Shown here: positions 1 to 64,000 of the stretch, piece by piece
Position numbering within the stretch: the first letter of the stretch is position 1
Layout of the letters: each line of letters begins with the position of its first letter
Assembly: GCF_002854065.1 (NCBI RefSeq)
Contig: NZ_CP024147.1
Origin: Escherichia coli
GTDB lineage: Bacteria; Pseudomonadota; Gammaproteobacteria; Enterobacterales; Enterobacteriaceae
Length of the DNA: 64,000 nt
Direction: 5' to 3' (one strand)
The notes under the pieces: generated by a model
What the model saw: the letters and a program-made list of their open reading frames with translations, nothing else
Database searches by the model: none
What the model was told of the DNA's origin: nothing
Made by a program: the position numbers and the translations under genes

Positions 1-371
1 CCGGCAAGCGCCGCAATAATCATCGTTGAAGCCACAGTGGTTGCGCCATTTTTTCCGGCGGCAACAACAAAAGGTAAATCGCGACGACTAACTTTGGTCA
101 CGTTATGCCCTTCACGACCCAGTAATTCAATTTCTTCTTTGCTTAAACCCACTTTCATCACGCCGCCAATAATGGCGATAGTGGCAGGTACTGCGCCCTG
201 TTTACGAATAGTTTCTTCTACTTCAATTGCGGTCTGGGCATTTTGTGGGAACGGCATCCCGTGAGAAATAATGGTCGATTCCAGCGCCACAACCGGTTTT
301 TTGTTTTTTAAAGCGTCCTGCACTTCCGGGGAAATTTGTAATAATTCAGGGGAAATTTTTAATTCAGACAT
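1..371 (-). CDS. psuG: Pseudouridine-5'-phosphate glycosidase, N-terminal part only (gene continues beyond window start)
   Basis: Minus-strand frame open to position 1; ATG at 369-371 (reverse complement) gives MSELKISPELLQ..., matching PsuG/YeiN as recalled; start overlaps the psuK stop by 13 nt. Confidence 0.8.
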   Translation of the reverse strand, partial: MSELKISPELLQISPEVQDALKNKKPVVALESTIISHGMPFPQNAQTAIEVEETIRKQGAVPATIAIIGGVMKVGLSKEEIELLGREGHNVTKVSRRDLPFVVAAGKNGATTVASTMIIAALA

Positions 372-1300
372 TCTGCGTTCTCCACTAACGATATAACGTT
401 GGCAATCGATAAATCGGGGTTATTGGTGTATTCACAGGAGAGCGCCATTGACGAACATCCCTGTGCGAAACGAACAGATTCGGCAAACGGCATTCCGTCT
501 ACCCAACACGAAGCAAGTCCCGCCATCATGGCATCGCCCGCTCCGGTAACATTAATAACATTGGTTTTGATCGAGGCAGACCAGCCACTTTCACCGCTGA
601 TTTCACTGTAATAAACGCCATCGCCGCCCATGCTCAATACCAGTCGGTTCAGGCCATGTTGATGGAACCAGGCAGCAACTTTTGCCACATCTTCACGCCC
701 TGACAGCGCAATCCCACTCAGTGTTTCCGCTTCAAGGCGGTTTGGCTTCAGAGTGTGGATCTGATTTAGACGGTCGCGCACTTTGACACATTTCCACGCT
801 GAAACCGGATCGACAAATACGGGTACGTTGGCAGCATTATCCAGAATCCATGCCAGTGCCTCTTCACTGATATTACAGTCCGCGACAATGACCTTTGCCC
901 TCTGAATAAATTCACGGTGCTGTGCGAGATATTCAGCTGTAATAGCGTTGCTAATATTCATGTCATTTATAGCAACCAGCATTTCACCGGTATTATCGAG
1001 TAATGATAAATAACTCGACGTATTTTCTCCCGGCACAATCAGGCATTTATCGACATAAACGCCAGATTGATTGGTTTGCGTTAGCAGCGATTGACCATAA
1101 AAATCACTACCTACTGCGCTCAGTAGCCAGGCTTTGTTACCCAGCAACGCCAGGTTTTGTGCAATATTTCGCCCTACTCCACCAGGCGTAAATTTTATTT
1201 TATCTGGATTTGAATCCGCATAATTTAATGATTCATGTGAATATCCGGCGACATCAATATTCGCCGAACCTATAATTACGACATAATCCTTTTCGCGCAT
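359..1300 (-). CDS. psuK: Pseudouridine kinase (PfkB family)
   Basis: 313-aa ORF matching YeiC/PsuK as recalled; position downstream of fruA as in K-12. Confidence 0.9.
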   Translation of the reverse strand: MREKDYVVIIGSANIDVAGYSHESLNYADSNPDKIKFTPGGVGRNIAQNLALLGNKAWLLSAVGSDFYGQSLLTQTNQSGVYVDKCLIVPGENTSSYLSLLDNTGEMLVAINDMNISNAITAEYLAQHREFIQRAKVIVADCNISEEALAWILDNAANVPVFVDPVSAWKCVKVRDRLNQIHTLKPNRLEAETLSGIALSGREDVAKVAAWFHQHGLNRLVLSMGGDGVYYSEISGESGWSASIKTNVINVTGAGDAMMAGLASCWVDGMPFAESVRFAQGCSSMALSCEYTNNPDLSIANVISLVENAECLN

Positions 1301-1540
1301 AGCACGTCCTCTGGTAAAAAATTACCAACCCTGTCAATCCACAAGAATATAGATACTGCAAAGACGGTTTAAACATGTGTTCATATTTAAACATGTGCTC
1401 ATAGTATGCATGTTTTACGTAAAGTAAATTGCCGCCAGAGAGGCAAAGCGGGCAGATTTGAGCAGGCTCACAAAATGCGATTAAATGCCTGAATTACAAA
1501 AGCGAGGAATTTGTGACGGGATGCACAGAACAGGAACAAT

Positions 1541-1566
1541 AAAAAAGGGCAGAAAATAATCTGCCC
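1541..1566 (-). terminator. Putative intrinsic terminator downstream of fruBKA
   Basis: Stem gggcag (1547-1552) / ctgccc (1561-1566) with 8-nt loop; on the minus strand it is followed by a 6-nt U-run (A-run 1541-1546 on plus). About 160 nt downstream of the fruA stop. Confidence 0.45.
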
Positions 1567-1723
1567 TTGAGGAAATAACCTTAGTGTTTGATGAACGTTT
1601 CAGGTTTCTACTGAAAGATAAAACCATTTAAATTCATAAAATTACATTCACAAACCGGTCATTCCCTTTGCGCTCATCCAATGATACAGGGCAGGAAATT
1701 TCTGCCCTGTAACACACCTTTTA

Positions 1724-3415
1724 TTACGCTGCTTTCGCTACTGCGTCCACTTCCGGACGTTTCAGGAAGGCATAGGCCAAACCCGCCACCAGCGTACCGG
1801 CAATAATTGCTACCAGGTAACCCAGTACCGGCGTAATAGCGCCAGGGATCAGCAGAACAAACAGACCACCGTGCGGTGCCATCAGTTTCGCACCAATCGC
1901 CATTGAGATTGCGCCAGTCAGCGCCCCACCAACGATACAACACGGCAGCACACGCATCGGATCACGAGCAGCAAACGGAATTGCACCTTCCGAAATAAAG
2001 CACAGACCAAGAACCAGAGCGGCTTTGCCACCTTCCTGCTGCGCTTTGTCAAATTTGCGACGCGCCACCATTGTTGCCAGACCCATTGCCAGCGGTGGCA
2101 CCATACCTGCCGCCATAATCGCCGCCATCGGGCCATAGGTTTGAGTACTCAGCAGACCCACACCGAATGCGTACGCTGCTTTATTTACCGGACCGCCCAT
2201 GTCAGTACACATCATGCCACCGAGGATCGCCCCCAGCAGAACCGCATTCGCAGTCCCCATGGTCTGCAGCCAGTGAGTCAACCCTTCGAGAATGCCAGCA
2301 ACCGGTTTACCGATCAGGTAGATCATCGCCAGACCGACCACCAGACTGGAAATTAGCGGAATGATCAGGATCGGTTTCAGCGCCTCCATACTCTGTGGCA
2401 GTTTCAGTTGCGTACTGATTAACTTCGCAATGTAACCAGCCAGGAAGCCCGCAATAATACCGCCAATGAAGCCAGAACCGGTGCTGACCGCCAGCATACC
2501 GCCAATCAGACCCGGCGTGAGACCCGGACGATCGGCAATGGAGAAGGCAATGTAACCTGCCAGTACCGGCACCATCAGCGCAAAGGCTGAACCACCACCA
2601 ATCTGCATCAGCGCCGCTGCCAACGTACCCGGCTCTTTAAACGCTTCGATACCAAAAGCAAAAGAAAGCGCGATACACAGACCACCTGCAACGACCATCG
2701 GCAGCATGTAAGAGACGCCCGTCAGCAAGTGACGGTATGCGCCTGCACTCTCTTTCTTACCTTCAGAGGTCGCCGTTTGAGCTTTGCCCGCCGGTTCATA
2801 CGGCGTTGCTTCAGCAACCGCTTTATCCAGTTCCTGCGCGGTTTTCTTCAGCGCCAGACCGGTAGAGGTACGATACATCGGTTTACCAGCAAATTTCGCC
2901 AGATCCACTTCGATATCTGCCGCCACAATCACCAGATCCGCTGCGGCTACTTCTTCGGGGGTGATTGCATTACCCGCACCAACAGAACCACGGGTTTCAA
3001 CTTTCACCCACCAGCCACGTTTTTTCGCTTCGGTTTCAATGGCTTCAGCCGCCATAAAGGTGTGTGCTACGCCAGTCGGGCAAGCAGTCACCGCAACTAC
3101 GCGTTTCGGACCGCTGGCGGCAACCGGTGCTGTCGCAGCGACCGGCGCAGTGTAAGGTTTCGCATGGCCTTTGGCTTCACTCAGGAACAGCTCAGGGTGC
3201 GCAACTGCCCGGGAAATATCGCCCAGCCAGACATTTTTACCGTTCAGCGCGCTGTCATTCGGGATGGAATCACCGAGAACAATCGCCATTTCTGCGTCGT
3301 TCGGATTGTCGATGATTTCCAGTTTTGCTTTTCGCGCCGCCGCGCCCAGCAGGGTCTTCGCCATATAGGCGCGTGCCTGACCGAGATTAGCGTCAATAAT
3401 CAGCAGCGTTTTCAT
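1724..3415 (-). CDS. fruA: PTS fructose-specific EIIB'BC component
   Basis: 563-aa ORF with N-terminal IIB-like domains and C-terminal polytopic membrane domain; matches FruA as recalled; fruB-fruK-fruA order. Confidence 0.93.
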   Translation of the reverse strand: MKTLLIIDANLGQARAYMAKTLLGAAARKAKLEIIDNPNDAEMAIVLGDSIPNDSALNGKNVWLGDISRAVAHPELFLSEAKGHAKPYTAPVAATAPVAASGPKRVVAVTACPTGVAHTFMAAEAIETEAKKRGWWVKVETRGSVGAGNAITPEEVAAADLVIVAADIEVDLAKFAGKPMYRTSTGLALKKTAQELDKAVAEATPYEPAGKAQTATSEGKKESAGAYRHLLTGVSYMLPMVVAGGLCIALSFAFGIEAFKEPGTLAAALMQIGGGSAFALMVPVLAGYIAFSIADRPGLTPGLIGGMLAVSTGSGFIGGIIAGFLAGYIAKLISTQLKLPQSMEALKPILIIPLISSLVVGLAMIYLIGKPVAGILEGLTHWLQTMGTANAVLLGAILGGMMCTDMGGPVNKAAYAFGVGLLSTQTYGPMAAIMAAGMVPPLAMGLATMVARRKFDKAQQEGGKAALVLGLCFISEGAIPFAARDPMRVLPCCIVGGALTGAISMAIGAKLMAPHGGLFVLLIPGAITPVLGYLVAIIAGTLVAGLAYAFLKRPEVDAVAKAA

Positions 3416-3431
3416 TATGCCTCTCCTGCTG

Positions 3432-4370
3432 TCAGTTAAAAGGTTGTAAGTCGACGCGCGCCATCATTGCGGCCAACTGCGGACGATCGGTAATACCCAC
3501 ATTGCTTTGACTTACCGCCAGGGCTGCAACAGCAGTCGCCAGACGCAGTGTGTGTTCACTGGATTCACGCATTAGCAAGCCATAAATCAGGCCACCAACC
3601 ATAGAATCCCCTGCGCCAACGGTGCTTACGACATCGACTGACGGTGGTTTGGCGATCCATTCGCCGGAGGCATTAACCCAAAGCGCGCCTTCGGCACCCA
3701 GTGAAATAACGACATGCGCAATACCTTGTTCACGCAGCGCATGCGCAGCTTCAATCACATCTTTCATTTCAGGCAGTTTACGGCCTGCCCAGATTTCCAG
3801 CTCGCGGCGGTTAGGTTTCACCAGCCACGGTGCCGCTTTCAAACCTGCTACTAACGCTTCACGGCTACTATCAAAGATAATGCAAGGGCACTGACTACGC
3901 AGGCGAGTCATCCAGTCGGTGAACGCTTCCGGGCTGACGCCTGACGGTAAGCTTCCGCTGACACAGACCATATCGAACTGACCGAGCCAGCTCAGAGAAT
4001 CAGTCACAAAGCGTTCCCAGTCGGCGGGAGTGACTTCAAAACCCGAGAAGTTGAAGTCGGTCACTTCGCCGTCTTTTTCCGTCAGCTTAACGTTAATTCG
4101 GGTGCGCCCCTGTACAACCTGGAAACGGTTGGCAATGCCCAGCTCGCTGAACAGTTGCTGAAAACCATCCTGATTGTCTTTACCGAGGAAGCCGCCAACG
4201 GTGACATCAATTCCCAGGTCTTTCAATACTTTGGCCACGTTGATGCCTTTACCCGCCGCATGCAGACCGGTGGTTTTCACCAGGTTCACTTCGCCGCGTT
4301 CAATTTCCGGGCAGAAACCAACAAGGTCATAAGCCGGATTAAGGGTGATAGTAGCAACACGTCTGCTCAT
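3432..4370 (-). CDS. fruK: 1-phosphofructokinase
   Basis: 312-aa PfkB-family ORF between fruB and fruA; start abuts the fruB stop. Confidence 0.93.
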   Translation of the reverse strand: MSRRVATITLNPAYDLVGFCPEIERGEVNLVKTTGLHAAGKGINVAKVLKDLGIDVTVGGFLGKDNQDGFQQLFSELGIANRFQVVQGRTRINVKLTEKDGEVTDFNFSGFEVTPADWERFVTDSLSWLGQFDMVCVSGSLPSGVSPEAFTDWMTRLRSQCPCIIFDSSREALVAGLKAAPWLVKPNRRELEIWAGRKLPEMKDVIEAAHALREQGIAHVVISLGAEGALWVNASGEWIAKPPSVDVVSTVGAGDSMVGGLIYGLLMRESSEHTLRLATAVAALAVSQSNVGITDRPQLAAMMARVDLQPFN

Positions 4371-5500
4371 TATGCGCCCTCCCCAAGACCAGCAGCGATA
4401 GCGTCGCCGATTGCTTTCAGCGCCTGTTCAGCATCTGCACCCTGGGCGGTAAAGCGTAGGCGATGACCTTTCTTAACGCCAAGTGCCACAACTTTCATCA
4501 GACTACGTCCGTTTGCCGGTTTGCCGGTGCCATCAAGGTTTGTCACGGTAATATCACTGTTAAATTGTTTAATGGTGTTGACCAGCATGGTACCTGGACG
4601 AGCATGCAGGCCGTGTTCATTGCGCACCACAAACTCCGCGCTTAACACGTCGTCGGTCGGCGCATCATCGCTGGTCAGCAGCGCCAGCAACGTTGCCGCA
4701 TCCGCTTTCAGCAAGCGGTCAGCTTTATTGTCGAGCAACAAATCAGCGAGACGCTTAAGAACCGCAATGGGCTGATCGTCATTCATCGCCACACTCACCA
4801 GCATGGCTGCCGTTTCGCCGTCCACATCAAAAGCATTTGCCGCACGGCTTACCGCAATCGCGCTACGCAGATTGCCTTCGGCGCTATCGCTCAGCCAGAT
4901 ACCCTGTCCGAGATTCAGCGGTTGTTCATTGATGGCTTTGGTGACGAAAGAGGCGTCAACTGCCCCCGCCTCTTTCAGACGCGCAGCGTTCAGCGCCTGA
5001 AGAGTCAGCAGATCGCTGGCGACGATATCCAGCGTCAGCATTTCGTTGTCGAGCTTCAACTGCTCACTCTGCTTTTCGCCCATCAGCAATGCGCGAAGTT
5101 CTTCTGCTGTTGTTGCTGACTTCAGTTGTTCAGCAACGGAATCATCGCTCAGTACGTGGGTCAGCTGGCGTAGCAGGCCCAGATGCTCATCCGAGCTGGC
5201 AGCAATACCGATCGCTACGTACGCTACCTGACCGTCACCCCAAGTGACGCCTTCCGGGAACTGAAATACCTGAACGCCGGTTTTCAGCACCTGATCGCGG
5301 GTGTCGGTAGTGCCGTGTGGAATAGCAATACCATTGCCGAGGAACGTTGAGGTTTGCTGTTCGCGCGCCAGCATGCCATTGACGTAGCCTTCTGCTACAT
5401 TACCGGCCTGCACCAGCGCCGCAGCGACCTGGCGAATCGCCTCTTCTTTGTCTCCGGCCTTTTCGCCCGGATGGATGTCCTGTACGGATAACTGGAACAT
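4370..5500 (-). CDS. fruB: PTS fructose-specific EIIA / FPr fusion protein
   Basis: 376-aa ORF, first gene of fruBKA; Cra operator motif about 90 bp upstream. Confidence 0.93.
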
Positions 5501-5586
5501 AGTTCTCCTCTCTTGCTGAATTGAAACGATTCAGCTTCTATGAGAAAAAAAGCGCCAACCTGGCTTAGGGTTAAAGACAAGATCGC

Positions 5587-5602
5587 GCTGAAACGTTTCA
5601 AG
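5587..5602 (-). promoter_or_regulatory. Cra (FruR) operator in the fruB promoter
   Basis: Perfect palindrome TGAAACGTTTCA at 5589-5600 (GCTGAAACGTTTCA 5587-5600), matching the Cra consensus core, about 90 bp upstream of fruB ATG; a second half-site-like GCTGAAACAG (reverse complement) at 5617-5626. Confidence 0.7.
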
Positions 5603-5867
5603 AAAGCATAATACTTCTGTTTCAGCACGCAAGGAAAGCCGTAAAGTTATGAGCAAAAGTTTGATGTGCTGCACAATTTTTTGTCATTTTTCCTAATTGC
5701 TGATGGGAAAATCCGTTATCAGCAATTTCATTTCAGCAGCGTCAGCAGCCAATCAGCAACAGTGAAATGGCATTTTGATTATTCGTGGCGCTTTTGATTT
5801 CGCTGTCTGTTTATTTTCTGACAAGCAGCGTAAACTCCGCGTCTTCCTCTTCCAGTGATCGACCAGC

Positions 5868-7049
5868 ATGCATAACTCCCCCGCAGTCTCCAGCGCGAAA
5901 TCGTTTGACCTGACCTCGACGGCGTTTTTAATCGTTGCCTTTCTCACCGGTATTGCGGGCGCTCTGCAAACCCCGACACTCAGTATTTTTCTTACCGATG
6001 AAGTACATGCCCGTCCGGCGATGGTGGGATTCTTCTTTACCGGCAGCGTTGTCATTGGGATTCTGGTGAGTCAGTTTCTCGCCGGGCGCTCTGATAAGCG
6101 CGGCGATCGCAAATCGCTGATTGTCTTTTGCTGCCTGTTAGGCGTGCTGGCCTGCACCCTTTTTGCCTGGAATCGCAACTACTTTGTTTTGCTATTCGTT
6201 GGCGTCTTTCTTAGCAGCTTTGGCTCGACCGCTAACCCGCAAATGTTTGCCCTTGCCCGTGAACATGCCGACAAAACCGGACGTGAGGCGGTGATGTTCA
6301 GCTCTTTTTTACGCGCTCAGGTTTCACTGGCATGGGTCATTGGCCCACCGCTGGCTTATGCCTTAGCGATGGGTTTCAGCTTTACGGTAATGTATCTGAG
6401 CGCAGCGGTAGCGTTTATTGTTTGCGGCGTGATGGTGTGGCTGTTTTTACCGTCGATGCAAAAAGAGCTTCCGCTGGCGACCGGCACGGTTGAAGCGCCG
6501 CGCCGTAACCGTCGCGATACGCTGCTGCTGTTTGTCATTTGTACATTGATGTGGGGCTCGAACAGTCTGTACATCATCAACATGCCGCTATTTATAATCA
6601 ACGAACTGCATCTTCCCGAGAAACTGGCCGGTGTGATGATGGGGACCGCCGCCGGGCTGGAAATCCCGACCATGTTGATTGCCGGATATTTTGCCAAACG
6701 TCTGGGTAAGAGTTTCTTAATGCGCGTTGCTGCCGTGGGTGGCGTCTGTTTTTACGCAGGAATGCTGATGGCGCATTCTCCTGTCATTCTGTTGGGCTTG
6801 CAGCTGCTAAATGCTATTTTTATTGGCATTCTGGGCGGTATCGGGATGCTCTATTTTCAGGATTTGATGCCCGGTCAGGCAGGTTCAGCCACCACGCTCT
6901 ATACCAACACGTCGCGCGTGGGCTGGATCATCGCAGGATCTGTGGCGGGCATCGTCGCCGAGATCTGGAATTATCACGCTGTGTTCTGGTTTGCGATGGT
7001 GATGATTATCGCCACTCTGTTTTGCTTACTGCGGATTAAAGATGTTTAA
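5868..7049 (+). CDS. setB: Sugar efflux transporter B (MFS)
   Basis: 393-aa polytopic membrane ORF divergent from fruB; matches SetB as recalled. Confidence 0.9.
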
Positions 7050-7300
7050 GGCGCGGTCAGCATTTCCAGATCGATAAGCCAGGTCATTGCCTGCTGACGC
7101 GAGTTACCGCACATTTCAGCGCTGGCTTGTAAGCCTGCACAGACTTTCGGCCGCAGTGGCGAGGTGAAAATTTTACAGCGTTGCTGTTCATCAAGCTGAA
7201 TGCAGGGCGTATTGGCGGGCTTGCCATCTGGCATACCGGGAATAGGGCTGGAAATTGAAGGGGCAGTGCAACACGCCCCGCAACCCGGACGGCATTCCAT
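7046..7300 (-). CDS. yeiW: UPF0153 family small Cys-rich protein
   Basis: Internal Met of the 128-aa track ORF gives the 84-aa product [11 protein letters not shown]... as recalled for YeiW; the longer upstream extension is likely not translated. Stop overlaps the setB stop (convergent). Confidence 0.75.
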
Positions 7301-7454
7301 ACGTTGTTCTCTTAAGGTTAACCACCGGATTGATGAGCGCGCACAGTACCACCTTTTTTGCACCAGCAAAAGTGCGAATACCACTTGCCCGAAAGGCCCG
7401 TCGCGAGTACTTTGTCGCGATATTTTTGACATTTTCGACTACAGGAATTTTTCG

Positions 7455-8027
7455 ATGCCAAGAGCGAACGAAATTAAAAAAGGTATGGTACTGAATTACA
7501 ACGGCAAACTGCTGCTGGTTAAGGACATTGATATTCAGTCGCCCACTGCCCGCGGTGCCGCTACGCTGTACAAAATGCGTTTTTCTGATGTCCGTACCGG
7601 GCTGAAAGTAGAAGAGCGTTTCAAAGGTGATGATATCGTTGACACCGTGACGCTGACCCGCCGTTACGTTGACTTCTCCTATGTCGATGGTAACGAATAT
7701 GTCTTTATGGATAAAGAAGACTATACCCCGTATACCTTCACCAAAGATCAGATTGAAGAAGAGTTGCTGTTTATGCCAGAAGGCGGCATGCCGGACATGC
7801 AGGTGCTGACCTGGGACGGTCAACTGCTGGCGCTTGAGCTGCCGCAGACCGTTGATCTGGAAATCGTTGAAACCGCACCAGGCATCAAAGGGGCATCTGC
7901 CAGCGCCCGTAACAAACCGGCGACATTGAGCACTGGTCTGGTGATTCAGGTACCAGAATACTTAAGCCCGGGCGAAAAAATTCGTATCCATATCGAAGAA
8001 CGCCGTTATATGGGGCGTGCTGACTAA
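7455..8027 (+). CDS. yeiP: Elongation factor P-like protein
   Basis: 190-aa product starting [10 protein letters not shown] at ATG 7455; EF-P paralogue; the track ORF extends upstream in the same frame without support. Confidence 0.9.
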
Positions 8028-8047
8028 CTTCAGCCGCAGGCAGAAAA

Positions 8048-8073
8048 GGGATAGCTCAGGCTGTCCCTTTTTT
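8048..8073 (+). terminator. Intrinsic terminator after yeiP
   Basis: Stem gggatagc / gctgtccc (one G-U pair), 4-nt loop, followed by TTTTTT (8068-8073). Confidence 0.55.
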
Positions 8074-8249
8074 AATTTATTATACCAATCTTCTATTTTG
8101 CGCTTCCTGAACACCTTACGCCCGCAATATTCACTCGTTGATTGATCGCCCTCACACTTCATCGCATTAACAATCCAGACCAATTTCAATTGCTGTCATA
8201 TAACTTTACACTGTCGTTGTTAATTAATCGTTACTAAGACGTGACTCCT

Positions 8250-9716
8250 ATGAATACAATTGCCTCCGTTACGCTCCCGCATCATGTACACGCTCCACGC
8301 TACGATCGCCAGCAGTTGCAATCACGTATCGTTCATTTTGGCTTTGGAGCCTTTCACCGCGCTCATCAGGCGTTACTGACCGATCGTGTGCTGAATGCCC
8401 AGGGCGGCGACTGGGGGATCTGTGAAATCAGCTTGTTCAGCGGTGATCAACTGATGAGCCAGCTCCGCGCACAGAACCATTTATATACCGTGCTGGAGAA
8501 AGGGACGGACGGCAATCAGGCGATAATTGTCGGTGCCGTTCACGAATGCCTGAATGCAAAACTGGATTCCTTAGCGGCAATTATTGAGAAGTTTTGCGAG
8601 CCACAGGTGGCAATTGTTTCCCTGACGATTACCGAAAAAGGCTATTGTATTGACCCGGCCACCGGTGCACTCGACACCAGCAATCCGCGGATTATTCACG
8701 ATCTACAAACCCCTGAAGAACCTCACTCCGCACCGGGTATTCTCGTCGAAGCACTGAAACGCCGCCGTGAGCGCGGCCTTACACCGTTTACCGTGCTCTC
8801 CTGTGACAATATTCCCGACAATGGCCATGTGGTGAAAAACGCGGTGCTGGGAATGGCAGAAAAACGTTCGCCAGAACTCGCCGGGTGGATAAAAGAGCAC
8901 GTCAGTTTTCCGGGAACTATGGTCGACCGCATTGTTCCGGCAGCAACCAACGAATCACTGGCGGAAATCAGCCAGCATCTGGGGGTGAATGATCCCTGCG
9001 CGATTAGCTGCGAACCGTTTATCCAGTGGGTGGTGGAAGATAACTTCGTCGCTGGGCGTCCTGCCTGGGAAGTCGCAGGTGTACAAATGGTGAATGATGT
9101 CCTGCCATGGGAAGAGATGAAACTGCGGATGCTTAATGGCAGCCACTCTTTTCTCGCTTATCTGGGTTACCTCTCAGGATTCGCCCATATCAGTGATTGC
9201 ATGCAGGATCGCGCATTTCGCCATGCCGCCAGAACATTAATGCTGGATGAGCAAGCGCCGACACTGCGGATTAAAGATGTCGATTTAACACAATATGCGG
9301 ATAAGTTAATTGCACGTTTTGCTAATCCGGCGCTGAAACATAAGACCTGGCAAATCGCGATGGATGGCAGCCAGAAATTACCGCAACGCATGCTGGCAGG
9401 TATTCGCATACATCTGGGGCGCGAAACGGACTGGTCGTTGCTGGCATTAGGCGTTGCAGGCTGGATGCGTTACGTCAGCGGCGTTGATGATGCCGGAAAT
9501 GCCATTGATGTTCGCGATCCGCTTAGCGATAAAATTCGCGATCTTGTTGCGGGCAGCAGCAGTGAGCAACGCGTCACCGCCCTGCTTTCCCTGCGTGAAG
9601 TTTTCGGTGATGATCTGCCAGATAACCCGCATTTTGTGCAGGCCATCGAACAAGCCTGGCAACAAATCGCACAATTCGGCGCGCATCAGGCGCTATTAAA
9701 CACCCTCAAAATTTAA
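8250..9716 (+). CDS. yeiQ: Putative mannitol/fructuronate dehydrogenase-family oxidoreductase
   Basis: ORF matches YeiQ as recalled; ATG at 8250 gives 488 aa starting MNTIASVT; the track ORF begins at an in-frame GTG at 8241. Confidence 0.88.
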   Translation: MNTIASVTLPHHVHAPRYDRQQLQSRIVHFGFGAFHRAHQALLTDRVLNAQGGDWGICEISLFSGDQLMSQLRAQNHLYTVLEKGTDGNQAIIVGAVHECLNAKLDSLAAIIEKFCEPQVAIVSLTITEKGYCIDPATGALDTSNPRIIHDLQTPEEPHSAPGILVEALKRRRERGLTPFTVLSCDNIPDNGHVVKNAVLGMAEKRSPELAGWIKEHVSFPGTMVDRIVPAATNESLAEISQHLGVNDPCAISCEPFIQWVVEDNFVAGRPAWEVAGVQMVNDVLPWEEMKLRMLNGSHSFLAYLGYLSGFAHISDCMQDRAFRHAARTLMLDEQAPTLRIKDVDLTQYADKLIARFANPALKHKTWQIAMDGSQKLPQRMLAGIRIHLGRETDWSLLALGVAGWMRYVSGVDDAGNAIDVRDPLSDKIRDLVAGSSSEQRVTALLSLREVFGDDLPDNPHFVQAIEQAWQQIAQFGAHQALLNTLKI

Positions 9717-9833
9717 CGATTTCTGCGGTTAAAGCGGATGAAGCTCGCCTTCGTCCGCTCTCCCCTTCTCTTTTCTGCCGTTTTTAGCCAGGATTAACGC
9801 TCAGTTAACTTATCAGAGTATTGCGGAGCCGTT

Positions 9834-10820
9834 GTGACCAGGACCAACCTCATCACCGGTTTTCTCGGCAGCGGGAAAACTACGTCGATTCTTCATCTGT
9901 TAGCCCATAAAGATCCCAACGAAAAATGGGCGGTACTGGTTAATGAATTTGGGGAAGTCGGAATTGATGGTGCTTTGCTCGCCGATAGCGGCGCATTGCT
10001 GAAAGAGATCCCCGGCGGCTGCATGTGCTGCGTTAATGGTTTACCCATGCAGGTAGGGTTGAATACCTTACTGCGTCAGGGAAAACCAGACCGCTTGTTG
10101 ATAGAGCCGACCGGGCTGGGCCATCCGAAACAGATCCTCGATCTGTTAACCGCACCAGTCTATGAACCGTGGATAGATCTGCGCGCCACGTTGTGCATTC
10201 TCGATCCACGCCTGCTGCTGGACGAAAAAAGCGCCAGCAATGAAAACTTCCGTGACCAGCTGGCTGCCGCAGACATCATTGTCGCCAATAAATCCGACCG
10301 TGCGACGCCTGAAAGTGAGCAAGCGCTACAGCGCTGGTGGCAGCAAAATGGTGGCGATCGGCAATTAATTCACAGTGAGCATGGGAAAGTTGACGGTCAT
10401 CTTCTGGATTTGCCGCGTCGCAATTTAGCCGAGTTGCCCGCCAGCGCCGCGCATTCTCATCAGCATGGCGTAAAAAAAGGGTTAGCAGCGTTAAGCCTGC
10501 CAGAGCATCAACGCTGGCGTCGCAGTCTGAACAGCGGACAAGGATATCAGGCCTGCGGCTGGATATTCGACGCTGATACGGTATTCGACACCATTGGCAT
10601 TCTGGAATGGGCGCGACTTGCACCGGTGGAACGCGTCAAAGGCGTGCTGCGTATTCCCGAAGGGCTGGTGCGAATCAACCGTCAGGGCGATGATCTGCAC
10701 ATTGAAACGCAAAACGTTGCGCCACCGGACAGCCGTATTGAGCTGATTTCCAGCAGCGAAGCTGACTGGAATGCCTTGCAGAGCGCGCTGTTGAAGCTTC
10801 GTTTAGCGACTACCGCGTAA
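9834..10820 (+). CDS. yeiR: COG0523-family zinc-associated GTPase (P-loop GxxGxGKT)
   Basis: 328-aa ORF with GFLGSGKTT P-loop and CxCC motif; GTG start at 9834; matches YeiR as recalled. Confidence 0.88.
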   Translation: MTRTNLITGFLGSGKTTSILHLLAHKDPNEKWAVLVNEFGEVGIDGALLADSGALLKEIPGGCMCCVNGLPMQVGLNTLLRQGKPDRLLIEPTGLGHPKQILDLLTAPVYEPWIDLRATLCILDPRLLLDEKSASNENFRDQLAAADIIVANKSDRATPESEQALQRWWQQNGGDRQLIHSEHGKVDGHLLDLPRRNLAELPASAAHSHQHGVKKGLAALSLPEHQRWRRSLNSGQGYQACGWIFDADTVFDTIGILEWARLAPVERVKGVLRIPEGLVRINRQGDDLHIETQNVAPPDSRIELISSSEADWNALQSALLKLRLATTA

Positions 10821-10858
10821 GGTTGCCTGCGTTTTTCAGTAAGATAATTAGAGAAAAT

Positions 10859-11572
10859 ATGATTAAAAATTTGCCGCAAATAGTGTTGTTGAATATTGTC
10901 GGCCTCGCGCTGTTTCTTTCCTGGTATATTCCCGTTAATCATGGATTCTGGTTGCCGATTGATGCGGATATTTTTTATTTCTTTAATCAGAAACTGGTCG
11001 AAAGTAAGGCCTTTTTGTGGCTGGTTGCATTGACCAACAATCGCGCTTTCGACGGTTGTTCACTGCTGGCGATGGGAATGTTGATGCTGAGTTTCTGGCT
11101 GAAAGAAAACGCCCCAGGCAGACGACGTATCGTGATTATTGGTCTGGTCATGCTATTAACTGCAGTGGTATTAAACCAGCTGGGTCAGGCATTAATTCCT
11201 GTAAAACGGGCCAGCCCAACATTGACTTTTACCGATATTAACCGCGTCAGCGAACTGCTCTCTGTTCCCACGAAAGATGCCTCACGAGATAGCTTTCCCG
11301 GCGATCACGGCATGATGCTGCTTATTTTTTCGGCATTCATGTGGCGTTATTTCGGCAAAGTTGCAGGTCTTATCGCCCTTATTATTTTTGTGGTTTTTGC
11401 GTTTCCCAGAGTAATGATTGGCGCACACTGGTTTACTGACATCATTGTCGGTTCGATGACCGTGATATTGATCGGTTTGCCCTGGGTGTTGCTGACGCCA
11501 TTAAGTGATCGATTAATCACCTTTTTTGACAAATCACTACCGGGAAAAAACAAACATTTCCAAAACAAATAA
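10859..11572 (+). CDS. lpxT: Lipid A 1-diphosphate synthase / undecaprenyl-pyrophosphate phosphotransferase (PAP2 family)
   Basis: 237-aa product from ATG 10859 (MIKNLPQIVLL...), polytopic membrane protein; matches LpxT/YeiU as recalled; the track ORF extends upstream from a TTG. Confidence 0.88.
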   Translation: MIKNLPQIVLLNIVGLALFLSWYIPVNHGFWLPIDADIFYFFNQKLVESKAFLWLVALTNNRAFDGCSLLAMGMLMLSFWLKENAPGRRRIVIIGLVMLLTAVVLNQLGQALIPVKRASPTLTFTDINRVSELLSVPTKDASRDSFPGDHGMMLLIFSAFMWRYFGKVAGLIALIIFVVFAFPRVMIGAHWFTDIIVGSMTVILIGLPWVLLTPLSDRLITFFDKSLPGKNKHFQNK

Positions 11573-11983
11573 CTCACAGTAATTAACATCATCAGGTTTA
11601 TTTTTATAGTGAGGATAATCCTGATGATGCGCACCGTGCTTTCATCTATCGAATGCAAAAATCATTCTCTAAGTAAATGAATGGATTGCATGCGTTTCAC
11701 TCAATCGTACTTTAATTGACCAATCCCGCTTATTAACTTTCTGTATCACTTTTTCTTATAAAAAATCATGTAAAACCGCTCGCCAAGACCGCACCAATCG
11801 GGTAATCTCGAACTCGTTTTGCCTCGGCGGTAGATTATCCTCACAGCATATAATTTTGTGCGTTAGTCCACAGATTTGGCCTTAAGGAATTGTTTCAACA
11901 TGCCCAGGTAATTAGTCTCGTGTCGCTTGGCATTTTTTTATAACGATATTTGTCGTTAAGGACTTCAAGGGAAAACAAACAAC

Positions 11984-12550
11984 ATGGTCAAATCTCAACC
12001 GATTTTGAGATATATCTTGCGCGGGATCCCCGCGATTGCAGTAGCGGTTCTGCTTTCTGCATGTAGTGCAAATAACACCGCAAAGAATATGCATCCTGAG
12101 ACACGTGCAGTGGGTAGTGAAACATCATCACTGCAAGCTTCTCAGGATGAATTTGAAAACCTGGTTCGTAATGTCGACGTAAAATCGCGAATTATGGATC
12201 AGTATGCTGACTGGAAAGGCGTACGTTATCGTCTGGGCGGCAGCACTAAAAAAGGTATCGATTGTTCTGGTTTCGTACAGCGTACATTCCGTGAGCAATT
12301 TGGCTTAGAACTTCCGCGTTCGACTTACGAACAGCAGGAAATGGGTAAATCTGTTTCCCGCAGTAATTTGCGTACGGGTGATTTAGTTCTGTTCCGTGCC
12401 GGTTCAACGGGACGCCATGTCGGTATTTATATCGGCAACAATCAGTTTGTCCATGCTTCCACCAGCAGTGGTGTTATTATTTCTAGCATGAATGAACCGT
12501 ACTGGAAGAAGCGTTACAACGAAGCACGCCGGGTTCTCAGCCGCAGCTAA
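11984..12550 (+). CDS. mepS: Peptidoglycan DD-endopeptidase / LD-carboxypeptidase lipoprotein (NlpC/P60)
   Basis: 188-aa ORF with lipobox (LLSAC) and NlpC/P60 catalytic Cys motif (DCSGF); matches MepS/Spr as recalled. Confidence 0.93.
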
Positions 12551-12596
12551 TAAACCGTTTGGATGCAATCCCTTGGCTATCCTGACGAGTTAACTG

Positions 12597-12628
12597 AAAG
12601 CACTGCTTAGGCAGTGCTTTTTTGTTTT
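12597..12628 (+). terminator. Intrinsic terminator after mepS
   Basis: Stem gaaagcactgc / gcagtgctttt with loop ttag, followed by a T-run to 12628. Confidence 0.65.
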
Positions 12629-12730
12629 CATTCATCAGAGAAAATGATGTTTCCGCGTCTTGATCCAGGCTATAGTCCGGTCATTGTTATCTTTTAAATG
12701 TTGTCGTAATTTCAGGAAATTAACGGAATC

Positions 12731-14287
12731 ATGTTCATACGCGCTCCCAATTCTGGACGTAAGCTCCTGCTTACCTGCATTGTTGCAGGCGTAATGATTG
12801 CGATACTGGTGAGTTGCCTTCAGTTTTTAGTGGCCTGGCATAAGCACGAAGTCAAATACGACACACTGATTACCGACGTACAAAAGTATCTCGATACCTA
12901 TTTTGCCGACCTGAAATCCACTACTGACCGGCTCCAGCCGCTGACCTTAGATACCTGCCAGCAGGCTAACCCCGAACTGACCGCCCGCGCGGCGTTTAGC
13001 ATGAATGTCCGTACGTTTGTGCTGGTGAAAGATAAAAAAACATTCTGTTCATCTGCGACCGGTGAGATGGACATTCCACTCAATGAATTGATTCCGGCGC
13101 TCGACATTAATAAAAATGTCGATATGGCGATCTTACCCGGCACGCCGATGGTGCCGAACAAACCCGCAATCGTCATCTGGTATCGCAACCCTTTGCTGAA
13201 AAATAGCGGCGTCTTTGCCGCTCTGAATCTCAACCTGACGCCTTCTCTCTTTTATAGTTCAAGGCAGGAAGATTACGATGGCGTCGCCCTCATTATTGGT
13301 AATACTGCGCTATCTACCTTTTCTTCACGTTTGATGAACGTTAATGAGTTAACCGACATGCCAGTCCGTGAAACTAAAATTGCGGGCATTCCTCTGACCG
13401 TTCGGCTTTATGCAGATGACTGGACATGGAACGATGTGTGGTACGCATTTTTACTGGGCGGCATGAGTGGAACTGTCGTTGGCCTGCTCTGCTATTACCT
13501 GATGAGCGTACGTATGCGCCCCGGCAGAGAAATCATGACCGCCATCAAGCGCGAACAATTTTACGTGGCGTATCAACCGGTGGTGGATACACAAGCTTTG
13601 CGAGTAACGGGCCTGGAAGTACTGCTACGCTGGCGGCATCCTGTCGCGGGAGAAATTCCCCCGGATGCCTTCATTAACTTTGCCGAATCGCAAAAGATGA
13701 TTGTGCCGCTGACTCAGCACCTGTTTGAGTTAATTGCCCGCGATGCCGCAGAATTAGAAAAAGTGCTGCCGGTAGGCGTCAAATTTGGCATTAACATTGC
13801 GCCGGACCATCTGCACAGCGAAAGCTTTAAAGCAGATATCCAGAAACTGCTCACTTCCCTACCCGCACACCATTTCCAGATTGTGCTGGAAATTACCGAG
13901 CGCGATATGCTGAAAGAGCAAGAAGCCACACAACTCTTCGCCTGGCTGCACTCGGTCGGCGTAGAAATTGCTATTGATGACTTCGGCACCGGGCACAGCG
14001 CGCTTATCTATCTTGAGCGTTTTACGCTCGATTATCTGAAAATTGACCGTGGATTTATCAACGCCATCGGTACGGAAACGATCACTTCACCCGTACTTGA
14101 CGCGGTGCTGACGCTGGCGAAACGCCTCAATATGCTGACGGTTGCTGAAGGGGTCGAAACGCCGGAACAGGCGCGATGGCTAAGCGAACGCGGCGTTAAT
14201 TTCATGCAAGGCTATTGGATTAGTCGCCCGTTACCGCTGGACGATTTTGTCCGCTGGCTGAAGAAACCGTATACGCCGCAGTGGTAA
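12731..14287 (+). CDS. pdeN: Membrane-anchored EAL-domain c-di-GMP phosphodiesterase (CSS-motif periplasmic domain)
   Basis: 518-aa ORF with N-terminal TM segment and C-terminal EAL domain (EVLLRW..., EITE, DDFGTG motifs); matches Rtn/PdeN as recalled. Confidence 0.88.
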   Translation: MFIRAPNSGRKLLLTCIVAGVMIAILVSCLQFLVAWHKHEVKYDTLITDVQKYLDTYFADLKSTTDRLQPLTLDTCQQANPELTARAAFSMNVRTFVLVKDKKTFCSSATGEMDIPLNELIPALDINKNVDMAILPGTPMVPNKPAIVIWYRNPLLKNSGVFAALNLNLTPSLFYSSRQEDYDGVALIIGNTALSTFSSRLMNVNELTDMPVRETKIAGIPLTVRLYADDWTWNDVWYAFLLGGMSGTVVGLLCYYLMSVRMRPGREIMTAIKREQFYVAYQPVVDTQALRVTGLEVLLRWRHPVAGEIPPDAFINFAESQKMIVPLTQHLFELIARDAAELEKVLPVGVKFGINIAPDHLHSESFKADIQKLLTSLPAHHFQIVLEITERDMLKEQEATQLFAWLHSVGVEIAIDDFGTGHSALIYLERFTLDYLKIDRGFINAIGTETITSPVLDAVLTLAKRLNMLTVAEGVETPEQARWLSERGVNFMQGYWISRPLPLDDFVRWLKKPYTPQW

Positions 14288-14368
14288 GGTGTGCTTACGT
14301 CCCTTATTATTCATAGTGAAAGCATGCCGGATTACGGCTAATGATGAGTAAAAGGAAATCCGTTGCAG

Positions 14369-16183
14369 ATGATTGTGCGCATACTGCTGCTGTTTATCGC
14401 TCTGTTCACCTTTGGTGCGCAGGCGCAGGCTATCAAGGAAAGCTATGCCTTTGCCGTGCTGGGCGAACCCCGGTACGCGTTTAATTTCAACCATTTTGAT
14501 TATGTGAACCCCGCCGCGCCAAAAGGTGGGCAGATAACGTTGTCAGCCCTCGGCACCTTCGATAATTTCAACCGCTATGCACTGCGCGGCAACCCGGGCG
14601 CACGCACCGAGCAGCTGTACGACACGCTATTTACGACTTCCGATGACGAACCAGGCAGTTATTACCCGCTGATTGCTGAAAGCGCACGCTATGCTGACGA
14701 TTATTCCTGGGTGGAGGTCGCTATTAATCCGCGCGCCCGTTTTCATGATGGTTCGCCCATTACTGCCCGCGATGTAGAGTTTACTTTTCAAAAATTTATG
14801 ACCGAAGGCGTGCCGCAATTTCGTCTGGTCTACAAAGGCACCACCGTCAAAGCCATTGCGCCGTTAACCGTGCGCATTGAGTTAGCTAAACCCGGCAAAG
14901 AAGATATGTTGAGTCTGTTTTCGCTGCCGGTATTTCCAGAAAAGTACTGGAAGGATCACAAACTTAGCGATCCGCTCGCCACGCCTCCGCTTGCCAGTGG
15001 TCCGTACCGAATTACGTCCTGGAAAATGGGGCAAAATATTGTCTATTCCCGCGTGAAAGATTACTGGGCAGCAAACTTACCGGTAAACCGTGGACGCTGG
15101 AATTTCGACACCATTCGCTACGATTATTACCTCGATGATAATGTCGCCTTTGAAGCGTTTAAAGCAGGTGCCTTTGATTTGCGTATGGAAAACGACGCTA
15201 AAAACTGGGCCACGCGTTATACCGGTAAAAATTTCGATAAAAAATACATCATCAAAGATGAGCAAAAGAACGAATCAGCCCAGGATACGCGCTGGCTGGC
15301 GTTTAATATCCAACGTCCGGTATTCAGCGATCGCCGGGTCCGGGAAGCAATCACCCTCGCCTTTGACTTTGAATGGATGAACAAGGCGTTGTTTTACAAT
15401 GCCTGGAGTCGCACGAACAGTTATTTTCAGAATACCGAATACGCGGCCAGAAATTACCCCGACGCCGCGGAGCTGGTGCTTCTGGCACCAATGAAAAAAG
15501 ATCTACCGCCAGAAGTCTTCACACAAATCTACCAGCCGCCGGTATCCAAAGGCGATGGCTACGATCGTGACAACCTGTTAAAAGCCGACAAACTTCTCAA
15601 CGAAGCGGGCTGGGTGCTGAAGGGTCAGCAACGCGTTAATGCCACAACGGGTCAGCCGCTCAGCTTTGAATTATTGCTTCCCGCAAGCAGCAATAGTCAG
15701 TGGGTATTGCCGTTCCAGCACAGCCTGCAACGGCTGGGTATCAACATGGACATTCGCAAGGTGGATAACTCGCAAATCACCAACCGCATGCGCAGTCGCG
15801 ACTATGACATGATGCCGCGCCTATGGCGGGCGATGCCGTGGCCCAGTTCCGATTTACAGATTTCCTGGTCATCGGAATATATCAATTCCACTTATAATGC
15901 CCCCGGCGTGCAAAGCCCGGTTATCGACTCGCTGATCAACCAAATTATTGCCGCGCAGGGAAATAAAGAAAAATTACTGCCGTTGGGGCGAGCACTGGAT
16001 CGCGTATTAACGTGGAATTATTACATGCTGCCAATGTGGTACATGGCGGAAGACCGTCTCGCCTGGTGGGATAAATTCTCCCAACCCGCTGTACGCCCTG
16101 TTTACAGCCTGGGTATCGATACCTGGTGGTATGACGTTAATAAAGCGGCCAAACTGCCGTCAGCCAGACAACAGGGAGAGTAG
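14369..16183 (+). CDS. yejA: ABC transporter periplasmic oligopeptide-binding protein (microcin C / peptide uptake)
   Basis: ATG at 14369 gives 604 aa (track ORF starts 2 codons earlier at TTG); signal peptide then family-5 solute-binding domain; first gene of yejABEF. Confidence 0.9.
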
Positions 16184-17278
16184 ATGGGCGCTTATCTGAT
16201 TCGCCGTCTGTTGCTGGTGATCCCAACGTTATGGGCGATTATCACTATCAACTTTTTCATCGTGCAAATTGCGCCTGGCGGTCCGGTCGACCAGGCCATC
16301 GCCGCCATTGAGTTTGGTAATGCCGGAGTATTACCCGGCGCAGGCGGTGAAGGCGTTCGCGCCAGCCATGCGCAAACGGGCGTCGGTAATATCAGCGACA
16401 GTAATTACCGTGGCGGACGCGGATTAGATCCAGAAGTGATCGCCGAGATCACTCATCGCTACGGTTTCGATAAGCCGATCCACGAACGTTACTTCAAAAT
16501 GCTCTGGGACTACATCCGCTTTGATTTTGGCGATAGCCTGTTTCGCAGCGCCTCGGTGCTGACGCTGATTAAAGACAGTCTGCCGGTTTCCATCACCCTC
16601 GGATTGTGGAGCACGCTGATTATCTATCTGGTGTCGATTCCGTTAGGCATTCGCAAAGCTGTTTATAATGGGAGCCGCTTTGACGTCTGGAGTAGCGCAT
16701 TTATCATCATCGGCTACGCTATTCCGGCCTTTTTGTTTGCCATCCTGCTGATTGTCTTCTTCGCGGGCGGCAGTTATTTCGACCTGTTCCCTCTACGCGG
16801 CCTGGTTTCCGCTAACTTTGATTCGCTGCCGTGGTATCAGAAAATCACCGATTATCTGTGGCATATCACGCTGCCGGTGCTGGCGACAGTGATTGGTGGC
16901 TTTGCGGCGCTGACCATGCTGACCAAAAACTCATTCCTTGATGAAGTGCGCAAGCAATACGTGGTGACCGCGCGTGCGAAAGGGGTAAGTGAAAAAAATA
17001 TTCTCTGGAAACATGTGTTCCGCAACGCCATGCTGCTGGTGATTGCCGGTTTTCCGGCGACGTTTATCAGCATGTTCTTCACCGGCTCGCTGCTGATTGA
17101 AGTGATGTTTTCACTCAATGGCCTTGGCTTACTGGGCTACGAAGCGACCGTCTCGCGCGATTATCCTGTAATGTTTGGTACCTTGTATATTTTCACCCTG
17201 ATTGGCCTGCTGCTGAATATTGTCAGTGATATCAGCTATACGCTGGTCGATCCGCGTATAGATTTTGAGGGACGTTAA
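16184..17278 (+). CDS. yejB: ABC transporter permease
   Basis: 364-aa polytopic ORF; start immediately after the yejA stop. Confidence 0.9.
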
Positions 17279-18303
17279 TGTCGCGACTCAGCCCCGTCAA
17301 TCAGGCCCGTTGGGCGCGTTTTCGCCATAACCGTCGCGGCTACTGGTCGTTATGGATTTTCCTCGTTTTGTTTGGTTTGAGTTTGTGTTCTGAACTTATC
17401 GCCAACGATAAACCGTTGCTGGTGCGTTATGACGGCAGTTGGTATTTCCCGTTGTTGAAAAATTACAGTGAAAGCGATTTTGGCGGCCCTCTGGCAAGTC
17501 AGGCTGATTATCAGGACCCGTGGCTGAAACAACGGCTGGAAAATAACGGCTGGGTACTGTGGGCACCGATTCGCTTTGGTGCTACCAGTATCAACTTTGC
17601 TACCGATAAGCCCTTCCCTTCTCCACCCTCCCGGCAAAACTGGCTGGGAACGGATGCCAACGGCGGCGATGTGCTGGCACGTATTCTCTATGGCACGCGG
17701 ATCTCGGTTCTGTTTGGCCTGATGCTGACTCTCTGTTCCAGCGTGATGGGCGTGCTGGCGGGGGCGCTACAAGGCTATTACGGCGGTAAAGTCGACCTCT
17801 GGGGACAACGCTTTATTGAAGTATGGTCGGGGATGCCGACGCTGTTTTTGATTATTTTACTTTCCAGCGTCGTACAGCCTAACTTCTGGTGGCTGCTGGC
17901 AATTACTGTCTTGTTTGGCTGGATGAGTCTGGTCGGCGTGGTGCGGGCGGAGTTTTTACGTACCCGTAATTTCGACTACATTCGTGCGGCGCAGGCGCTT
18001 GGCGTCAGCGATCGCAGTATCATCCTGCGTCATATGTTGCCTAATGCCATGGTCGCGACCCTCACCTTTTTACCGTTTATTTTATGTAGTTCGATCACCA
18101 CCCTGACCTCACTCGATTTCCTCGGCTTTGGTCTGCCGCTCGGTTCACCGTCACTCGGTGAACTGCTGTTACAAGGGAAAAATAACCTTCAGGCTCCGTG
18201 GCTTGGGATCACCGCCTTCTTGTCGGTGGCGATATTATTGTCTTTGCTGATCTTTATTGGTGAAGCCGTCCGCGACGCATTTGATCCTAATAAGGCGGTG
18301 TAG
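17278..18303 (+). CDS. yejE: ABC transporter permease
   Basis: 341-aa polytopic ORF; start overlaps the yejB stop by 1 nt. Confidence 0.9.
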   Translation: MSRLSPVNQARWARFRHNRRGYWSLWIFLVLFGLSLCSELIANDKPLLVRYDGSWYFPLLKNYSESDFGGPLASQADYQDPWLKQRLENNGWVLWAPIRFGATSINFATDKPFPSPPSRQNWLGTDANGGDVLARILYGTRISVLFGLMLTLCSSVMGVLAGALQGYYGGKVDLWGQRFIEVWSGMPTLFLIILLSSVVQPNFWWLLAITVLFGWMSLVGVVRAEFLRTRNFDYIRAAQALGVSDRSIILRHMLPNAMVATLTFLPFILCSSITTLTSLDFLGFGLPLGSPSLGELLLQGKNNLQAPWLGITAFLSVAILLSLLIFIGEAVRDAFDPNKAV

Positions 18304-18304
18304 C

Positions 18305-19894
18305 ATGACGCAAACTCTGTTAGCGATTGAAGATTTGTCGGTGGGTTTTCGCCATCAGCAAACCGTACGTACAGTAGTCAATGATGTTTCACTACAGATT
18401 GAGGCTGGCGAAACGCTGGCGCTGGTGGGTGAGTCAGGTTCAGGCAAAAGCGTTACCGCGCTGTCAATTTTACGCCTGCTCCCATCCCCGCCGGTTGAAT
18501 ATCTCTCCGGCGATATTCGTTTTCATGGCGAATCGCTGCTTCATGCCAGCGATCAAACGTTGCGCGGTGTACGCGGTAATAAGATCGCCATGATTTTTCA
18601 GGAGCCGATGGTGTCGTTAAATCCATTGCATACCCTGGAAAAACAGCTTTATGAAGTGCTTTCACTCCACCGCGGGATGCGTCGGGAAGCGGCTCGTGGC
18701 GAAATTCTTAACTGCCTTGATCGCGTCGGTATCCGCCAGGCGGCAAAACGGCTGACAGATTATCCGCATCAGCTCTCCGGCGGCGAACGCCAGCGGGTGA
18801 TGATTGCGATGGCACTGTTAACGCGACCGGAATTATTAATTGCCGATGAACCGACCACCGCACTGGACGTCTCTGTCCAGGCGCAGATTTTACAGCTGTT
18901 GCGCGAACTGCAAGGCGAGCTGAATATGAGCATGCTGTTTATTACTCATAACCTCAGCATTGTCAGAAAACTGGCCCACCGCGTGGCGGTAATGCAAAAC
19001 GGTCGCTGTGTCGAGCAAAATAACGCCGCTACGCTATTTGCCTCACCCACTCATCCTTACACACAAAAGCTACTCAACAGTGAACCGTCAGGCGACCCGG
19101 TGCCATTGCCAGAACCTGCCTCAACGTTGCTGGATGTTGAACAGCTTCAGGTTGCCTTCCCCATTCGCAAAGGGATTTTGAAGCGCATTGTGGATCATAA
19201 TGTGGTGGTGAAAAACATCAGTTTTACGCTACGAGCGGGTGAAACACTGGGTTTAGTGGGCGAGTCCGGTTCCGGGAAAAGCACGACGGGACTGGCGCTG
19301 CTGCGACTGATTAATTCTCAGGGCAGCATCATCTTTGACGGTCAGCCACTGCAAAATTTAAATCGCCGCCAGCTGTTACCTATTCGTCATCGCATTCAGG
19401 TGGTATTTCAGGATCCAAACTCCTCGCTCAACCCACGACTCAACGTTTTGCAGATTATTGAGGAAGGCTTACGGGTTCACCAGCCGACGCTTTCTGCCGC
19501 ACAACGCGAACAACAAGTGATAGCCGTGATGCATGAAGTGGGATTAGATCCTGAAACACGCCACCGTTATCCGGCGGAGTTCTCTGGTGGTCAGCGACAA
19601 CGTATTGCGATTGCCAGGGCATTAATTCTTAAGCCCTCGCTGATCATACTTGATGAACCGACATCATCACTCGACAAAACGGTACAGGCGCAAATATTGA
19701 CGCTATTGAAATCATTGCAACAAAAGCATCAACTGGCCTATTTGTTTATCAGCCATGATTTGCACGTTGTCCGCGCGTTATGTCATCAGGTTATCGTACT
19801 GCGACAAGGGGAAGTAGTGGAACAAGGACCGTGCGCGCGCGTGTTTGCCACACCGCAGCAGGAGTATACGCGTCAGCTACTGGCGTTGAGCTGA
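18305..19894 (+). CDS. yejF: ABC transporter ATP-binding protein with duplicated ATPase domains
   Basis: 529-aa product from ATG 18305 ([11 protein letters not shown]...); two Walker A (GESGSGKS) and two signature (LSGG) motifs; track ORF extends upstream in frame. Confidence 0.9.
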
Positions 19895-19897
19895 CAC

Positions 19898-20242
19898 TTA
19901 AAAAGGATTGTAGTTTGAAAAGGGTTCGGCAATTGCCACACCAAAATTTTTCAATCGGCATGTTGCAGCAAACTCGTCCTGGCGATTTACAAACAGGCAC
20001 GGCTCACCTTCACACTCCAGCACCGAACATGGAACTTCGATGTCGCTTAACTCCTGGCTTAGTTTATACATCACCGACCATGCATTATCACCATCCGGGC
20101 TAAGCAATTTAAGCGCCACCAGGCTGTTGTCACCGCACGGTCCATTTTGCGGAATCGGTTCAACCTTCGAACCTGCGAAACCAGCAGACCAGCGATAGTT
20201 CTGCGGCAGTCGATGGACGATTGAGAGTTGTAATGAAGTCAC
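19898..20242 (-). CDS. yejG: Uncharacterised protein YejG
   Basis: 114-aa ORF matching YejG as recalled; convergent with yejF with only 3 nt between stop codons. Confidence 0.85.
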
Positions 20243-20541
20243 TTATTTTCCCCGTAAGCACATTTACTTCACAATTTATTTACATCAATTTTAACATATC
20301 ATCAACAATCCGTCTTTATACAGATCGTAAAGATTGATGCCTCGCCTGCGTGGCCTCTATGGCTCTGATTTAAGTAATATCTGCGGGCGTGGTCACGTTT
20401 GCGGGGCTATATGTACCCGTTTCTGCGATCTAACTCAACCTTTTTAACTACAATGATGTGACTTTTTACATAAATTGATTTTACATAAAATAAACATATA
20501 TCGGGGGAATGATAGATTTGTGGTTGACATGCATCAACAAA

Positions 20542-20560
20542 GGAAGCCTTTTTAGCTTCC
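20542..20560 (-). terminator. Possible terminator hairpin downstream of bcr
   Basis: Stem ggaagc / gcttcc with 7-nt loop, 16 nt past the bcr stop; weak U-tract (CUUUGUUG) on the minus strand. Confidence 0.35.
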
Positions 20561-20575
20561 TCGTTGTGCAATAGA

Positions 20576-21766
20576 TCACCGTTTTTTCGGCCGACTGGCG
20601 TACAGACAGAAGAGAATGGAGCTGGTTGCGCAGAATGCAATTGACCAAATCATCGGCCATGCAGAGTTAAAGGTCGCAAGAGAAAGCAATGCGCCAACAA
20701 TTGCCCCTATGCCAAAACGGAAGGTTCCTGCCAGCGAAGATGCCGTTCCCGCCATATGGGGAAACTCATCAAGAATGACCGCCATCGCATTGGATGACAC
20801 CATCGACACGCAGCCCACAAACGCCGCAACGCCAACCACCAGCGACCAGAATCCCAGCCCCAGTAGCGCACTGATGACCATCCACGCTGCCATAATAAAC
20901 TGTATCCACAACCCCGAGCGGAACATATTTAACGCGCCAATGCGGCGAACGAAGCGGCTGTTAAAGATGGTCATCACGAACAGGAAAACAATGTTTAGTG
21001 CAAAGTAATAACCAAAGTTTTCCGGCGCGACGTGGTTAATTTCAATGTAGACAAACGGTCCGGCGCTTAAGAACGAGAACATCCCGGCAAAGCTGAAACC
21101 ACTGGCCAGCATATAACTCAGGACACGCTTATGACGGAACAGCGCCGCAAAGTTACCAATAGTGGTACGAATGTGAAAAGGCTGGCGACGCTCCGGTGGT
21201 AAGGTTTCTTTGATCAGAAAGAAGATCATTGCCGAAGCCAGAATCGCCGCCACGGCGAGGATCCAGAAGATGTAATGCCAGCTCAGCCACACCAGCACCC
21301 AGCCGCCAACTATCGGTGCCATCAGCGGTGCAATGGTTGTCACCAGCATGACAAACGACATCATCCGCGAGAACTCTTCTTTCGGGTAGATATCACGCAT
21401 CAAAGCGTTGATAACCACGCTGGCCGCAGCCGCCGCCAGCCCGTGGAAGAAACGCATCACAATCAGCTGATCGATGGTTTGTGCCAACGCACACGCCACC
21501 GCGGCGGCGGCAAACACCAGCGTACCGCCAAGAACCACCGGCTTACGCCCGAAGCTGTCTGCCATCGGCCCGTAGATTAACTGCCCCAACGCAAAGCCCA
21601 GAATATAAGTACTGAGGGTCATCTGCGTACTGCCCGCCGGTACGCCAAACTGCGCTGAAATTACCGGTAGCGCGGGCAGATACATATCAATCGACAGCGG
21701 CATCAACATGGCCAGCAGGCCAAGGATAAAAACAATAGCAAACGACGAATGCTGTCGGGTGGTCAC
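20576..21766 (-). CDS. bcr: Bicyclomycin/multidrug efflux MFS transporter
   Basis: 396-aa 12-TM MFS ORF; matches Bcr as recalled. Confidence 0.92.
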
Positions 21767-21793
21767 AACGGGCTCCTGAAAGTCATTGAAAAG

Positions 21794-22489
21794 TTAGACG
21801 ACGCTGGCAATTTCTTCTTCAGTTAACGGACGATATTCACCGGGGGCTAAATCAGCATCCAGCGTAATGCCGCCAATACGTTCACGATGCAGCTCAACCA
21901 CATGGTTACCCACGGCGGCGAACATGCGTTTCACCTGATGATAACGCCCTTCGCTGATGGTCAGACGAACCTGCGTTGGGGTAATCACTTCCAGCACCGC
22001 CGGCTTAGTGAGATCTTTTTCGTTATGCAGCTGCACGCCTTTAGCAAATTGCTCTGCCGTATCGTCAGCTACGGGTGATTCCAGCGTCACCAGATAGGTC
22101 TTCTCGCAATGATGGCGCGGAGAAGTAATGCGGTGCGACCACTGACCATCATCAGTCATTAGCACCAGACCGGTGGTATCGATATCCAGCCGCCCTGCGG
22201 CGTGCAGTTTCCACGCCACTGGTTCATCAAGAAAATAGAGCACCGTTGGGTGATCAGGGTCGTCCGTGGAGCAAACATAGCCCTGAGGCTTATTGAGCAT
22301 GAAGTAACGTGGACCGTGTTGCTGCGCCAGCGGGTTGCCATCGTAAGCGACATCATGTTCAGGAAGCAGTTTGAACGCTGCATTACGGACGATTTCGCCA
22401 TCGACGGTGACACGATTGCCGCGGATTTCACGCCCGGCAATAGCACGGCTAACGCCGAGTTGCTGTGCGATAAATTTATCAAGTCGCAT
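21794..22489 (-). CDS. rsuA: 16S rRNA pseudouridine(516) synthase
   Basis: 231-aa ORF with S4-like N-terminus and RsuA-family motifs; matches RsuA as recalled. Confidence 0.92.
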
Positions 22490-22637
22490 GTGTGTGATTT
22501 TGCCTGTAAAAACGGAGGTCGGGCATTGACCCGAAAATCTGAACTGTTGTCTGCCCAGTATAGCGGTCTAATAACTTCCCTCAAGGGAAAAAGATCCGTG
22601 GCATACTATTAGCAGAATAATCTACCTACGCGAGACC

Positions 22638-24398
22638 ATGATTTTTACACTTCGCCCATATCAGCAAGAAGCCGTGGATGCCACGCTCAACCATTTTCGT
22701 CGTCATAAAACCCCTGCCGTTATCGTGCTGCCCACCGGTGCAGGTAAAAGCCTGGTGATAGCGGAACTTGCGCGGCTGGCTCGTGGTCGCGTGCTGGTGC
22801 TGGCACACGTTAAAGAACTGGTGGCGCAAAACCATGCAAAGTATCAGGCGCTGGGGCTGGAAGCCGATATTTTTGCCTCCGGGCTAAAGCGCAAAGAGAG
22901 CCACGGTAAAGTGGTATTTGGCAGCGTGCAATCAGTCGCCCGTAATCTTGATGCCTTTCAGGGTGAATTTTCGCTGTTGATTGTCGATGAATGCCACCGT
23001 ATTGGTGACGATGAAGAGAGCCAGTATCAGCAAATCCTTACTCACCTGACAAAAGTGAATCCCCACTTACGCCTGCTGGGGCTGACCGCCACGCCTTTTC
23101 GATTGGGCAAAGGCTGGATCTACCAGTTCCATTATCACGGCATGGTACGCGGCGATGAGAAAGCCCTTTTCCGTGACTGCATTTATGAGCTGCCGCTGCG
23201 TTATATGATTAAACACGGCTATCTGACGCCGCCAGAACGACTGGATATGCCAGTAGTGCAATACGATTTCAGCCGCTTGCAGGCACAGAGTAACGGGCTG
23301 TTCAGCGAAGCCGATCTCAACCGTGAGCTGAAAAAACAACAACGTATTACCCCGCACATCATCAGCCAGATTATGGAGTTTGCTGCAACACGCAAAGGGG
23401 TGATGATTTTCGCCGCCACCGTTGAACACGCAAAAGAGATTGTGGGATTACTACCCGCCGAAGATGCTGCACTGATTACTGGCGACACCCCCGGCGCTGA
23501 GCGCGATGTGTTAATTGAAGATTTTAAAGCCCAGCGTTTTCGCTATCTGGTCAACGTCGCAGTACTGACCACCGGATTTGACGCCCCGCACGTCGATCTT
23601 ATCGCCATTCTGCGCCCTACCGAATCAGTGAGTCTTTACCAACAAATTGTCGGGCGCGGTCTGCGTCTCGCTCCGGGCAAGACTGATTGTTTAATCCTTG
23701 ATTATGCGGGTAATCCTCACGATCTCTACGCGCCGGAAGTTGGTACACCTAAAGGCAAAAGTGACAACGTCCCGGTACAGGTTTTCTGCCCTGCCTGTGG
23801 TTTTGCCAACACCTTTTGGGGGAAAACGACCGCCGACGGGACATTGATTGAACACTTTGGTCGTCGCTGCCAGGGATGGTTTGAAGATGACGACGGTCAT
23901 CGCGAACAGTGTGACTTCCGTTTCCGTTTTAAAAATTGCCCGCAATGTAACGCGGAAAACGATATTGCCGCCCGCCGCTGCCGCGAATGTGACACCGTAC
24001 TGGTTGATCCGGATGATATGTTAAAAGCGGCGCTACGACTGAAAGACGCGCTGGTATTACGCTGTAGCGGCATGTCTTTACAGCATGGGCACGACGAGAA
24101 AGGCGAATGGTTGAAAATCACCTATTACGATGAAGACGGCGCGGATGTGAGTGAGCGTTTCCGTCTGCAAACGCCCGCCCAGCGTACCGCCTTCGAGCAG
24201 CTTTTTATCCGCCCGCATACGCGCACACCGGGCATCCCTCTGCGCTGGATCACCGCCGCCGATATCCTCGCCCAGCAAGCCTTATTGCGACACCCGGATT
24301 TTGTCGTTGCCCGCATGAAAGGTCAGTACTGGCAAGTGCGTGAAAAAGTGTTCGATTACGAAGGTCGTTTTCGTCGGGCGCACGAATTACGCGGTTAA
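22638..24398 (+). CDS. radD: Superfamily-2 DNA repair helicase RadD
   Basis: 586-aa ORF with Walker A (PTGAGKS), DECH box and C-terminal zinc-finger-like Cys clusters; matches YejH/RadD as recalled. Confidence 0.9.
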
Positions 24399-24414
24399 TG
24401 GTAGTTTTGATTGA

Positions 24415-24807
<393 letters not shown>

Positions 24808-24823
24808 TTGCTGAATAAGTTGT

Positions 24824-24851
24824 AAAAAACCCCGCTCCGGCGGGGTTTTTT
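24824..24851 (+). terminator. Intrinsic terminator after rplY
   Basis: aaaaaaccccgc - tccgg - cggggtttttt: GC-rich stem followed by T-run. Confidence 0.75.
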
Positions 24852-24887
24852 GTATCTGCAGATTATGCCTGATTACGGTATTGCTAT

Positions 24888-24920
24888 TTTTTGCAGGCCA
24901 GATAAGGCGTTCACGCCGCA
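24888..24920. repeat. Single REP-like palindromic element
   Basis: gccagataaggcgttcacgccgcatctggc: imperfect palindrome resembling REP units, between the rplY terminator and the yejK 3' end. Confidence 0.5.
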
Positions 24921-24945
24921 TCTGGCATTCAGAACACAAAGCCGA

Positions 24946-25953
24946 TTAATTGCCGCCAGACGTCCGGCGCTGCAATTGGTCGCGCAAATTCGGCGGCGTG
25001 CCTTTAATGGTCAAGGTATCGGTTGCTGGATCCCAGAAGATGCGTTCACCTAACAGCATCGCATCAAAGTTAATAGTCAAGCCACCGCCGCTACCGGCAA
25101 ACTTCGTCAACTGACGCAGTGTGCTACGGTCTGCCGGGAAGCTCTCTTCCAGTTCGTAGCCTTTTTCAGCCGCAAACTCCGTGAAGCTCACTTCGCTGAC
25201 GCCTGCCAGCTCTTTCGACAGCGACTCCAGTTCGATCTCTTCGCCTGCCTGCAGCTGCTCATTACAGTAGCTATAAACCTGCTGGCGCACGTTCTGTCGC
25301 TCTGCTTTATCCAGTTGTGCTTCGGCAGTGAAATCATCAACCGCTTGCAACAGCCCACGGTTTTGCGCTTTCGCGTTTAAACCTTCGCTGGCCCCGAGGA
25401 AATCCATAAAGAAATCCGCCACTTTGCGCCCTACTCTCCCTTTCAGGAAAGTGAGATAGCGGGTGGACTCTGGATTGGTTTCCCATTCGGTTAAATCGAT
25501 ACGCGCAACAATATCCGCATGATTGATATCAAGATAATGGGTTGGGTTGATGTCGAGATTTTCGTTAACGCGCATACTGCTCAGGTTGCTCAGAACTGCC
25601 ACCAGCAGATACTCCACCGCCAGATAACGGTAGTGGCAAAACAGCACGAATCCACCGTCAGCAAAAGGATATTTCGCTAATTCGTCACGCAGGCGACCGG
25701 TTGCCGCGCGGCTAAATGCCAGAAAGTCCTCTTCGCCCTGACGCTGTAAGCGCAGCGTCTGCGCCAGTTCACTCTCTTCGCTAAACAAGCCGTAAGCTTT
25801 ATTTTTGGCGCTATAGACCCGATGCAGTTCTGCCACCATCTCAACGACGGTTTCTGTCGGTTCCAGCAATGAATCGCGCAACACCAGCTCAAGGTTCTGC
25901 TCATCACGCTTGATAAGCTGGTGCAGAGCAATCTGGTTGATATCCAGACTCAT
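24946..25953 (-). CDS. yejK: Nucleoid-associated protein YejK/NdpA
   Basis: 335-aa ORF matching YejK as recalled. Confidence 0.92.
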
Positions 25954-26134
25954 GATAAACTCTCCTTTAAGACCGGGCGGTATTCAACCACCGCCGGTTA
26001 AGCGACGCAATAAAAGATGGCGGTCATTTTACAGAAGGCGGCGTAACGAGAATGATTTAACGCATAAAAAAGCAGAAAAAAAACCGTTGCTACGGTAATA
26101 TGTTGCCCTTTCATCAACTAACTGATTTCGATTT

Positions 26135-26362
26135 ATGCCACAAATTTCCCGCTACAGTGATGAACAGGTTGAACAATTGCTCGCAGAGCTGCTCAACGTA
26201 CTGGAAAAACATAAGGCTCCGACCGACCTTTCCCTGATGGTGTTAGGCAACATGGTCACTAACCTTATCAATACCAGCATTGCCCCGGCCCAACGCCAGG
26301 CAATTGCCAACTCTTTTGCCCGCGCCTTACAGTCCTCTATCAACGAAGACAAAGCGCACTAA
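26135..26362 (+). CDS. yejL: UPF0352 small protein YejL
   Basis: 75-aa ORF immediately upstream of yejM, divergent from yejK; matches YejL as recalled. Confidence 0.88.
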
Positions 26363-26381
26363 GGGAAACAGATAACAGGTT

Positions 26382-28142
26382 ATGGTAACTCATCGTCAGC
26401 GCTACCGTGAAAAAGTCTCCCAGATGGTCAGTTGGGGGCACTGGTTTGCACTGTTCAATATTCTGCTTTCGCTCGTCATTGGCAGCCGTTACCTGTTTAT
26501 CGCCGACTGGCCGACCACGCTTGCTGGTCGCATTTATTCCTACGTAAGCATTATCGGCCATTTCAGCTTCCTGGTGTTCGCCGCCTACTTGCTGATCCTC
26601 TTCCCGCTGACCTTTATCGTCGGCTCCCAGAGGCTGATGAGGTTTTTGTCCGTCATTCTGGCAACGGCGGGAATGACGCTATTACTGATCGATAGCGAAG
26701 TCTTTACTCGTTTCCATCTCCATCTTAATCCCATCGTCTGGCAACTGGTTATCAACCCAGACGAAAATGAGATGGCGCGCGACTGGCAGCTGATGTTCAT
26801 CAGCGTGCCGGTTATTTTATTGCTTGAACTGGTGTTTGCGACGTGGAGCTGGCAAAAGCTGCGCAGCCTGACGCGTCGTCGACGCTTCGCGCGCCCGCTG
26901 GCCGCATTCTTATTTATCGCCTTTATCGCCTCGCATGTGGTGTATATCTGGGCCGATGCCAACTTCTATCGCCCTATCACCATGCAGCGCGCTAACCTGC
27001 CGCTTTCGTACCCGATGACGGCGCGACGTTTTCTTGAGAAGCATGGCCTGCTTGATGCGCAGGAGTATCAACGCCGTCTTATTGAGCAAGGTAATCCAGA
27101 CGCCGTTTCCGTTCAGTATCCGTTAAGCGAACTGCGCTATCGCGATATGGGCACCGGGCAGAATGTGCTGTTGATTACTGTCGATGGCCTGAACTACTCA
27201 CGCTTCGAGAAGCAGATGCCTGCGCTGGCAGGTTTTGCTGAGCAAAATATTTCGTTCACGCGCCATATGAGCTCCGGCAACACTACAGACAACGGCATCT
27301 TTGGCCTGTTCTATGGCATCTCGCCAAGCTATATGGACGGCATTCTGTCGACCCGTACGCCTGCGGCATTAATTACTGCGCTTAATCAGCAAGGCTATCA
27401 GCTGGGGTTATTCTCATCAGATGGCTTTACCAGCCCGCTGTATCGCCAGGCATTGTTGTCAGATTTCTCGATGCCGAGCGTACGCACCCAATCCGACGAG
27501 CAGACCGCCACGCAGTGGATCAACTGGCTGGGACGCTACGCACAAGAAGATAACCGCTGGTTCTCGTGGGTCTCTTTCAATGGTACTAACATTGACGACA
27601 GCAATCAGCAGGCATTTGCACGGAAATATAGCCGGGCGGCAGGCAATGTCGATGACCAGATCAACCGCGTGCTCAATACACTGCGTGATTCTGGCAAACT
27701 GGACAATACGGTGGTGATTATCACTGCCGGTCGGGGTATTCCACTGAGCGAAGAGGAAGAAACCTTTGACTGGTCCCACGGTCATCTGCAGGTGCCATTA
27801 GTGATTCACTGGCCAGGCACGCCGGCGCAGCGTATTAATGCGCTGACTGATCATACCGATCTGATGACGACGCTGATGCAACGCCTGCTACATGTCAGCA
27901 CACCTGCCAGCGAATATTCGCAAGGTCAGGATTTGTTCAACCCTCAACGCCGTCATTACTGGGTTACCGCAGCGGATAACGATACGCTGGCAATTACCAC
28001 CCCGAAAAAGACGCTGGTGCTGAACAATAACGGTAAATACCGCACTTACAACTTACGTGGTGAAAGAGTGAAAGATGAAAAACCACAGTTAAGTTTGTTA
28101 TTGCAAGTGCTGACAGACGAGAAGCGTTTTATCGCTAACTGA
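26382..28142 (+). CDS. yejM: Inner membrane protein YejM/PbgA/LapC (5 TM + periplasmic sulfatase-like domain)
   Basis: 586-aa ORF with N-terminal TM segments; matches YejM as recalled; proL tRNA immediately downstream. Confidence 0.92.
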   Translation: MVTHRQRYREKVSQMVSWGHWFALFNILLSLVIGSRYLFIADWPTTLAGRIYSYVSIIGHFSFLVFAAYLLILFPLTFIVGSQRLMRFLSVILATAGMTLLLIDSEVFTRFHLHLNPIVWQLVINPDENEMARDWQLMFISVPVILLLELVFATWSWQKLRSLTRRRRFARPLAAFLFIAFIASHVVYIWADANFYRPITMQRANLPLSYPMTARRFLEKHGLLDAQEYQRRLIEQGNPDAVSVQYPLSELRYRDMGTGQNVLLITVDGLNYSRFEKQMPALAGFAEQNISFTRHMSSGNTTDNGIFGLFYGISPSYMDGILSTRTPAALITALNQQGYQLGLFSSDGFTSPLYRQALLSDFSMPSVRTQSDEQTATQWINWLGRYAQEDNRWFSWVSFNGTNIDDSNQQAFARKYSRAAGNVDDQINRVLNTLRDSGKLDNTVVIITAGRGIPLSEEEETFDWSHGHLQVPLVIHWPGTPAQRINALTDHTDLMTTLMQRLLHVSTPASEYSQGQDLFNPQRRHYWVTAADNDTLAITTPKKTLVLNNNGKYRTYNLRGERVKDEKPQLSLLLQVLTDEKRFIAN

Positions 28143-28216
28143 TTAATTATAAATCAGTTAGCGAAATATCTTACTTGCAATCGGTGTGGAAAACGGTAGT
28201 ATTAACAGCCACGAGT

Positions 28217-28293
28217 CGGCACGTAGCGCAGCCTGGTAGCGCACCGTCATGGGGTGTCGGGGGTCGGAGGTTCAAATCCTCTCGTGCCGACCA
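28217..28293 (+). tRNA. proL: tRNA-Pro
   Basis: 77-nt cloverleaf sequence CGGCACGTAGCGCAGCCTGGTAGCGCACCGTCATGGGGTG...TTCAAATCCTCTCGTGCCGACCA with encoded CCA end; acceptor stem CGGCACG/CGTGCCG; anticodon loop contains GGG (assigned from memory of proL). Confidence 0.92.
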
Positions 28294-28303
28294 AAAATCC
28301 CAA

Positions 28304-28333
28304 AAAAAACCAACCGTAAAGGTTGGTTTTTTT
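28304..28333 (+). terminator. Intrinsic terminator after proL
   Basis: aaccaacc - gtaaa - ggttggtt followed by TTTTT. Confidence 0.75.
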
Positions 28334-28394
28334 ATATCTGCATTTAATTCGATAAACAGACCGTGACACATCACGGCCTGTTTATTGTCTGTTA

Positions 28395-30986
28395 TCAGAA
28401 CGTCCAGACCACACCCGCCTGGGTATTCCACGGCGATTCTACCCCTGCGCCATTGCCATAGCTGACTGACAAATGACCGCTTAACGTCGGGGTAAACGAT
28501 GACCTTATCCCAGCCTGATAAACGCCACGGGTTCCAGCCACATCATTATTAAATTTGCCATCGTCATTAACTTTCACCTGGTTAGAATCGGCGTATTCCT
28601 GACGCACGGCGGCTTTCAGCCAGGGTTCCAGCGTCGTACCGTTTTGCAGGTCCATGTGATAGCTTACCGCCGTTCCCGCTTCAGCGCGTAATATCCGGGT
28701 ATTTCCCACGTCCGCGCGCATGCCGTTTGATAACGTGTAGTCCTGACCATCTGTGGTAAAGCCGGTAAAGGCCAGATAGGGTCTAACACTCCACAATCCG
28801 TCAACCCAACGGAACCCGCTCTCGACATGAGCACCCGCGCCGTTACTATTGTAATCGCCAAACGCTGTTGCCCCATTACTCATCTTGCCATGGATGGTGT
28901 TGGCAAAACGGTCAACTTTCACCACCCCATCAACATAGGCACCGTTCTGATGCTCCCAACCGGCATAAGCCCCCAGGGTATAGCTATCGATATTACCTTT
29001 TCCGCCGCGATCAAAACCAATATCAGAATGAGAGTAACCAAAGAACAAGCCGCGAATTGTACTGCTTTCTTCACGGGAGAAACGGCTATCGATACCGAGC
29101 GTCAGGCCCGTCAATGTTTGCTCAAAACCAGCTCCCGCATCAGTGGTCACGTTGTTGCGAGTGTTAATTGCCGAACTCCACATCGCCGTATCGTAACTAA
29201 CGCCTTTTACGCTACCAAGACGCTCACGCACGGTGTCCAGTTCTGCATCAAATACCAGCGGTTGTGCGGCCGCCATATTCAGCACATCAGTGGTTGAAGG
29301 GGTAATTTGCGCGCGATTCTCTGCCAAACTCCAGCTATGGTTGCCATTATCCAGCAAGGTATATTCATACGTACCGATATCAACAACGCCTCCGGCATTG
29401 CCCAACGTAAATGCAGCATCACCGCCGCCCGTTGTTACCAGTGTAAGGCTATCTCCTGCTGCCGGGCTGGCACCGGTGTCCGTCACGAATATTTTGAAAT
29501 CACCTGTTGCCTGACCGGTGACGTTGAGCTGATCGCTCTGATGATTAGCCATATCGGTACGCATATAAAAATTGCCGTTTCCCGACAGGGTATTGGTGGT
29601 CAACGTAATGAAATTTTCCGCACTTGCCGTCACTGATGAACGAGTCACTGGCTCATCCATCATAATCACATTTGCGTCAGACATCGCAAGGTTGGCTAAG
29701 TTGAGGAGGGTGTTTTGGTTCGTCGTAGTGATATCGGCAATGATGGTCCATACGCTATTTTCGAGCGAAACGTCCGCTTTGCTGGTATCCACGGCACCAT
29801 GCGTTCTAAAAGAAGCGCCCTCAGAAACCACTACCTTACCCACCAACATTGCGGGTGCATAATTTATTTGCGGCTTCATGACCTCAAGAATGCCATCATT
29901 CCCTCTGACTGACACGTTAACCATTGTGCCAGCCCAGACATTAGCGCGGCCATTGTTGATAACCATATTTTCAGAGATGGCTTTAGAGGAATACGTTATA
30001 CTTCCATTCTGATCTGATCGACCGAGATCATATACCGCATTTGCCTGCACTCTCGTCCCAGTATCCTTTCCCAGCGATTGCATAGTGGCATGCTCATCGA
30101 GGATAGTGTCAATGGCCTGCGTGTCCTCCATAACAATAAGCCCGGAACCATCATCCAGTTCATAATTTTTTGACACACCATCTTTTATACTAAATTGGCC
30201 TTTACTGTTTGTACCACTCACTTCCAGCGCATTCGTTGAGACAATTAATTTTCCGCCTGCTTTTTTATCAACGCCAGTTGCAGTCCCGCCATCCATAACC
30301 TCCAGTAAGCCGCCACTATCTACAGTAGTATTATAAGCGAAGTCATTTTCTTCAACTCGCAAACTTCCGCCGTTTTCCAACAGCATATTGTTAGCAATAC
30401 CATTCTTGATTTCGAACTGACCGAGACGGTTTGTTCCGAATACCTCCATGACCCGCGTGCTTGCTTTAATAGCACCGCCTGCTTTCTGATCTACCGCAAA
30501 TGCTAATCCCCCGTCTTTAACCTCCAGTAATCCTCCCTTTTCGATAGCGGCAAAGACGGCAATCCCATCTTTTTCAACAATTAAGCGCCCGCCTTTAATC
30601 GTGGGATCATTCGCCGCGCCATAAACCTGTAGCACACCATTATTGAGCGTAGTCTGGTTTGCCGCGCCACCCATTTGAACAATTTGATAACCATCATTTA
30701 ATACTGAGTATTCTGCGGTGCCATTCATTTCAATGTACTGATACCCGCCGTTAATTTCAGTATTACTACTTATACCAAATTCTTTAATATGCTGTTCTCC
30801 GCCAGAATTGATTTTCGTATTATTGGCGGTCCCATAAACCAGCTGGATATCTTTTTCCAGGACAACACCATCAACTGTCTCACCATACTCAACTGTTGAT
30901 GCCAATGCTATGGGTGAATATAACGCTGTAGCCACCAGAACAGATATTGCGGAACGACAAAGAGAAACAGAACCAGATTGATGCAT
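28395..30986 (-). CDS. yejO: AIDA-like autotransporter (type Va) with repetitive passenger and C-terminal beta-barrel
   Basis: 863-aa intact ORF; N-terminal signal peptide; internally repeated passenger segments (e.g. GGLLEV.DGG...VD.KAGG... recurring); C-terminus ...GVVWTF with terminal aromatic residue typical of outer-membrane barrels. Confidence 0.85.
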   Translation of the reverse strand: MHQSGSVSLCRSAISVLVATALYSPIALASTVEYGETVDGVVLEKDIQLVYGTANNTKINSGGEQHIKEFGISSNTEINGGYQYIEMNGTAEYSVLNDGYQIVQMGGAANQTTLNNGVLQVYGAANDPTIKGGRLIVEKDGIAVFAAIEKGGLLEVKDGGLAFAVDQKAGGAIKASTRVMEVFGTNRLGQFEIKNGIANNMLLENGGSLRVEENDFAYNTTVDSGGLLEVMDGGTATGVDKKAGGKLIVSTNALEVSGTNSKGQFSIKDGVSKNYELDDGSGLIVMEDTQAIDTILDEHATMQSLGKDTGTRVQANAVYDLGRSDQNGSITYSSKAISENMVINNGRANVWAGTMVNVSVRGNDGILEVMKPQINYAPAMLVGKVVVSEGASFRTHGAVDTSKADVSLENSVWTIIADITTTNQNTLLNLANLAMSDANVIMMDEPVTRSSVTASAENFITLTTNTLSGNGNFYMRTDMANHQSDQLNVTGQATGDFKIFVTDTGASPAAGDSLTLVTTGGGDAAFTLGNAGGVVDIGTYEYTLLDNGNHSWSLAENRAQITPSTTDVLNMAAAQPLVFDAELDTVRERLGSVKGVSYDTAMWSSAINTRNNVTTDAGAGFEQTLTGLTLGIDSRFSREESSTIRGLFFGYSHSDIGFDRGGKGNIDSYTLGAYAGWEHQNGAYVDGVVKVDRFANTIHGKMSNGATAFGDYNSNGAGAHVESGFRWVDGLWSVRPYLAFTGFTTDGQDYTLSNGMRADVGNTRILRAEAGTAVSYHMDLQNGTTLEPWLKAAVRQEYADSNQVKVNDDGKFNNDVAGTRGVYQAGIRSSFTPTLSGHLSVSYGNGAGVESPWNTQAGVVWTF

Positions 30987-31305
30987 TGAGCTTTCATCCT
31001 ATGAAATTAATTGCTGTTAAAAGCATTGGGTAGAGAAAATACCCATAGCTCCATACCCGGAGTCAGTTTTTAAAAACTGTTTAAAGAAATGCACAAGTAT
31101 TGTGATTGATTTTTTAGTTGTTTTTCTTGATGAGAAGCTGATGCAAAATTCCGTCTTTATAATGAAAATGATGCCAAAGCGAACGACAAGGTTGTAGTTT
31201 TCGCTACATGTCCATACATAAAATGGGGTAACATTCACGCGCCTGGTAGCGTTACCAACGCTACGCTCAAACATAATGATTCTAATAAAACCTCAGGAGA
31301 CTACT

Positions 31306-31953
31306 ATGCCTGAAGCAACGCCTTTTCAGGTGATGATTGTGGATGATCATCCACTTATGCGACGCGGTGTTCGTCAGTTACTGGAGCTTGATCCTAGCTT
31401 TGAAGTGGTCGCCGAAGCGGGCGACGGCGCGAGTGCTATCGATCTGGCGAATAGACTGGATATCGACGTGATCTTGCTGGATCTCAATATGAAAGGTATG
31501 AGTGGCCTGGATACCCTCAATGCCTTGCGCAGGGATGGCGTTACCGCGCAAATTATTATCCTGACCGTATCAGATGCCTCCAGCGATGTCTTTGCGCTGA
31601 TAGACGCAGGCGCAGACGGTTATCTGTTGAAAGACAGCGACCCGGAAGTGTTGCTGGAAGCGATTCGTGCCGGAGCGAAAGGCAGCAAAGTCTTTAGCGA
31701 ACGCGTCAATCAGTACTTACATGAACGTGAAATGTTTGGCGCGGAAGAAGATCCCTTCAGCGTGCTGACGGAGCGCGAGCTGGATGTTCTGCACGAGCTG
31801 GCACAGGGGCTGTCAAATAAACAGATTGCCTCGGTGTTGAATATTTCAGAGCAGACAGTAAAAGTACATATTCGCAATCTGCTGCGCAAACTCAATGTCC
31901 GCTCACGCGTGGCAGCCACCATTCTGTTCCTGCAACAACGCGGGGCACAATAA
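31306..31953 (+). CDS. narP: Nitrate/nitrite response regulator NarP
   Basis: 215-aa product from ATG 31306 (MPEATPFQVMIVDDHPLMRRG...), receiver + LuxR-type HTH; RBS aggaga at 31294-31299. Confidence 0.93.
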   Translation: MPEATPFQVMIVDDHPLMRRGVRQLLELDPSFEVVAEAGDGASAIDLANRLDIDVILLDLNMKGMSGLDTLNALRRDGVTAQIIILTVSDASSDVFALIDAGADGYLLKDSDPEVLLEAIRAGAKGSKVFSERVNQYLHEREMFGAEEDPFSVLTERELDVLHELAQGLSNKQIASVLNISEQTVKVHIRNLLRKLNVRSRVAATILFLQQRGAQ

Positions 31954-31957
31954 AAAT

Positions 31958-31993
31958 AGCCCGATGGCATGACCATCGGGCCTCTTTTTATTT
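31958..31993. terminator. Hairpin terminator shared by convergent narP and ccmH
   Basis: cccgatgg - catga - ccatcggg followed by cctctttttattt on plus; overlaps the ccmH stop codon; A-rich (taaaaata) on the other flank allows bidirectional function. Confidence 0.6.
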
Positions 31994-33040
31994 ACTCTCC
32001 TGCGGCGACAAATGTTGCATCGCCTGCGCGATACTACGTTCAATCACCGCACGGCGAGTATCGTTGGCAGGTAAGAGTTTCAACATCATCTCCCACGCGG
32101 CAACGGCTTCGCCAAATCGCTGCTGCTCAAAGGCATTAAACGCATACATGCTTAACACACGAATATTGCTATGGTCCGTTCTCACCAACTGGCGCAGCAG
32201 TTCGCCGCCGAGGCGGTTGTCGTTGGGATCAGATGAACGTGTCAACGCTTCAGCATAACCCAGTGCGGCATCGCTGTTTTTCGGATCGAGGCGATACGCA
32301 GTAGCGTATGCATCGGTGGCGATACTGGCGTTACCCAGCGCCATGCCAACGCGACCCAACATAATCCAACCTTCTATATCTCCCGGATTTTTTTGCAGTT
32401 GAGTACGCATCCCCAGCGCAAGGCGCGACATCTCTTCTTCGTTGAGCGGATCGGCTTTCGGATCCAGCGCCCTGTCCAGCAACGCCGGAGCCTGTGCCGT
32501 GGCCTGCTGCCAGATTTTCACCTGCTGATAATTGCCAGTCTGGTAGTAGCTGACGCCAGCCACAATTAACGCCACCACAATACCCGGCAGATAAACAACA
32601 TATCCGGCACGCTTACCTTCCGGCACGCTTTGTTCAGGAAACGCTTCCGGTACCACGCGTACCCGACGCCGCGAACGGGCGTATATGACCCAACCGCCAA
32701 TACCAATAGCCACTACCGGAAGCACCCACAGCAGCACGGTCAGCGGCGTTAACGGCGGATCGTAAGTGACGAAGTTGCCGTAACGCGCCACCATATAATC
32801 GACAATCTCTTTCTTACTTTTGCCTTCCTGCATCAGTTCATACACTTTCTGGCGCAGGTCGGTGGCAATCATCGAGTTGGAATCGGCAATGCTGTTGTTC
32901 TGGCATTTCGGGCAACGCAGTTCTTCAGTGAGCTGACGGAACTGTTGTTCCTGTGCTTCATCTTTAAACTGCAACACATCGATGGTCGCCAGCGCTGAGC
33001 CGGAGATCATCAGCATCAGCACGCCCAATAAAAACCTCAT
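31988..33040 (-). CDS. ccmH: Cytochrome c maturation protein CcmH (CcmH/CcmI fusion, TPR repeats)
   Basis: 350-aa ORF with signal peptide, LRCPKC motif and TPR-like C-terminus; last gene of the nap-ccm cluster. Confidence 0.92.
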   Translation of the reverse strand: MRFLLGVLMLMISGSALATIDVLQFKDEAQEQQFRQLTEELRCPKCQNNSIADSNSMIATDLRQKVYELMQEGKSKKEIVDYMVARYGNFVTYDPPLTPLTVLLWVLPVVAIGIGGWVIYARSRRRVRVVPEAFPEQSVPEGKRAGYVVYLPGIVVALIVAGVSYYQTGNYQQVKIWQQATAQAPALLDRALDPKADPLNEEEMSRLALGMRTQLQKNPGDIEGWIMLGRVGMALGNASIATDAYATAYRLDPKNSDAALGYAEALTRSSDPNDNRLGGELLRQLVRTDHSNIRVLSMYAFNAFEQQRFGEAVAAWEMMLKLLPANDTRRAVIERSIAQAMQHLSPQESK

Positions 33041-33594
33041 TGTGCGGCCTCCTTACTGTATTTCTCCCACAGCGGCTTGATCTCTTCTTCCCAGACGCGA
33101 GGATTCAGATCGCCCGCATGGCGATAGCGAATGATACCGTTGCCGTCAATAAGAAACGTTTCTGGCGCGCCATAGACACCGAGATCCAGCCCTAACATGC
33201 CGTCGCCATCAAACAGGCTTAGCGCGTAAGGATTGCCCAGCTCTTTCAGCCAGCTGATTGCCTTCTGGCGATCGTCTTTATAGTTCATGCCGACCACGCG
33301 GATGCCCTGCGCAGAAAGCTGATTCAGATATTGATGTTCCGCACGGCAGGTCGGACACCAGGTCGCCCAGACGTTAAGCAGCACTGGTTTGCCCTGAGTC
33401 AGCACATCCGCCTGATAAAACTGCCCCGGATTGTCCAGTGATTCGAGACGAAACTTCGGCACTGGCTTGCCAATGAGCGCCGATTCCAGATTGGTCGGAT
33501 CATCCCCTTCGGCATTACGCGCCAGCTGCCACAGCAGCGCCGCGGCAATCGCCAGGAAGATAATCAACGGAATTAACAATACTTTGCGCTTCAT
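33037..33594 (-). CDS. ccmG: Thiol:disulfide interchange protein CcmG/DsbE
   Basis: 185-aa thioredoxin-fold ORF with WCPTC active site; 4-nt overlap with ccmH. Confidence 0.93.
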   Translation of the reverse strand: MKRKVLLIPLIIFLAIAAALLWQLARNAEGDDPTNLESALIGKPVPKFRLESLDNPGQFYQADVLTQGKPVLLNVWATWCPTCRAEHQYLNQLSAQGIRVVGMNYKDDRQKAISWLKELGNPYALSLFDGDGMLGLDLGVYGAPETFLIDGNGIIRYRHAGDLNPRVWEEEIKPLWEKYSKEAAQ

Positions 33595-35534
33595 ACAGCC
33601 TCCGGCGCAGTTTTTTGCGGACTCACGCGCTTACGATAGCGAGGATCAAACAGACACAGCAGTCCGCCCAACGCCATCATCAGCCCGCCCGCCCAAATCC
33701 AGCGAACAAACGGTTTGTAGTAAAGACGCACAGCCCACGCGCCGTTTTCCAGCTCTTCACCGAGCGCGGCGTACAGGTCACGCGTGATGCCACCGTCAAT
33801 CGCCGCTTCGGTCATCATCGACCCGGCAGTGTTGTAATAACGTTTTTCCGCATACAGCACCGTTTCCGGTTTACCCTCTCGCGTTACGCCGATAGTCGCC
33901 ACACCGCCACGCCAGTTCGGGCCAGTCACCTCTTTGACATCACGGAAGGTGAAGCGATATTCATGAATATCGACGCTATCGCCGGACTTCATGCGCACAT
34001 CACGCTCAACGCTATAGTTCTGGCTAAAGGCAATGCCAACAATTGTCACTGCCAGCCCCAGGTGAGCCGCCACCATCCCCCAATAACTGAAGGTGGTTTT
34101 CGTGCCGCGTGAAATACGCAGCACAGCTTCCGCAATTGCCAGCACCGCAATCCAGCAGGCCATTGCCAGGCCGAGCACCGTCATCGCCACCACTTTGCTT
34201 TCGAACAGCCACGGCAACAGCAGAGACAGCACCAGCGTAGAGATAAAGGCGAAAATCAATAAATTGCGGATCTTACGTGGGCGATCGCGCCCCCAGCGCA
34301 CCAGAGGACCGACACCAAGCAGTAGCGCAAACGGCACCATCAGCCAGGTAAACATGGTGTTGAAGAACGGTTCGCCAATCGAAATACTGCCCAGTCCCAG
34401 TTGCTTGTGCACCAGCGGCAGCAGCGTCCCCAGCAACACCACCAGCATCGCGGCGACCAGCAAAACGTTGTTCGCTAACAGCAAAGATTCCCGCGACCAC
34501 AGCGCATTGTTTACGCGTGAGCGAACTTTGTGTCCACGCGCGGCAAACAGCAGCAGCGAACCGCCAATCACCAGCACCATAAAGGCGAGGATAAACATAC
34601 CGCGCGCCGGATCAGACGCAAACGCGTGTACCGATACCAGCACGCCGGAACGCACGAGGAAAGTCCCCAACAGACACAACGAGAAGGCACTGATTGCCAG
34701 CAGTAATGTCCACGCTTTGAAGCTGGCGCGTTGTTCAGTGACCGCAAGTGAGTGCATCAGCGCAGTCCCCACCAGCCACGGCATAAACGAGGCGTTTTCT
34801 ACCGGATCCCAGAACCACCAGCCACCCCAGCCGAGTTCGTAATAGGCCCATGCGGAACCGAGCACAATGCCGAGCGTCAGGAAAATCCACGCCGCCAGCG
34901 TCCACGGGCGAGTAAAACGCGCATAAGTGCTGTCCAAACGCCCGCTCAGCAAAGAAGCAATGGCAAAAGCAAACGCCACCGAGAAACCCACGTACCCCAT
35001 ATAAAGCAGAGGCGGATGGAAGATCAGCCCCGGATCCTGTAACAGCGGGTTAAGATCGCGCCCTTCAATCGGGAAGTTCGGCAGCGTGCGTGAGAATGGG
35101 TTAGAGGTAAAGAGAATGAACAGCAAAAAGCCGACGCTGACCATCCCCATTATCGCCAGTACGCGGGCCACAATATCCAGCGGAATACGCTGACTAAAAA
35201 TCGCCACCGCAAAGGTCCAGCCGCTCATCAGCAGCACCCACAGCAGTAGCGAGCCTTCATGCGCGCCCCAGGTAGCCGCCACGCGATACCACACCGGAAG
35301 CTGGGTATTGGAGTTGCTGGCAACATAGGTGACGGTAAAGTCGTTGACCACGAAAGCATTGACCAGCACCAGAAATGCGCCAGCCACAGACATAAACAGC
35401 AGCCAGGCAAACAAGCGGGAAGACGCCATCATGCGCGCATCTCCGCGCGCCACGCCCCATAGCGGATACACGGACAGCAGCAGCGCAATCCCTAACGCCA
35501 GGCACAGCAGCCCGTTACCAATTTCCGGCATCAT
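33591..35534 (-). CDS. ccmF: Cytochrome c-type biogenesis heme lyase subunit CcmF
   Basis: 647-aa polytopic ORF with [12 protein letters not shown] tryptophan-rich motif. Confidence 0.93.
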
Positions 35535-36010
35535 GATGCTGGGTCCTTATAAACACTCGCCGGGCGACGGTGGTTAGCTTCCATCGCTTTCTCAACTTCT
35601 GGCGGCGTATAGTTTTCATCGTGTTTCGCCAGCACTTCTTTCGCGAGGATATGATTGCCTTTTTCCAGCTCGCCTTGCACCACAACGCCCTGCCCTTCAC
35701 GGAACAGATCCGGCAAAATGCCTTCGTAAGAGACATCCACTGAGCCTTCAGCGTCGTAAATGGTGAACGTTACTTTCAGCGAATTGGGATCGCGCTGCAC
35801 GCTACCCGGCATCACCATCCCGCCAACGCGCAGACGCTGACCGACTTCCGGCATCTGCTGAGTTTCACGCTTGCCGTAGAGAATTTCCCCCGGCGTATAA
35901 AAGAGATCGATATTCGAGCGCAGCGCATATAGCACCAGACCGATAGTCAGCGCCAGCCCTGCCAACACGGCACAGGCAATCCACAAGCGGTTTTTACGGC
36001 GAATATTCAT
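35531..36010 (-). CDS. ccmE: Heme chaperone CcmE
   Basis: 159-aa ORF, single N-terminal TM segment, matches CcmE as recalled. Confidence 0.93.
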
Positions 36011-36216
36011 GCAGCCTCCTGCTGTTGTGCAGCACGTAAACGCGCCTCTCGCGCCCGCTGTTGCGCCACGCTACGCAGAATTGCGCGATGCTGCATCACC
36101 GAGTGCACGACCAAAACCACCAGCGGAATAACGGTCATCACCACCGCCAGCCAGACAAAAAAGGCGTAACCGCCCATTGCGAAAAATTCATTCCAGGAAG
36201 CAAATGCAGGGGTCAT
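36007..36216 (-). CDS. ccmD: Heme exporter protein CcmD
   Basis: 69-aa single-TM ORF coupled between ccmC and ccmE. Confidence 0.88.
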
Positions 36217-36950
36217 TTACGGCCTCTTTTCAGTATCAGTTCACTCACCCACGGACGGCGTTTTTCCATCAGCAAAATCAAATTACGCATCCGCATCAGC
36301 GTCAGCGTGGCAGACAGGAGCAGGAAGCCAAAAATCGACCAGCGCAGCGGCGAACGCATCGCCGGATCGATACTTTGCTGCATCCGCGTTGATCCCTGAT
36401 GCAGGGTGTTCCACCACTCCACGGAGTAATGAATAATCGGCAGATTCACCACGCCAATCAGCACCAGGATACCTGCCGCACGGCCCGCCAGACGGCGGTC
36501 GTCGAAGGCGTGCCACAGGGCAATCACACCCACATACAAAAACAGCAGCACCAGTTCAGAAGTCAGACGTGCATCCCATACCCACCAGGTGCCCCACATC
36601 GGTTTTCCCCATGCAGAGCCGGTAACCAGGGCAATAAAGGTAAACACGGCACCAATGGGGGCCATCGCCGCCACCGCCAGGTTGGCCATTTTCATCTGCC
36701 AGACAAGGCCAATAAACGCCGCCACCGCCATTGATGCATAAATGCCCATCGACCAGATCGCCGCAGGCACATGCAGGTAGATAATGCGGTAGCTATTTCC
36801 CTGCTGATAATCAGCCGGAGCAAAGCCGAATCCCCAGATCCAGCCGACGGTAAGCACGACCACACTGGCAATTGCCAGCCACGGTATAAACCAGCCACAG
36901 ATTTGATACAGCCGTGGTGGGATCGCCAGTTGATGCAGTGTTTTCCACAT
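36213..36950 (-). CDS. ccmC: Heme exporter protein CcmC
   Basis: 245-aa product from internal Met (MWKTLHQLAIPPR...); WGxxWxWD tryptophan-rich motif; the 8-codon upstream extension in the track is unsupported. Confidence 0.9.
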   Translation of the reverse strand: MWKTLHQLAIPPRLYQICGWFIPWLAIASVVVLTVGWIWGFGFAPADYQQGNSYRIIYLHVPAAIWSMGIYASMAVAAFIGLVWQMKMANLAVAAMAPIGAVFTFIALVTGSAWGKPMWGTWWVWDARLTSELVLLFLYVGVIALWHAFDDRRLAGRAAGILVLIGVVNLPIIHYSVEWWNTLHQGSTRMQQSIDPAMRSPLRWSIFGFLLLSATLTLMRMRNLILLMEKRRPWVSELILKRGRK

Positions 36951-36991
36951 AGTTTCGATACCAGACTCGAACAAAAATCAGTAATCCAGCG

Positions 36992-37654
36992 TTATTGAAT
37001 GCTGATTCGTAACGCTGCCGCCGTCGCAAAAGGACTTAATGTCGCGGTGCCTGCCAGCAACGCGCCTAAAATTGCCAGATACCCGTCAACGGGCAAATGC
37101 ATAGAAGCCGCGTCCATCGCGGCGGTGGCAAAGATGAGTAATGGGATAGTCAGCGGTAACACCAGTATGCTGAGCAGCACACCACCGCGCTTAAGTCCCA
37201 CTGTCAGCGCCACGCCCGGCGCACCAAGAAAGCCAAGCGTAGGCGTTCCCAGCAGTAGCGTTAACGCCATCACTTGCCAGCCATAAACATCCATTCCCAG
37301 TAGCATTGCTACCAGGGGCGAAAGGATGAGTAACGGCAGACCGGTTACCATCCAGTGCGCCATCACCTTCGCCAGCACAACGGCGGGCAAGGGTAACGGC
37401 AACAACATCAATTGTTCAAGACTGCCGTCCTGCAAATCGTCACGGAACAGTCGTTCCAGCGCCAGCAAGGATGAAAGCAGCGCAGCAACCCAGATAATGC
37501 CCGGTGCAATACGCGCCAGCAGTTGCGGCTCCGGACCGATACTGAGCGGAAAAAGGGTAATTACAATCAGGAAGAACCACAGCGGGTTGGCGATTTCAGC
37601 GCTATGGCAAAACGCTACGCGCAGCTCAAGACGGAAAATGCGCCAGAACATCAT
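36992..37654 (-). CDS. ccmB: Heme exporter permease CcmB
   Basis: 220-aa polytopic ORF. Confidence 0.92.
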
Positions 37655-38274
37655 ACGGCCCTCGTTTGCGTCAGTGAAATGCGGCGAATTTTACTTTCAG
37701 CAACGTTGAGCGGCTGGTGGGTAGTGAGAATCACAATCCCCCCCTGCTCTGTATGCTGCGCCATACGCTGGGTCAGACGATCGACGCCGTTAACGTCAAT
37801 CGCGGTAAAAGGCTCGTCGAGGATCCATAACGTGGCACGGGTCAGCCACAGACGCGCTAAAGCGACGCGGCGTTGTTGCCCGGCAGAAAGTTGATTTACC
37901 GGAATATCTTCGAATCCGGCAAGCCCGGCCTGCGCCAGGGCTGCCAGACATTGTGCGGTATCGCCATCGCGATGATAAAAGTGCAGATTTTCTAACGCCG
38001 TCAGCCGGGTTTTGATCCCCGGCTGATGGCCTATCCATAACAGGTTTTGATGGTAGCTGTCGCGTACCTGATGCAAGGGCTGCCCTTGCCAGAGAACCTC
38101 GCCTGCGTCAGGGCGAGACAACCCCGTCAGCAAACGGAGAAGCGTTGTCTTCCCCGCGCCGTTGCTACCGGTGATTTGTACCCACTCTCCTGCGTTCAGC
38201 GTAAATGACAAGCCACTAAATAAGGTTCGTTCATCCCGCTCACAAAGTAACTCTCTGACTTCAAGCATACCCAC
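37651..38274 (-). CDS. ccmA: Heme exporter ATP-binding protein CcmA
   Basis: 207-aa ABC ATPase (Walker [10 protein letters not shown], signature LSAGQQRR). Confidence 0.9.
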
Positions 38275-38286
38275 GCAATAACCCTG

Positions 38287-38889
38287 TTAAAAACCTGGCT
38301 CGACTTCACGCATATCGGGGAGCTTGTGCGCTATCCCTTTATGGCAATCAATACAGGTTTGCCCATCTTTCACCGCCTGGTCATGCATCTTCGCGGCAAC
38401 CGATTTCTGGGCGGTTGTATCCATATACTCGAAGTTGTGACAGTTACGGCACTCCTGCGAGTTATTGTCCTTCATGCGCCGCCACTCATTCTGTGCCATC
38501 GTCAGACGATGAGCTTCAAATTTCTGCGGCGTGTCAATAACGCCAAAAATTTTACCATACAGCTCTTTACTTGCTTTGAGCTTGCGTATCATCTTCGGCA
38601 CAAACTCGTGCGGAACGTGACAATCCGGACAGGTCGCACGGACGCCGCTACGGTTGTTGTAGTGCACGGAATCCATGTATTCCTGATACACCGTGTTACG
38701 CATTTCGTGGCAGCTAATGCAGAACTCTTCGGTATTGGCTTTTTCCATCCCGGTGTTAAAGCCGCCCCAGAAGACGATGCCGCCGACAAAACCGATCAAC
38801 AGCAGCGTCCCCAGCGCCAGACGGCTGGGGGTACGCCACCATTTCCACAGGCGCTTAATCAGACCAGGCTTACGGTCAGAATTTCCCAT
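38287..38889 (-). CDS. napC: Membrane-bound tetraheme cytochrome c NapC (NapC/NirT family)
   Basis: 200-aa ORF with four CxxCH heme-binding motifs. Confidence 0.93.
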   Translation of the reverse strand: MGNSDRKPGLIKRLWKWWRTPSRLALGTLLLIGFVGGIVFWGGFNTGMEKANTEEFCISCHEMRNTVYQEYMDSVHYNNRSGVRATCPDCHVPHEFVPKMIRKLKASKELYGKIFGVIDTPQKFEAHRLTMAQNEWRRMKDNNSQECRNCHNFEYMDTTAQKSVAAKMHDQAVKDGQTCIDCHKGIAHKLPDMREVEPGF

Positions 38890-38898
38890 AATAACCTC

Positions 38899-39348
38899 TT
38901 ATTTCCCGTAACCTTTTGATGGGGTAAAGGTATTCCCCACGATTGGCGCGGTATCGGCCTGCGGTACGTGACATTGCAGACAGAAATAACGACGCGGAGC
39001 CACTTCCGCGCCCACTTTGCCGTCGCTGTCCATAAAGTGAGTAGGACTGATACGCGGCGCGCCAGTGGTGCGATAGCTTTCGACACCGTGGCACTGCAAG
39101 CAGCGGTTGGTATTGGTCGTTACCTGATAACCTTCAACGCTATGCGGGATCATTGGCGGCTGATTCACATAGTTCAGCGGCATCCGATCCTGCTCTTTTG
39201 GCATCCGAATGGCCCCTTCCTGCGTCCCGGATACTTCCGGCGACTGGCTAAAATCGACGCCATTAGCCGCCCAAACCGCGCCGCTTACCACCAGGGCCAG
39301 CATCGCCGTCCATTGACACAGCGCTTTCTTCAGGTCATGGCTTTTCAT
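38899..39348 (-). CDS. napB: Periplasmic diheme cytochrome c NapB
   Basis: 149-aa product from internal Met ([13 protein letters not shown]...), two CxxCH motifs; 7-codon upstream extension in the track unsupported. Confidence 0.9.
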   Translation of the reverse strand: MKSHDLKKALCQWTAMLALVVSGAVWAANGVDFSQSPEVSGTQEGAIRMPKEQDRMPLNYVNQPPMIPHSVEGYQVTTNTNRCLQCHGVESYRTTGAPRISPTHFMDSDGKVGAEVAPRRYFCLQCHVPQADTAPIVGNTFTPSKGYGK

Positions 39349-40208
39349 GATTTCGCTCCCGAACTCCATCGTGTAGTTATTGTAAATACATCCTCAGAAC
39401 AGACATCCACGCAGCGACCGCACGTCATGCAATCGCGGCTGGTGACCTGCACCGGGCTTTGTTCATCCAGCACCGGGGCACGTAGCACATGCGGTTCCGG
39501 GCAAACATGAAAACAATCCATACAGCGGTTACATTTCTGCCGATCGCTGGCCGCAACGGTAATCACACCTTTGCTACCCAGCACGCCATACAGCGCGCCA
39601 ACCGGACAAATGTGCCCGCACCAGCCGTGTTCAACGACCAGTAGATCAAATAAAAACAGCGCGAGAATAAGCAGCGCGCCGCTGCCGAAGCCCATTACCA
39701 GGCTACGCCCCATCAGGGAAACGGGGTTGATCCATTCCCAGATGAGCGTGCCAGTTAAGGCTGATCCCACCAGAATGACCACCAACAGCACGTAGCGAAT
39801 GTGGCGAGGGATCGTCGCAGACTGATTGAGGTCAAAGCGCCTGCGTAACCAGTTCGCTAAGTCGGTAATCGGGTTCAGCGGGCAGACCCAGCTGCAAAAT
39901 AATCGCTTTCCTGCCAGGGCGTAGAGCACGGTGATAATCACCGCACCGGTCAACGCCACCGTGGCAGGCAGATGACCACTGGCAAGACTTTGCAGCGTCA
40001 TCAGCGGATCGGTCAGCGGAACGGTGTCGAATAACAGGCTACTGCTGTAGTTGCCGTGCAAGATCCACACACCAAACCACGGACCGCTCAAAAACATCCC
40101 CAGCACGAAGAACTGACAAAGGCGACGTAACACCAGCCAACGGTGACTGCGCCACCAGCCTTTTTTCTCCAGCGCCTCGCGCCCGGCGTCACGTTTACGA
40201 TTTGCCAT
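39345..40208 (-). CDS. napH: Membrane ferredoxin-type protein NapH
   Basis: 287-aa ORF with TM segments and C-terminal Cys clusters; 4-nt overlap with napB. Confidence 0.92.
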
Positions 40209-40890
40209 TGTTCCCCTCCAGCCAGCCGAAGCGGTAATGGTGACCTAACTCCCCTTTCGCCAGTGACAGCGGTAACACCTTGATTGCCGGTTGTTCCAGC
40301 ACGCACACTTTTTCGCACTTACCGCAGCCGGTACAGGCGTCGCTGTGAACCGTCGGCAGAAAGCGGGCGTGCTTACCGGTACGCGTATTGCGCTCCAGCT
40401 CCAGGGTGATGGCCTCATCAATTTTCGGGCATTCGCGATAACAAACATCGCAGCGCAGCCCCTGAAAGTTGAGACAGTTTTCCTGGTCCACCAGTACCGC
40501 CAGCCCCATCCGCGCTTCGTCGATCGATTCGATCTCACGATCCAGCGCACCGCTCGGGCACACTTTGGCGCACGGAATGTCCTCACACATTTCGCAAGGA
40601 ATATCCCGTGCGACAAAATATGGCGTGCCCGCCGACAGGCCAGAAGCCAGCGTCGCCAGTTTTAAGGTGTCGTAAGGGCAAGCCTGAACACACTGACCGC
40701 AACGCACACAGGCACTGGCAAAGGCGTTCTCGTTTATGGCTCCGGGCGGGCGCAACCGCACGCCAGATGCGCGTGCGGTTTGCTGTTGTAACCCCAGCGC
40801 CACACCCACGGCAGCCAGCCCGCCTGCTGTGCGAACGACATCGCGCAGAAAGCGGCGGCGACCATTTTGAGGTTTCGCTGACCGGGACAT
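40195..40890 (-). CDS. napG: Periplasmic ferredoxin-type protein NapG
   Basis: 231-aa ORF with Tat-like RRRFLR signal and four CxxCxxCxxxCP clusters. Confidence 0.92.
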
Positions 40891-40896
40891 AATGGC

Positions 40897-43383
40897 TTAC
40901 ACCTTCTCCAGTTTGACCGCGCACTTCTTGAAGTCCGTCTCTTTCGAGAGCGGATCGGTCGCATCCAGCGTCAGTTTGTTAACCAGCTGTGCGGCGTCGA
41001 AGAACGGCATGTACACCAGGCCCTGCGGCGGACGGTTACGACCGCGCGTTTCGACAATCGAGATCACTTCGCCACGGCGAGAAACCACTTTCACTTTGTC
41101 GCCACGACGCAGATCGCGCGCTTTCGCATCCAGCGGGTGAATAAACAGGACCGCTTCCGGGAAGGCGCGGTGCAGTTCCGGCACACGGCGAGTCATACTG
41201 CCGGTGTGCCAGTGCTCCAGGACGCGTCCGGTAGAGAGCCACAGGTCGTACTCTTCATCCGGTGCTTCCGCCGCTGGTTCGAACGGCAGTGCGAAGATCA
41301 CCGCTTTGCCATCCGGTTTACCGTAGAACTTGTAGCCTTCGCCCGCTTTCACGTACGGGTCGTTACCTTCGCTGTAACGCCACTGAGTTTCTTTACCGTT
41401 CACCACCGGCCAGCGCAGACCGCGCGCTTTGTGGTAGTCATCGAACGGCGCGAGATCGTGACCGTGACCGCGACCAAACCATGCGTACTCTTCGAACAGC
41501 CCTTTTTGCAGATAGAAGCCCAGCTCGCGGGATTCATCGTTCAGCTGATCTTCCGCCAGTTCGGATACCGGGAATTTGCTCACTTCGGGGGTGGCATACA
41601 GAACTTCGTACAGCGTTTTGCCACGCAGTTCCGGTTTCTTCGCCAGCAGCTCTTCCGGCCATACTTCTTCAGTTTTGAAGCGGCGGGAGAACTGGACTAA
41701 CTGCCAGAGATCCGATTTCGCTTCGCCTGGCGCCTGTACCTGCTGACGCCAGAACTGAGTACGGCGTTCGGCGTTACCGTAAGCGCCCTCTTTCTCTACC
41801 CACATTGCGGTCGGCAGGATCAAGTCGGCGGCCAGCGCACTGACTGTCGGATACGGATCGGAGACGATGATGAAGTTGCGCGGATCGCGCCAGCCCGGCA
41901 TACGCTCTTCATTAATGTTCGGCCCGGCCTGCATGTTGTTGGTACACATGGTCCAGTAAACATTCAGCTTGCCGTCTTTCAGCGCACGGTCTTGTGCTAC
42001 CGCATGCAGACCGATTTTCGCCGGAATGGTGCCGCTCGGGATATTCCACTTCTTCTCGCAGATATCACGATGTTTCTCGTTAGTTACCACCATGTCCGCA
42101 GGCAGACGGTGGGCAAAGGTGCCCACTTCACGCGCAGTACCACACGCGGAAGGCTGCCCGGTCAGGGAGAACGGACCGCAACCCGGCTGGGAAATTTTGC
42201 CGGTCAGCAGGTGCAGGTTGTAGACCAGGTTGTTGGCCCACACGCCACGAGTATGCTGGTTGAAGCCCATCGTCCAGTAGGAGATGACTTTCTTGTTCGG
42301 ATCGGCATACAGCTGCGCCAGTTGTTCTAACTGGTCTTTCGGCACGCCGGTCATTTCAGCGGTTTTTTCCAGCGTATACTCAGCAACGAAGGCTTTGTAA
42401 TCTTCGAAGCTCATCGGTTCGGAGGCGTCAGAACCCGGATTCTTCGCTGCTTTTTCCAGCGGATGGGTCGGACGTAAACCGTAGCCGATGTCCGTCGCCC
42501 CTTTGCGCAGGTTAACGTGCTTGCTGAAGAAGTCCTGATTTATCGCATTGTTTTGAATGATATAGTTGGCGATGTAGTTCAGGATCACCAGGTCAGATTG
42601 CGGCGTAAAGATGATGCCGTTATCCGCCAGCTCGAAGCTACGATGCTGGTAGGTTGAAAGCACCGCCACGGTGACGTCCTGGTTAGAGAGACGACGGTTA
42701 GTGATGCGTGACCAGAGGATCGGGTGCATCTCCGCCATGTTTGCGCCCCACAGCACAAACGCGTCAGCCTGCTCGATGTCGTCATAGCAGCCCATCGGCT
42801 CATCCATACCAAAGGTACGCATAAAGCCAACTACTGCCGATGCCATACAGTGACGCGCGTTCGGGTCGATGTTGTTCGAACGGAAGCCCGCTTTGAACAG
42901 CTTGGACGCGGCATAACCTTCCCAGATAGTCCACTGACCAGAACCGAACATACCGATCGATTCCGGCCCTTTTTCTTTCAGGGCGGTTTTGAATTTCTCT
43001 TCCATCACATCGAAGGCCTGATCCCAGGTGATTGGGGTAAATTCGCCTTCTTTGTCATATTTACCGTTTTTCATACGCAGCAGCGGCTGCGTCAAACGGT
43101 CTTTACCGTACATGATCTTGGGCAGGAAATAGCCCTTAATGCAGTTCAGGCCACGGTTAACCGGTGCGTCCGGGTCGCCCTGACAGGCCACCACACGCCC
43201 CTGCTGCGTTCCGACCAGAACGCCGCAACCAGTACCGCAGAAACGGCACGGCGCTTTATCCCATTTAATGGCTTCCTGCTGACCAACAACGGCATGGGCA
43301 ACGCCCGGCACGCTGAGACCGGCAGCCGCCGCAGCGGCCGCAACGGCGTTAGCTTTCATAAAGCTACGACGACTGAGTTTCAT
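40897..43383 (-). CDS. napA: Periplasmic nitrate reductase catalytic subunit NapA
   Basis: 828-aa ORF with twin-arginine signal (SRRSFMK) and N-terminal Cys cluster for the [4Fe-4S] centre; molybdopterin oxidoreductase family. Confidence 0.95.
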
Positions 43384-43643
43384 GGTGTTTCCTCACCTTG
43401 CTCTTCCTGCTGGTGATAAACCAGCGACACCGCCAGCACGCCCTCTACGTTGCGTACTGACTCAATGGTTTGGATCAGCGTTTCGCTGTCTTCTGCTTCC
43501 ACCACCACAATCAACTGACCGCTCGGCGCGTCGCTGACAGCAACTTCACAGCCGGGAAAGGCGTTCAGTTGGGTGCTGATGTCTGAAATTCGTTCGCTTT
43601 TGGCCTGCACGACCAGGCTGCAAACTTGCCAGTTAGTGTGCAT
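43380..43643 (-). CDS. napD: NapA chaperone NapD
   Basis: 87-aa ORF coupled to napA (4-nt overlap). Confidence 0.9.
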
Positions 43644-44127
43644 GGAGATACTCCGCAGTTATGGCTGATACCGGACAGCTGGCTGCACATGCTCCACATC
43701 CGTTGCAAAGTTGGCTATTAAGTTGCGGCTGGTAGATCCCGGAGAGCGTCGGGCGAAAGATAATTGCCATTGGCTCACAGCTATCCTGACAGCGGCGGCA
43801 TTCAACTGACTGATACGCCAGGCACGCGTCCCCAATGGTGAACTGCAAATCCCAGGCCCTGGTGTGGCGCGGAGAAAATAGCGATTCGGGGCAAGCCTGC
43901 GCGCAGGCGTAACAGAAGCTGCACTCGTTATTTTTGAAATTAACGCTCGGATAGCCGCCCGCGCCGCGTTGCAGGATGTTGTTTTCACAAGCATTAATAC
44001 AGGCGTCGCAGCGGGTGCAATGGGTCAGAAAATGAGATTCATCACCGGACCAGGGCGGACGGATACCGTTACTGGCTTTGCGCCAGCGACCAGTGAGTAT
44101 GCCCCGACGGGATGCATCAATCTTCAC
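43633..44127 (-). CDS. napF: Ferredoxin-type protein NapF
   Basis: 164-aa ORF with multiple CxxCxxCxxxCP motifs; first gene of the nap-ccm cluster. Confidence 0.92.
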   Translation of the reverse strand: MKIDASRRGILTGRWRKASNGIRPPWSGDESHFLTHCTRCDACINACENNILQRGAGGYPSVNFKNNECSFCYACAQACPESLFSPRHTRAWDLQFTIGDACLAYQSVECRRCQDSCEPMAIIFRPTLSGIYQPQLNSQLCNGCGACAASCPVSAITAEYLHAH

Positions 44128-44235
44128 ATTGACCTTCCATCATTAACGCGCTCTGAAAATTGAGAGCGACCAAATAAACCGCATAATTAATAAGCCATTT
44201 TTATAGCCGCTAAGATATTAAAGGATGTGTCAAAG

Positions 44236-44400
44236 ATGCATACCCCGATCGAGGTAAAACCTGTAGCAGGATCAAAAGAGTGGCGGGAAGCGTGGCAAAA
44301 ACGGGCTTTTGCTCACATTTCAAATGGTTATAAATATATTTATATAGCGATTAATTCACCAGAGATATTTCTGCTGGTTTGTTCTCTCATCAGAATTTAA
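44236..44400 (+). CDS. yojO: Small ORF (54 aa), candidate YojO
   Basis: ATG 44236 to TAA 44398-44400 encodes MHTPIEVKPVAGSKEWREAWQKRAFAHISNGYKYIYIAINSPEIFLLVCSLIRI; below the ORF-track cutoff; overlaps the napF regulatory sites, so coding status is uncertain. Confidence 0.4.
   Translation: MHTPIEVKPVAGSKEWREAWQKRAFAHISNGYKYIYIAINSPEIFLLVCSLIRI
44241..44256 (-). promoter_or_regulatory. NarL/NarP 7-2-7 heptamer pair in the napF control region
   Basis: TACCCCG-AT-CGAGGTA: two inverted TACYYMT-like heptamers with 2-bp spacing, about 115-130 bp upstream of napF ATG. Confidence 0.6.
44262..44275 (-). promoter_or_regulatory. Putative FNR site upstream of napF
   Basis: Minus-strand TTGAT-CCTG-CTACA: one perfect FNR half-site, centred 20 bp upstream of the NarP site, as expected for the napF promoter architecture; second half-site poor. 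Confidence 0.4.
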
Positions 44401-44533
44401 CACTAAAAGAGCAGGTAAAATTGTCTGAATATTCTTTAAGTTATTCATAAAGCAAATTAATAAATCTGATGAATATGTTAACCTTCAGCGACATCATCGG
44501 TGCAAACCTATAAATGAAGAAGGAAAGCAAAAA

Positions 44534-45022
44534 ATGAAGACCATTCTACCTGCAGTATTGTTTGCCGCTTTCGCCACCACTTCCGCCTGGGCGGCAGAGA
44601 GCGTCCAGCCACTGGAAAAAATCGCGCCTTATCCACAAGCTGAAAAAGGCATGAAGCGTCAGGTGATTCAGTTAACCCCGCAAGAAGATGAATCTACCCT
44701 GAAAGTAGAACTGTTAATCGGTCAGACGCTGGAAGTCGATTGCAATTTTCATCGTCTCGGCGGGAAGCTGGAAAGCAAAACGCTGGAAGGCTGGGGCTAT
44801 GATTATTATGTCTTTGATAAAGTTAGCTCGCCGGTTTCCACGATGATGGCCTGCCCGGATGGCAAGAAAGAGAAGAAATTTGTCACCGCGTATCTGGGCG
44901 ATGCTGGAATGCTGCGTTACAACAGCAAGCTGCCGATCGTGGTGTATACGCCAGACAATGTAGATGTGAAGTACCGCGTCTGGAAGGCGGAAGAGAAAAT
45001 TGACAACGCGGTAGTTCGCTAA
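44534..45022 (+). CDS. eco: Ecotin (periplasmic serine protease inhibitor)
   Basis: 162-aa ORF with signal peptide; matches ecotin as recalled. Confidence 0.95.
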
Positions 45023-45028
45023 ACTGCC

Positions 45029-45395
45029 GTGAAGTGCGGCACCCCGTAGGTTGGATAAAGCGGTCACGCCGCATCCGACATCTAACGCCCGAGCCGGTTG
45101 CCTGATGCGACGCTGACGCGTGTTATCAGGCCTACACCGCTGTGAAGTGCTCCACCCCGTAGGTCGGATAAGGCGGTTACGCCGCATCCGACATCCAACG
45201 TCCGAGCCGGTTGCCTGATGCGACGCTGACGCGTCTTATCAGGCCTACACCGCTGTGAAGTGCGGCACCCCATAGGTTGGATAAGGCGGTTACGCCGCAT
45301 CCGACATCCAACGCCCGAGCCGGTTGCCTGATGCGACGCTGGCGCGTCTTATCAGCATACGCCACATCCGGCATACCATGCCGGATGTGGCACAT
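45029..45395. repeat. BIME/REP array: three tandem 113-bp units plus a terminal perfect hairpin
   Basis: Unit starts at 45029, 45142 and 45255 (period 113), each carrying two REP-like palindromes; followed by perfect 14-bp inverted repeat gccacatccggcat/atgccggatgtggc (45361-45391) abutting the mqo stop. Confidence 0.85.
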
Positions 45396-45397
45396 CA

Positions 45398-47056
<1,659 letters not shown>

Positions 47057-47261
47057 TTACTTTTAGTCGCTTTATTGCAGGTGAGATTTGCGCGGCATCA
47101 ACGGTAACACTTAAGTAACAACATTTAAATAATGTTTATAAATTATATTCTAATTTTAGAAACATTATAATTTCGTTGATTAATTATAGGGTTATTAGAA
47201 ATGAAGGGATTTTTAGCATATTGACCTGGCGGCAGCAGTCCGCCAGGTCAGCGTCGTAATA

Positions 47262-48905
47262 TTATGCCGTCCGGGCAACGGCATCACGCGAAGCGGCATC
47301 GCGCTCTTCGCCCGTCAGCTCGCTAAGTTGCCCGTTGCGCATCTCCAGCAGGCGGTCGGCGTGGATAAAGTAATGATCATCATGACTGATGGCGAAAATA
47401 GTTTTACCCATCTCCTGCATCAGCGGCAGCAACACCTGATAAAACTCACGACGGAAGTGTGGATCCTGATCCGCCGCCCATTCATCCAGCAGGATAATAT
47501 CGCGTTCTTCTGCCAGCGCCAGCAACAGCGCCACGCGTTTTTTCTGCCCTTTTGATAACTTCAGGTTAACAATACGCCCGTTGCTTAACTCAAGCTTATG
47601 AGCCATTTTCAGCTGCGCCAGCCACTTCTCAACCAGTTGCGGGTTAGCGGGTTTACCCTCCGGCCCCAGCAGTTGATCAAACAGCCAGACATCGGTAAAC
47701 ACTGCCGAAAACAGTTTGCGATAATCTTCCGGTTGTTCGCCGCTGACAGGTTTGCCATCCAGCAAGATTTCGCCGCTTTGTGGCTGATACAAGCCCGTCA
47801 ACAACATCGCCAGCGTCGATTTTCCGCTACCGTTGCCGCCAATCAGAAACAGCAGCTCGCCACGTTTGATGGTGAGATTAATCGGACCAACGGAAAACGC
47901 GTTATCCTGATAAGCAAACGTCACGTTACGCAGCTCCAGCGTTTGCCAGTTGGGAAACGCCTGCGGGCGCGGAAACTCTGCTTTGAAAGGCGCGAGCGCG
48001 AATTTGTTCAGCTTGTTAAACGCCACCTGCGCCGTCAGCAGCGTCGGCAATGCGCCAACCGCCGAAAGCAGCGGCGTACGCAGGAATAAAAGCGTCAACG
48101 AATAGGTCGCGGCAACGTTGGTATCAGCCCAACCGAGGCTGTTCGCCATCCAGAACACCAGGCCGATTGCGCCCAGCATCATGATGTTTGACCAGTTCAC
48201 GGCACTAAGATGGAAGGTGTCTGCGCGAATAATATGATGGCGATACTCTTGCGCATCAGGAATGTAGAGGTTGTTAAACACATACTCGGCGCGTTCCCGG
48301 TTCAGAGTCAGCTCTTTGCGCCCTTCAAGTACAGTTTGAAAATCCGTGTACAGCTTGTCTTCGGTTTCACGCAGGGTCGCCATATGTTTGTACACCCGCG
48401 CCACCAGCACAAAACCGCCCCAGATGGTGATCGCCATCCAGATAGCCGTTACCAGCAACATTTTGCCCGACAGCATCCACAGATACGCCGCAGAACCGAT
48501 AGTGAGAATGATCCCCTGCACCAGTTCCGGCAGACGCACAAAAGCAATGGTGATATTACGCACATCGCTGGTTAATCCCGCCAGCAACGAGGCGCTACCG
48601 AGTTGTTCAATGCGCTCGACGTGAGTATCCAGAATCCGCTTGATAAATTCACTACGCAGTCGGTAAACGAAGTGATGCCCCAAAGTGGTGAGCGCCAGTT
48701 GCGATCCGAGAGTGACTGCCATCAACAGCAGCAATAATCCCAGAAACTCCGGCAACACCAGCAGACTGGTATCCGCCGTTTCGATAAGGCGCTGATTGAT
48801 AAAAGCAATTAAGCCAATGCCTAAAGCCGCACTGGCGAGGCTTAGCGCCATCACACTGATAAATGGCCAGCGATACTGCCGCCAGACAAGTACAAGAAGT
48901 TCCAT
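47262..48905 (-). CDS. yojI: ABC transporter (fused permease/ATPase), microcin J25 efflux
   Basis: 547-aa ORF with N-terminal TM domain and C-terminal ATPase (GGNGSGKST); matches YojI as recalled. Confidence 0.9.
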
Positions 48906-48980
48906 GCAGAAAACCCGGACAATGAATTACAGCCCGCAGTTTAAACATCTTCGCGCGCACAGCAATAATAATTCTTATTT

Positions 48981-49631
48981 TTATTCTTTTTTACCTGCCT
49001 GACGGAATGTCAGGTTGTAGCGGCAGTCGGTGGTGAGTGGATGAAACCCCGCTTTCAACGGTTGAATACCGTGATAAAACAGCCGCGATTCACCGCCCCA
49101 TACCACCACATCGCCATGTTCCAACAACAAACGTTTGAGCGGATCATTACGTTTCAGGCCACCAAATTGAAAAATCGCGGGTAAGCCCAGAGAAACAGAA
49201 ACAATTGGCGCGCGCAGATCCGGTTCGTCTTTATCCTGATGCAGCGACAGTTTCGCGCCAGGAGCGTAGCGGTTGATAAGACAAGCATCTGGCTGGAAAT
49301 CTGGATAGCCCGCCGCCGTAGCCGCACGTTGACATAAATTATGAAAACTCTGCGGCATGGCGGGCCACGGTTTATTTGTTTGCGGATCAATGGGCGAATA
49401 GAGATAACCTTGCCGATGGGTCGTCCAGCCCAGATGCCCACAGTTGGTCATCGCCACCGACATGGTATATCCCCCGGGGGTGACCATCTGGCGAAACGGC
49501 GACTGGCTGGCAACGTCATTAATATCGCGGATCAGTTGCTCCGCAGCGTTAAAAGCAAAACGCCGTAAAATTACCGCACCAGCCGCCAGTGGCTCTTGCC
49601 ACGGTTCAGCATCGGCAAACAGATCCAACAT
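48981..49631 (-). CDS. alkB: Alpha-ketoglutarate/Fe(II)-dependent DNA/RNA demethylase AlkB
   Basis: 216-aa ORF, start/stop coupled to ada (1-nt overlap); matches AlkB as recalled. Confidence 0.93.
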   Translation of the reverse strand: MLDLFADAEPWQEPLAAGAVILRRFAFNAAEQLIRDINDVASQSPFRQMVTPGGYTMSVAMTNCGHLGWTTHRQGYLYSPIDPQTNKPWPAMPQSFHNLCQRAATAAGYPDFQPDACLINRYAPGAKLSLHQDKDEPDLRAPIVSVSLGLPAIFQFGGLKRNDPLKRLLLEHGDVVVWGGESRLFYHGIQPLKAGFHPLTTDCRYNLTFRQAGKKE

Positions 49632-50695
49632 TACCTCTCCTCATTTTCAGCTTCGCGGCGCAGCAGTTGCGCTTTGCGCGACGCGCCCCAGCGGTAACCT
49701 GAAAGCGATCCATCACCGCGTACTACCCGATGACAGGGTATAACGATAGCCAGCTTGTTGGCGGCACAGGCACTTGCAACGGCCCGTACCGCTTTCGGTT
49801 TGCCGATGGCGTTAGCCAGTTGCTGATAACTGACGGTTTCACCGCAAGGTATCGTGCGCAGTGCCTGCCAGACTTGTTGCTGAAAAGCAGTGCCGCGAAT
49901 ATCCAGCGGTAACGTCAGCGGCGTATCGCGTTGATTGAGGCTGGCGATCACTTCACGCACATGTTGCTGAAACGTCAGATCGGCAGGCGCGTTGTCGGCA
50001 GCGGGAAACATCTGCTGCAACTCGCTGATTAATGTCGCGTCATCATCGCCCAGCAATATCGCGCAAATCCCCCGCTCGCTTTCTGCCACCAGGCAACGAC
50101 CCAGCGCACAATCAGCCAGCGCGTAACGCACCGCCAGATTTTCGCCACCGTGACGGAATTGTTTAGCCGTCATGCCCAGCGTTTCGTCAGCTTTGCGGTA
50201 GTAACTGCTGCTGTCGGGGAATCCGGCGTTAAGAATAGACGTCGTCACGCTCTCCCCTTTCGCCAGCGATTCGCGCAAACGGCGAACGCGCCAGGCCTGT
50301 TGCCAGGCTTTAGGCGTCATTCCGGTAGTCGCTTTAAACAACCGATGCAGATGGAACGGACTCATCGCCACCTGGTCGGCTAAGACTTCCAGCGTTACAG
50401 GCGTTTCCTGTTCCAGCAGTCGACACGCGTGGGTGATTTTATCCAACCGATGTTGCCGGGGATTGGCTTTGTCTGGCTGACAACGTTTGCAGGGGCGAAA
50501 TCCGGCGGCGAGTGCCTCGCTGGCATTTGCGTAGAAGGAGACGTTTTCCCGCAAAGCATGTCTGGCGCGGCAAGACGGACGGCAAAAGATGCCTGTGGTG
50601 CGCACGGCGAAAACGAATTCGCCGTCGGCATTCGGGTCGCGGGCTAAGACAGATTGCCAGCGTTGATCGTCAGTTAAGCATGTGGCGTTTTTCAT
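49631..50695 (-). CDS. ada: Bifunctional transcriptional activator / O6-methylguanine-DNA methyltransferase Ada
   Basis: 354-aa ORF with N-terminal Cys cluster, AraC-type HTH and C-terminal PCHRV active site. Confidence 0.95.
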   Translation of the reverse strand: MKNATCLTDDQRWQSVLARDPNADGEFVFAVRTTGIFCRPSCRARHALRENVSFYANASEALAAGFRPCKRCQPDKANPRQHRLDKITHACRLLEQETPVTLEVLADQVAMSPFHLHRLFKATTGMTPKAWQQAWRVRRLRESLAKGESVTTSILNAGFPDSSSYYRKADETLGMTAKQFRHGGENLAVRYALADCALGRCLVAESERGICAILLGDDDATLISELQQMFPAADNAPADLTFQQHVREVIASLNQRDTPLTLPLDIRGTAFQQQVWQALRTIPCGETVSYQQLANAIGKPKAVRAVASACAANKLAIVIPCHRVVRGDGSLSGYRWGASRKAQLLRREAENEER

Positions 50696-50754
50696 AATCA
50701 GCTCCCTGGTTAAGGATAGCCTTTAGTCTGCCCGGTCACCATGGCACAAAAACC

Positions 50755-50775
50755 AACAATCTTGCGCTTTAATTT
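50755..50775 (-). promoter_or_regulatory. Ada box in the ada promoter
   Basis: Minus strand reads AAAAAAATTAAAGCGCAAGATTGTTGG; AAAGCGCA core at 50763-50770, about 70 bp upstream of ada ATG; overlaps the apbE stop codon. Confidence 0.7.
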
Positions 50776-51824
50776 TTTTCGCTGATAAGGAAGCTTTTAA
50801 ACTGCGGCGACATCCAGGTTTTAAAGCTATCACCTTCTTTGGTGATCATGTAGACCGCCAGCCCTTCCCGGCGAACAACCTCTTTGGCTTTCTCCGGCCC
50901 GAGCACCATTAAGCCAGTATCCCAGGCATCGGCTTCCAGCGCCGTCGGAGCAATCACCGTCACGGATACCAGATTGTGTTCGATGGGACGCCCGGTTTGC
51001 GGATCGATAACATGGGAAAGACGTTTGCCGTCCAGTTCGTAATAGTTACGGTAGCTGCCAGAGGTGCTAATCCCATGACCGTTGATATCCACCACAGCCT
51101 GAACCGCGTTTTCTTTATCGGTTGGTTTTTGAATCGCTACCCGCCACGGCAGGCCTTCACCGTTCATACCACGGCTGTTCAGCGCGCCGCCCACCGACAC
51201 CAGATAGCGGGAAATCCCTTCCTGCTCCATCAAGCGTGCCAGGTGATCCGCCGCATAACCTTCGCCGACGGTAGAGAGATCGACATATAAATCCGGCAGG
51301 TCTTTTTGCAGATATTGCTGATGCGACTGATTAATGACCGTCAGGTGCTGTAAGCCAGTTTTGGCTTTCATCGCATCGATCTGTTCCTGGCTCGGAATTT
51401 GAACCGGCTGTTGTTCCGGGCCAAAGCCCCACAGATTCACCAGCGGCCCGACGGTTATATCCATCGCACCATCGGTCCTTGCGCCAATGCGCAGCGAGGT
51501 GGTGACGATATCGGCCATCGCTTCACTTACCGGCCACGGCGACAAACTTTGCGAGTCGTTAAAGCGCATCAGCGCGGAATCTTTTTTATAGGTCGAAAGC
51601 AGCTGATCGTCGGCGTCCAGCTGGGTCTGAATCTTTTCTTTAAGTTCGGCGCTGCGTTTGGCGTCAATGCCCGGGATGCTGGCACGCCAGAAGGTACCCA
51701 TAGTTTTGCCTTCAAGAACGGTAACTTCAGTAGCGTGGGTTTTGGCGGGTTGTGGTTTTTGATCGCAACCAACAAAGAAGAGCGCGGCAGCCAGCAGTGC
51801 CACACGGGTAAAGCTTATTTCCAT
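50769..51824 (-). CDS. apbE: FAD:protein FMN transferase lipoprotein ApbE/Ftp
   Basis: 351-aa ORF with lipoprotein signal (FFVGC); matches ApbE as recalled. Confidence 0.92.
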   Translation of the reverse strand: MEISFTRVALLAAALFFVGCDQKPQPAKTHATEVTVLEGKTMGTFWRASIPGIDAKRSAELKEKIQTQLDADDQLLSTYKKDSALMRFNDSQSLSPWPVSEAMADIVTTSLRIGARTDGAMDITVGPLVNLWGFGPEQQPVQIPSQEQIDAMKAKTGLQHLTVINQSHQQYLQKDLPDLYVDLSTVGEGYAADHLARLMEQEGISRYLVSVGGALNSRGMNGEGLPWRVAIQKPTDKENAVQAVVDINGHGISTSGSYRNYYELDGKRLSHVIDPQTGRPIEHNLVSVTVIAPTALEADAWDTGLMVLGPEKAKEVVRREGLAVYMITKEGDSFKTWMSPQFKSFLISEKN

Positions 51825-51893
51825 ACGTGATTATCCTCATGCGAACGGTCGCAAGAGTACACCAAAAAACTGAGTTTGTACGCTGAAAACAAT

Positions 51894-51917
51894 GAAAAAA
51901 GGGCCCGCAGGCCCTTT
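51894..51917 (-). terminator. Intrinsic terminator after ompC
   Basis: Minus strand reads caaagggcctgcgggccctttttt: GC stem followed by U-run, 19 nt past the ompC stop. Confidence 0.75.
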
Positions 51918-51935
51918 GTTCGATATCAATCGAGA

Positions 51936-53078
<1,143 letters not shown>

Positions 53079-53164
53079 TTATATGCCTTTATTTGCTTTT
53101 TTATGCCACTGCATACTGATTAACCCTCATTAATCAGTCGGCAAGTCCATTCTCCCCAAAAATG

Positions 53165-53245
53165 CAGAATAATCCAACACGAATATGATACTAAAACTTT
53201 TAAGATGTTTCATTTATCGCTATAGATGTTTCAAAATGTAAATGC
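53165..53245 (-). promoter_or_regulatory. OmpR-binding region of the ompC promoter (C1-C3), shared with divergent micF
   Basis: Minus strand contains TTTACATTTTGAAACATCTA (53223-53242) and downstream repeats of the TGAAACATCT-type half-site. Confidence 0.65.
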
Positions 53246-53397
53246 AAGGGAACTTTTTAAGATTATTACGGAATGGCGAAATAAGCACCTAACATCAAGC
53301 AATAATAATTCAAGGTTAAAATCAATAACTTATTCTTAAGTATTTGACAGCACTGAATGTCAAAACAAAACCTTCACTCGCAACTAGAATAACTCCC

Positions 53398-53490
53398 GCT
53401 ATCATCATTAACTTTATTTATTACCGTCATTCATTTCTGAATGTCTGTTTACCCCTATTTCAACCGGATGCCTCGCATCCGGTTTTTTTT
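53398..53490 (+). ncRNA. micF: MicF antisense sRNA (represses ompF translation)
   Basis: GCTATCATCATTAACTTTATTTATTACCGTCATTCATTTCTGAATGTCTGTTTACCCCTATTTCAACCGGATGCCTCGCATCCGGTTTTTTTT: matches micF as recalled, ending in a hairpin terminator with U-run; divergent from ompC. Confidence 0.9.
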
Positions 53491-53801
53491 ACCCTTCTTT
53501 ACACACTTTTCATTATTCTGTGCTACCACAGAAAAACTATAACGCTTGTTAACTATTTCACAAATAATTAACATCAGCATAATTTCCAGCAATCTTTGTT
53601 TATTTGCAATTATTTTTGTTGGGCTTTTTGTAGGTTATTTGTACAGCAAAATGGCGCTTGTACATCTATTTCCCCCAATGCAGGATGATAAATATCACGG
53701 GAGAATAGAGAATCATCAATCAGGTAAGAGTCTGGAATTTCACACTGTACCCTTTATACTGCCCTATCACTTCGCGAAGTTTTAACAGGTCATAAACACG
53801 A

Positions 53802-56474
53802 ATGCGTCAGAAAGAGACAACGGCCACGACCCGCTTTTCACTCCTACCGGGGAGCATTACCCGCTTCTTTTTACTGTTGATCATTGTGTTACTGGTGACG
53901 ATGGGGGTAATGGTACAAAGCGCCGTTAACGCCTGGCTGAAAGATAAAAGTTACCAGATTGTCGACATTACCCACGCAATCCAAAAGCGCGTCGATACCT
54001 GGCGTTACGTGACCTGGCAGATCTACGACAACATTGCCGCGACGACCTCCCCCTCCTCCGGCGAAGGTTTACAAGAGACGCGCCTGAAACAGGATGTCTA
54101 CTATCTGGAAAAACCGCGCCGCAAAACGGAAGCGTTAATCTTTGGCTCTCACGACAACTCAACGCTTGAGATGACTCAACGGATGTCCACCTATCTGGAC
54201 ACATTGTGGGGCGCAGAAAATGTACCGTGGTCGATGTATTACCTGAATGGTCAGGATAACAGTCTGGTGCTGATCTCAACCCTGCCCCTCAAAGATCTCA
54301 CCTCCGGATTTAAAGAATCGACCGTCAGTGACATTGTTGATTCACGTCGTGCAGAGATGTTGCAACAGGCCAACGCCCTCGATGAACGCGAAAGTTTTTC
54401 TAACATGCGCCGCCTGGCCTGGCAGAACGGTCATTACTTTACCTTGCGTACCACGTTCAACCAGCCGGGACATCTGGCAACGGTTGTGGCTTTTGATCTG
54501 CCGATTAATGATTTGATCCCACCGGGTATGCCGCTGGACAGTTTCCGCCTTGAGCCAGACGCGACGGCAACGGGAGACAATGATAATGAGAAAGAAGGGA
54601 CGGATAGCGTCAGTATCCACTTTAACAGTACGAAGATTGAAATCTCCTCGGCACTCAACTCTACCGATATGCGACTGGTCTGGCAGGTTCCTTATGGCAC
54701 CTTATTGCTGGATACGTTGCAAAACATTCTGCTGCCACTGCTGCTGAACATCGGTTTGCTGGCGCTGGCGTTATTTGGCTATACCACATTCCGCCATTTC
54801 TCCAGTCGCAGTACAGAAAGTCTACCCAACACGGCGGTCAATAACGAATTGCGCATTTTACGGGCAATCAATGAAGAGATAGTCTCACTGCTGCCGCTCG
54901 GCCTGCTGGTTCACGATCAGGAATCGAACCGCACTGTCATAAGTAACAAAATTGCCGATCATTTGCTGCCGCATTTGAATCTGCAAAACATCACCACCAT
55001 GGCGGAACAGCATCAGGGGATTATTCAGGCGACGATCAATAACGAGCTGTATGAGATCCGCATGTTCCGCAGCCAGGTCGCGCCGCGCACACAAATTTTC
55101 ATTATTCGCGATCAGGATCGCGAAGTGCTGGTAAACAAGAAACTCAAGCAGGCGCAGCGTCTGTATGAGAAAAACCAGCAGGGGCGGATGACCTTTATGA
55201 AAAACATTGGCGATGCGCTGAAAGAACCTGCACAGTCCCTGGCGGAGAGCGCGGCTAAACTCAACGCCCCGGAAAGCAAACAACTGGCGAATCAGGCAGA
55301 TGTGCTGGTGCGGCTGGTCGATGAAATACAGTTAGCGAACATGCTTGCGGACGATAGCTGGAAAAGTGAGACGGTGCTGTTCTCCGTGCAGGATTTAATT
55401 GATGAAGTTGTGCCTTCAGTGTTGCCTGCCATCAAGCGTAAAGGTCTGCAACTGCTGATTAACAATCATCTGAAAGCACACGATATGCGCCGCGGCGATC
55501 GCGATGCCTTACGACGTATTTTGCTGCTACTGATGCAATATGCCGTGACCTCAACGCAATTGGGAAAAATCACCCTTGAGGTTGATCAGGATGAGTCCTC
55601 CGAAGACCGCCTGACGTTCCGCATTCTGGACACCGGAGAAGGCGTAAGCATTCATGAAATGGATAATTTGCACTTCCCGTTTATCAACCTGACCCAAAAC
55701 GATCGCTATGGCAAGGCGGACCCGCTGGCATTCTGGCTGAGCGATCAACTGGCACGTAAACTGGGCGGTCATTTAAACATCAAAACGCGGGATGGGCTTG
55801 GTACACGCTACTCTGTGCATATCAAAATGCTCGCAGCTGACCCGGAAGTTGAAGAGGAAGAAGAGCGTTTACTGGATGATGTCTGCGTAATGGTGGATGT
55901 TACTTCGGCAGAAATTCGGAATATTGTCACTCGCCAGTTAGAAAATTGGGGTGCAACCTGTATCACACCCGATGAAAGATTAATTAGTCAAGATTATGAT
56001 ATCTTTTTAACGGATAATCCGTCTAATCTTACTGCCTCTGGCTTGCTTTTAAGCGATGATGAGTCTGGCGTACGGGAAATTGGGCCTGGTCAATTGTGCG
56101 TCAACTTCAATATGAGCAACGCTATGCAGGAAGCGGTCTTACAATTAATTGAAGTGCAACTGGCGCAGGAAGAGGTGACAGAATCGCCTCTGGGCGGAGA
56201 TGAAAATGCGCAACTCCATGCCAGCGGCTATTATGCGCTCTTTGTAGACACAGTACCGGATGATGTTAAGAGGCTGTATACTGAAGCAGCAACCAGTGAC
56301 TTTGCTGCGTTAGCCCAAACGGCTCATCGTCTTAAAGGCGTATTTGCCATGCTAAATCTGGTACCCGGCAAGCAGTTATGTGAAACGCTGGAACATCTGA
56401 TTCGTGAGAAGGATGTTCCAGGAATAGAAAAATACATCAGCGACATTGACAGTTATGTCAAGAGCTTGCTGTAG
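53802..56474 (+). CDS. rcsD: Rcs phosphorelay phosphotransfer protein RcsD
   Basis: 890-aa ORF with N-terminal TM/periplasmic region and C-terminal HPt domain; immediately upstream of rcsB. Confidence 0.92.
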   Translation: MRQKETTATTRFSLLPGSITRFFLLLIIVLLVTMGVMVQSAVNAWLKDKSYQIVDITHAIQKRVDTWRYVTWQIYDNIAATTSPSSGEGLQETRLKQDVYYLEKPRRKTEALIFGSHDNSTLEMTQRMSTYLDTLWGAENVPWSMYYLNGQDNSLVLISTLPLKDLTSGFKESTVSDIVDSRRAEMLQQANALDERESFSNMRRLAWQNGHYFTLRTTFNQPGHLATVVAFDLPINDLIPPGMPLDSFRLEPDATATGDNDNEKEGTDSVSIHFNSTKIEISSALNSTDMRLVWQVPYGTLLLDTLQNILLPLLLNIGLLALALFGYTTFRHFSSRSTESLPNTAVNNELRILRAINEEIVSLLPLGLLVHDQESNRTVISNKIADHLLPHLNLQNITTMAEQHQGIIQATINNELYEIRMFRSQVAPRTQIFIIRDQDREVLVNKKLKQAQRLYEKNQQGRMTFMKNIGDALKEPAQSLAESAAKLNAPESKQLANQADVLVRLVDEIQLANMLADDSWKSETVLFSVQDLIDEVVPSVLPAIKRKGLQLLINNHLKAHDMRRGDRDALRRILLLLMQYAVTSTQLGKITLEVDQDESSEDRLTFRILDTGEGVSIHEMDNLHFPFINLTQNDRYGKADPLAFWLSDQLARKLGGHLNIKTRDGLGTRYSVHIKMLAADPEVEEEEERLLDDVCVMVDVTSAEIRNIVTRQLENWGATCITPDERLISQDYDIFLTDNPSNLTASGLLLSDDESGVREIGPGQLCVNFNMSNAMQEAVLQLIEVQLAQEEVTESPLGGDENAQLHASGYYALFVDTVPDDVKRLYTEAATSDFAALAQTAHRLKGVFAMLNLVPGKQLCETLEHLIREKDVPGIEKYISDIDSYVKSLL

Positions 56475-56490
56475 CAAGGTAGCCTATTAC

Positions 56491-57141
56491 ATGAACAATA
56501 TGAACGTAATTATTGCCGATGACCATCCGATAGTCTTGTTCGGTATTCGCAAATCACTTGAGCAAATTGAGTGGGTGAATGTTGTCGGCGAATTTGAAGA
56601 CTCTACAGCACTGATCAACAACCTGCCGAAACTGGATGCGCATGTGTTGATTACCGATCTCTCCATGCCTGGCGATAAGTACGGCGATGGCATTACCTTA
56701 ATTAAGTACATCAAGCGCCATTTCCCAAGCCTGTCGATCATTGTTCTGACTATGAACAACAACCCGGCGATTCTTAGTGCGGTATTGGATCTGGATATCG
56801 AAGGGATCGTGCTAAAACAAGGTGCACCGACCGATCTGCCGAAAGCTCTCGCCGCGCTGCAGAAAGGGAAGAAATTTACCCCGGAAAGCGTTTCTCGCCT
56901 GTTGGAAAAAATCAGTGCTGGTGGTTACGGTGACAAGCGTCTCTCGCCAAAAGAGAGTGAAGTTCTGCGCCTGTTTGCGGAAGGCTTCCTGGTGACCGAG
57001 ATCGCTAAAAAGCTGAACCGCAGTATTAAAACCATCAGTAGCCAGAAGAAATCTGCGATGATGAAGCTGGGTGTCGAGAACGATATCGCCCTGCTGAATT
57101 ATCTCTCTTCTGTGACCTTAAGTCCGGCAGATAAAGACTAA
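56491..57141 (+). CDS. rcsB: Response regulator RcsB
   Basis: 216-aa product from ATG 56491 (MNNMNVIIADDHPIV...), receiver + LuxR-type HTH; track ORF extends upstream in frame. Confidence 0.95.
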   Translation: MNNMNVIIADDHPIVLFGIRKSLEQIEWVNVVGEFEDSTALINNLPKLDAHVLITDLSMPGDKYGDGITLIKYIKRHFPSLSIIVLTMNNNPAILSAVLDLDIEGIVLKQGAPTDLPKALAALQKGKKFTPESVSRLLEKISAGGYGDKRLSPKESEVLRLFAEGFLVTEIAKKLNRSIKTISSQKKSAMMKLGVENDIALLNYLSSVTLSPADKD

Positions 57142-57147
57142 TCATCT

Positions 57148-57462
57148 GTAGGCCAGATAAGACGCGTTAGTGTCTTATCTGGCATTTGCACCGATTGCCG
57201 GATGCGGCGTAAACGCCTTATCCGTCCTACGATTCCCATTATTTCAACAGATTACATTAAAGTAGGCCAGATAAGACGCGTCAGCGTCGCATCTGGCATT
57301 TGCACTGAATGCCAGATGCGGCGTAAACGCCTTATCCGTCCTACGATTCCCATTATTTCAACAGATTACATTAAAGTAGGCCAGATAAGACGCGTCAGCG
57401 TCGCATCTGGCATTTGCACTGAATGCCAGATGCGGCGTAAACGCCTTATCCGTCCTACGAAT
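57148..57462. repeat. BIME/REP array: three tandem 114-bp units between convergent rcsB and rcsC
   Basis: Unit starts at 57148, 57262 and 57376 (period 114), each carrying REP-like palindromes (gccagataagacgcg...cgcatctggc and gccagatgcggcgtaaacgccttatcc); last unit runs into the rcsC stop codon. Confidence 0.85.
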
Positions 57463-60304
57463 CCCGCGATTTCCTGACCCTCTCGGCATATACCGTCAGC
57501 GTCTGTTTTATCACATCCAGCGTTACCGGCTTCGACAGGCAGCTGTCCATACCGGACTCCAGACACCGCTGCTTCTCTTCAGCCAACGCATTAGCAGTTA
57601 CTCCGATTACCGGCAACGTCAGTCCCAACTGACGAATGCGTTGCGTCAAGCGGTAACCATCCATATTTGGCATGTTGACGTCGCTAAGCACGATATCAAT
57701 ATGATTCTTGCTAAGTACATTAAGCGCATCGACGCCATCATTCGCGGTTTTACATTGATAGCCCAACGATCCCAACTGATCTGCCAGCAGACGTCGGTTA
57801 ATCGGATGATCATCCACGACCAGAATCATCATATCGTCATTATCGCTGACCGCTTTGTCCGTCGACGGCAGAGCGTTAGCAGGATCGTCGCTCTCCATCT
57901 CGATCAAATAAATACGCGCCAACAATGCCGGTAGCTCATGCGGAGCAGCCACACTGTGTACCCACTCCCCTGGCGCTTTCTCCAGCGGAATACCAATATG
58001 TCGACGACAGAAGGTCACTACCGCTCTGCCCTGCCATTTTTTACTCACTACCTCGTCAGTGATTAACACATCTTCGGGAGTCGGTTCCTGCCCTTCGTAT
58101 GTTGTAACGACGATGCCGCTGCGCTGCAAACTGGTTTCCAGGAACTGACAGAGCGACGCATTGCGGACCGCCAGCCAGCAGCGTTTACCACTCAGCCCTT
58201 CCACGCCTTTTTTCTGCGGGTACTGAGCGCCGTACAACGGAATACGCACGGTAAACTGGCTGCCCATTCCCGGTTCTGAATCTACCGAGATGTCGCCGTC
58301 CATCATGCTGATCAGTTTTTCACAAATCGCCAGACCCAGACCGGTCCCCTGGAAGTTTCGCTGTACGCCCGTTCCGACCTGGAAGAAGGGATCAAACAAG
58401 CGCACCACTTCTTTCGCCGGAATCCCCACGCCGGTATCGCGAACACGGATAGAGAGATAATCGCCATCAGCGCGGACATGCAAAACTATACAGCCGGTAT
58501 CAGTGAATTTTATGGCGTTACTCAACAGGTTGGAGATGACCTGCTGTAAACGCATCGGGTCGCCATTTAAAGCCACTGGCACATCCGGTTCAATAAAGCA
58601 GTACAAGCCTAACTGCTTGCGTACCACCAGCGGTAAATAGTTGGCGGTGATGTGGTTCATCACTTCACGCGGTGAAAACTCACGCGGTTCGATCTTCAAC
58701 TGTTCCGATTCAATCTTCGAGAAATCGAGAATATCGCTGATAATTTTCAACAACAGGCTGGAAGAGTTGTTCATTGCCGTCACCAGACGATCGACGCCTT
58801 TCGGTAACTCTTTGGTTTGCAACAGATCCAGGTTACCGATAATGCCATACAGCGGCGTTCGCAGCTCATGACTGACGGTGGCAAGGAACATCGATTTTGA
58901 CTGGCTCGCCTGTTCCGCTGCTTGTGCCATCTCCTGCAACGACTCTTCCATCTTCACGCGCGAAGAAACATCCACCAGCACACAAATGGCCACGTTTTCA
59001 TTACGATAGCGCGAATGGACGAAGCTGATTTGCAGATTGGTATTGTTGCTGGTCAGGACATCAACAAAATTGACCTGCTGCCCACAGATAATTTGTGTCA
59101 GCCGTTGGCGGTCCTCATGCGTAAGCATATTGAGATAGGTATGCGCCAGTTCGTTACTTAAAATATTGACGCCATCTGCGGTACGCAAAATACAGATACC
59201 CACTGGCGCGGAGGCGACAATCTTGCGGTTAAACTGCTCATGTTCTTCCAGTCGCAGGGCATCGCTTTCCGCCGGAATGAAAATACGCCGCTCGTACATC
59301 CGCGCGAGAGTAAACAATGCAGCTCCAGCAAGCACATTCAGCAAAATTGCGTTAAGGATCAACATGCGAATGCGTTCCAGCACCTTATCAACCGGCACCG
59401 AATAAACGATGCTTAGCGATGAGGGAGGCAGATTTTTCTTCAGCACCAGCTCCCGGAAACCTTCCGTATAGCCAAACCAGGAGCGTTCCTGCATCCAGCG
59501 AGGATCGCCCTTAATTTTGCTTTCTGGTCCGGTAAGCGAAATCAGGGTATGACCATTTTCATCAAGAATGGTAACCCCCATCGGCAACGTACCCGGTAAG
59601 AAAAAATTCTCCATCCGGATGGTCTGCTCGACACCCAAAAGCGCCTGCAACCTGTTCGCCAGATAAACTGGCGTCAACGCGTAAAAATACCCGACGCCAG
59701 GGCGCGGACCTTCGCTGATCCAGTAGAGGTTACTGCCGCTATCATCTTGTGGTGCATTTCGATATTTATTGATGCGTTCATGCAACGCTTTCAACGCGGT
59801 ATCGCGTTCCACTGGCATATCACGCAGACCGAAATTGGCCATGCAGAGGTTATCGCTGCCGATTAAAAATACCCGGTTGAGATCGTAAGCCGCAGAAAAA
59901 TTATCGCGCCAGTAGCGCATAAACCACGCCAATGACTCCAGAGAACCTCGCCAGGTGTTACTCATTGCGGAACAATCGGAGTCGGCAAACAGCGGTTCAA
60001 ACGCAGGCACATCCGCCTGCGTTTCTCGTCCACGCGGGGAAAGCACACCGTTTTCTGCCGATAAGCGATTTTCAGCGATGTACTTCAGCTCTTTCATCAC
60101 ATCAGAGGTGCGTTGAATAAAGCGCTGAGCCTGATCGGAACTCAGATTAAATTCCTGACGAATTTCCGATTCTCGCTGATGTAACGCATTAACGATGTAA
60201 AAAACGGATGAAAAAGCAATCAACAGCCAGAGCACTAACGCCAATGCTCTGAACATGTAGCGCGAGGCTTTCAGGGTTGTACGAAAAGAAGCAAGGTATT
60301 TCAA
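57455..60304 (-). CDS. rcsC: Hybrid sensor histidine kinase RcsC
   Basis: 949-aa ORF with N-terminal TM/periplasmic domain, HisKA/HATPase core and C-terminal receiver domain. Confidence 0.93.
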   Translation of the reverse strand: MKYLASFRTTLKASRYMFRALALVLWLLIAFSSVFYIVNALHQRESEIRQEFNLSSDQAQRFIQRTSDVMKELKYIAENRLSAENGVLSPRGRETQADVPAFEPLFADSDCSAMSNTWRGSLESLAWFMRYWRDNFSAAYDLNRVFLIGSDNLCMANFGLRDMPVERDTALKALHERINKYRNAPQDDSGSNLYWISEGPRPGVGYFYALTPVYLANRLQALLGVEQTIRMENFFLPGTLPMGVTILDENGHTLISLTGPESKIKGDPRWMQERSWFGYTEGFRELVLKKNLPPSSLSIVYSVPVDKVLERIRMLILNAILLNVLAGAALFTLARMYERRIFIPAESDALRLEEHEQFNRKIVASAPVGICILRTADGVNILSNELAHTYLNMLTHEDRQRLTQIICGQQVNFVDVLTSNNTNLQISFVHSRYRNENVAICVLVDVSSRVKMEESLQEMAQAAEQASQSKSMFLATVSHELRTPLYGIIGNLDLLQTKELPKGVDRLVTAMNNSSSLLLKIISDILDFSKIESEQLKIEPREFSPREVMNHITANYLPLVVRKQLGLYCFIEPDVPVALNGDPMRLQQVISNLLSNAIKFTDTGCIVLHVRADGDYLSIRVRDTGVGIPAKEVVRLFDPFFQVGTGVQRNFQGTGLGLAICEKLISMMDGDISVDSEPGMGSQFTVRIPLYGAQYPQKKGVEGLSGKRCWLAVRNASLCQFLETSLQRSGIVVTTYEGQEPTPEDVLITDEVVSKKWQGRAVVTFCRRHIGIPLEKAPGEWVHSVAAPHELPALLARIYLIEMESDDPANALPSTDKAVSDNDDMMILVVDDHPINRRLLADQLGSLGYQCKTANDGVDALNVLSKNHIDIVLSDVNMPNMDGYRLTQRIRQLGLTLPVIGVTANALAEEKQRCLESGMDSCLSKPVTLDVIKQTLTVYAERVRKSRDS

Positions 60305-60578
60305 AGGGGCGAAGCTCCGCCTCAGGTGACCGATGGAGTGTGGTTAAGGTAGCGGTAAAAGCGTGTTACCGCAATGTTCTGTCACCATTGCAATAATGCG
60401 TATCGCTTAGAAACCATTGCCTTAACCAGGAAAGCCGGAGTAAATGGACAGTTCTCAGTACGAAAAATAAGAAATGACCAATCTGCCGACGCTTGTTAAT
60501 GGTTATATCCTGGCGTCGGCAGATCGCCCAGCAGTCTTATCTGAAAAAAGAAAGAGCCAGGTTGTGTGAAGGGATGGA

Positions 60579-61355
60579 TCACCAGTCAAAACTTTTCACC
60601 AGCGTCAGCTCGCCAGCATTACGCATCGGTACAATAAATTTTTCCTGTTTCTCATTGACCGATCCTTCATCGGTAATCAGCGTCAGTTGGGCGGTGGTTA
60701 ATTCCGTTTCGCTGCGCCCACCATAGTAGTTGATATACACCTGATAGCGCCCGTGAACTGGCGCTGGCATGGCGAAAATCTCGGGTCCGTACCCCGTCGT
60801 GACATCCATATCCAGTGCACCACTGTTTTTCAGCACGGTGTTACCGTACCAGGCGTGTTCGCCATCGGGCGTGACAACATGGAGATCGAGATCGGTATTG
60901 TCCGTATCCCACGAGAGAACCAGCCGTAAACGTGCACGAATCGTTCCTGTACCCGGCGTTGAGTAAAACTGCATTTTTTGTCGGCTTTGCCCATCCGGGC
61001 TGATGACCTGCACGCTGTTGCTGCCTTCAGTGAAAATATAAGGGCGTGCAAATGAACCATCGGATTCAATTCTCTGCGGCATACTGGCACCGTTGACCAC
61101 CAGCCGGCCCTGCTGAGCTTTACCCGCCGCAGCATAATTCTTTATTTTGCCGCGGATCTGCGCTGAGATATTTTGATCATCTGCCATGTTGACGGACGAC
61201 GCCGGGTAATTGATCGATTGTGAAAAACTGGCATCTTCGCCCTCTGCCGGATGCCAGCCTGAGAGCGGTGCGTCAATCTCGACTTCCTGCACACCTTCAC
61301 TGTGAGCGACAGGCGAAAGCGCCACCAGTAACAACAGAAGAAAAATCTTTCGCAT
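60579..61355 (-). CDS. yfaP: Secreted/periplasmic protein of unknown function (DUF2135-like)
   Basis: 258-aa ORF with signal peptide; matches YfaP as recalled; last gene of the yfaS-yfaQ-yfaP string. Confidence 0.8.
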   Translation of the reverse strand: MRKIFLLLLLVALSPVAHSEGVQEVEIDAPLSGWHPAEGEDASFSQSINYPASSVNMADDQNISAQIRGKIKNYAAAGKAQQGRLVVNGASMPQRIESDGSFARPYIFTEGSNSVQVISPDGQSRQKMQFYSTPGTGTIRARLRLVLSWDTDNTDLDLHVVTPDGEHAWYGNTVLKNSGALDMDVTTGYGPEIFAMPAPVHGRYQVYINYYGGRSETELTTAQLTLITDEGSVNEKQEKFIVPMRNAGELTLVKSFDW

Positions 61356-61359
61356 AGCA

Positions 61360-63009
61360 TTAGTCCATTAATAATTGTCGGGTCAGCGTTTCGATATAGT
61401 TCTCATCAAGCCCGGTGGGATAACCATCAAAGGCCAGGTGCAGATACTCATGGGTTAAATCCAGCCGATCCTGAAGCGTAAAGAAGTTACGAATAAACAG
61501 CCGTTTCTGCTGCCGATCGGTATAGGGGAAACCTGAGACTAAACGACAGACCGCAAACACGTCTGGTTCGTTGTACCCCGTCTCGCCTTGTAATATACGC
61601 CGCCACTGCGGCATTTTTTTCGCCAGCCAGGCTTTCGCTTTGGGTAATAACTGACAGGTTGAGCGTGGCGCTCCCCAGCGGCTAAGGCTGTTGTCGGGAT
61701 AAGCAAACGCGAGTATCTGGTCGTAACGCTCTCCCCGCCCCGCCTGGGCCATGGCTTGCCGCCAGGAAAGCGTCCCTTCGGTAGCGCGACTGCCGTGATA
61801 ATGAACCGGATCGCCCGCATAGATGAGATCCTGCGTCCAGGCGGTCATCGTTCGCGCCCCCGTGGTAGCTGGCGAAGCAGAAACACGCTGCGTGGCGCTG
61901 CTGTCGGGGATGGTCAGGCAATCGCCTTCCCGATTGGCGTTTTGCTGTAAAAAAGTGCGAATTGCCACGGTCATGGCTTTCGCTGCCTCAGGGGGCGTAC
62001 TTTTCGCCTCGCGATCCAGAACTCTGGCAACGTACTCTTCACGATCGAGATGCGACTGCAATTTCAGTTTGCCCTTTTCGCTCAGTAAGGTCGTCTCACC
62101 GTGGCTGACAAACGTAATGTGGTTACCATTGGCAAATGTCACACGATAGCGCCCATTAAGTACGCCGGGTTTTACTGACGTCGTACTCTTTTCCGCTGTG
62201 ATTTTCTTCAGCGGATAGCGGGCAAATAGCTCCATCTCTACACATTGCCCACTGGCAACTTGTGTCGGCACTGGCAAAACCCGATTAAGCACCGTCGCAT
62301 AACGGGTCAGTACCGTTTTGCTGGTGCCACTGCCAGTCACCCACAGCGGTGTACCATCGGTTAACCAGCCGGCAAAACCACCCTGACGGATTTCCTGTTT
62401 ATCATCGGCAAACCAGCTCCAGGTTTTCACCCGAACCCGACTACCGAGCATGGATGCGACACCGATTTTCGCCTCGTCCAGCACCACATCCAGTAAGACT
62501 TCCTGAGCTTTGTTTTGCGCAGGTAACGTCGCTAATGAATCAAGCAGCGATTTAACCGTTACCGAGGTTTCTGGCTTCAGCGTAGTAAGAGACGCTAACC
62601 ACGCAGGTGCCTGACGCTGTTGCCAGTATTGCCCCCACACATCTGCGCCAATATGCAACCGCTGCGGCGCAAAATAGAGCCCACAGGAACGTACCAGCGC
62701 GGTATCGCGCGTTATGCTCTCCCCAGCCTGACAACAATAAACCTCTTCCGGGGAGTTTCCGCGACACTGGTAGGGCTGCTCCGGTTGATGGGTATCCTCC
62801 AGCCAGGCGTAAACATACAGTTTCCACAAACTCCCTAACGGCGTGGTGAGCGAGTCAGGTAATGTCGAGGCTTTGGTCACGCCTGATGACGACAGCTGAT
62901 ACAGTTGATCGTGCTGCGCACCACGCAGTGCCAGTTGTAACGGCGTCTCCTCCGCAAGCGTTGGCAGAGTAACCAACGCCAATAGCCAGACGATTCTGCG
63001 CCAGTTCAC
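61360..63009 (-). CDS. yfaQ: Secreted protein of unknown function (DUF2300-like)
   Basis: 549-aa ORF with signal peptide; matches YfaQ as recalled; abuts yfaS stop. Confidence 0.8.
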   Translation of the reverse strand: MNWRRIVWLLALVTLPTLAEETPLQLALRGAQHDQLYQLSSSGVTKASTLPDSLTTPLGSLWKLYVYAWLEDTHQPEQPYQCRGNSPEEVYCCQAGESITRDTALVRSCGLYFAPQRLHIGADVWGQYWQQRQAPAWLASLTTLKPETSVTVKSLLDSLATLPAQNKAQEVLLDVVLDEAKIGVASMLGSRVRVKTWSWFADDKQEIRQGGFAGWLTDGTPLWVTGSGTSKTVLTRYATVLNRVLPVPTQVASGQCVEMELFARYPLKKITAEKSTTSVKPGVLNGRYRVTFANGNHITFVSHGETTLLSEKGKLKLQSHLDREEYVARVLDREAKSTPPEAAKAMTVAIRTFLQQNANREGDCLTIPDSSATQRVSASPATTGARTMTAWTQDLIYAGDPVHYHGSRATEGTLSWRQAMAQAGRGERYDQILAFAYPDNSLSRWGAPRSTCQLLPKAKAWLAKKMPQWRRILQGETGYNEPDVFAVCRLVSGFPYTDRQQKRLFIRNFFTLQDRLDLTHEYLHLAFDGYPTGLDENYIETLTRQLLMD

Positions 63010-64000
63010 TTATTTCACCTGCATCCCGGGCCATTCGCTCCCTGCCGCAACACTTTGCTGCGCAGGTGCATAGGAACGCACATAACGAGCAGGAGGCAGA
63101 ACGAATTGCCCTTTTTGCGAGAAGCGCAGCAAATGGCGGAAAGTGACCGTTCCCGTCAGTTCTTTCACCGGCACCATATAGGCCAGTTCGCCCATTTCAT
63201 TACGCGCTTTTTCCAGCAATTGCCCCTGCTGTTTCGCGGCGTTGGGTTTATTGACTGAAATGCCCCATGTTGTGCGCTCAACGTCGGCTCCCGGCGGGAG
63301 CGGTACTTCCACCTGACCATAGCGCAGAACTGCATCCTGCTCGCTGGTAAGCTTAATTTCATCGAGATACAGCGCATCGCTGTCAATCTCATTGCTGGTC
63401 ACCGGCTGCAGAGTAAAGCTCATCTCTTCTTCACCGGGGATAAGCCGATACAACTGGCGTTCAACGGTCACCGGAATGTTACTTTGTTGAGCCGTTTTTG
63501 CCGGTTCACGCCAGCGGACCTGCACATTTTGCGGCGATAATTCGTCACCAAAAGAGAGAATGTCCGGCACGCCCTGACCAACCCAACGCCAGTATTCGCC
63601 CCCTCCAGTTAACTTATGTTTGGCCCATGCGCCCGCAGGCGCAGGCAACACAACCGAAGGCATTGTCGCCATATATTTCGCCAGCCAGTTCATGGCCAGC
63701 GCGCGCTCAATAGTAGATTGCTCAGCGGTCAAACCACTTAAAATAGCAGCCGCCTGGGTAGCGTCACCACCGCTATTGAGCAGCACAACCGTGTGCGCCA
63801 GCGGCTGATTGCTGTTTGCCGCTTTATCCCACGCATATTGCTGAACCTGAGGCATCACCGTGGACTTCAACTGCGCTTTTTTCAGCAACGTCATGGTTAA
63901 GACGTTTGCCACCGCATCTGCCAGTGGAGATTCCGGTGTATCGAGGATCAGGCTGTCATTGATATCGCGGGGGTCTTCCTCCGAGAAATCTTCAGTTTTA
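63010..64000 (-). CDS. yfaS: Alpha-2-macroglobulin-family protein, C-terminal part only (frame open to window end)
   Basis: Minus-strand frame open from 64000 to the stop at 63010; position directly upstream of yfaQ fits yfaS; the M at 63912 in the ORF track is only an internal GTG. Confidence 0.65.

What the first reader, a model, noticed from the sequence alone, without database searches (positions are those of the whole stretch)
11587..11629. Perfect 10-bp inverted repeat with long spacer just after lpxT, in a 411-bp lpxT-mepS gap
catcatcagg (11587-11596) and cctgatgatg (11620-11629) flank a 23-nt AT-rich spacer, 15 nt past the lpxT stop. The spacer is long for an intrinsic terminator and there is no U-run, so a protein-binding site or structured RNA element is possible. 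The long gap ahead of mepS is otherwise unexplained by my annotations.
Basis: seen in the sequence. Interest (0 to 1): 0.25.

Follow-up and report, generated by a model that had tools for sequence, protein, structure and literature searches.

The report
lpxT mRNA 3′-end hairpin, U-tract lost
The inverted repeat is real and forms a conserved RNA hairpin that marks the end of the lpxT messenger RNA; it descends from an ordinary transcription terminator that has lost its U-run, so it is a routine gene-boundary element and not a new regulator.

Summary
It was under-described. On the + strand RNA the 23-nt "spacer" also pairs, through three G·U pairs. That gives a 19-bp hairpin with a 3-nt loop (-20 to -22 kcal/mol, z = -4); in K-12 it is 20 continuous bp.

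A hairpin sits at this position, just after the lpxT stop, in about 75 of 80 Enterobacteriaceae species. It shows strong covariation and a + strand bias in stability. In Klebsiella, Kluyvera, Siccibacter, Atlantibacter and Cedecea it carries a T-run and is a canonical intrinsic terminator. In Escherichia and Citrobacter the T-run is gone.

Published K-12 Term-seq places an RNA 3′ end 3 nt past the stem. SMRT-Cappable-seq shows yeiR-lpxT and mepS as separate transcripts, with mepS starting at window 11815 and 11924.

My best reading is a 3′-end-defining, exonuclease-blocking hairpin on yeiR-lpxT mRNA. Real termination probably happens just downstream, possibly by Rho. That step is inferred, not shown.

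Three other readings are not supported: a protein operator, the overlapping promoter-like TTAACA-16-TATAGT, and the 18-codon ORF that starts in the right arm.

The rest of the 411-nt gap is conserved mepS promoter and leader sequence. Interest is low. One side observation: a Pho box upstream of mepS is conserved in other genera and lost in Escherichia.

The parts
11587..11629 (+). lpxT 3′-terminal RNA hairpin. Basal 10-bp stem (11587-11596 / 11620-11629), U·U mismatch at 11597/11619 (G·U in K-12), apical 9-bp stem with 3 G·U pairs (11598-11606 / 11610-11618), loop UAG (11607-11609).
   Evidence: structure and energy; base-pair probabilities 0.83-1.0 in a 250-nt context. (orthologous hairpins, covariation, + strand bias). 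(basal stem invariant among the sampled E. coli genomes).
11632..11632 (+). Position matching the published K-12 Term-seq RNA 3′ end at 2269627, 3 nt past the stem.
   Evidence: Adams et al. 2021, PMC7815308, supplementary file 1; score 1323; class 'orphan' because it lies 60 nt past the lpxT stop, beyond their 50-bp rule. Coordinate offset 2257995.
10859..11572 (+). lpxT coding sequence, whose transcript ends at the hairpin.
11630..11660 (+). Poorly constrained stretch right after the hairpin, with no U-tract. It is the most polymorphic part of the gap within E. coli and holds the degenerate remnant of the Pho box seen in other genera.
11693..11772 (+). C-rich, G-poor untranslated stretch (18 C, 6 G). 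It is a candidate Rho-loading region; this is inference only. Its 3′ half is a highly conserved A/T-rich block upstream of mepS P1.
11815..11815 (+). mepS transcription start P1 (K-12 2269810), giving a 169-nt leader.
   Evidence: Yan et al. 2018, PMC6131387, supplementary files 3 and 4.
11924..11924 (+). mepS transcription start P2 (K-12 2269919), giving a 60-nt leader.
11583..11610 (+). Promoter-like match TTAACA-16-TATAGT overlapping the hairpin. Judged a chance or non-functional match.
   Evidence: 10 of 12; 1 site found against 2.8 expected in shuffles. (the -10 becomes CATAGA in E. coli L085 and in L002, and is absent in E. albertii). (no start site listed near K-12 2269612).
11624..11680 (+). 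18-codon ORF (MMRTVLSSIECKNHSLSK) whose GAGG and AUGAUG lie inside the hairpin. Judged not to be a gene.
   Evidence: sequence. (1-nt deletion in L085, early stops or frame changes in L002, L003 and L004). (not annotated in K-12).

Best explanation
The repeat encodes the 3′-terminal stem-loop of the yeiR-lpxT mRNA. It descends from a canonical intrinsic terminator that still sits at this spot in other Enterobacteriaceae. In the Escherichia/Citrobacter lineage it has lost its U-tract. Without the U-tract, RNA polymerase most likely runs through the hairpin and stops diffusely in the untranslated, C-rich, G-poor stretch before the mepS promoters, by Rho or another route. 3′-5′ exonucleases (PNPase, RNase II) then trim the tail back to the hairpin. 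The hairpin blocks them, which fixes and stabilises the 3′ end about 3 nt past the stem. The net result is a defined lpxT message end and a mepS gene insulated from upstream transcription.

Shown: the hairpin, its conservation and covariation, its + strand bias, the loss of the U-tract, the mapped 3′ end, and the separate transcription units. Inferred: where and how polymerase actually terminates, and the exonuclease trimming.
For: The hairpin is stable and non-random (-22.1 kcal/mol, z = -4.0; pair probabilities 0.83-1.0 in context; K-12 allele -23.7 to -24.8).

An orthologous hairpin lies 4-40 nt after the lpxT stop in most of the 80 loci. On alignment A1, 72.7% of cells are paired, against 60.9% in shuffles and 31-47% in slid controls. 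There are 187 double-sided changes against 83, and the covariation score is 0.356 against 0.171 (0 of 500 shuffles).

The + strand fold is more stable than the - strand fold in 40 loci and less stable in 11, with 50 G·U pairs on the + strand.

About 20 loci carry a T-run of at least 6 of 9 after the core stem. The terminator scan calls canonical terminators at the orthologous site in K. pneumoniae and in L061, but not in E. coli or Citrobacter.

K-12 Term-seq has a 3′ end at 2269627, 3 nt after the stem. SMRT-Cappable-seq lists yeiR-lpxT, lpxT and mepS as separate units, with no lpxT-mepS co-transcript.

Dar & Sorek 2018 (PMC6061677) report that Rho-dependent E. coli transcripts end just after stable stem-loops lacking U-tracts. 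These protect against PNPase and RNase II, with rut sites just downstream, and terminators could switch type by changing U content. Downstream composition here is C 25 / G 15 in 100 nt, and 18 / 6 in 11693-11772.
Against: No Rho-termination region is listed anywhere in K-12 2269400-2269999 in the bicyclomycin data of Adams et al.. Low lpxT expression and the strong mepS promoters immediately downstream could hide one.

The Term-seq peak is weak (score 1323) and appears in only one of the three growth-condition lists.

The downstream C/G ratio does not differ between species with and without a U-tract (medians 1.42 and 1.50, p = 0.52), so that test did not discriminate.

No exonuclease-mutant or in vitro termination data for this site were available.
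Confidence: 0.55

Rival explanations
1. The hairpin still works on its own as a weak, U-tract-poor intrinsic terminator, perhaps helped by NusA or NusG. On this view the mapped 3′ end is the true release site, lightly trimmed.
For: It is orthologous to canonical terminators. The stem is long and stable. The 3′ end lies 3 nt past the stem. No Rho region was detected nearby. No lpxT-mepS co-transcript is listed.
Against: Only 1 T in the 8 nt after the stem, and the tail CGCACCGU is G/C-rich. By the standard model, intrinsic termination needs a weak rU:dA hybrid (summarised in PMC6061677). The terminator scan does not call it.
Confidence: 0.22
2. It is a DNA element: a palindromic operator for a dimeric regulator and/or the TTAACA-16-TATAGT promoter, driving or controlling a far-upstream mepS promoter.
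For: A perfect 10-bp palindrome. A 10-of-12 sigma-70 consensus match overlaps it. The AATTAAC that contributes the -35-like hexamer is conserved across genera.
Against: Species differences are compensatory and include G·U intermediates that pair only on the + strand. Stem length varies from 8 to more than 20 bp. The -10-like hexamer is specific to E. coli and is broken in some E. coli and other Escherichia. Promoter-like matches in the region are no more frequent than in shuffles (1 against 2.8). SMRT-Cappable-seq lists mepS starts only at 2269810 and 2269919.
Confidence: 0.05
3. The hairpin controls translation of the 18-codon ORF at 11624-11680, whose GAGG and AUGAUG are sequestered in the stem, or that ORF encodes a small protein.
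For: An SD-like GAGGA lies 8 nt before AUGAUG, and both are inside the stem.
Against: The ORF is frameshifted or truncated in E. coli L085, in L002 and L004, and in E. albertii L003. Its body is the most polymorphic part of the gap. There is no counterpart outside Escherichia. It is not annotated in K-12, which does carry validated small proteins such as yeiW.
Confidence: 0.03
4. The 19-20-bp duplex is an RNase III (or ProQ) recognition site that sets lpxT mRNA decay, and is not a passive barrier.
For: In K-12 the stem is 20 uninterrupted bp. The core sequence is letter-identical across genera beyond what pairing alone demands.
Against: The stable 3′ end lies outside the stem, not inside it as an RNase III cut would leave. 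In most genera the stem is only 10-13 bp. No RNase III or ProQ dataset could be consulted.
Confidence: 0.1

Closest known systems
Protective 3′ stem-loops at the steady-state ends of Rho-dependent E. coli transcripts (Dar & Sorek 2018, NAR, PMC6061677)
   Same: A stable stem-loop just upstream of a precise mapped 3′ end, no U-tract, mild C-over-G bias downstream, single-copy and not a REP element.
   Different: Rho dependence and exonuclease trimming have not been shown for this site, and it is absent from the Rho-region list of Adams et al.. The stem is longer and more A/U- and G·U-rich than typical.
Canonical intrinsic (Rho-independent) terminators, e.g. the mepS terminator in this window (12596-12621 plus T-run) and the orthologous lpxT terminators of Klebsiella, Kluyvera, Siccibacter and Atlantibacter
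   Same: Same genomic position and homologous stem sequence (…CAGGGATC…GATCCCTG… and CATCATCAGG…CCTGATGATG). A hairpin just after the stop codon, with an RNA 3′ end just past the stem.
   Different: The E. coli copy has no U-tract (1 T of 8), and its apical half has been replaced by an A/U-rich, G·U-paired segment.
REP/BIME elements acting as 3′ mRNA stabilisers
   Same: An extragenic palindrome in a 3′ UTR that can block exonucleases.
   Different: This one is single-copy. Its arms occur once in the 64-kb window, and the Enterobacter-type core occurs only at this locus in the 81 loci. It has no REP consensus.

Membership tests
Canonical intrinsic terminator | Stable stem-loop with a short loop just after the gene | tested here: met
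   19 bp, 3-nt loop, -20 kcal/mol, starting 15 nt past the stop. GC content is only moderate (5 of 10 in the basal stem).
Canonical intrinsic terminator | U-tract of about 7-8 nt directly after the stem | tested here: not met
   The tail is CGCACCGT, 1 T of 8, and the terminator scan does not call it. The feature is met at the orthologous site in ~20 other loci.
Canonical intrinsic terminator | Factor-independent release of RNA by RNA polymerase in vitro | not testable with these tools
   Needs in vitro transcription.
Protective 3′ stem-loop of a Rho-terminated transcript | Steady-state RNA 3′ end just downstream of a stable stem-loop lacking a U-tract | tested here: met
   Term-seq 3′ end at K-12 2269627 = window 11632, 3 nt after the stem.
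Protective 3′ stem-loop of a Rho-terminated transcript | C-rich, G-poor (rut-like) sequence downstream | tested here: inconclusive
   25 C against 15 G in 100 nt, and 18 against 6 in 11693-11772. Species that keep a U-tract show the same bias.
Protective 3′ stem-loop of a Rho-terminated transcript | Read-through on Rho inhibition (bicyclomycin) | tested here: inconclusive
   No Rho-termination region is listed in K-12 2269400-2269999 in Adams et al. supplementary file 2. Sensitivity at this weakly expressed site next to the strong mepS promoters is unknown.
Protective 3′ stem-loop of a Rho-terminated transcript | Longer 3′ tails in pnp/rnb mutants | not testable with these tools
   The supplementary tables of Dar & Sorek are not held.
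Palindromic transcription-factor operator | Half-site sequence conserved, rather than pairing conserved, with no strand asymmetry | tested here: not met
   All 17 pairs show double-sided changes. The + strand is more stable than the - strand in 40 loci against 11, with 50 G·U pairs on the + strand.
Sigma-70 promoter | -35 and -10 hexamers with 16-18 nt spacing | tested here: met
   TTAACA-16-TATAGT, 10 of 12. However, such matches are no more frequent than in shuffles.
Sigma-70 promoter | A mapped primary 5′ end, and conservation of the -10 | tested here: not met
   No start site is listed near K-12 2269612. The -10 is CATAGA in L085 and L002 and absent in E. albertii. The Cappable-seq table was truncated in storage, so that dataset could not be checked.
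Small protein gene | Reading frame conserved among close relatives | tested here: not met
   Frameshift or premature stop in L085, L002, L003 and L004.
Rfam RNA families | Match to a curated covariance model | tested here: not met
   Only sub-threshold eukaryotic miRNA/snoRNA noise (E of 0.44 or more, far below the gathering scores).

The most novel reading that the evidence does not exclude
The hairpin may not be a passive leftover. It has been kept, with compensatory changes and a near-identical core, across Escherichia, Citrobacter, Enterobacter and Kosakonia long after losing its U-tract. That makes it a natural, phylogenetically traceable transition between Rho-independent and Rho-dependent termination. 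It could also be read by a specific factor (ProQ, RNase III or similar) that tunes lpxT mRNA stability or read-through toward mepS.
Probability: 0.12. Interest if true: 0.4.

Novelty: new member of a known kind. Interest (0 to 1): 0.15.

Why it matters
It fills a small annotation gap. The yeiR-lpxT operon has a defined 3′ end that the K-12 RefSeq record does not annotate and that the Term-seq study labelled 'orphan'. It also shows that mepS is transcriptionally insulated, with its own promoters.

The cross-species series runs from U-tract terminator to U-less hairpin at one orthologous site. It is a clean natural example of the terminator-type switching that Dar & Sorek proposed, and could serve as a test case for how much a hairpin alone contributes to termination and to mRNA stability. 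Beyond that, it is an ordinary gene-boundary element.

Tried and rejected
- **Rfam:** an E-value-mode scan of 10500-13000 gave only noise.
- **Promoter reading:** TTAACA-16-TATAGT was rejected because the -10 is not conserved and no start site is listed.
- **Small-ORF reading:** rejected because of frameshifts.
- **Repeat-family reading (REP-like):** rejected because the arms and core are single-copy.
- **C/G bias test:** comparing species with and without a U-tract, as a test for a switch to Rho, gave no difference.
- **First tblastn of LpxT:** used the wrong reading frame and was redone.
- **Literature dead ends:**
  - Dar & Sorek and Altuvia (RNase III) have no supplementary tables held.
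  - The TERMITe supplements contain nothing for lpxT, mepS or the coordinate.
  - The Cappable-seq start-site table is truncated before this region.
  - Thomason 2015 is not held.
  - One literature search was wasted on non-specific matches to 'MEPs' and 'phob…'.
  - No paper linking PhoB to mepS was found.
- **MAFFT limitation:** MAFFT misaligns the 3′ arm of the four Escherichia sequences, because their apical segment is 9 nt longer. The covariation counts are therefore conservative for them.

Full report
**Locus.** The window is E. coli. The genes around the finding are yeiR (9834-10820), lpxT (10859-11572), mepS (11984-12550) and pdeN. The region is 100% identical to one E. coli chromosome and at least 98.4% identical to 5,422 others. 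K-12 MG1655 annotates nothing in the 411-nt lpxT-mepS gap. K-12 coordinates equal window coordinates plus 2,257,995, with no indel across the gap.

**The observation.** CATCATCAGG (11587-11596) and CCTGATGATG (11620-11629) are perfect reverse complements. They are separated by the 23-nt A/T-rich TTTATTTTTATAGTGAGGATAAT, and the repeat begins 15 nt past the lpxT stop.

- The repeat finder extends the arms to 15 nt (14 of 15 complementary).
- Folded as + strand RNA, the 'spacer' closes into nine more pairs, three of them G·U. The result is a 19-bp stem with one U·U mismatch and a 3-nt loop: -20.0 kcal/mol alone, against -12.9 for the 10-bp stem closing an open 23-nt loop.
- In a 73-nt context the fold is -22.1 kcal/mol, z = -4.0, and none of 200 shuffles folds as well.
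- Basal pairs have probabilities of 0.83-1.0 in a 250-nt context.
- On the - strand the G·U pairs become C·A mismatches and the apical part stays open.
- Perfect 10-mer inverted repeats with short spacers are ten times more common in this window than in shuffles (19 against 1.9). About two per window are expected by chance, so the repeat alone is not proof.

**Comparative evidence.**
- *Synteny:* I fetched the mepS neighbourhood from 80 species-level genomes of Enterobacteriaceae. In 79 of them lpxT lies directly upstream, and the gap length is closely conserved, mostly 411-426 nt.
- *Hairpin presence:* Nearly all loci have a hairpin shortly after the lpxT stop.
  - The common form outside Escherichia is …ATCAGGGATCG-TTTT-CGATCCCTGAT….
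  - Citrobacter has CATCATCAGGGA…TCCCTGATGATG, which shares the E. coli basal stem.
  - In Escherichia the apical half is replaced by a fast-evolving A/U-rich segment.
- *Covariation:* On a MAFFT alignment of all 80 sequences, a 17-pair helix is 72.7% paired, against 60.9% in column shuffles and 31-47% when partners are slid. All 17 pairs show double-sided changes. There are 187 double-sided cells against 83 expected, and the covariation score is 0.356 against 0.171 (0 of 500 shuffles). The shuffle control ignores phylogeny, but the slid controls keep it.
- *Strand bias:* The + strand hairpin is more stable than the - strand version in 40 loci and less stable in 11. There are 50 G·U pairs on the + strand (Wilcoxon 1e-6, not phylogenetically corrected). 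This points to RNA transcribed from the lpxT strand, not to a DNA operator.

**The U-tract.**
- After the core stem, about 20 loci carry at least 6 T in 9 nt. They include Kluyvera, Klebsiella, Siccibacter, Atlantibacter and Cedecea.
- Thirty-three loci, including all Escherichia and most Citrobacter, carry 3 or fewer.
- The terminator scan calls canonical terminators at the orthologous position in K. pneumoniae (L068 2107-2129) and in L061 (2104-2131). It calls none in E. coli or Citrobacter.
- The loci with a U-tract are the ones most diverged from E. coli in MepS. The simplest reading is that an ancestral intrinsic terminator lost its U-tract in the lineage leading to Escherichia and Citrobacter while keeping the hairpin. 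This polarity is an inference.

**Variation within Escherichia**.
- The basal stem is invariant in the sampled E. coli genomes. L002 has one C-to-U change that gives a G·U pair.
- Position 11597 is T (U·U), G (G·U, as in K-12, giving 20 continuous bp and -24.8 kcal/mol), C, or A (an A-U pair in E. albertii).
- One strain turns an apical U·G pair into C-G.
- The 30 nt just after the hairpin are the most polymorphic part of the gap. From about 11660 onward the gap is nearly invariant.

**Transcript evidence from the literature.**
- *Adams et al. 2021* (PMC7815308, supplementary file 1) list a + strand Term-seq 3′ end at K-12 2269627, with the flanking sequence of this hairpin. That is window 11632, 3 nt past the stem.
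  - It is classed 'orphan' only because it lies 60 nt past the lpxT stop, beyond their 50-bp rule.
  - It is weak (score 1323) and appears in one of the three condition lists.
  - Their bicyclomycin-based list of Rho regions has nothing in 2269400-2269999.
- *Yan et al. 2018* (PMC6131387) list the following units:
  - yeiR-lpxT, start 2267795;
  - lpxT alone, start 2268825;
  - mepS alone, starts 2269810 and 2269919 (window 11815 and 11924), ending at 2270620, the canonical mepS terminator at 12596-12621.
  - There is no lpxT-mepS unit and no start near the hairpin.
- *Dar & Sorek 2018* (PMC6061677) showed that Rho-dependent E. coli transcripts end precisely just after stable stem-loops without U-tracts. 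These protect against PNPase and RNase II, with rut sites just downstream. They proposed that terminators can switch type by changing U content.

**Interpretation.**
- The element is the 3′-end hairpin of the yeiR-lpxT message. I put about 0.8 on that class.
- Within the class I favour the exonuclease-barrier mechanism after downstream termination, possibly by Rho (0.55), over residual hairpin-only intrinsic termination (0.22). The 8 nt after the stem (CGCACCGT) would form a strong RNA:DNA hybrid. A C-rich, G-poor untranslated stretch also follows (18 C, 6 G in 11693-11772).
- This sub-choice is inferred. The downstream C/G bias does not differ between species with and without a U-tract, and no Rho signal was reported.

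**Rejected readings.**
- *Operator or promoter.* The TTAACA-16-TATAGT match is one site where 2.8 are expected. Its -10 is not conserved even within E. coli, and no start site is listed there.
- *Small ORF.* The 18-codon ORF at 11624-11680 has its SD-like GAGG and AUGAUG inside the stem. It is frameshifted or truncated in close relatives and lies in the most polymorphic stretch.
- *Known RNA family.* Rfam has no match.
- *Repeat family.* The element is single-copy.
- *RNase III or ProQ recognition* could not be tested. The mapped 3′ end lies outside the stem, which argues against RNase III cutting as the main fate.

**The rest of the gap.** It is not empty. It holds the two mapped mepS start sites and blocks conserved at 90% or more across genera: 11736-11770, 11795-11822, 11850-11866 and 11908-11983. 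This fits a conserved promoter and leader region.

**Verdict.** It is an ordinary, already-mapped but unannotated member of a known class. The cross-species gradient of terminator types is mildly instructive.

Noticed in passing
L005-L078, about 341-344 nt upstream of the mepS ATG (e.g. L010 2160-2177); equivalent window region about 11636-11665: A Pho box (PhoB site, CTGTCATnnnnCTGTCAT) lies between the lpxT hairpin and mepS. It has 2 or fewer mismatches in 38 of 80 Enterobacteriaceae loci (8 perfect) at a fixed position, with no comparable match elsewhere in about 11 kb per locus. A conserved (T)AAAATGA follows. In Escherichia it is degenerate (6-7 mismatches). The E. coli PhoB ChIP-seq paper does not mention mepS or lpxT, and no paper linking PhoB to mepS was found. 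This suggests mepS is phosphate-regulated in Citrobacter, Enterobacter, Kosakonia and Kluyvera but not in E. coli.
   Followed up: partly
window 11978-11980 (K-12 2269973/2269975): Published Term-seq 3′ ends lie 4-6 nt before the mepS start codon in two growth conditions, and are not Rho-dependent by the authors' score (Adams et al. 2021). Their origin is unexplained. They could reflect processing or a stable leader fragment.
   Followed up: no
window 11736-11770: An A/T-rich block, CTTTCTGTATCACTTTTTCTTATAAAAAATCATG, is conserved at 90% or more. It lies -79 to -45 from the mapped mepS P1 start (11815). It could be an UP element or an activator site.
   Followed up: no
window 12089-12152: This is the longest inverted repeat in the window (24-nt arms, 83% complementary), and it lies inside the mepS coding region. 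A strong published internal Term-seq 3′ end (K-12 2270136 = window 12141) falls within it.
   Followed up: no
window 11581-11587 and orthologous positions: The heptamer AATTAAC just 5′ of the hairpin is conserved in most genera, although the flanking 3′ UTR is not. It extends the stem in some Citrobacter and supplies the -35-like TTAACA in E. coli. Its function is unknown.
   Followed up: no
window 11597: This site is polymorphic in E. coli at the single mismatch of the stem: T (U·U, this window), G (G·U, K-12), C, and A in E. albertii (A-U). The alleles differ by up to about 4 kcal/mol in hairpin stability.
   Followed up: partly
window 57278-57444: Two near-identical copies of a 23-nt-arm inverted repeat (GCGTCAGCGTCGCATCTGGCATT…) lie 114 nt apart. 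They look like REP/BIME elements.
   Followed up: no

Follow-up and report, generated by a model that had tools for sequence, protein, structure and literature searches.

Two pairs of convergent genes, yejF/yejG and setB/yeiW, lie in a 64,000-nt stretch of Escherichia coli DNA (hereafter the window), with stop codons that nearly touch in the first pair and overlap in the second. We consider it probable that both are ordinary, ancient tail-to-tail junctions with a 3' overlap of transcripts bounded by Rho, and that a stem at the yejF/yejG junction acts as a shared 3' structure. The sole new detail is this small conserved RNA hairpin spanning the yejF/yejG junction; the remainder is a known layout.

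All four partners are real protein-coding genes, paired on opposite strands in the RefSeq annotation. The yejF gene (18305-19894, + strand) encodes an ATPase and closes the yejABEF series of genes for a peptide/microcin C importer. Its TGA stop (19892-19894) is separated by a 3-nt spacer, CAC (19895-19897), from yejG (19898-20242, - strand; 114 aa, YejG family), whose stop, TAA, is read from the complementary strand at 19898-19900. At the second junction, setB (5868-7049, + strand), coding for an MFS sugar efflux transporter and ending with TAA at 7047-7049, faces yeiW (7046-7300, - strand), coding for an 84-aa YkgJ-family cysteine-cluster protein with a TAA stop that is the reverse complement of 7046-7048. 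The two coding regions share the 4 nt TTAA, generally YTAA, at 7046-7049. The original prediction had placed the yejF and yejG stops 3 nt apart (19894 and 19898) and the setB/yeiW overlap at exactly these four positions; both statements agree to the nucleotide with the sequence, the list of open reading frames and the RefSeq annotation, and it was equally right that a 4-nt overlap and a 3-nt gap leave no room for a terminator between the genes of either pair.

The RefSeq annotation of a 99.8%-identical strain has identical coordinates (offset window+601), and that of MG1655 agrees as well (offset window+2257995, verified on both strands), with setB at 2263863-2265044, yeiW at 2265041-2265295, yejF at 2276300-2277889 and yejG at 2277893-2278237. 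The window is natural E. coli chromosome of a non-K-12 kind: its sequence divergence from MG1655 is about 1.2% over 16.5 kb, and the identity to strain CUWW06 is 99.8% over 1 kb. The two small genes are well founded: both a promoter and a 3' end have been mapped for yejG, and YeiW has 3399 homologues with the CxxCxxCC domain, among them 84-aa homologues throughout the Enterobacterales.

Such junctions are common in E. coli. About 704 convergent gene pairs have been counted (2026 preprint), and Huvet & Stumpf give the number of convergent overlapping pairs as 75. When we sampled 150 kb of the MG1655 annotation elsewhere, 6 of 24 convergent CDS pairs had gaps of at most 5 nt: cueR/ybbJ (gap 0), emtA/ycgR (gap 1), yqfG/yqfH (overlap of 4 nt) and three pairs with longer overlaps. 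With about 10 convergent pairs expected per 64 kb, this rate predicts one to two tight junctions per window. Two of them in one window are thus at chance level, an ordinary and already annotated layout. Like other tail-to-tail overlapping or abutting pairs, setB/yeiW and yejF/yejG are conserved opposite-strand genes whose stop codons overlap (YTAA, 4 nt) or almost touch. Nothing essential distinguishes them, and they are two more annotated cases, except that their exact spacing is unusually stable across the bacterial family.

This stability is best seen for yejF/yejG. Relatives of yejG were found in 80 species genomes (one genome per species), and yejF converges on yejG in 79 of these. In 68 of the 79 species, including members of Escherichia, Salmonella, Citrobacter, Klebsiella, Kluyvera, Kosakonia, Enterobacter and Leclercia, the two genes are separated by exactly 3 nt; in the others the gap ranges from -21 to +23 nt. 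It stays constant at 3 nt although the stop codons and the spacer bases vary. The 4-nt overlap of setB and yeiW is identical in all six other genera found to carry setB, namely Klebsiella (K. aerogenes), Citrobacter (C. farmeri), Leclercia, Cronobacter, Kosakonia and Cedecea; setB is absent from Pantoea alhagi. Here the third base of the last Pro codon of yeiW is the complement of the final base of the setB stop, so that CCT TAA pairs with a TAA stop of setB and CCC TAA with a TAG stop. By these comparisons, both junctions are old.

An 80-species codon alignment revealed that synonymous diversity is lowered to 0.53 in the last seven codons of yejF, and a search in this region uncovered a 9-bp stem-loop (19870-19897) that, according to folding and comparative alignment, can form on both transcripts. 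Its 5' arm, GCGTCAGCT (19870-19878), comprises the third base of a Thr codon, an Arg and a Gln codon and the first two positions of a Leu codon. A loop of 10 nt (19879-19888) leads over to the 3' arm, AGCTGACAC / AGCTGACNC (19889-19897), in which the Ser codon and the TGA stop are followed by the 3-nt spacer. The spacer (19895-19897) forms the base of the stem, and the yejG stop directly adjoins it.

Among 54 distinct sequences, 83% of the cells of the stem are paired, compared with 18-36% when the partners are slid against each other, and the covariation is higher than in all 500 shuffles, with controls that leave some shared ancestry in place. The third base of the spacer covaries with the wobble base of the Thr codon (pair 6-33: GC 26, AU 6, CG 6, GU/UG 4), and the third positions of the Arg codon and the stop codon covary as well, Arg-CGC occurring together with a TAG stop six times. 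Ser is encoded by AGC in 43 of the 54 sequences, though six codons are available; the yejF stop is TGA in 46 and the spacer CGN in 44. For a null model, synonymous codons were resampled from each species' own yejF usage, and stops and spacer were randomised. The observed pairing was 0.91 on the + strand and 0.93 on the - strand, against expectations of 48% and 56%, respectively, and maxima of 0.56 and 0.64 over 2000 sets. A perfect stem is found more often on yejG-sense RNA (30/54) than on yejF-sense RNA (20/54). The comparative data thus indicate that the base pairs are kept by compensatory change beyond coding constraint, with shared ancestry partly controlled.

One could object that the spacing is a frozen accident, in which constrained C-termini and a 3-nt spacer offer only a tiny mutational target, and the stem is a by-product of amino acid sequence and codon bias. 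The C-terminal residues are indeed conserved in both YejF and YejG, the gaps do drift (-21 to +23) in some lineages, and the stem is without a dominant 3' end in K-12. In addition, the probability of a 9/9 stem arising by chance in a single sequence is 0.004, which is not negligible across some 100 tight junctions. This explanation nevertheless seems very doubtful to us, as the non-coding spacer shows stronger conservation than synonymous sites, which in the rest of yejF have diverged considerably, three Watson-Crick types occur where the third base of the spacer covaries with the third base of the Thr codon, and none of the 2000 codon-resampled sets reaches the paired fraction of 0.91-0.93.

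The window itself carries a variant of the stem. In MG1655 and CUWW06 the spacer is CGC and the stem is perfect; the window has CAC instead, with an A at 19896, so that a G.U pair is kept on yejG-sense RNA only. No exact match to the 70-mer of the window was found among 5,424 complete E. coli genomes. Folding of three other abutting MG1655 junctions gave a small stem around the stops in emtA/ycgR only, and no general rule can be claimed on this basis. A small stem centred on TTAAA/TTTAA is also present at the setB/yeiW junction of E. coli; it is inconsistent across the six other genera, the seven sequences being too few to judge.

As to the role of the yejF/yejG stem, we considered a bidirectional intrinsic terminator and rejected it. 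Downstream of the hairpin the sequence reads UUAAAAAGG on the + strand and GUAUACUCC on the - strand, i.e. an A-rich run comes after it on the + strand, and the U run on the - strand precedes it. Scans for intrinsic terminators gave no match at either junction, and an Rfam scan of positions 5000-21000 (E<=1) gave no match. In our view the stem is most likely a shared 3' protective or pause structure, as its conservation pattern suggests. MG1655, which has the perfect stem, shows no dominant Term-seq 3' end at it on either strand under three conditions, so the proposed stabilising role is not seen in K-12 under these conditions. A parallel is offered by the REP elements, present in about 30% of the convergent pairs of E. 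coli (2026 preprint): they too are palindromes common to two converging 3' ends and have been proposed as dual 3' UTR elements. The junction stem differs from them in being a unique sequence rather than a member of a repeat family, and in lying within coding sequence.

For yejG, both ends of the transcript can be placed. Our promoter scan identified a sigma-70 promoter, TTGATG-17-TATCAT (20509-20537, - strand), and the same hexamers appear for yejG in a list of constitutive RpoD promoters (Shimada 2014). Acid-specific induction of the gene has been reported, too. Adams et al. 2021 (eLife, PMC7815308) mapped a strong Term-seq 3' end at 2277685(-), labelled 'antisense yejF', which corresponds to position 19690 of the window; two entries have scores of 212916 and 168450. 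Supplementary file 1 of that study, with one tab per condition, contains 'yejF' three times, and at least two of these occurrences are the end at 2277685(-). The yejG mRNA accordingly has a 3' UTR of 208 nt (19690-19897, - strand) that runs antisense to the final 205 nt of yejF. Further downstream, a bicyclomycin-sensitive peak at 2277275(-), with a Rho score of 3.76 and p = 2e-10 (Supplementary file 2, PMC7815308), marks a Rho-dependent region antisense to yejF. The peak, at 19280 on the - strand, is situated about 618 nt beyond the yejG stop and about 410 nt downstream of the 3' end at 19690. The antisense overlap of yejG into yejF therefore appears to be limited by Rho. Stretches with more C than G follow both stop codons, with C/G ratios of 1.3-1.45 in the first 150 nt past yejG and up to 2.1 past the yejF stop.

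Directly 5' of the yejG 3' end, a stem-loop can be folded (19691-19744, - strand; core stem 19733-19696, -12.2 kcal/mol), which is followed by GCCUGUACCG and is without a U tract. The yejG end fits a class described by Dar & Sorek 2018, in which diffuse Rho termination is followed by trimming to a protective stem-loop; trimming by exonucleases would then apply to yejG as well. The resemblance to the cases of Dar & Sorek 2018 and Peters et al. 2012 lies in an end just past a stem-loop lacking a U tract, with the Rho region some 410 nt further on. A difference from the Dar & Sorek class is that the 3' UTR and the Rho region of yejG are wholly within the CDS of the facing gene. In the 80-species comparison, the stem-loop at 19691-19744 was kept within Escherichia only; RNAalifold found no consensus across the 80 species, and the orthologues fold no better than shuffled sequences. 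The 80-species codon alignment also gave no sign of extra synonymous constraint under the yejG 3' UTR (0.63-0.81, compared with 0.66-0.84 in upstream yejF). The yejG 3' overlap itself is mostly not under selection.

Much less is recorded for the opposite direction. The Term-seq tables of Adams 2021 (K-12, three conditions) list no 3' end for yejF itself or for setB, and contain neither a 'yejG' entry nor a 'primary' yejG end; the SMRT-Cappable-seq and TERMITe supplements have no 3' end entries for these genes. As there is no mapped 3' end for yejF or setB, half of the overall picture has to be inferred. Beyond yejG, the bcr gene has a terminator hairpin, GGAAGC..GCTTCC (20542-20560), and a weak Term-seq 3' end at 2278567(+), about position 20573 of the window, was mapped at this hairpin (Adams 2021, PMC7815308). 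This end may derive from yejABEF transcripts reading through the entire yejG gene; promoter-like sites at 20221-20297 could be an alternative source of + strand RNA ending near 20573. The + strand signal around yejF is weak.

These data also bear on the idea that the junction stem works as a pause element at which converging polymerases release each other without Rho, resulting in bidirectional termination driven by collision. A conserved hairpin formable on both strands sits exactly at the yejF/yejG junction, and the published model calls for a hairpin other than an intrinsic terminator, as is the case here. Overlapping bidirectional terminators of this kind (Ju et al. 2019; Wang et al. preprint, e.g. 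ynaJ-uspE) likewise involve a convergent pair and one non-canonical shared hairpin. At yejF/yejG, by contrast, the hairpin consists of coding sequence plus the 3-nt spacer, and the dominant yejG 3' end is found 180 nt further on, with bicyclomycin-sensitive read-through. No 3' end is listed at the junction hairpin in MG1655, and the + strand signal of yejABEF is so weak that polymerase collisions should be rare. Altogether, we regard termination by collision as quite improbable. Nor does the junction agree with a terminator of the Ju et al. 2019 type on the yejG side, where the paired Rho-independent ends that define this type were not found.

The setB/yeiW pair presents a different picture, as yeiW contains a terminator-like hairpin within its own reading frame. 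The terminator scan detected it at 7256-7279 on the - strand, with GGGGCGTGTTGCACTGCCCC at 7279-7260 followed by UUCAAUUU. The dominant Term-seq 3' end of yeiW, 2265251(-) or position 7256 of the window, maps there, 44 nt into the ORF, with a Rho score of 1.36 ('No') and an intrinsic-terminator score of 6.97 (Adams 2021, PMC7815308). Comparison with other genera indicates that this internal terminator is specific to E. coli. With the dominant end so early in the gene, much of yeiW transcription may never reach setB, and the terminator-like site may in this way limit the number of polymerases that do. The original prediction had expected transcripts to overlap at their 3' ends, and had named transcript ends upstream of the stop codons as an observation against it: for yejG the overlap is borne out by the Term-seq end 208 nt on, for the other three transcripts it is not shown, and the dominant yeiW end does lie upstream of its stop.

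Excludons, in which long UTRs mediate cis-antisense regulation, were described in Listeria. The yejG mRNA resembles them in that its long UTR covers 205 nt of the oppositely oriented yejF; for yejF/yejG, inverse expression, a functional link and RNase III dependence are hypothetical. A switch of this type would imply that transcription of yejG into yejF lowers YejABEF expression, via head-on polymerase collisions and/or cleavage of the RNA duplex by RNase III, with the reverse direction being conceivable as well and setB/yeiW behaving likewise. The 205-nt overlap, the read-through of at least 618 nt, the pH-specific induction of yejG on top of a constitutive promoter, and the conservation of the yejF/yejG arrangement across the family would all suit such a switch. 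Moreover, an RNase III duplex captured by p19 is present inside yejF (19146-19167; Huang 2020, supplementary file 7), about 730 nt beyond the yejG stop, demonstrating the joint presence of sense and antisense RNA at this site.

This duplex has a low count, however, and Huang 2020 reported that most E. coli genes give rise to duplexes of this kind, with few convergent 3' overlaps in the top clusters. Among the entries listed in that p19/RNase III study there is neither yejG nor a duplex from the yejF/yejG junction. Further points against an excludon-like switch are that synonymous constraint is not raised under the yejG 3' UTR, that the stem-loop at the yejG 3' end is specific to Escherichia, that Rho curtails the yejG antisense RNA, and that most yeiW transcripts get no further than 44 nt into the gene. 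We therefore hold such a switch to be unlikely. Mutual antisense interference, which had been expected from the missing terminators, found no support at either junction in the published data that we searched, and we found no evidence for regulation of either gene by the 3' overlap.

A more elaborate version would combine the junction stem and an obligatory 3' overlap into an acid-responsive switch, with induction of yejG at low pH sending polymerases and antisense RNA into yejF. If this were true, the YejABEF peptide/microcin C importer would be shut down in acid, and the stem would be a programmed site of collision or processing; among the possibilities discussed here, we consider this one the least probable.

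Returning to ordinary junctions with a Rho-bounded overlap, the preferred reading, the starting point is that no terminator fits between the stop codons, which obliges each transcript to run into the partner gene and to end within or past it. Transcription of yejG would start at its own sigma-70 promoter, pass the yejG stop and cross the 9-bp junction stem-loop, formed by the spacer together with the stop of yejF and its codons for Ser, Leu, Gln and Arg. It would then continue antisense into yejF, where, as the published bicyclomycin data show, Rho halts it within a few hundred nucleotides. Exonucleases would trim the RNA back to the stem-loop at 19691-19744, consistent with the steady-state 3' end that published Term-seq places just past this stem-loop, 208 nt inside yejF. 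Coming from the Rho site, these exonucleases would meet the Escherichia-specific stem first, and the junction stem, kept across the family, would be the next barrier. Transcripts of yejABEF most likely end in a Rho-dependent manner in antisense yejG, or else at the bcr hairpin. On both mRNAs the junction stem would preserve a complete ORF including its stop codon, a role suggested by the comparative data. At the other junction, transcription of yeiW would largely be cut at the terminator-like site within its ORF, limiting the conflict with setB.

What these junctions illustrate, then, is that a terminator 'missing' between two facing genes is normal in E. coli, where Rho and structures inside coding sequences cope with the converging transcripts. 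The yejF/yejG junction adds that selection can act on a 3-nt 'gap' as a component of an RNA stem, other bases of which serve at the same time as Ser and stop codons, a compact case of coding sequence that appears to bear a shared 3'-end structure. Should this stem turn out to determine, for both genes, how stable the mRNA is or where polymerase pauses, it would provide a tidy model for how the 3' ends of tightly packed convergent genes are formed.

Within the conserved 9-bp stem-loop that spans the yejF (+) and yejG (-) stop codons (19870-19897), window position 19896 is an A, which is replaced by G in MG1655 and in CUWW06, a strain 99.8% identical to the window over 1 kb. On the yejF RNA the A turns a G-C pair of this stem into C.A, and on the yejG RNA into G.U. 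Among 5,424 complete E. coli genomes, none contains the exact 70-mer of the window around this position; the A is either a private change or a sequencing error.

The sequence of the yejF/yejG junction is typical in Citrobacter koseri NCTC10786, where the YejG match (comparison locus L081, 2501-2848) is merely 52% identical, next to 92% for the neighbouring YejF. A frameshift, decay into a pseudogene or a misassembly may account for this low identity. Gene content around the convergent pairs also varies by lineage: in Intestinirhabdus alba (L031) yejG is found without an adjoining yejF, and in Pantoea alhagi (L085) setB is missing, with fruB directly following yeiW.

On the promoter side of yejG (20532-20573), roughly 4 nt separate the -35 hexamer of the yejG promoter from the bcr terminator hairpin (20542-20560), whose loop contains one T more in the window than in MG1655. 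Just beyond this hairpin there is a weak + strand 3' end, and the RNA ending there could originate from promoter-like + strand sites at 20221-20297. Inside yeiW, 44 nt into the ORF, a hairpin resembling an intrinsic terminator coincides with a dominant - strand 3' end (7256-7279). This site falls within the Cys-cluster codons, and the hairpin is specific to E. coli, being missing in seven other genera. A very strong Term-seq 3' end, classified as "orphan" (MG1655 2263539, window 5544, - strand; Adams 2021, PMC7815308), maps to the fruB leader, 44 nt ahead of the ATG of fruB at 5500. It is immediately preceded by a hairpin with a U7 tract (GCCAGGTTGGCGCTTTTTTT) and looks like a terminator or attenuator of the fruBKA leader.

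At another abutting convergent pair, emtA/ycgR of MG1655 (1-nt gap; 43770-43815 in the MG1655 segment L091), a 6-bp stem encloses both stop codons in its loop, a hint that other tightly spaced junctions, too, may be straddled by such stems.

Follow-up and report, generated by a model that had tools for sequence, protein, structure and literature searches.

The coding sequence of yejM in Escherichia coli ends inside a perfect inverted repeat, and the gene for a proline tRNA, proL, begins a short distance downstream, which raises the question of whether this palindrome serves the end of the yejM message, the promoter of proL, both, or neither. The locus was analyzed in a stretch of 64,000 nucleotides of E. 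coli DNA, referred to here as the window; RefSeq annotation of identical DNA gives yejM, tRNA-Pro, and yejO in this region, in agreement with the gene names used in an earlier note on the sequence. We take yejM (pbgA/lapC) to be an essential regulator of LPS synthesis and proL to be a growth-rate-regulated tRNA gene.

The earlier note described a perfect 12-bp inverted repeat, with a 7-nt separation and with the TGA of yejM inside it, and suggested that it could be a protein-binding site or an RNA hairpin, affecting the 3' end of yejM or the promoter activity of proL. On recount, the left arm, cgctaactgatt, and the right arm, aatcagttagcg, are exact reverse complements on either side of the loop aattata (28145-28151). 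T28132 and A28164 also pair, giving 13 perfect pairs, so that the repeat had been slightly under-called, and a repeat search returns 16-nt arms with one mismatch at the same place. The last codons of yejM, ATC GCT AAC TGA, make up the left arm, and the stop codon does fall within it. The distance of 54 nt to proL also holds when it is counted from the end of the right arm to the start of the tRNA, which leaves 53 nt between them. The sequence after the stem, AAATATCTTACTTGC, is without a U-run, as had been remarked, and a terminator scan calls nothing there. The coordinates of the features are collected in Table 1.

Table 1. Features of the yejM-proL locus, in window coordinates
Feature	Position	Strand	Basis or description
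yejM (pbgA/lapC) ORF, 586 aa	26382..28142	+	ORF list; RefSeq annotation; homologues named YejM/PbgA
Whole palindrome	28132..28164	+	13-bp arms 28132-28144 / 28152-28164, 7-nt A/T loop; RNA fold
Left arm as first noted	28133..28144	+	Coding: Ile-Ala-Asn-stop, plus TT
yejM stop codon TGA	28140..28142	+	Inside left arm
Fis-like 15-mer GATTAATTATAAATC	28141..28155	.	G at -7, C at +7, A/T between; centre 28148
Right arm	28152..28163	+	Non-coding; 0.23 bits per column
proL -35 hexamer TTGCAA	28175..28180	+	TTGCA(A/T), 16-nt spacer
proL -10 hexamer TAGTAT	28197..28202	+	TA(G/C/A)TAT conserved; 7-8 nt upstream of mapped starts
proL transcription start sites (M+7 and M+6)	28210..28211	+	PMC5291269, transferred from tRNA 5' end 28217
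proL, tRNA-Pro(GGG)	28217..28293	+	ARAGORN; Rfam tRNA, 54.9 bits
proL intrinsic terminator	28303..28333	.	A-run, 13-bp stem, T-run: bidirectional in form; faces convergent yejO

As RNA, the palindrome folds with an energy of -18.1 kcal/mol (z = -6.69, none of 200 shuffled sequences being equally stable), and the 74 nt that separate yejM from proL contain no other strong structure; the stem is stable and yet AT-rich, with 4-5 G-C pairs of 13. The window contains seven perfect inverted repeats with arms of 12 nt or more and loops of 3-10 nt, whereas 100 first-order Markov simulations of it, taken as the chance level, yielded 0.02 on average; apart from the palindrome, the six are terminators or REP-like. 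The half-site has no second occurrence within the window, and across E. coli genomes the palindrome is single-copy, with a median of one place per genome. An Rfam scan with permissive settings recognized the tRNA alone and assigned no family to the repeat; weak sub-threshold matches lie over the proL terminator and none on the repeat. No mention of the 17-mer TGATTAATTATAAATCA was found in the literature searched, and nothing specific was found there on yejM in connection with proL, a terminator, or a UTR. With 0.02 such repeats expected per window, and with this one conserved in 20 or more genera beside a spacer that is saturated with changes, it is hardly credible that the palindrome is an accident without function; a repeat that is both conserved and constrained is not a chance repeat.

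A segment of 521 bases around the palindrome matches 5425 of 5426 complete genomes of the species, and the 61-mer from 28120 to 28180 is identical in 2683 of the 5425; K-12, in which the arms lie at about 2286127-2286157, is identical to the window at the palindrome. The twelfth pair, C28133-G28163, is polymorphic, position 28163 being A in three of four sampled variants, which results in an 11-bp stem. Among 44 unique E. coli-type sequences the GCT, AAC, and TGA codons are invariant, whereas third positions of Arg, Phe, and Ile codons vary. Absence of the element from close relatives would have spoken against it according to the earlier note, and that objection fails, since the element is shared by Escherichia, Salmonella, Citrobacter, Enterobacter, Klebsiella, and others. 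The non-coding right arm has 0.23 bits per column, compared with 1.33 for the next 11 nt, in 43 unique E. coli-type sequences (from Escherichia, Salmonella, Citrobacter, Enterobacter, Lelliottia, Leclercia, and others). On this comparative evidence the inverted repeat is genuine, and selection maintains it in enteric bacteria.

The manner in which the arms change is informative about what is being kept. Klebsiella, Raoultella, Kluyvera, Pseudescherichia, Atlantibacter, and others carry a left-side duplication of 4 nt (CTGATTGATT), and in these lineages the right arm has become AATCA(A/G)TCAG, so that a 10-11-bp stem is restored with the same 7-nt loop; the right arms found are AATCAATCAG or AATCAGTCAG, or AATCAATTGG with two G.U pairs. 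One lineage (L047) has kept GTTAG, has an 11-nt loop, and looks like an intermediate. In Cedecea, CTAATTGTTT pairs with AGACAGTTAG in 10 pairs, two of them G.U, and Mangrovibacter has kept GCTAACTGA/TCAGTTAGC around an unrelated 19-nt loop. When 32 Enterobacteriaceae are aligned without gaps and anchored on the centre, 85.6% of the cells pair, compared with 80.8 +/- 0.7 in column shuffles (reached in 0 of 500), and six of the 13 pairs change on both sides (11 of 500 shuffles); when the partners are slid by 1-3 columns, pairing falls to 13-42%. A wider set of 105 sequences gives 85.2% pairing against a shuffle maximum of 82.1%, but it should be recognized that all of these shuffles ignore relatedness and that there are few independent events, mainly the two-register shift and several single changes. 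Re-registered outer arms would not be expected to be tolerated by a base-reading protein, and the outer 7-9 bp therefore appear to be read as a nucleic-acid stem; the compensatory re-shaping points to a selected stem-loop. The cells that depart from Watson-Crick pairing, 44 of G.U type versus 36 of A.C type, hint faintly that the sense RNA is the selected strand, which is also favored because yejM is transcribed through the site, whereas the yejO/proL terminator shields the opposite strand. In lineages other than Enterobacteriaceae the stem is weak (z of -1.3 in Pectobacterium), and in Erwinia, where the stop codon and the promoter element lie apart, a hairpin following the stop is weak or absent (z of -1.95, -0.39, and +0.27); the hairpin is thus not an obligatory feature of yejM.

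These observations might be accounted for if the palindrome existed solely for a stem-loop at the 3' end of yejM, its nearness to the proL promoter being a matter of packing and the G-N13-C pattern at its centre a by-product of TGA and its complement. The stable fold and the compensatory re-shaping in several genera would be expected in this case, and protective stem-loops that have no U-run are a known class. A hairpin by itself, however, has no need of a loop held to A and T only, no 3' end is mapped at the hairpin in the Term-seq data of Adams et al., and the G-N13-C pattern keeps its distance from the -35 box in genomes that have little or no stem and, in Erwinia, away from the yejM stop. 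It is therefore distinctly unlikely that the repeat acts through RNA only, and the promoter of proL has to be considered.

An exact-match scan for the proL tRNA, with one genome per species, gave 118 Enterobacterales loci. The spacer from the yejM stop to the tRNA is 71-78 nt in 113 of the 116 loci that have a recognizable yejM end, and a promoter of the form TTGCA(A/T)-16 nt-TA(G/C/A)TAT is found in 111 of 115. A simple promoter scan of the window called no promoter at proL; the promoter is defined here by its conservation and by published start sites, which were mapped by primer extension and cDNA cloning (PMC5291269). The same study reported proL transcripts to be monocistronic only, with nothing longer in Northern blots or in about 350 cDNA clones (PMC5291269). 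From the starts given in Table 1, the centre of the palindrome lies at -62/-63, and in promoter coordinates the right arm extends from -58 to -47 and the left arm from -77 to -66. When the loci are anchored on the -35 box, a G-N13-C 15-mer with an A/T centre is present 32-34 nt upstream of the box in nearly all of 117 loci, and 6-7 of its central 7 nt are A/T in 103 of 105 unique sequences. The 15-mer persists where the stem is weak or absent, in Budviciaceae (GATTAAAACTAAAGC) and Pectobacteriaceae (GCCTAAATCTAAAGC), and it is kept in Erwinia (GGCTATTTTCATAGC) although the yejM stop there lies 89-132 nt upstream. The other monocistronic tRNA-Pro gene, proK, served as a control for a general feature of tRNA-Pro promoters and has no comparable upstream element. 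The comparison across families thus gives good support to the 15-mer being a conserved upstream element of the proL promoter.

Some further features of the proL promoter region can be recorded here. Within the spacer, two elements show conservation among genera: a TC that follows the -35 box, and a block GGAA(A/T) situated about 7-10 nt ahead of the -10 box. Position 28206, between the -10 box and the start, is A in the window (TTAACAGCC) and G in K-12 and four other E. coli (TTAGCAGCC). One locus, L046 from Enterobacter sp. JUb54 (NZ_CP060418.1), matches the 63-nt proL pattern exactly in a different context; a yejM end, a TTGCA promoter, and a palindrome are all missing upstream of its tRNA, which probably represents a second or relocated copy.

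The position and composition of the 15-mer bring to mind Fis, whose motif is about 15 nt long with an A/T tract between conserved G and C (PMC3064808). The sequence from 28141 to 28155 has the G at -7, the C at +7, and the A/T-rich centre of such a 15-bp core, and it agrees with the Fis consensus GNTYAAAWTTTRANC (PMC6907758) at 12 of 15 positions. A RegulonDB-derived network places proL in a module of Fis-regulated tRNA operons (PMC544888). However, with up to 3 mismatches allowed, the consensus has 33 sites in the window versus 49 expected by chance, and the match is not significant alone; the lack of a comparable element at proK also weighs against Fis. At position +3 of Fis sites a pyrimidine is expected, whereas the window 15-mer has A there. 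A tighter Fis-like pattern with a single match in the window was fitted to the site post hoc and is hence no evidence; the consensus sequences of IHF, FNR, CRP, SlyA, and the UP element, compared by eye, do not fit the site.

In comparison with the upstream activating sequences of rrnB P1, tyrT, and thrU-tufB, to which Fis binds, the proL element is similar in lying upstream of a tRNA promoter with a 16-bp spacer, at a fixed helical position, in having a 15-bp core with G/C at +/-7 and an A/T centre, and in belonging to a gene listed among the Fis-regulated tRNA operons. The well-studied Fis sites at stable-RNA promoters are centred at -71; the proL element differs from them in being centred at about -62, approximately one turn closer, in that the consensus match of the candidate site is not significant alone, and in that the palindrome greatly exceeds a Fis core in length and overlaps coding sequence. 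The upstream element of proL is accordingly described here as a putative Fis site, an assignment that is reasonable but unproven. Of the suggestions made earlier, that of a protein site or an effect on the proL promoter is supported by the fixed distance from the promoter, with a centre at about -62, but the match to the Fis consensus is no rarer than chance.

The same data may be read as a DNA site only, in which a dimeric protein, Fis or another, binds the core and the arms, not being selected as RNA, arise and stay perfect through template-switch ("quasipalindrome") correction, in which the coding-constrained left arm serves as the model for the right. Such correction occurs in E. coli, and the concerted multi-base change of the right arm from AATCAGTTAG to AATCAATCAG is as would be produced by one template switch; the fixed promoter-relative position across families and the weak strand asymmetry (the 44 G.U against 36 A.C cells) are also consistent with this reading. 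However, a 15-bp Fis core has no need of the outer 7-9 bp, which are nevertheless the best conserved non-coding bases, and in Mangrovibacter it is the outer stem that is retained while the core and loop are replaced. Moreover, it is not obvious how a neutral process would maintain a 7-nt loop in several registers. A function confined to DNA is thus considered somewhat unlikely, and the reading that is preferred gives the stem a role of its own in the yejM transcript.

With regard to that role, there is an established class of stem-loops that lack a U-run and shield mRNA ends from PNPase and RNase II (PMC6061677, Dar and Sorek 2018). The yejM structure resembles members of this class in being stable, at the end of a gene, and without a U-run or upstream A-tract, and its folding energy is within the range of terminators; it differs in that no steady-state 3' end is mapped at the hairpin and in that the sequence after the stem is not C-rich but is a promoter and a tRNA. 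At the hairpin (K-12 about 2286157-2286170) the tables of Adams et al. contain no 3' end; in the region they list only 2284559 and the tRNA end, 2286287. The suggestion of an RNA hairpin made at the outset thus gains from the compensatory re-shaping of the arms, which favors a nucleic-acid stem, whereas the 3' end of yejM that it implied is absent from these Term-seq data. Because yejM is expressed far below the tRNA, however, the missing 3' end and the missing yejM-proL co-transcript are weak negatives. The position at 2284559 corresponds to about 26565 in the window; it is a 3' end internal to the ORF, about 183 nt into yejM, and was scored as not Rho-dependent.

It has also to be asked whether the hairpin stops yejLM transcription ahead of the proL promoter as a non-canonical intrinsic terminator, so insulating this promoter from read-through. 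No other strong structure exists in the 74-nt spacer, the hairpin stands at a gene end as in intrinsic terminators, and proL transcripts have been seen solely as monocistronic species. Unlike intrinsic terminators, however, it has an AT-rich stem with 4-5 G-C pairs of 13 and no U-tract in E. coli (AAAUAUCUUAC, AAATATCTTACTT) or relatives (e.g. GCGACAGAUUCCC), the sequence that follows is not conserved, and neither the terminator scan nor the Term-seq data of Adams et al. indicate termination at the site. Since there is no U-tract in any lineage, the stem is not an intrinsic terminator of the usual kind, and a non-canonical one is very improbable. Termination at the hairpin assisted by a roadblock was rejected on geometry, as a polymerase halted by a protein bound to 28135-28161, or by another polymerase at the promoter, would be expected to stall before the right arm is transcribed. 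The C-over-G bias of a rut site is not found downstream, positions 28165-28216 having about 10 C and 12 G by manual count and being a promoter, and Rho is an unlikely terminator because just 53 nt of promoter DNA and then the tRNA follow the stem.

Two other known systems provide partial parallels. The secG-leuU mRNA-tRNA co-transcripts, which are cut by RNase P (PMC2241853), are like yejM-proL in combining a protein gene, a close tRNA, and an intrinsic terminator, but proL has its own strong promoter and is reported to be monocistronic, and its co-transcription with yejM is assumed. REP/BIME elements resemble the yejM-proL palindrome in that it lies in a 3' UTR and could stabilize the upstream mRNA; the palindrome differs from them in being single-copy, without REP sequence, and half coding. 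The stem is most likely a 3'-end protective hairpin of the yejM mRNA.

The reading that we prefer, put forward tentatively and as slightly short of probable, is that the palindrome is both an upstream activating site of proL, with Fis as the likely protein, and a protective hairpin of the yejM mRNA. Such a dual-use element would have arisen where the end of yejM is squeezed against the proL promoter. At the level of DNA, the A/T-rich centre flanked by G28141 and C28155 would activate the proL promoter from a centre at about -62; a Fis dimer would be the most likely binder and would bend the DNA and aid RNA polymerase as at other stable-RNA promoters. At the level of RNA, the 11-13-bp stem would be the last structure of the yejM mRNA, with no termination by the stem itself. 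Rare yejM transcripts would run on into proL and be cut by RNase P at the 5' end of the tRNA or by RNase E, and 3'-to-5' exonucleases would then trim them as far as the stem base, so that a stable 3' end of yejM would remain near 28165-28170. The existence and conservation of the repeat, its fixed position relative to the promoter, and the compensatory changes in its arms are direct observations of this analysis, and from them we infer that Fis would bind the 15-mer, that the stem would fold in vivo, and that it would protect against exonucleases.

A bolder version, which we regard as doubtful, is that the same 33 bp are read in three ways, as the last three codons and stop of yejM, as a Fis-dependent activating site of proL, and as a protective hairpin, that the arms co-evolve with the coding sequence, and that Fis or promoter activity could feed back on the 3' end of yejM. 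If this were true, control of the envelope would be tied to growth rate. If the dual-use model holds, the locus would be a clear case of the overlap of coding sequence, a protein site on DNA, and an RNA structure within 33 bp, and synonymous or 3'-tagging edits at the C terminus of yejM could disturb both the expression of proL and the stability of the yejM mRNA. The reach of this proposal is modest, since each component belongs to a well-known class; what is involved is probably a compact overlap of two ordinary types of element, which as such appears to be undescribed but would not surprise a specialist.

Several other features of the window are of some interest. The hairpin that follows proL (28303-28333) is symmetric, with the form A7-stem-T7, and could terminate transcription in both directions; K-12 and the window have different sequences in its loop and upper stem (CCAACCCTTACGGTTGG against CCAACCGTAAAGGTTGG). 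A second inverted repeat, with 15-nt arms, lies at 28352-28385 (ATAAACAGACCGTGA / TCACGGCCTGTTTAT), just past the stop codon of yejO (28395, minus strand), and is probably a hairpin at the 3' end of that gene. Other perfect repeats with arms of at least 12 nt are located at 45361-45391, 57152-57183, 57288-57320, 57402-57434, and 24824-24851. Among the repeats of the window, two identical copies of CGCATCTGGCATT...AATGCCAGATGCG and palindromes of the GCC(A/G)GAT type look like REP/BIME elements, and the repeat at 24824-24851 has the look of a bidirectional terminator.

A protein search for distant homologues of YejM returned E. coli clusters only. In E. coli O157 (L124/L125, NZ_AP018488.1 4548000-4550000), proK sits just downstream of eptB, the gene for an LPS-related inner-membrane enzyme that has the same fold as YejM. 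The eptB gene ends in GCT AAC TAA (Ala-Asn-stop) and yejM in GCT AAC TGA, and the alignment of YejM with EptB is weak (22% over 169 aa, E = 0.004). The yejM-proL and eptB-proK pairs may represent an old duplicated unit of a gene and a tRNA, or their likeness may be a coincidence.

Follow-up and report, generated by a model that had tools for sequence, protein, structure and literature searches.

An intact allele of yejO, a predicted type Va autotransporter gene, in a probable old single-gene insertion between proL and narP of Escherichia coli

YejO among the described autotransporters

The self-associating autotransporters (SAAT) Ag43 (Flu/Cah) and TibA/AIDA-I combine a signal peptide, an AIDA-type beta-helix with rungs of about 19 residues, a pertactin-like junction and a beta-barrel, an architecture that they have in common with YejO. 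Among solved structures, none comes closer to YejO in sequence or fold than Ag43 and TibA; the likeness is one of fold, and identity in the structural alignments is only about 22-26 %. YejO reaches 134.4 bits against the Ag43/Cah model NF033177 and 69.9 bits against the AIDA-I model NF033176, the cut-off being 1200 in both cases (the equivalog cut-off for NF033177), and is therefore a member of neither family and a structural relative of Ag43. Compared with Ag43 and AIDA-I, its passenger is shorter (about 525 aa) and it lacks a phase-variation apparatus. Repeats of the TIGR04415 'O-heptosylation-target' type are present in YejO; no heptosyltransferase (aah) or other glycosyltransferase gene lies beside yejO, whose only neighbours are proL and narP. 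The nearest paralog type outside the locus is YpjA/EhaD, which is 38 % identical over 98 % of the length. YpjA/EhaD, YcgV and YfaL/EhaC are encoded at other loci and form a clearly separate orthologous group from yejO. They are cryptic, poorly expressed chromosomal genes for AIDA-I-type adhesins, which yejO would resemble in this respect.

The gene described here lies in a window of 64,000 nucleotides of E. coli DNA, the whole stretch that was analysed. Its product has the same locus and the same 863-aa length as YejO of K-12 (b2190) and of O157:H7 (WP_000554210.1), and is 98-99 % identical to them. The 3.7-kb segment 27900-31600 is 100 % identical at the DNA level to E. coli CUWW06, in which PGAP annotates yejM, tRNA-Pro, 'autotransporter YejO' (WP_050438650.1) and narP. 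Annotated YejO proteins in thousands of genomes with the order yejM-proL-yejO-narP are 98-100 % identical to the product of the window, so that both high full-length identity and the conserved position between proL and narP place it in the YejO orthologous group. The protein cluster drawn at 90 % identity contains 16,859 member sequences, every named one from E. coli, and intact forms of 863-864 aa predominate among the YejO clusters. The window contains an uninterrupted, wild-type copy of yejO, a chromosomal gene already known from E. coli. A first-pass annotation of this DNA had already read it as an uninterrupted 863-aa AIDA-like autotransporter, which the RefSeq name "autotransporter YejO" bears out. 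The same annotation placed yejO directly downstream of proL; the gene does adjoin the tRNA gene, at a distance of 101 bp, but the two are convergent, 3' end to 3' end, and not co-oriented. An intact copy of a known gene for a type Va autotransporter, carried on an ancient and vertically inherited single-gene insertion, is very probably the best overall explanation of the locus. The gene, its family and its IS5 lesion in K-12 are already documented and RefSeq annotates the exact protein; the locus thus has little importance beyond good annotation.

Domain architecture and the surrounding features

Table 1. Features of the proL-yejO-narP region, in window coordinates.
Feature	Position	Strand	Basis or remark
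proL, tRNA-Pro, anticodon GGG	28217..28293	(+)	ARAGORN; Rfam RF00005, 54.9 bits
proL terminator, bidirectional hairpin with A and T runs on either side	28303..28333	.	terminator scan
GC-rich hairpin just 3' of the yejO stop codon, inside the insert; putative yejO terminator	28361..28376	(-)	terminator scan and sequence
yejO CDS	28395..30986	(-)	863 aa, ATG start, intact; predicted type Va / AIDA-I-type autotransporter
Linker and predicted 12-strand-type autotransporter beta-barrel, aa 556-863 and stop	28395..29321	(-)	PF03797, TIGR01414
Pertactin-like C-terminal passenger region, aa 431-555, putatively autochaperone-type	29322..29696	(-)	PF03212
Passenger, aa 30-430, AIDA-repeat right-handed beta-helix (predicted)	29697..30899	(-)	Pfam AIDA, AlphaFold2, Foldseek
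Predicted Sec-type signal peptide, codons 1-29, MHQSGSVSLCRSAISVLVATALYSPIALA/STVEYG	30900..30986	(-)	sequence inspection
AT-rich yejO 5' region, putative promoter and leader; right part of the insertion	30987..31192	(-)	alignment
narP upstream region, ancestral narP promoter and Shine-Dalgarno	31193..31305	(+)	alignment; blastn
narP, 215 aa, right-hand chromosomal neighbour	31306..31953	(+)	PGAP annotation of the identical genome

The succession of signal peptide, AIDA-repeat beta-helix, pertactin-like region and beta-barrel is, as far as sequence and fold predictions go, that of a type Va autotransporter (Table 1). The signal peptide predicted by inspection (MHQSGSVSLCRSAISVLVATALYSPIALA/S) has a basic n-region with arginine, a hydrophobic core and an A-L-A (AXA) site. 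The autotransporter model TIGR01414 is matched at 4.8e-111 (371.9 bits, the cut-off being 16), and the sequence matches of the protein in the PDB are Ag43, Vag8, TibA, the BrkA barrel and pertactin. The passenger matches PF16168 (AIDA) at 6e-53, and residues 431-555 match PF03212 (Pertactin) at 3.2e-45 and the pertactin structure 1dab at 6.8e-18; an autochaperone role may be proposed for the latter region. The barrel matches PF03797 at 6.1e-46 (aa 602-841), the BrkA barrel 3qq2 at 1e-18 (aligned aa 582-863) and Vag8 7akv at 1.9e-35, and it has a terminal aromatic residue, ending in VVWTF.

The modelling proposed in the first pass gave a confident passenger but not a confident barrel. With a shallow alignment of 10 ortholog sequences as AlphaFold2 input, the passenger is modelled as all beta with a pLDDT of 86-97 over residues ~30-445; its best Foldseek matches are Ag43 (7koh, 7ko9 and 4kh3, E values of 2e-21 to 4e-18) and TibA, with a probability of 1.0. 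Residues 505-863 have a pLDDT below 50, and the assignment of the barrel therefore rests on the sequence profiles. The unconfident barrel model and the curvature of the helix account for the low TM-scores to Ag43, which lie at 0.22-0.44. The passenger had also been described as internally repetitive, which is true of the protein and not of the DNA. Two modules of 74 aa (aa 151-224 and 225-298, jointly window positions 30093-30536) are identical at 38 of 74 residues, yet their DNA identity is only 53 %; Tandem Repeats Finder detects nothing in the passenger DNA, and a direct-repeat search there yields only short pairs at chance level.

On the right-hand side, the gap between yejO and narP had been given as 289 bp (30987-31275); it in fact spans 30987-31305, or 319 bp, the start of narP being at 31306. 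This start, which Citrobacter shares, is preceded at a distance of 7 nt by an AGGAG Shine-Dalgarno sequence, on which grounds the in-frame ATG at 31276 was rejected. The gap was correctly described as AT-rich (GC 0.367, against 0.516 across the whole window) and contains no IS element. Its two parts differ in their conservation: 30987..31192 is conserved with E. albertii and missing from the empty Citrobacter site, whereas 31193..31305 is conserved in yejO-free genomes of Citrobacter. A scan for consensus sigma-70 sites finds no promoter in the gap and overall fewer sites than in shuffled sequence, and therefore no mapped yejO promoter is claimed. An 85-aa reading frame within the gap (31017-31274, minus strand) and reading frames overlapping proL have no PGAP annotation and are taken as spurious. 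On the left-hand side, the hairpin at 28361..28376 would serve yejO as its own terminator. The tRNA is the only Rfam family found in 27500-32500, since an OrzO-P match on the terminator hairpins scores 31 bits, where the gathering score is 60, and is attributable to chance.

Edges, distribution and age of the probable insertion

Two Citrobacter-type loci (L012 and L014) have the order yejM-proL-narP, 362 bp lying between yejM and the start of narP. Their homology to the window by blastn and alignment stops at about 28335-28348, the last conserved block being the proL terminator hairpin, and restarts at about 31193, so that the empty sites join the proL terminator cleanly to the narP promoter. 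As judged from these alignments, yejO together with its putative terminator and its AT-rich putative promoter region is a single-gene insertion of about 2.85 kb, extending from about 28349 to 31192.

The first-pass annotation regarded yejO as a small horizontally acquired islet. The part of this claim that stands is the insertion relative to the Citrobacter-type proL-narP junction and the mildly AT-rich passenger; the recent, strain-specific character of the islet does not. Like the tRNA-associated islands (for example Salmonella SPI-12 and P4-like elements, both at proL), yejO is adjacent to proL, is inserted relative to related genera, and has an AT-richer passenger and flanks. Unlike them, it is a single gene that has neither an integrase nor flanking direct repeats, is fixed in E. 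coli and also occurs in E. albertii. In other strains, the 3' end of proL (about 28270-28295) is the att core for integrative elements, as in strain LR-27, where an integrase remnant is flanked by a 25-bp duplication of 28271-28295.

That yejO is a recently acquired tRNA-associated islet setting this strain apart from typical E. coli is exceedingly improbable. Such an origin would fit the position beside a proven integration hotspot (PMC4924310), the absence of yejO from this junction in Citrobacter-type genomes, the AT-rich flanking gaps and the composition of the passenger (GC3 0.414, the mean for the genes of the window being 0.572). However, of 5,426 complete E. coli genomes, all but one (5,425) have yejO at this locus, either intact or as a remnant, and 4,284 retain 80 % or more of the region; this distribution effectively refutes a recent arrival. 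E. albertii has a positional ortholog at the same site, with a dS of 0.79 that is near the 0.44-0.65 of yejM, narP, ccmH and yejK. No integrase or other mobility gene occurs between proL and narP, where yejO is the sole gene. Allowing up to 3 mismatches, the window contains the tRNA 3' end only once, and the best candidate for an att remnant in 28294-31500 has 9 mismatches in 24, which is the level of shuffled sequence. Moreover, a comparison of strains, in agreement with published work (PMC4924310), places the elements that truly integrate at proL between the tRNA and yejO. The whole gene has low values of GC (0.483, 6th lowest of 54 genes), GC3 (0.468, 4th lowest) and codon fit (8th lowest), but the z-scores for GC and codon usage are only -1.2 to -1.7 and the barrel is native-looking, with a GC3 of 0.528. 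Thus, the site proves to be almost universally conserved while composition is not fully indistinguishable from that of the neighbouring genes, and of the two observations that the first pass had named as telling jointly against an islet, only conservation was obtained in full. The opposite possibility, that yejO was ancestral at this junction among a larger set of Enterobacteriaceae, of which Citrobacter, Salmonella and others have lost it, is less remote but still improbable. It would agree with the missing integration scars, with the native-looking barrel and with the dynamic state of the Citrobacter slot at proL, where different cargo in L011, L016, L017 and L020 makes deletions plausible. 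It would also agree with the failure to find a donor: plasmid matches of at least 90 % identity turn out to be chromosomes, or else very large replicons deposited as plasmids, and genuine plasmid and phage relatives are at most 38-50 % identical. Against it, tblastn at 1e-8 finds no YejO homolog within 10 kb in any of 78 yejM-anchored loci from outside Escherichia, the close homologs recovered from 5.8 billion proteins are all from Escherichia, L012 and L014 join cleanly, and both the passenger and the promoter region are rich in AT.

The preferred reading is that of an insertion which is ancient, vertically inherited and genus-wide, not strain-specific, because 5,425 of 5,426 genomes are occupied, E. 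albertii carries the gene at the same site and synonymous divergence resembles that of the neighbours; for Escherichia beyond E. coli, the scan retrieved E. albertii and none of E. fergusonii, E. marmotae or E. ruysiae. The gene would have entered the proL-narP junction before E. coli and E. albertii separated and would have been inherited vertically since. As an ancient insertion of the Escherichia lineage, yejO is accordingly not to be scored as recent horizontal transfer.

Inactive alleles and the standing of the intact gene

In K-12, yejO is a pseudogene that IS5K splits close to its start (PMC11005336, PMC11677980). The first pass had named the pseudogene correctly, K-12 carrying an IS5-inactivated copy and the window an uninterrupted one, but had placed the IS5 between yejO and narP. 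The element in fact lies within yejO, after about codon 21-22 and among the signal-peptide codons, with a 4-bp target duplication (ATAA, window 30920-30923). Removal in silico of the IS5 and one copy of the duplication restores a clean 863-aa reading frame. The K-12 pseudogene is thus an exception caused by one IS5, and the strain described here keeps the ancestral intact form.

Inactivation is not confined to K-12. Among the 5,426 complete E. coli genomes, an IS5 junction in yejO is found in 356, a start codon changed from ATG to ATT in 777, the W789* allele (TGG to TGA in the codon at 28620-28622, labelled 'internal stop' by PGAP) in 1,158 and large deletions in about 1,140. The routes comprise IS5 (K-12), IS2, start-codon loss with the W789* allele, and double deletions of the ST131/ST95 type, and yejO has been reported as missing from ST131 (PMC5654935). 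Several lineages have thus lost the gene independently of one another, and the frequency of inactivation (about half of genomes or more) shows that it is dispensable in many of them. At most about 51 % of complete genomes have an apparently intact yejO, and the strain of the window, with its ATG start and the W789 codon (TGG) intact, belongs to this roughly one half of the species. For the same reason, work on the uncharacterised YejO adhesin is best done in O157:H7 or in a strain such as the present one, and not in K-12, ST131 or the W789* clade.

By analogy with its family, YejO would be directed to the periplasm by its Sec signal peptide, BAM would insert the C-terminal beta-barrel into the outer membrane, and the AIDA-repeat passenger would be threaded to the cell surface with the assistance of the pertactin-like region, where, being structurally of the Ag43/TibA type, it would promote adhesion or aggregation. 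A literature search returned no functional study of YejO and no surface display or adhesion experiment in any strain. Given the intact reading frame and a dN/dS well below 1, a functional YejO in this strain is plausible. The dN/dS against E. albertii is 0.21 overall, 0.33 for the passenger and 0.06 for the barrel, and lies at 0.08-0.25 within E. coli; these values indicate strong purifying selection on the barrel and weaker purifying selection on the passenger. Under laboratory conditions the gene is probably poorly expressed, and it may be silenced.

The gene may nevertheless be intact but cryptic in this strain, silenced and decaying, its intactness being without phenotypic meaning; we consider this unlikely, but less so than the other alternatives. 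In favour of a cryptic state, few genes of K-12 are detected as rarely as yejO, whose transcripts appear in only 106 of 3,376 RNA-seq sets (PMC10392735), although these data are confounded by the IS5 that lies between the yejO promoter and the gene. The promoter region is AT-rich and of a type typically bound by H-NS, which may thus silence the gene (a literature search on H-NS control of yejO returned nothing relevant), and the scan for sigma-70 sites is likewise compatible with silence, as are at least 4 independent routes of inactivation. In contrast, the low dN/dS ratios, the predominance of intact forms of 863-864 aa and the conservation of the promoter region with E. albertii speak against decay.

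The retention of yejO in some lineages and its loss in others may further suggest antagonistic selection specific to lineages, in which, for example, the Escherichia-specific YejO is favoured as an adhesin in some niches and disfavoured in others as a target of phage or immunity, and not simple neutral decay. This reading, which we regard as rather doubtful, is drawn from purifying selection in about half of the lineages, at least 4 convergent losses and the gain and loss of passenger modules. The in-frame variants of the passenger found in E. coli are shorter by 74 aa, shorter by 40 aa or longer by 72 aa, and some strains have lost one module through deletion of aa 168-241.

An uninterrupted yejO beside proL

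The yejO gene in this strain is an uninterrupted autotransporter gene next to proL, as the first-pass annotation had described; it retains W789 and runs convergently with proL at a spacing of 101 bp. The region 27900-31600 is 100% identical to that of E. coli CUWW06, for which the PGAP annotation gives yejM, tRNA-Pro, 'autotransporter YejO' (WP_050438650.1) and narP; across the full 64 kb, 22 SNPs separate the window from CUWW06, and none of them falls within 24046-31395. The gap between yejO and narP is indeed free of any IS element. Its length is 319 bp (GC 0.367) and not the 289 bp first given, because narP starts at 31306, a start that has an AGGAG Shine-Dalgarno sequence and is conserved in Citrobacter.

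Features of the yejO region and states of yejO among complete E. coli genomes (positions in the window)
Feature	Position	Strand	Genomes	Remark
tRNA-Pro(GGG) gene (proL)	28217-28293	plus		tRNA call and Rfam tRNA
putative yejO terminator hairpin	28361-28376			inside the inserted segment
yejO ORF	28395-30986	minus		863 codons, ATG-initiated
Two 74-aa modules	30093-30536			aa 151-298
TIGR04415 match	30280-30392			aa 198-234
ATAA duplicated at K-12 IS5	30920-30923			4 bp
narP start	31306
Any match to yejO region			5,425/5,426
At least 80% of region in one place			4,284/5,426
Double-deletion remnants	28425-29053 and about 29431/29511 to 30504/30584		~1,140	these segments missing; most of barrel and passenger absent
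TGG>TGA stop at codon 789	28620-28622		1,158	PGAP 'internal stop' pseudogene
ATG>ATT start codon	30984-30986		777
Exact K-12 IS5::yejO junction			356/5,426	examples listed are K-12 derivatives

The first-pass annotation also held that K-12 yejO is a pseudogene with an intergenic IS5. The gene is broken by IS5 in K-12 derivatives, but the element sits within yejO, past about codon 21-22, and is bordered by a 4-bp duplication. Deleting IS5 in silico together with one of the two duplicate copies yields a clean 863-aa ORF; thus, IS5 is the sole lesion of K-12 yejO. On the other side of narP, the narP-ccmH spacer of K-12 (6755-6964 of the K-12 locus) is about 176 bp longer than that of the window (31954-31987), the extra DNA consisting of two REP-like palindromes (a BIME-type element) with a duplicated terminator hairpin on its flanks; the window has a single hairpin only.

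Protein architecture and expression

YejO is a classical type Va, AIDA-I-type autotransporter. Pfam identifies AIDA repeats (6e-53), a pertactin domain at aa 431-555 (3e-45) and an autotransporter beta-domain at aa 602-841 (6e-46). NCBIfam TIGR01414 scores 372 bits; the equivalog models for Ag43 and AIDA-I in NCBIfam stay far under their cut-offs. Supporting this classification, the N-terminus shows the features expected for a Sec signal peptide, VVWTF forms the C-terminus, and the sequence matches of the protein among solved structures are Ag43 passengers, Vag8, TibA, the BrkA barrel and pertactin. An AlphaFold2 model built from ten orthologs is an all-beta solenoid over residues ~30-445 (pLDDT 86-97) and is not confident past residue 505; Foldseek groups it with the passengers of Ag43 and TibA (E from 2e-21 to 4e-9). 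The passenger, described earlier as internally repetitive, contains two 74-aa modules identical at 38 of 74 residues, but the repetition is confined to the protein: DNA identity is only 53%, and no DNA repeats were detected in the passenger region. By analogy with the family, YejO would follow its secretion route and may have an adhesive function.

The AT-rich putative promoter region of yejO is conserved with E. albertii, and a simple scan of it finds no consensus sigma-70 promoter. H-NS-type silencing is a reasonable inference, for which no support was found in the literature searched. TIGR04415, an NCBIfam strand-loop-strand repeat named as an O-heptosylation target, matches with 67 bits (cut-off 30); yejO has no linked gene for a heptosyltransferase.

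An old insertion beside a tRNA hotspot

Compared with other genera, yejO is inserted DNA beside a tRNA hotspot, and it is intact here while broken in K-12. In a synteny scan anchored on yejM (one genome per species, 80 loci), the yejM-proL linkage is kept throughout. In two Citrobacter-type genomes narP starts 362 bp past yejM with nothing between, and homology of this empty site with the window covers the proL terminator hairpin, ends at ~28335-28348 and picks up again at ~31193. Thus, yejO, its own putative terminator hairpin and the AT-rich 5' region constitute a single-gene insertion of ~2.85 kb. No integrase accompanies it, and a search for a further copy of the tRNA 3' end came up empty, its best match (9 mismatches in 24) being at the level of shuffled sequence.

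The suggestion of a horizontally acquired, tRNA-adjacent islet stands as to insertion and location, but not as a recent or strain-specific acquisition, which is the wrong reading: E. albertii has an ortholog, and nearly every complete E. coli genome has a match. Among 54 window genes, yejO ranks 6th lowest in GC (0.483), 4th lowest in GC3 (0.468) and 8th poorest in fit to local codon usage. The deviation lies mostly in the passenger (GC3 0.414); the barrel (0.528) resembles the neighbours. The homolog P0074 (76% identity) occupies the same ccm-narP-yejO-yejM-yejL-yejK context, with flanks 99.3% identical to those of the E. albertii type strain. Against this ortholog, dS is 0.79 for yejO and 0.44-0.65 for yejM, narP, ccmH and yejK; dN/dS for yejO is 0.21 overall (passenger 0.33, pertactin region 0.13, barrel 0.06), and within E. 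coli 0.08-0.25. The insertion is thus older than the split of the two species, and yejO has since been inherited vertically under purifying selection.

A search of plasmids and phages turned up no close relative. The apparently plasmid-borne hits H103-H105 and H107 are false: they come from several records of 1.4-4.9 Mb in the plasmid collection that are evidently chromosomes of E. coli or replicons of very large size. The end of Mu record LR595867.1 (Escherichia virus Mu_3F6; bases 2-133) matches yejO (aa 473-516) without a difference over 133 nt, presumably as host DNA on a packaged Mu genome and not as a phage gene.

Variation of yejO and of the proL slot

Intactness of yejO is far from universal among 5,426 complete E. 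coli genomes. If the nonsense and IS5 classes are taken away from the 4,284 genomes that hold 80% or more of the region at one site, ~2,770 genomes with an apparently intact copy (51%) remain as an upper bound, O157:H7 included. The structure of the deletion remnants agrees with the reported lack of yejO in ST131 (PMC5654935), and a copy interrupted by IS2 also occurs among matched genomes. In-frame variants make passenger length polymorphic. Some strains have lost exactly one 74-aa module (deletion of aa 168-241) and have proteins of 789/790/799 aa (e.g. WP_000554212.1 of strain 20-20); further variants are deletions of aa 241-280 and 632-665 and an insertion of 72 aa after aa 473. The gene is a known and annotated autotransporter gene, genus-wide and often pseudogenised. 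A common pseudogene allele (loci L092 and L096) combines W789* with ATG>ATT; gene callers re-start it at V18 as a 771-aa 'autotransporter', which accounts for 42 of 120 clusters among the matches listed.

True proL-integrating elements sit between the tRNA gene and yejO. Strain LR-27 has an integrase remnant there, bounded by a 25-bp att duplication, and Shigella flexneri a gtrIC prophage remnant (PMC4924310). The E. albertii type strain NBRC 107761 carries a P4-like integrative element of ~8.25 kb at this position (11990-20160 of its locus). The genes of this element specify an integrase containing an arm-type DNA-binding domain, Ash, a DUF927 primase-like protein, SSB and a protein with a ProQ/FinO domain. 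The non-coli Escherichia sp. MOD1-EC7003 (11850-13298 of its locus) shows no YejO match in the 1.5 kb from proL to the contig end; a 212-aa ORF without a Pfam hit lies there, and what follows proL is therefore not yejO. Other Citrobacter genomes hold differing low-GC cargo in the proL-narP slot: a DUF1493 ORF (L017), a DUF6056 fragment (L011), or a 3.3-kb insert that has a 48-nt duplicate of proL at its border and contains an integrase-like remnant and a TolA-C-like ORF (L016). In Citrobacter amalonaticus S646 the slot is occupied by a chromosomal colicin-like ORF of 464 aa (12861-14255 of its locus, minus strand) with a pore-forming Colicin domain (9.6e-57) and a Cloacin-type domain.

Follow-up and report, generated by a model that had tools for sequence, protein, structure and literature searches.

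The 12,140-nt minus-strand region 31988-44127 of the window (the whole 64,000-nt stretch of Escherichia coli DNA analysed here) is very probably the E. coli nap-ccm (aeg-46.5) operon, a single unit of ~12.2 kb whose 15 co-directional genes are most likely translated in five blocks. Its products would be the periplasmic nitrate reductase, the maturation and electron-donor proteins of this enzyme, and eight System I cytochrome c maturation proteins. The layout is already known and is ordinary, textbook-type gene organisation; the earlier note had labelled it known biology, correctly, as RefSeq and K-12 both annotate napFDAGHBC-ccmABCDEFGH.

Gene content and probable transcription unit

The DNA of the region matches an annotated E. 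coli chromosome at 100% identity; gene coordinates and lengths are the same as in the RefSeq (PGAP) annotation of that record. DNA comparison found the region in 5425 of 5426 complete E. coli genomes, with 95-100% identity within the species. The initial reading as napFDAGHBC-ccmABCDEFGH, 15 genes on one strand, is borne out by RefSeq/PGAP, K-12 MG1655 and NCBIfam, where 13 of the 15 proteins exceed the cutoff of a like-named equivalog or subfamily model and CcmF clears that of the CcmF/NrfE subfamily model. NapF, D, G, H, B and C each exceed their own equivalog cutoff, and their genes lie on a single strand in the K-12 order. In the System I set, CcmA to CcmG each have an NCBIfam match above cutoff; the name CcmH is that of the RefSeq annotation, because the sole NCBIfam match is of the NrfF type and below cutoff (residues 5-120). 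In order of transcription, the features are:

43633-44127, minus strand: napF, ferredoxin-type protein, the operon's first gene (164 aa, GTG start; RefSeq CDS; TIGR00402 equivalog, 248 bits against a cutoff of 102)
43380-43643, minus strand: napD, NapA signal-peptide chaperone (87 aa; RefSeq; start overlaps the 3' end of napF by 11 nt; NF007840 equivalog, 168 bits against a cutoff of 113)
40897-43383, minus strand: napA, catalytic molybdoenzyme subunit with an N-terminal twin-arginine signal peptide read from the sequence (828 aa; RefSeq; ATGA overlap with napD; TIGR01706, 1655 bits; TIGR01706/NF010055 equivalogs ~1650 bits against cutoffs of 904-931)
40195-40890, minus strand: napG, ferredoxin-type protein (231 aa; RefSeq; 6-nt gap from napA; NF007012, 415 bits)
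39345-40208, minus strand: napH, quinol dehydrogenase ferredoxin subunit (287 aa; RefSeq; overlaps napG by 14 nt; NF007013, 471 bits)
38899-39348, minus strand: napB, dihaem cytochrome c subunit (149 aa; RefSeq, K-12; ATGA overlap with napH)
38287-38889, minus strand: napC, tetrahaem quinol dehydrogenase (200 aa; RefSeq; 9-nt gap from napB, containing a Shine-Dalgarno (SD) sequence; NF007906, 463 bits)
37651-38274, minus strand: ccmA, ABC ATPase (207 aa, GTG start, with an alternative ATG two codons downstream at 38268; RefSeq; 12-nt gap from napC; NF010061, 332 bits)
36992-37654, minus strand: ccmB, ABC permease (220 aa; RefSeq; ATGA overlap with ccmA; TIGR01190, 313 bits)
36951-36991, minus strand: ccmB-ccmC spacer (41 nt), the sole large break in the overlap chain
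36213-36950, minus strand: ccmC, haem-handling WWD protein with the motif WGTWWVWD (245 aa, ATG start; RefSeq, K-12; identical to PDB 7F02 chain C)
36007-36216, minus strand: ccmD (69 aa; RefSeq; ATGA overlap with ccmC; TIGR03141, 68.5 bits against a cutoff of 26)
35531-36010, minus strand: ccmE, haem chaperone (159 aa; RefSeq; ATGA overlap with ccmD; NF009635, 322 bits)
33591-35534, minus strand: ccmF, haem lyase (647 aa; RefSeq; ATGA overlap with ccmE; TIGR00353, 1013 bits)
33037-33594, minus strand: ccmG (dsbE), thiol:disulfide oxidoreductase (185 aa; RefSeq; ATGA overlap with ccmF; NF011941, 422 bits)
31988-33040, minus strand: ccmH, fused CcmH-CcmI type (350 aa; RefSeq, K-12; ATGA overlap with ccmG)

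The genes are co-directional and separated by at most 41 nt; the best terminator-like hairpin comes directly after ccmH, and putative sites of NarP and Fnr type precede napF. Transcription would set out from this control region of Fnr/NarP type and run along the minus strand to the strong predicted hairpin terminator just past ccmH. The flanking elements are:

44328-44349, minus strand: putative ModE-like palindrome CGCTATATAAATATATTTATAA, rich in AT, on the upstream side of the napF promoter (sequence read)
44241-44275, minus strand: putative napF control region (sequence read)
31958-31982, both strands: predicted bidirectional intrinsic terminator hairpin (11 pairs, T-run on both strands)

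The hairpin lies 6 nt past the ccmH stop and 5 nt past the stop of the convergent narP, and a terminator scan ranked it top on both strands. The control region contains an inverted heptamer pair of NarP/NarL type, TACCTCG-AT-CGGGGTA (44241-44256), and an Fnr-like sequence, TTGATCCTGCTACA (44262-44275), centred 20 bp upstream of the pair. The heptamers are putatively assigned to NarP/NarL and TTGATCCTGCTACA to Fnr, in the -44.5/-64.5 geometry reported by Darwin and Stewart; the ModE-like assignment of CGCTATATAAATATATTTATAA is likewise putative. The Fnr half-site is poor, and was absent among the matches with at most two mismatches in a motif scan.

Tanapongpipat et al. are said to have placed, in 1998, a promoter of ccm's own inside napC, so that nap and ccm would not be expressed solely as one unit. 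At its strongest, this becomes the view that nap and ccm function as two operons, with ccm expressed mainly from the internal promoter and continuity a matter of physical adjacency only. We consider this rather unlikely. The reported promoter speaks for it, as do the napC-ccmA junction, a +12-nt gap with an SD at chance level before ccmA, the finding that napC adjoins ccmA in only 3 of 120 fetched loci, and the separate ccm operon with predicted Fnr/NarP sites of most other gamma-proteobacteria (PMC1805755, Table 1). However, the 12-nt spacer holds no terminator-like hairpin between napC and ccmA, no promoter-like site turned up on the minus strand within napC in a sigma-70 scan, and databases and papers list a single napFDAGHBC-ccmABCDEFGH unit, so named in PMC2634741 and PMC10937671. 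Moreover, an internal promoter could coexist with read-through from that of napF.

Start codons of ccmC and napB

The open reading frame list gives longer proteins than the annotation for ccmC (253 aa from TTG 36974, against 245) and napB (156 aa from ATG 39369, against 149). The earlier note had held that these N-termini are overstated, and had named reference starts at the upstream codons beforehand as what would speak against it; PGAP and K-12 both use the downstream ATGs, and homology and the napB SD agree. It is extremely improbable that the longer frames are the real genes, even though both upstream codons are valid starts in an open frame and the ccmC SD is equally weak for the two candidates (-3.1 kcal/mol each). 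The TTG start of ccmC was rejected on both annotations, on PDB chains and on upstream in-frame stops in relatives: 7F02_C and eight further entries hold a 245-aa CcmC equal to residues 9-253 of the long frame, and an in-frame TGA lies two codons before the conserved ATG in Enterobacter, the nap-linked Citrobacter and Klebsiella. This ATG is homologous in all of the gamma-proteobacterial relatives whose ccmB-ccmC junction was scored (16 of 16), while the spacer before it varies between 1 and 166 nt and includes a REP-like insertion; the ~20 nt adjoining the ATG are conserved in Enterobacterales. For napB, ATG 39369 was rejected on both annotations, on the alignment of positions 1-149 of the NapB equivalog model NF008609 to residues 8-156 of the long frame, and for want of an SD (+0.8 against -6.6 kcal/mol at the annotated ATG, the only one of the two with an SD); the longer form would also place acidic residues before the signal peptide.

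Junction geometry and proposed translational coupling

With overlaps counted as negative, the nap junctions measure -11 (napF/napD), -4 (napD/napA), +6 (napA/napG), -14 (napG/napH), -4 (napH/napB) and +9 nt (napB/napC), napC/ccmA measures +12 nt, and the ccm junctions are all -4 nt (A/B, C/D, D/E, E/F, F/G, G/H) save for +41 nt at ccmB/ccmC. Most junctions had been described as overlapping by at least 4 nt, and the sequence gives ten of 14, eight of them 4-nt ATGA overlaps; the figures of 14 nt for napH/napG and 11 nt for napD/napF proved exact. The other four are gaps. The -11 overlap is kept in E. albertii, the -14 overlap in E. albertii and Citrobacter, and the +9 gap in three relatives. 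Among same-strand CDS pairs in the rest of the window, a 4-nt overlap occurs in 0 of 27 (Fisher p = 3e-5 against 8 of 14 here) and any overlap in 4 of 27 (p = 5e-4 against 10 of 14). The class from -8 to +6 nt holds nine of the 14 junctions, whereas its share over the whole E. coli genome is 24% (binomial p = 0.0014; the latter rate from PMC10666635).

Translational coupling along nap-ccm is the standard inference from such overlap geometry, and would operate within five blocks: napF>napD>napA; napG>napH>napB; napC; ccmA>ccmB; and ccmC>D>E>F>G>H. The earlier note had proposed coupling across about 12 kb; the overlaps behind that proposal are real, but the chain is not continuous, because the gaps of +6, +9, +12 and +41 nt split the operon. 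Inside a block, each stop overlaps the next start (by ATGA, or by 11 to 14 nt) with the SD inside the upstream coding region, so that a terminating ribosome could reinitiate on the spot; between blocks, the next gene would be initiated afresh. Reinitiation would make the outputs of adjacent genes depend on one another, and the blocks may thereby set protein ratios. An SD lies within the upstream gene, before the downstream start, at all eight ATGA junctions, with anti-SD duplexes of -5.8 to -12.1 kcal/mol, the strongest being that of ccmH (-12.1). The duplex of napF, the first gene, is -6.7 kcal/mol. The cluster mean is -7.3, against -3.1 ± 2.5 kcal/mol at random positions. Stop and start are close enough for termination-reinitiation at the eight ATGA junctions and at the +6 junction, whereas its efficient range excludes the -11 and -14 overlaps as well as the gaps of +9, +12 and +41 nt; coupling is mostly gone by +14 to +38 nt (PMC6728339, PMC10666635). 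Four of five native E. coli pairs with a -4 junction are coupled by termination-reinitiation (PMC6728339). Workers in the field take napD-napA coupling as given (PMC4159696), and our literature search returned no experiment or ribosome-profiling data on coupling at nap or ccm junctions.

Alternatively, the overlaps may simply be tight packing that has no role in coupling, with each gene initiated independently from its own SD and ATGA kept by codon constraint. This appears improbable, although each overlapped junction does have its own moderate-to-strong SD, ATGA is the commonest junction type across prokaryotes (PMC10666635), and one tested native ATGA pair of the five, bioBF, is uncoupled (PMC6728339). 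Predicted accessibility of the start regions (mean unpaired probability, -18 to +12) is 0.446 at overlaps, 0.474 at gaps and 0.389 ± 0.096 at random positions, and falls below the median in ccmF and ccmH only. The calculation gives no hint of occluded downstream starts, the mark of unmasking-type coupling, and since accessibility is no lower at overlaps than at gaps or random positions, ribosomes could load directly at the internal SDs. Conservation of ATGA says little on coupling, because any change destroys a start or stop codon. Against mere packing stand the coupling of the other four tested pairs, the 4.5-fold enrichment of overlapped E. coli pairs for heteromeric complexes (PMC10666635), and the placement of overlaps within known assemblies with one large gap between modules, a pattern repeated across Proteobacteria.

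The ccmB-ccmC break and comparison with known systems

The comparison set comprised 68 CcmC clusters from 120 proteobacterial ccm loci. With cross-species starts picked heuristically from alignments with E. coli, the commonest state is -4 at ccmA/B (51%), C/D (44%), D/E (~71%), E/F (51%), F/G (46%) and G/H (42%). At ccmB-ccmC, scored over 47 CcmC clusters, a -4 overlap occurs in ~4% and a gap of more than 12 nt in ~77%, and the gap is kept across alpha-, beta- and gamma-proteobacteria. The conserved break, together with its freely varying spacer, may reflect selection against coupling the translation of ccmC to that of ccmB. The ccmC SD is at chance level, and the break falls where CcmC(DE) is functionally independent of CcmAB; the Ccm proteins form a CcmA2B2C1D1 complex, and CcmAB is dispensable for holo-CcmE formation (PMC9616876). 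Rarity of the ccmB-ccmC overlap matches this stoichiometry, and the blocks match known assemblies. On the same reading, the ccm junction map would encode assembly modules and subunit ratios, with ATGA joining 1:1 partners (CcmA-CcmB, then CcmC-CcmD and on through E, F, G and H, all with ATGA overlaps) and the ccmB-ccmC break marking the 2:1 step, a proposal we offer tentatively and hold to be somewhat doubtful.

The ATGA junctions resemble those of the coupled E. coli pairs hyfHI, astDB, ydbH-ynbE as well as menDH (Huber et al. 2019, 2023) in having the SD within the upstream gene and in joining genes whose products form complexes. Those pairs were tested by reporter fusions, whereas the nap and ccm junctions are known here from sequence geometry, and the 11- and 14-nt nap overlaps lie outside the -8 to +6 class used in the Huber et al. 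studies. System I clusters of other Proteobacteria share the gene order, the overlaps at A/B and from C/D to G/H, and the gap at B/C. Unlike the present locus, with its fused ccmH, they often have separate ccmH and ccmI genes, are often split, and in most taxa are not fused to nap. The K-12 aeg-46.5 operon (b2208-b2194) has the same 15 genes, order, CDS lengths and 14 junction distances as the operon described here, with a few amino-acid substitutions. The other differences are at strain level and lie outside the genes: the narP-ccmH spacer is 34 nt with one hairpin here, whereas in K-12 it spans 210 nt and contains REP elements flanked by two copies of the hairpin.

Gene content and packing of the nap-ccm cluster

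The cluster known as aeg-46.5 encodes the periplasmic nitrate reductase and the System I cytochrome c maturation machinery:

31988-44127, minus strand: napF, D, A, G, H, B and C, then ccmA, B, C, D, E, F, G (dsbE) and H

Two E. coli strains carry these 12,140 nt in their chromosomes at 100% identity. An identical record, which fits base for base (window = locus + 28987; 18 substitutions and no indels in the flanks), has the same 15 minus-strand genes in its RefSeq annotation. The earlier note, written by a model from the sequence alone, had named all 15 correctly, in agreement with RefSeq and with K-12 MG1655, where genes, lengths and spacing all equal those found here. Thirteen of the proteins scored above the cutoff of an NCBIfam equivalog or subfamily model bearing their own name, and CcmF above that of the CcmF/NrfE subfamily model; the sole NCBIfam match of CcmH was NrfF-type and below cutoff, so its name rests on RefSeq. 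Of 5426 complete E. coli genomes, 5425 carry the region, at 95-100% identity. The genome search also showed it to be absent from one of the 5426, to match at just 60-80% identity in one record, to have one match on a plasmid, and to lie in two places in some genomes.

An Rfam scan of 31000-45500 (E ≤ 0.1) gave no family match inside the cluster, the only matches being REP-type naRNA4 outside it, and the six longest plus-strand (antisense) ORFs of the region (165-249 aa) matched nothing in Pfam and are best interpreted as shadow ORFs of the coding strand. The eco-mqo intergenic region (45049-45357) holds three tandem naRNA4 matches (RF02564, REP325-type nucleoid-associated RNA), which score 75.3, 60.5 and 56.2 bits; the first two exceed the gathering score and the third falls just short of it. 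Another neighbour, the autotransporter gene yejO (28395-30986), is intact at 863 aa, whereas the K-12 copy is a pseudogene interrupted by IS5. Starts, stops and junctions were taken straight from the window sequence.

Table. Junction distances (nt; minus, overlap; plus, gap), arranged in the five blocks into which the gaps divide the cluster
Block 1: napF-D-A; first block, no preceding gap; napF/napD −11, napD/napA −4
Block 2: napG-H-B; after napA/napG +6; napG/napH −14, napH/napB −4
Block 3: napC, single gene; after napB/napC +9
Block 4: ccmA-B; after napC/ccmA +12; ccmA/ccmB −4
Block 5: ccmC-D-E-F-G-H; after ccmB/ccmC +41; ccmC/D, D/E, E/F, F/G and G/H −4 each, five consecutive ATGA

Overlaps occur at 10 of the 14 junctions, which bears out the earlier statement that most junctions overlap, and the 14 nt given there for napG/napH and 11 nt for napF/napD are exact. 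Each of the eight −4 junctions reads ATGA. The overlap density is above background: none of the 27 other same-strand annotated CDS pairs of the window has a 4-nt overlap (Fisher p=3e-5 vs the cluster) and only four overlap at all (p=5e-4). The operon is dense even against the E. coli norm, with nine of 14 junctions in the −8 to +6 class (binomial p=0.0014) that makes up 24% of unidirectional pairs genome-wide (PMC10666635). Such packing is expected, since the genes encode multi-subunit assemblies, and genes of this kind show a 4.5-fold enrichment among pairs that lie close together (PMC10666635). Elsewhere in the window, psuK/psuG overlap by 13 nt (359-371), three pairs (fruK/fruB, yejB/yejE and alkB/ada) by 1 nt, and the convergent setB/yeiW by 4 nt at the 3' ends (7046-7049).

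Start codons of ccmC, napB and ccmA

Three genes have competing start codons, all on the minus strand:

36974, TTG: ccmC start in the mechanical ORF list, 253 aa
36950, ATG: annotated ccmC start, 245 aa
39369, ATG: napB start in the ORF list, 156 aa
39348, ATG: annotated napB start, 149 aa
38274, GTG: annotated ccmA start
38268, ATG: second ccmA candidate, two codons on

The ORF list overstates the N-termini of ccmC and napB, as had been claimed: for both genes RefSeq and K-12 annotation use the downstream ATG that the earlier note predicted. Shine-Dalgarno (SD) strength, scored as anti-SD duplex energy, does not separate the two ccmC candidates, which tie at −3.1 kcal/mol, and was set aside for a comparison across genera, which settled the start. 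To this end, 120 loci were collected by a scan for the CcmC tryptophan-rich motif (one genome per species), their ccm genes annotated by homology and starts placed by aligning them with E. coli N-termini, with no preference for overlap. Among the gamma-proteobacterial relatives examined, the ccmB-ccmC junction was scored in 16; in every one the ccmC start so placed is an ATG that matches the E. coli one at offset 0, and spacer length runs from 1 to 166 nt. An in-frame TGA two codons 5' of this ATG makes the longer CcmC impossible in Enterobacter, Klebsiella and the nap-linked Citrobacter cluster. The 245-aa sequence of E. coli CcmC in nine PDB entries follows the annotation and is thus not independent evidence.

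For napB, the annotated ATG, within the ATGA overlap with napH, has a GGGAG SD (−6.6 kcal/mol), and the upstream ATG has none (+0.8). Positions 1-149 of the NCBIfam NapB equivalog align to residues 8-156 of the long ORF, whose seven extra residues (MEFGSEI) would place acidic residues ahead of the MKSHDLKK signal-peptide n-region. Whether relatives retain the upstream ATG says nothing about the start, as the codon sits inside napH. The ccmA start is ambiguous, as SD scores are at chance level for both candidates (−3.8). E. albertii has both GTG and ATG, Enterobacter the GTG without the ATG and Citrobacter the ATG without the GTG, a distribution which suggests that the start switches from genus to genus. 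In K-12, the protein records of ccmA (.2) and napB (.4) have been revised.

Transcription and predicted translation

The cluster is treated as one anaerobically induced, Fnr-dependent unit (PMC2634741; PMC10937671). The longest spacer within it is 41 nt, and the best terminator-like hairpin of the region (11 pairs, T-runs on both strands) lies 6 nt past the ccmH stop and also serves the convergent narP. The narP-ccmH intergenic region (31954-31987) is 34 nt with one bidirectional hairpin here, and 210 nt with two near-copies of the hairpin flanking REP/BIME elements in K-12, which suggests a polymorphism in which REP sequence was inserted or deleted between copies of the hairpin.

Upstream of napF are an inverted heptamer pair (TACCTCG-AT-CGGGGTA, 44241-44256), an Fnr-like TTGATCCTGCTACA whose centre is exactly 20 bp farther from napF, and, at 44328-44349, an AT-rich ModE-like element. 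These are probably the NarP/NarL, Fnr and ModE sites, respectively, in the −44.5/−64.5 geometry reportedly described by Darwin, Stewart and Gunsalus. A consensus scan at ≤2 mismatches did not return the napF Fnr site, which is too degenerate. The uncharacterised yojO (44236-44400, plus strand, 54 aa) lies directly over this control region and spans the NarP-type, Fnr-like and ModE-like sites. Tanapongpipat et al. (1998) reportedly placed an additional ccmA promoter inside napC; a simple sigma-70 scan found no minus-strand match there and was uninformative (seven matches vs 6.8 expected).

The earlier note read the overlaps as translational coupling across about 12 kb. Coupling within blocks is likely from the geometry, but the cluster is segmented into five blocks rather than continuous. 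All genes behind ATGA junctions have an SD of −5.8 to −12.1 kcal/mol within the upstream coding sequence, where random cluster positions average −3.1 ± 2.5. Since termination-reinitiation has been demonstrated for this geometry at four of five native E. coli pairs (PMC6728339, PMC10666635), it would probably couple translation at each ATGA junction. Coupling is less certain at the 11- and 14-nt overlaps, where the ribosome has to locate a start that precedes the stop. With distance, coupling falls steeply, by 40-80% at +14 nt and almost completely at +38 nt (PMC6728339, PMC10666635), and the genes after the +9, +12 and +41 gaps are likely to be initiated afresh. Chance-level SDs at ccmA and ccmC, the genes after the longest gaps (−3.8 and −3.1), would mean that few ribosomes enter the two ccm blocks.

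Ribosomes may instead load directly at the internal SDs. Predicted start-region accessibility (partition function, −18 to +12, 150-nt context) was 0.446 at overlapped, 0.474 at gapped and 0.389 ± 0.096 at random positions; it is not lower at overlaps, giving no sign of structure-based masking, and RNA structure was discarded as support for coupling. Conservation of ATGA is likewise weak evidence for coupling, as any change destroys a start or stop codon. A literature search for direct coupling tests at nap or ccm junctions found only that workers cloning napD-napA assumed the pair to be coupled (PMC4159696).

All the essentials were already known: the locus, its genes, how they are regulated, and what ATGA overlaps mean in general. 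The earlier observation is confirmed and its interpretation supported, coupling itself being what we infer from the geometry. The result matters little as a discovery; its value is as a calibration case for reading raw sequence, in which 15 gene names, exact overlaps and two over-long ORF calls were obtained without searches.

The ccm junctions across Proteobacteria

The 120 loci were grouped into 68 clusters at 80% CcmC identity.

Table. State of ccm junctions in the 68 clusters (sample biased toward alpha-proteobacteria; start calls heuristic)
ccmA/B: −4 in 51%
ccmB/C: −4 in about 4%; gap >12 nt in about 77%
ccmC/D: −4 in 44%
ccmD/E: −4 in 71%
ccmE/F: −4 in 51%
ccmF/G: −4 in 46%
ccmG/H: −4 in 42%

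The commonest state is −4 at all junctions bar ccmB/C, which makes the E. coli layout, B/C break included, the ancestral habit of System I clusters. The link to nap is rare, with napC adjoining ccmA in only three of the 120 loci, and ccm is a separate operon in most other gamma-proteobacteria (PMC1805755). Citrobacter werkmanii has two ccm clusters, one nap-linked as in E. coli; in the second, ccmH is split into two ORFs with an ATGA overlap, and a NapC/TorC-like gene follows 168 nt on.

Enterobacterales conserve about 20 nt of the ccmB-ccmC spacer (36951-36991 here) directly 5' of the ccmC ATG, which read GAGTCTGGTGACTGAACT in relatives and GAGTCTGGTATCGAAACT here. The GGTGA might base-pair with UCACC in the 16S 3' end, the E. 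coli version being weaker. The rest of the spacer varies from 36 to 103 nt, with a REP-like insert in Enterobacter.

The Proteobacteria-wide B/C break is the one modest addition of this analysis. Cryo-EM gives a stoichiometry of CcmA2B2C1D1, and CcmAB is dispensable for holo-CcmE formation (PMC9616876). On our reading the break matches both, the 1:1 pairs being overlapped and the 2:1 step not, and offers a simple, testable example of junctions mirroring the make-up of a complex.

Follow-up and report, generated by a model that had tools for sequence, protein, structure and literature searches.

yojO, an annotated short open frame across napF activator sites of Escherichia coli, is most probably an incidental reading frame

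Genomic context and annotation

The window analysed here is a stretch of 64,000 nt from the E. coli contig NZ_CP024147.1. In it, napA, napD and napF lie on the minus strand, followed by a 406-nt spacer, by eco on the plus strand and then by mqo. The yojO frame is located inside this spacer (GC content 0.35), between the divergent napF and eco:

43633..44127, minus strand: napF, GTG start, first gene of the napFDA... operon; its control region is the yojO DNA
44236..44400, plus strand: yojO open frame, 54 codons and TAA; b4604 / RefSeq WP_001301465.1
44534..45022, plus strand: eco (ecotin), the next gene on the yojO strand

The frame starts with ATG at 44236, comprises 54 sense codons and ends with TAA at 44398-44400; the ORF listing contains a GTG-extended version of 57 aa that starts at 44227. 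The 441 bases around yojO are 100% identical to E. coli O157:H7 strain TR01, and in the 100% identical O157:H7 genome "yojO: protein YojO" (WP_001301465.1) is annotated at exactly 44236-44400, with an identical protein. The counterpart in K-12 MG1655 is b4604, described as "uncharacterized protein YojO". The name yojO, which a preliminary description of this DNA had proposed for the 54-codon ATG frame, is therefore correct, and yojO is an already known, annotated E. coli gene. Among 40 evenly spread complete-genome matches, a CDS is called over yojO in all 40, labelled either "protein YojO" or "hypothetical protein".

Compared with K-12 yojO (b4604), the locus and the orientation between napF and eco are shared, and 52 of the 54 residues (96%) are identical. 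The window carries the O157 allele, which has E6 and N40 for G6 and D40 of K-12 and otherwise differs in nothing structural. As for family models, YojO homologues carry a precomputed Pfam hit (PF28594, a family named YojO), while a peptide scan against local copies of Pfam and NCBIfam yielded no family model matching YojO. PF28594 records the yojO annotation and is not independent evidence.

Several features of the neighbouring DNA were also recorded. The eco start differs between strains in RefSeq, which use one of two in-frame ATGs, at 44513 (169 aa) or at 44534 (162 aa); the ribosome-binding-like sequence AAGGAAAG between them favours the downstream start, which is the one used in K-12. In the eco-mqo spacer (45049-45357), three tandem REP/BIME-type units match Rfam naRNA4 (RF02564) with 56.2, 75.3, and 60.5 bits, two of which exceed the gathering score. 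The Rfam scan (E up to 1, positions 43500-45500) reported nothing in the yojO region, only these REP-type naRNA4 matches downstream of eco.

Control sites of napF within the frame

The following elements of the napF control region overlap yojO or adjoin it (positions relative to the napF start refer to the putative +1 at 44204):

44204, minus strand: putative napF P1 transcription start (+1), obtained by setting the 7-2-7 centre (44248.5) at -44.5
about 44211..44220, minus strand: invariant block TAAGATATT, which reads on the minus strand as the overlapping -10-like hexamers TATCTT and TAATAT, 3 nt apart
44241..44256, no strand: NarP/NarL 7-2-7 site TACCCCG-AT-CGAGGTA (TACCCCGATCGAGGTA), yojO codons 2-7, centre -44.5
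44262..44275, no strand: FNR-like 14-mer TGTAGCAGGATCAA, yojO codons 9-14, centre -64.5
44302..44323, no strand: conserved block with CRP-type half-site TCACATTT, yojO codons 23-29; the 16-mer 44302-44317 is centred at -105.5
44324..44351, no strand: ModE-like palindrome ATGGTTATAAA-N6-TATATAGCGAT, yojO codons 30-39, centre 44337.5 (-133.5)
44353..44400, plus strand: tail of the frame, codons 40-54, without recognised site; contains all three frameshift alleles and the SNP cluster 44373-44391

The napF 7-2-7 site is known to lie at -40 to -49 (PMC4549865), and from this position the napF P1 +1 was placed, by inference, at 44204. Relative to it, the yojO frame spans -32 to -196. This single anchor puts the 7-2-7, FNR-like and ModE-like sites at -44.5, -64.5, and -133.5, respectively. 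The napF sites reported by Darwin and Stewart and by McNicholas and Gunsalus are Fnr at -64.5 and ModE at -133.5. That the frame lies over the NarP/NarL and FNR sites of napF, as had been supposed before this analysis, is borne out by codons 2-7 and 9-14; the frame extends further than had been described, since it also covers the CRP-like block and the ModE-like palindrome.

These sites are not equally distinct. The 7-2-7 motif match taken by itself is not above chance in the 64 kb (4 found versus 2.65 expected). In the FNR-like site, the right half ATCAA is perfect and kept across genera, and the left half is weak, with 2 of 5 positions matching. A genome scan with the FNR consensus and 3 mismatches was far too permissive to discriminate. 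The published FNR ChIP-seq peak for napF is at 2301675 in older K-12 coordinates. Assuming an offset of ~1976 bp between the K-12 genome versions, this peak would fall inside yojO; converted with that presumed offset, it comes to approximately nucleotide 46 of yojO, ~12 bp from the FNR-like site. The offset agrees with a SELEX coordinate inside eco and with the K-12 annotation of yojO.

The conserved TTTGCTCACATTTCAA at 44308-44323 contains TCACA, a CRP-type half-site, and Stewart is said to have reported in 2009 a Crp site upstream of the napF Fnr and NarP sites. Given the half-site and this report, the block at 44302-44323 is considered a candidate CRP site. According to the consensus and to its position, the palindrome at 44324-44351 appears to be a ModE-like site, and it is better in Citrobacter than in the window. 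Within TAAGATATT, TATCTT and TAATAT are putative -10 elements of napF P1 and P2, which fits the dual promoters P1 and P2 that the napF control region presumably has. ModE activation of nap has been described (PMC8139620), and reviews confirm control of nap by ModE and by FNR/NarP.

Two further observations concern the DNA between napF and the frame. The sequence AGGATGTGT at 44222-44230 (-18 to -26 of the putative napF P1 +1), i.e., in the promoter spacer, is invariant in Escherichia, Citrobacter, Salmonella, and Leclercia. In the napF leader, a weak minus-strand terminator-like hairpin of 6 pairs, including 3 G-C, at 44166-44182 (GCGGTTTATTTGGTCGC, followed by the T-run TCTCAATTTT) overlaps a promoter-like element of the plus strand; the number of hairpins equals the shuffle expectation.

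The frame in related species

The napF upstream region was aligned for 11 sequences from four genera (Escherichia, Citrobacter, Salmonella, and Leclercia). The relatives are L001, E. albertii (L002), Escherichia sp. E1130 (L022/L023), five Citrobacter, Salmonella, and Leclercia. L001 is a divergent Escherichia lineage labelled E. coli, whose spacer shares only 88% identity with all complete E. coli genomes; the E1130 spacer is at most 91.7% identical to them. A NapF scan of contigs provided at least 7 usable enterobacterial loci, with E. fergusonii and the named cryptic clades outside the sample. The NapF cluster members are mostly labelled E. coli, plus one partial sequence labelled Klebsiella pneumoniae, and other Escherichia species are absent among them. 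One locus with fragmented genes in an error-prone assembly (L025) was excluded, and another (L037), where the frame lies at a contig end and its tail is unreliable, supports no conclusion.

In this alignment, invariant columns cluster in blocks on the NarP, FNR, CRP-like, and ModE-like sites, and the 7-2-7 pair is conserved in 11 of 11 sequences. Variable columns in the alignable part of the frame are distributed over the three codon positions as 24, 25, and 26 (of 39 each), i.e., without three-base periodicity. A check of codon-wise against motif-wise substitution, which the preliminary description had suggested, thus came out as motif-wise conservation, with pN/pS no different from that of other frames (see below).

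Among the sequences sampled, E. coli and Escherichia sp. E1130 alone have the full 54 codons. The frame of E. albertii and of L001 is closed by a TAA at codon 21, its sole interruption. ATG is replaced by GTG in three Citrobacter and in Leclercia and by GAG in C. werkmanii; early stops follow at codon 17 in these four Citrobacter and at codon 16 in Leclercia. The frame of C. amalonaticus has 21 codons. Salmonella keeps the ATG and has 43-64 codons, with tails that are unrelated and variable in length. Retention of the frame and of its start codon beyond what DNA identity provides, as a functional small-protein gene would show, was not observed in these relatives.

The pseudo-peptide "HTPIGV..AGSKE" persists where the frame is closed, because its residues are what the NarP and FNR sites spell in this frame, and HTPIGVNAVAGSKE is retained even in C. 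werkmanii, which lacks the start codon. This bears on a dual-use reading, in which YojO is a real small protein under selection and the DNA that encodes it doubles as the site of napF activator binding. Across Escherichia, residues 1-20 hardly vary, as might be expected of a selected protein; these invariant residues, however, fall on the NarP and FNR sites and remain where there is no start codon, and the frame itself is closed in E. albertii, L001, Citrobacter, and Leclercia. Together with the substitution data and the expression signals given below, this makes a dual-use protein very unlikely.

As for the origin of the frame, the lineages with an open frame are set apart from those with a closed one by one T/C difference in codon 21. 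According to synonymous divergence of napF from E. coli, E1130 (pS 0.045) is closer than L001 (0.091) and E. albertii (0.316). Since E1130 is nearest to E. coli, parsimony favours a single opening: in the common ancestor of these two, a TAA-to-CAA change would have extended the frame from 20 to 54 codons. Such a young, lineage-restricted frame might be transcribed or translated at a low level with an unselected product, any function residing in rightward transcription. This alternative, too, is judged unlikely; recombination could mislead the parsimony argument, and the promoter evidence discussed below is divided. It is also conceivable that the relation is reversed: with the single TAA as the only interruption in E. 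albertii and L001, these lineages may have lost an older gene (pseudogenisation).

Separately, napD of E1130 is identical to that of the window, napF is 98.8% identical, and the yojO frame is 84% identical. Such a pattern points either to recombination that involved the nap genes or to strongly uneven constraint.

Substitution pattern and allelic variation

Over its 165 nt, yojO of the window shows 26 differences from that of E1130, with 7, 8, and 11 of them at the first, second, and third codon positions. The resulting pN and pS values are 0.138 and 0.239 (pN/pS 0.58; versus 1, Fisher p=0.30). Although 0.58 is numerically below 1 and counts against an incidental frame, it lies just under the range of the other five frames (0.78-1.69). 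Against allele L038, yojO has a pN/pS of 1.04, and the other frames range from 0.47 to 2.44. The flanking genes of the same pair are far more constrained: pN is 0.003 in napF (pS 0.045) and 0.008 in eco, and napD shows no difference at all. Nonsynonymous divergence of yojO is thus 20-50 times that of its flanking genes, which is hard to reconcile with a selected dual-use protein, as is the lack of 3-nt periodicity. Frame-specific purifying selection (dN/dS below 1 with third-position bias) was not detected, the power of the comparison being limited by the 54 codons.

Within E. coli, seven alleles show 21 single-base states, 14 of them non-synonymous and 7 synonymous, and 13 of the 21 fall within 44373-44391. 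No other stretch of the spacer is as poorly conserved as the tail at 44353-44400, where 2 of 48 columns are invariant. Within codons 40-50, 1-nt frameshifts have arisen independently in three alleles, whose products would have 63, 71, and 71 aa. Numerous independent assemblies carry these alleles (383 and 178 indexed blocks of the collection, and 13 contigs). In a 50-nt allele-specific search, one of them was present in 4-5 of 5426 complete genomes; the other two gave no match among complete E. coli genomes, i.e., a frequency of about zero. That frameshift alleles circulate also argues against a selected protein.

As an observation on the tail itself, the hypervariable 19 nt at 44373-44391 hold two of the three frameshift alleles and are far more variable than napF, eco, and the adjacent spacer.

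Composition provides no coding signature either. GC3 equals 0.33 for yojO versus 0.58 in the genes of the window, again at odds with a selected protein. The codon-usage log-likelihood ratio is 0.00, within the bottom 1.2% of real 53-codon windows, although the test is weak, napF itself having 0.023. Regarding length, an ATG frame of at least 54 codons turns up in 930 of 5000 shuffles (18.6%, six frames) that preserve the dinucleotides of the 406-nt spacer, and the length of yojO is not beyond chance.

Practically every complete E. coli genome in the sample has an open frame here, which speaks for a dual-use protein and against an incidental frame. However, only 5.9% of the possible substitutions in the frame create a stop. 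With so few stop-creating substitutions and the shallow diversity of E. coli, openness within the species is expected under neutrality too.

The O157 change in the NarP/NarL heptamer

At position 44252 the window has A versus G in K-12, so that the right heptamer is CGAGGTA versus CGGGGTA. In yojO the same change replaces Gly6 with Glu, which is a radical replacement. Of 5414 complete E. coli genomes, 444 contain the exact 50-nt window allele at 44252; A at this position is also found in E. albertii, Salmonella, and Leclercia. The consensus of the NarL/NarP heptamer is AKRRGTA, which CGAGGTA still fits. The heptamer consensus thus appears to be kept despite a radical change of the residue, the same point as is made by the motif-wise conservation.

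Signals for expression and published records

Two elements upstream of the frame could serve its expression:

44160..44187, plus strand: sigma-70 promoter-like TTGAGA-16-CATAAT, 10/12 match, inside the napF leader and directed towards yojO and eco
44221..44229, plus strand: Shine-Dalgarno-like AAGGATGTG, 6-10 nt upstream of the ATG, part of the invariant block AGGATGTGT

The start codon is accompanied by a ribosome-binding-like sequence, as a functional small-protein gene would require, and this ATG with its Shine-Dalgarno-like sequence counts in favour of a dual-use protein. The bases of AAGGATGTG, at the same time, do not vary in any of the four genera, even where the frame is missing.

TTGAGA-16-CATAAT is the promoter that was predicted by Shimada 2014 under an RpoD-holoenzyme genomic-SELEX peak, in vitro (PMC3946193). 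This binding is in line both with a dual-use protein and with a young frame serving rightward transcription. In the latter case, transcription would interfere with the face-to-face napF promoters P1/P2, or the element would act as a distal eco promoter. The predicted rightward start is ~10 nt from the putative napF +1, on the opposite strand, and no terminator-like site was found between yojO and eco, both of which fit that explanation. Against it, promoter-like matches in the region equal the shuffle expectation (2 versus 1.6), the TTGAGA -35-like hexamer is confined to E. coli and E1130, the element is absent in Citrobacter and Salmonella, and eco has its own predicted promoter (PMC3946193). 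On the basis of these predicted elements, it is plausible that a rightward transcript, translated or not, causes napF interference or serves as a distal eco promoter.

The boldest version of these ideas combines the features listed above: yojO would be a very young de novo gene running through four napF activator sites, opened by the TAA-to-CAA change and translated from a constitutive promoter opposed to those of napF. This seems very improbable. If true, it would represent natural gene birth in dense regulatory DNA, with yojO transcription and napF activation being mutually exclusive.

As for published records, yojO is one of 111 K-12 genes of the "No Information" class in dataset S3 of the y-ome study (PMC6412132), where the class means no evidence in EcoCyc, EcoGene, UniProt or RegulonDB (PMC6412132). 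Literature mentions of yojO are restricted to lists (SELEX tables, a probe-design failure, a codon-bias table, and the same dataset S3), and no ribosome-profiling, tagging or proteomic result for yojO was found in the searchable literature.

Homologues and predicted structure

Homologues were searched for with a word-indexed search and with an exhaustive phmmer search against 1.84 billion representatives (E up to 0.001). The latter reports 15 hits, of which 14 are short ORFs, either starting with the Escherichia or Salmonella version of the yojO sequence or representing fragments of it. The remaining hit is a 965-aa protein with E=4.4e-4. According to these searches, yojO is an orphan, and the absence of homologues elsewhere in the phmmer search further disfavours a selected protein.

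Single-sequence AlphaFold2 predicts one helix at residues 14-51, with pLDDT 79 in the best model and 54-79 across models. The helical model counts in favour of a dual-use protein; as a prediction, however, this single helix is uninformative and provides weak evidence for a helix.

Proposed explanation

The sequence comparisons indicate that yojO is most probably an incidental open frame in the activator-binding region of napF and not a working protein gene. On the same grounds we infer that no functional protein is made from it. Of the two alternatives that the preliminary description had left side by side, an annotation artefact is favoured, and a real protein with dual-use DNA is not, the frame being closed in E. 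albertii, Citrobacter, and Leclercia.

In the proposed explanation, 44236-44400 would work as the upstream activating region of the divergent promoter of napF (periplasmic nitrate reductase), with sites for NarP/NarL (7-2-7), FNR, probably CRP, and ModE following one another from the napF side. Selection on the binding sites would hold these sequence blocks constant. One frame across the sites presumably happens to be stop-free in E. coli, with an ATG adjoining the NarP site, and such a stop-free frame with an ATG by the NarP site was annotated as yojO. The frame itself is under no detectable protein-coding selection, and its site-free codons 40-54 evolve faster than the flanking non-coding DNA and tolerate frameshifts. 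Conservation of DNA motifs rather than of codons makes the frame most likely an incidental ORF.

Such an outcome matters for annotation, as practically all E. coli genomes in RefSeq list yojO as a protein, and Pfam now has a family devoted to it. By the comparative evidence, the "conserved residues" of YojO would be the NarP, FNR, CRP-like, and ModE sites read in one frame. yojO would thus offer a clear example of regulatory-site conservation that mimics protein conservation, with homology-based pipelines perpetuating the call. If the protein were real, it would represent unusually dense dual-use DNA, in support of which nothing was found.

Comparison with known systems

Compared with the K-12 napF (aeg-46.5) control region, the spacing of the 7-2-7, FNR-like, and ModE-like sites agrees, and the blocks are conserved in four genera. 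The differences are that the left half of the FNR site is poor in the window and that the CRP site rests on a half-site. The published work on napF regulation, moreover, concerns the K-12 allele and not the O157 allele of the window.

In comparison with spurious, or "phantom", short ORFs in intergenic regulatory DNA, yojO is likewise an orphan with AT-rich third positions and no coding substitution pattern. Unlike phantom genes, yojO has not been reclassified, and the 2019 listing keeps it as a "no information" gene (PMC6412132). Its annotation is likewise self-propagating in RefSeq, as is the case for phantom ORFs.
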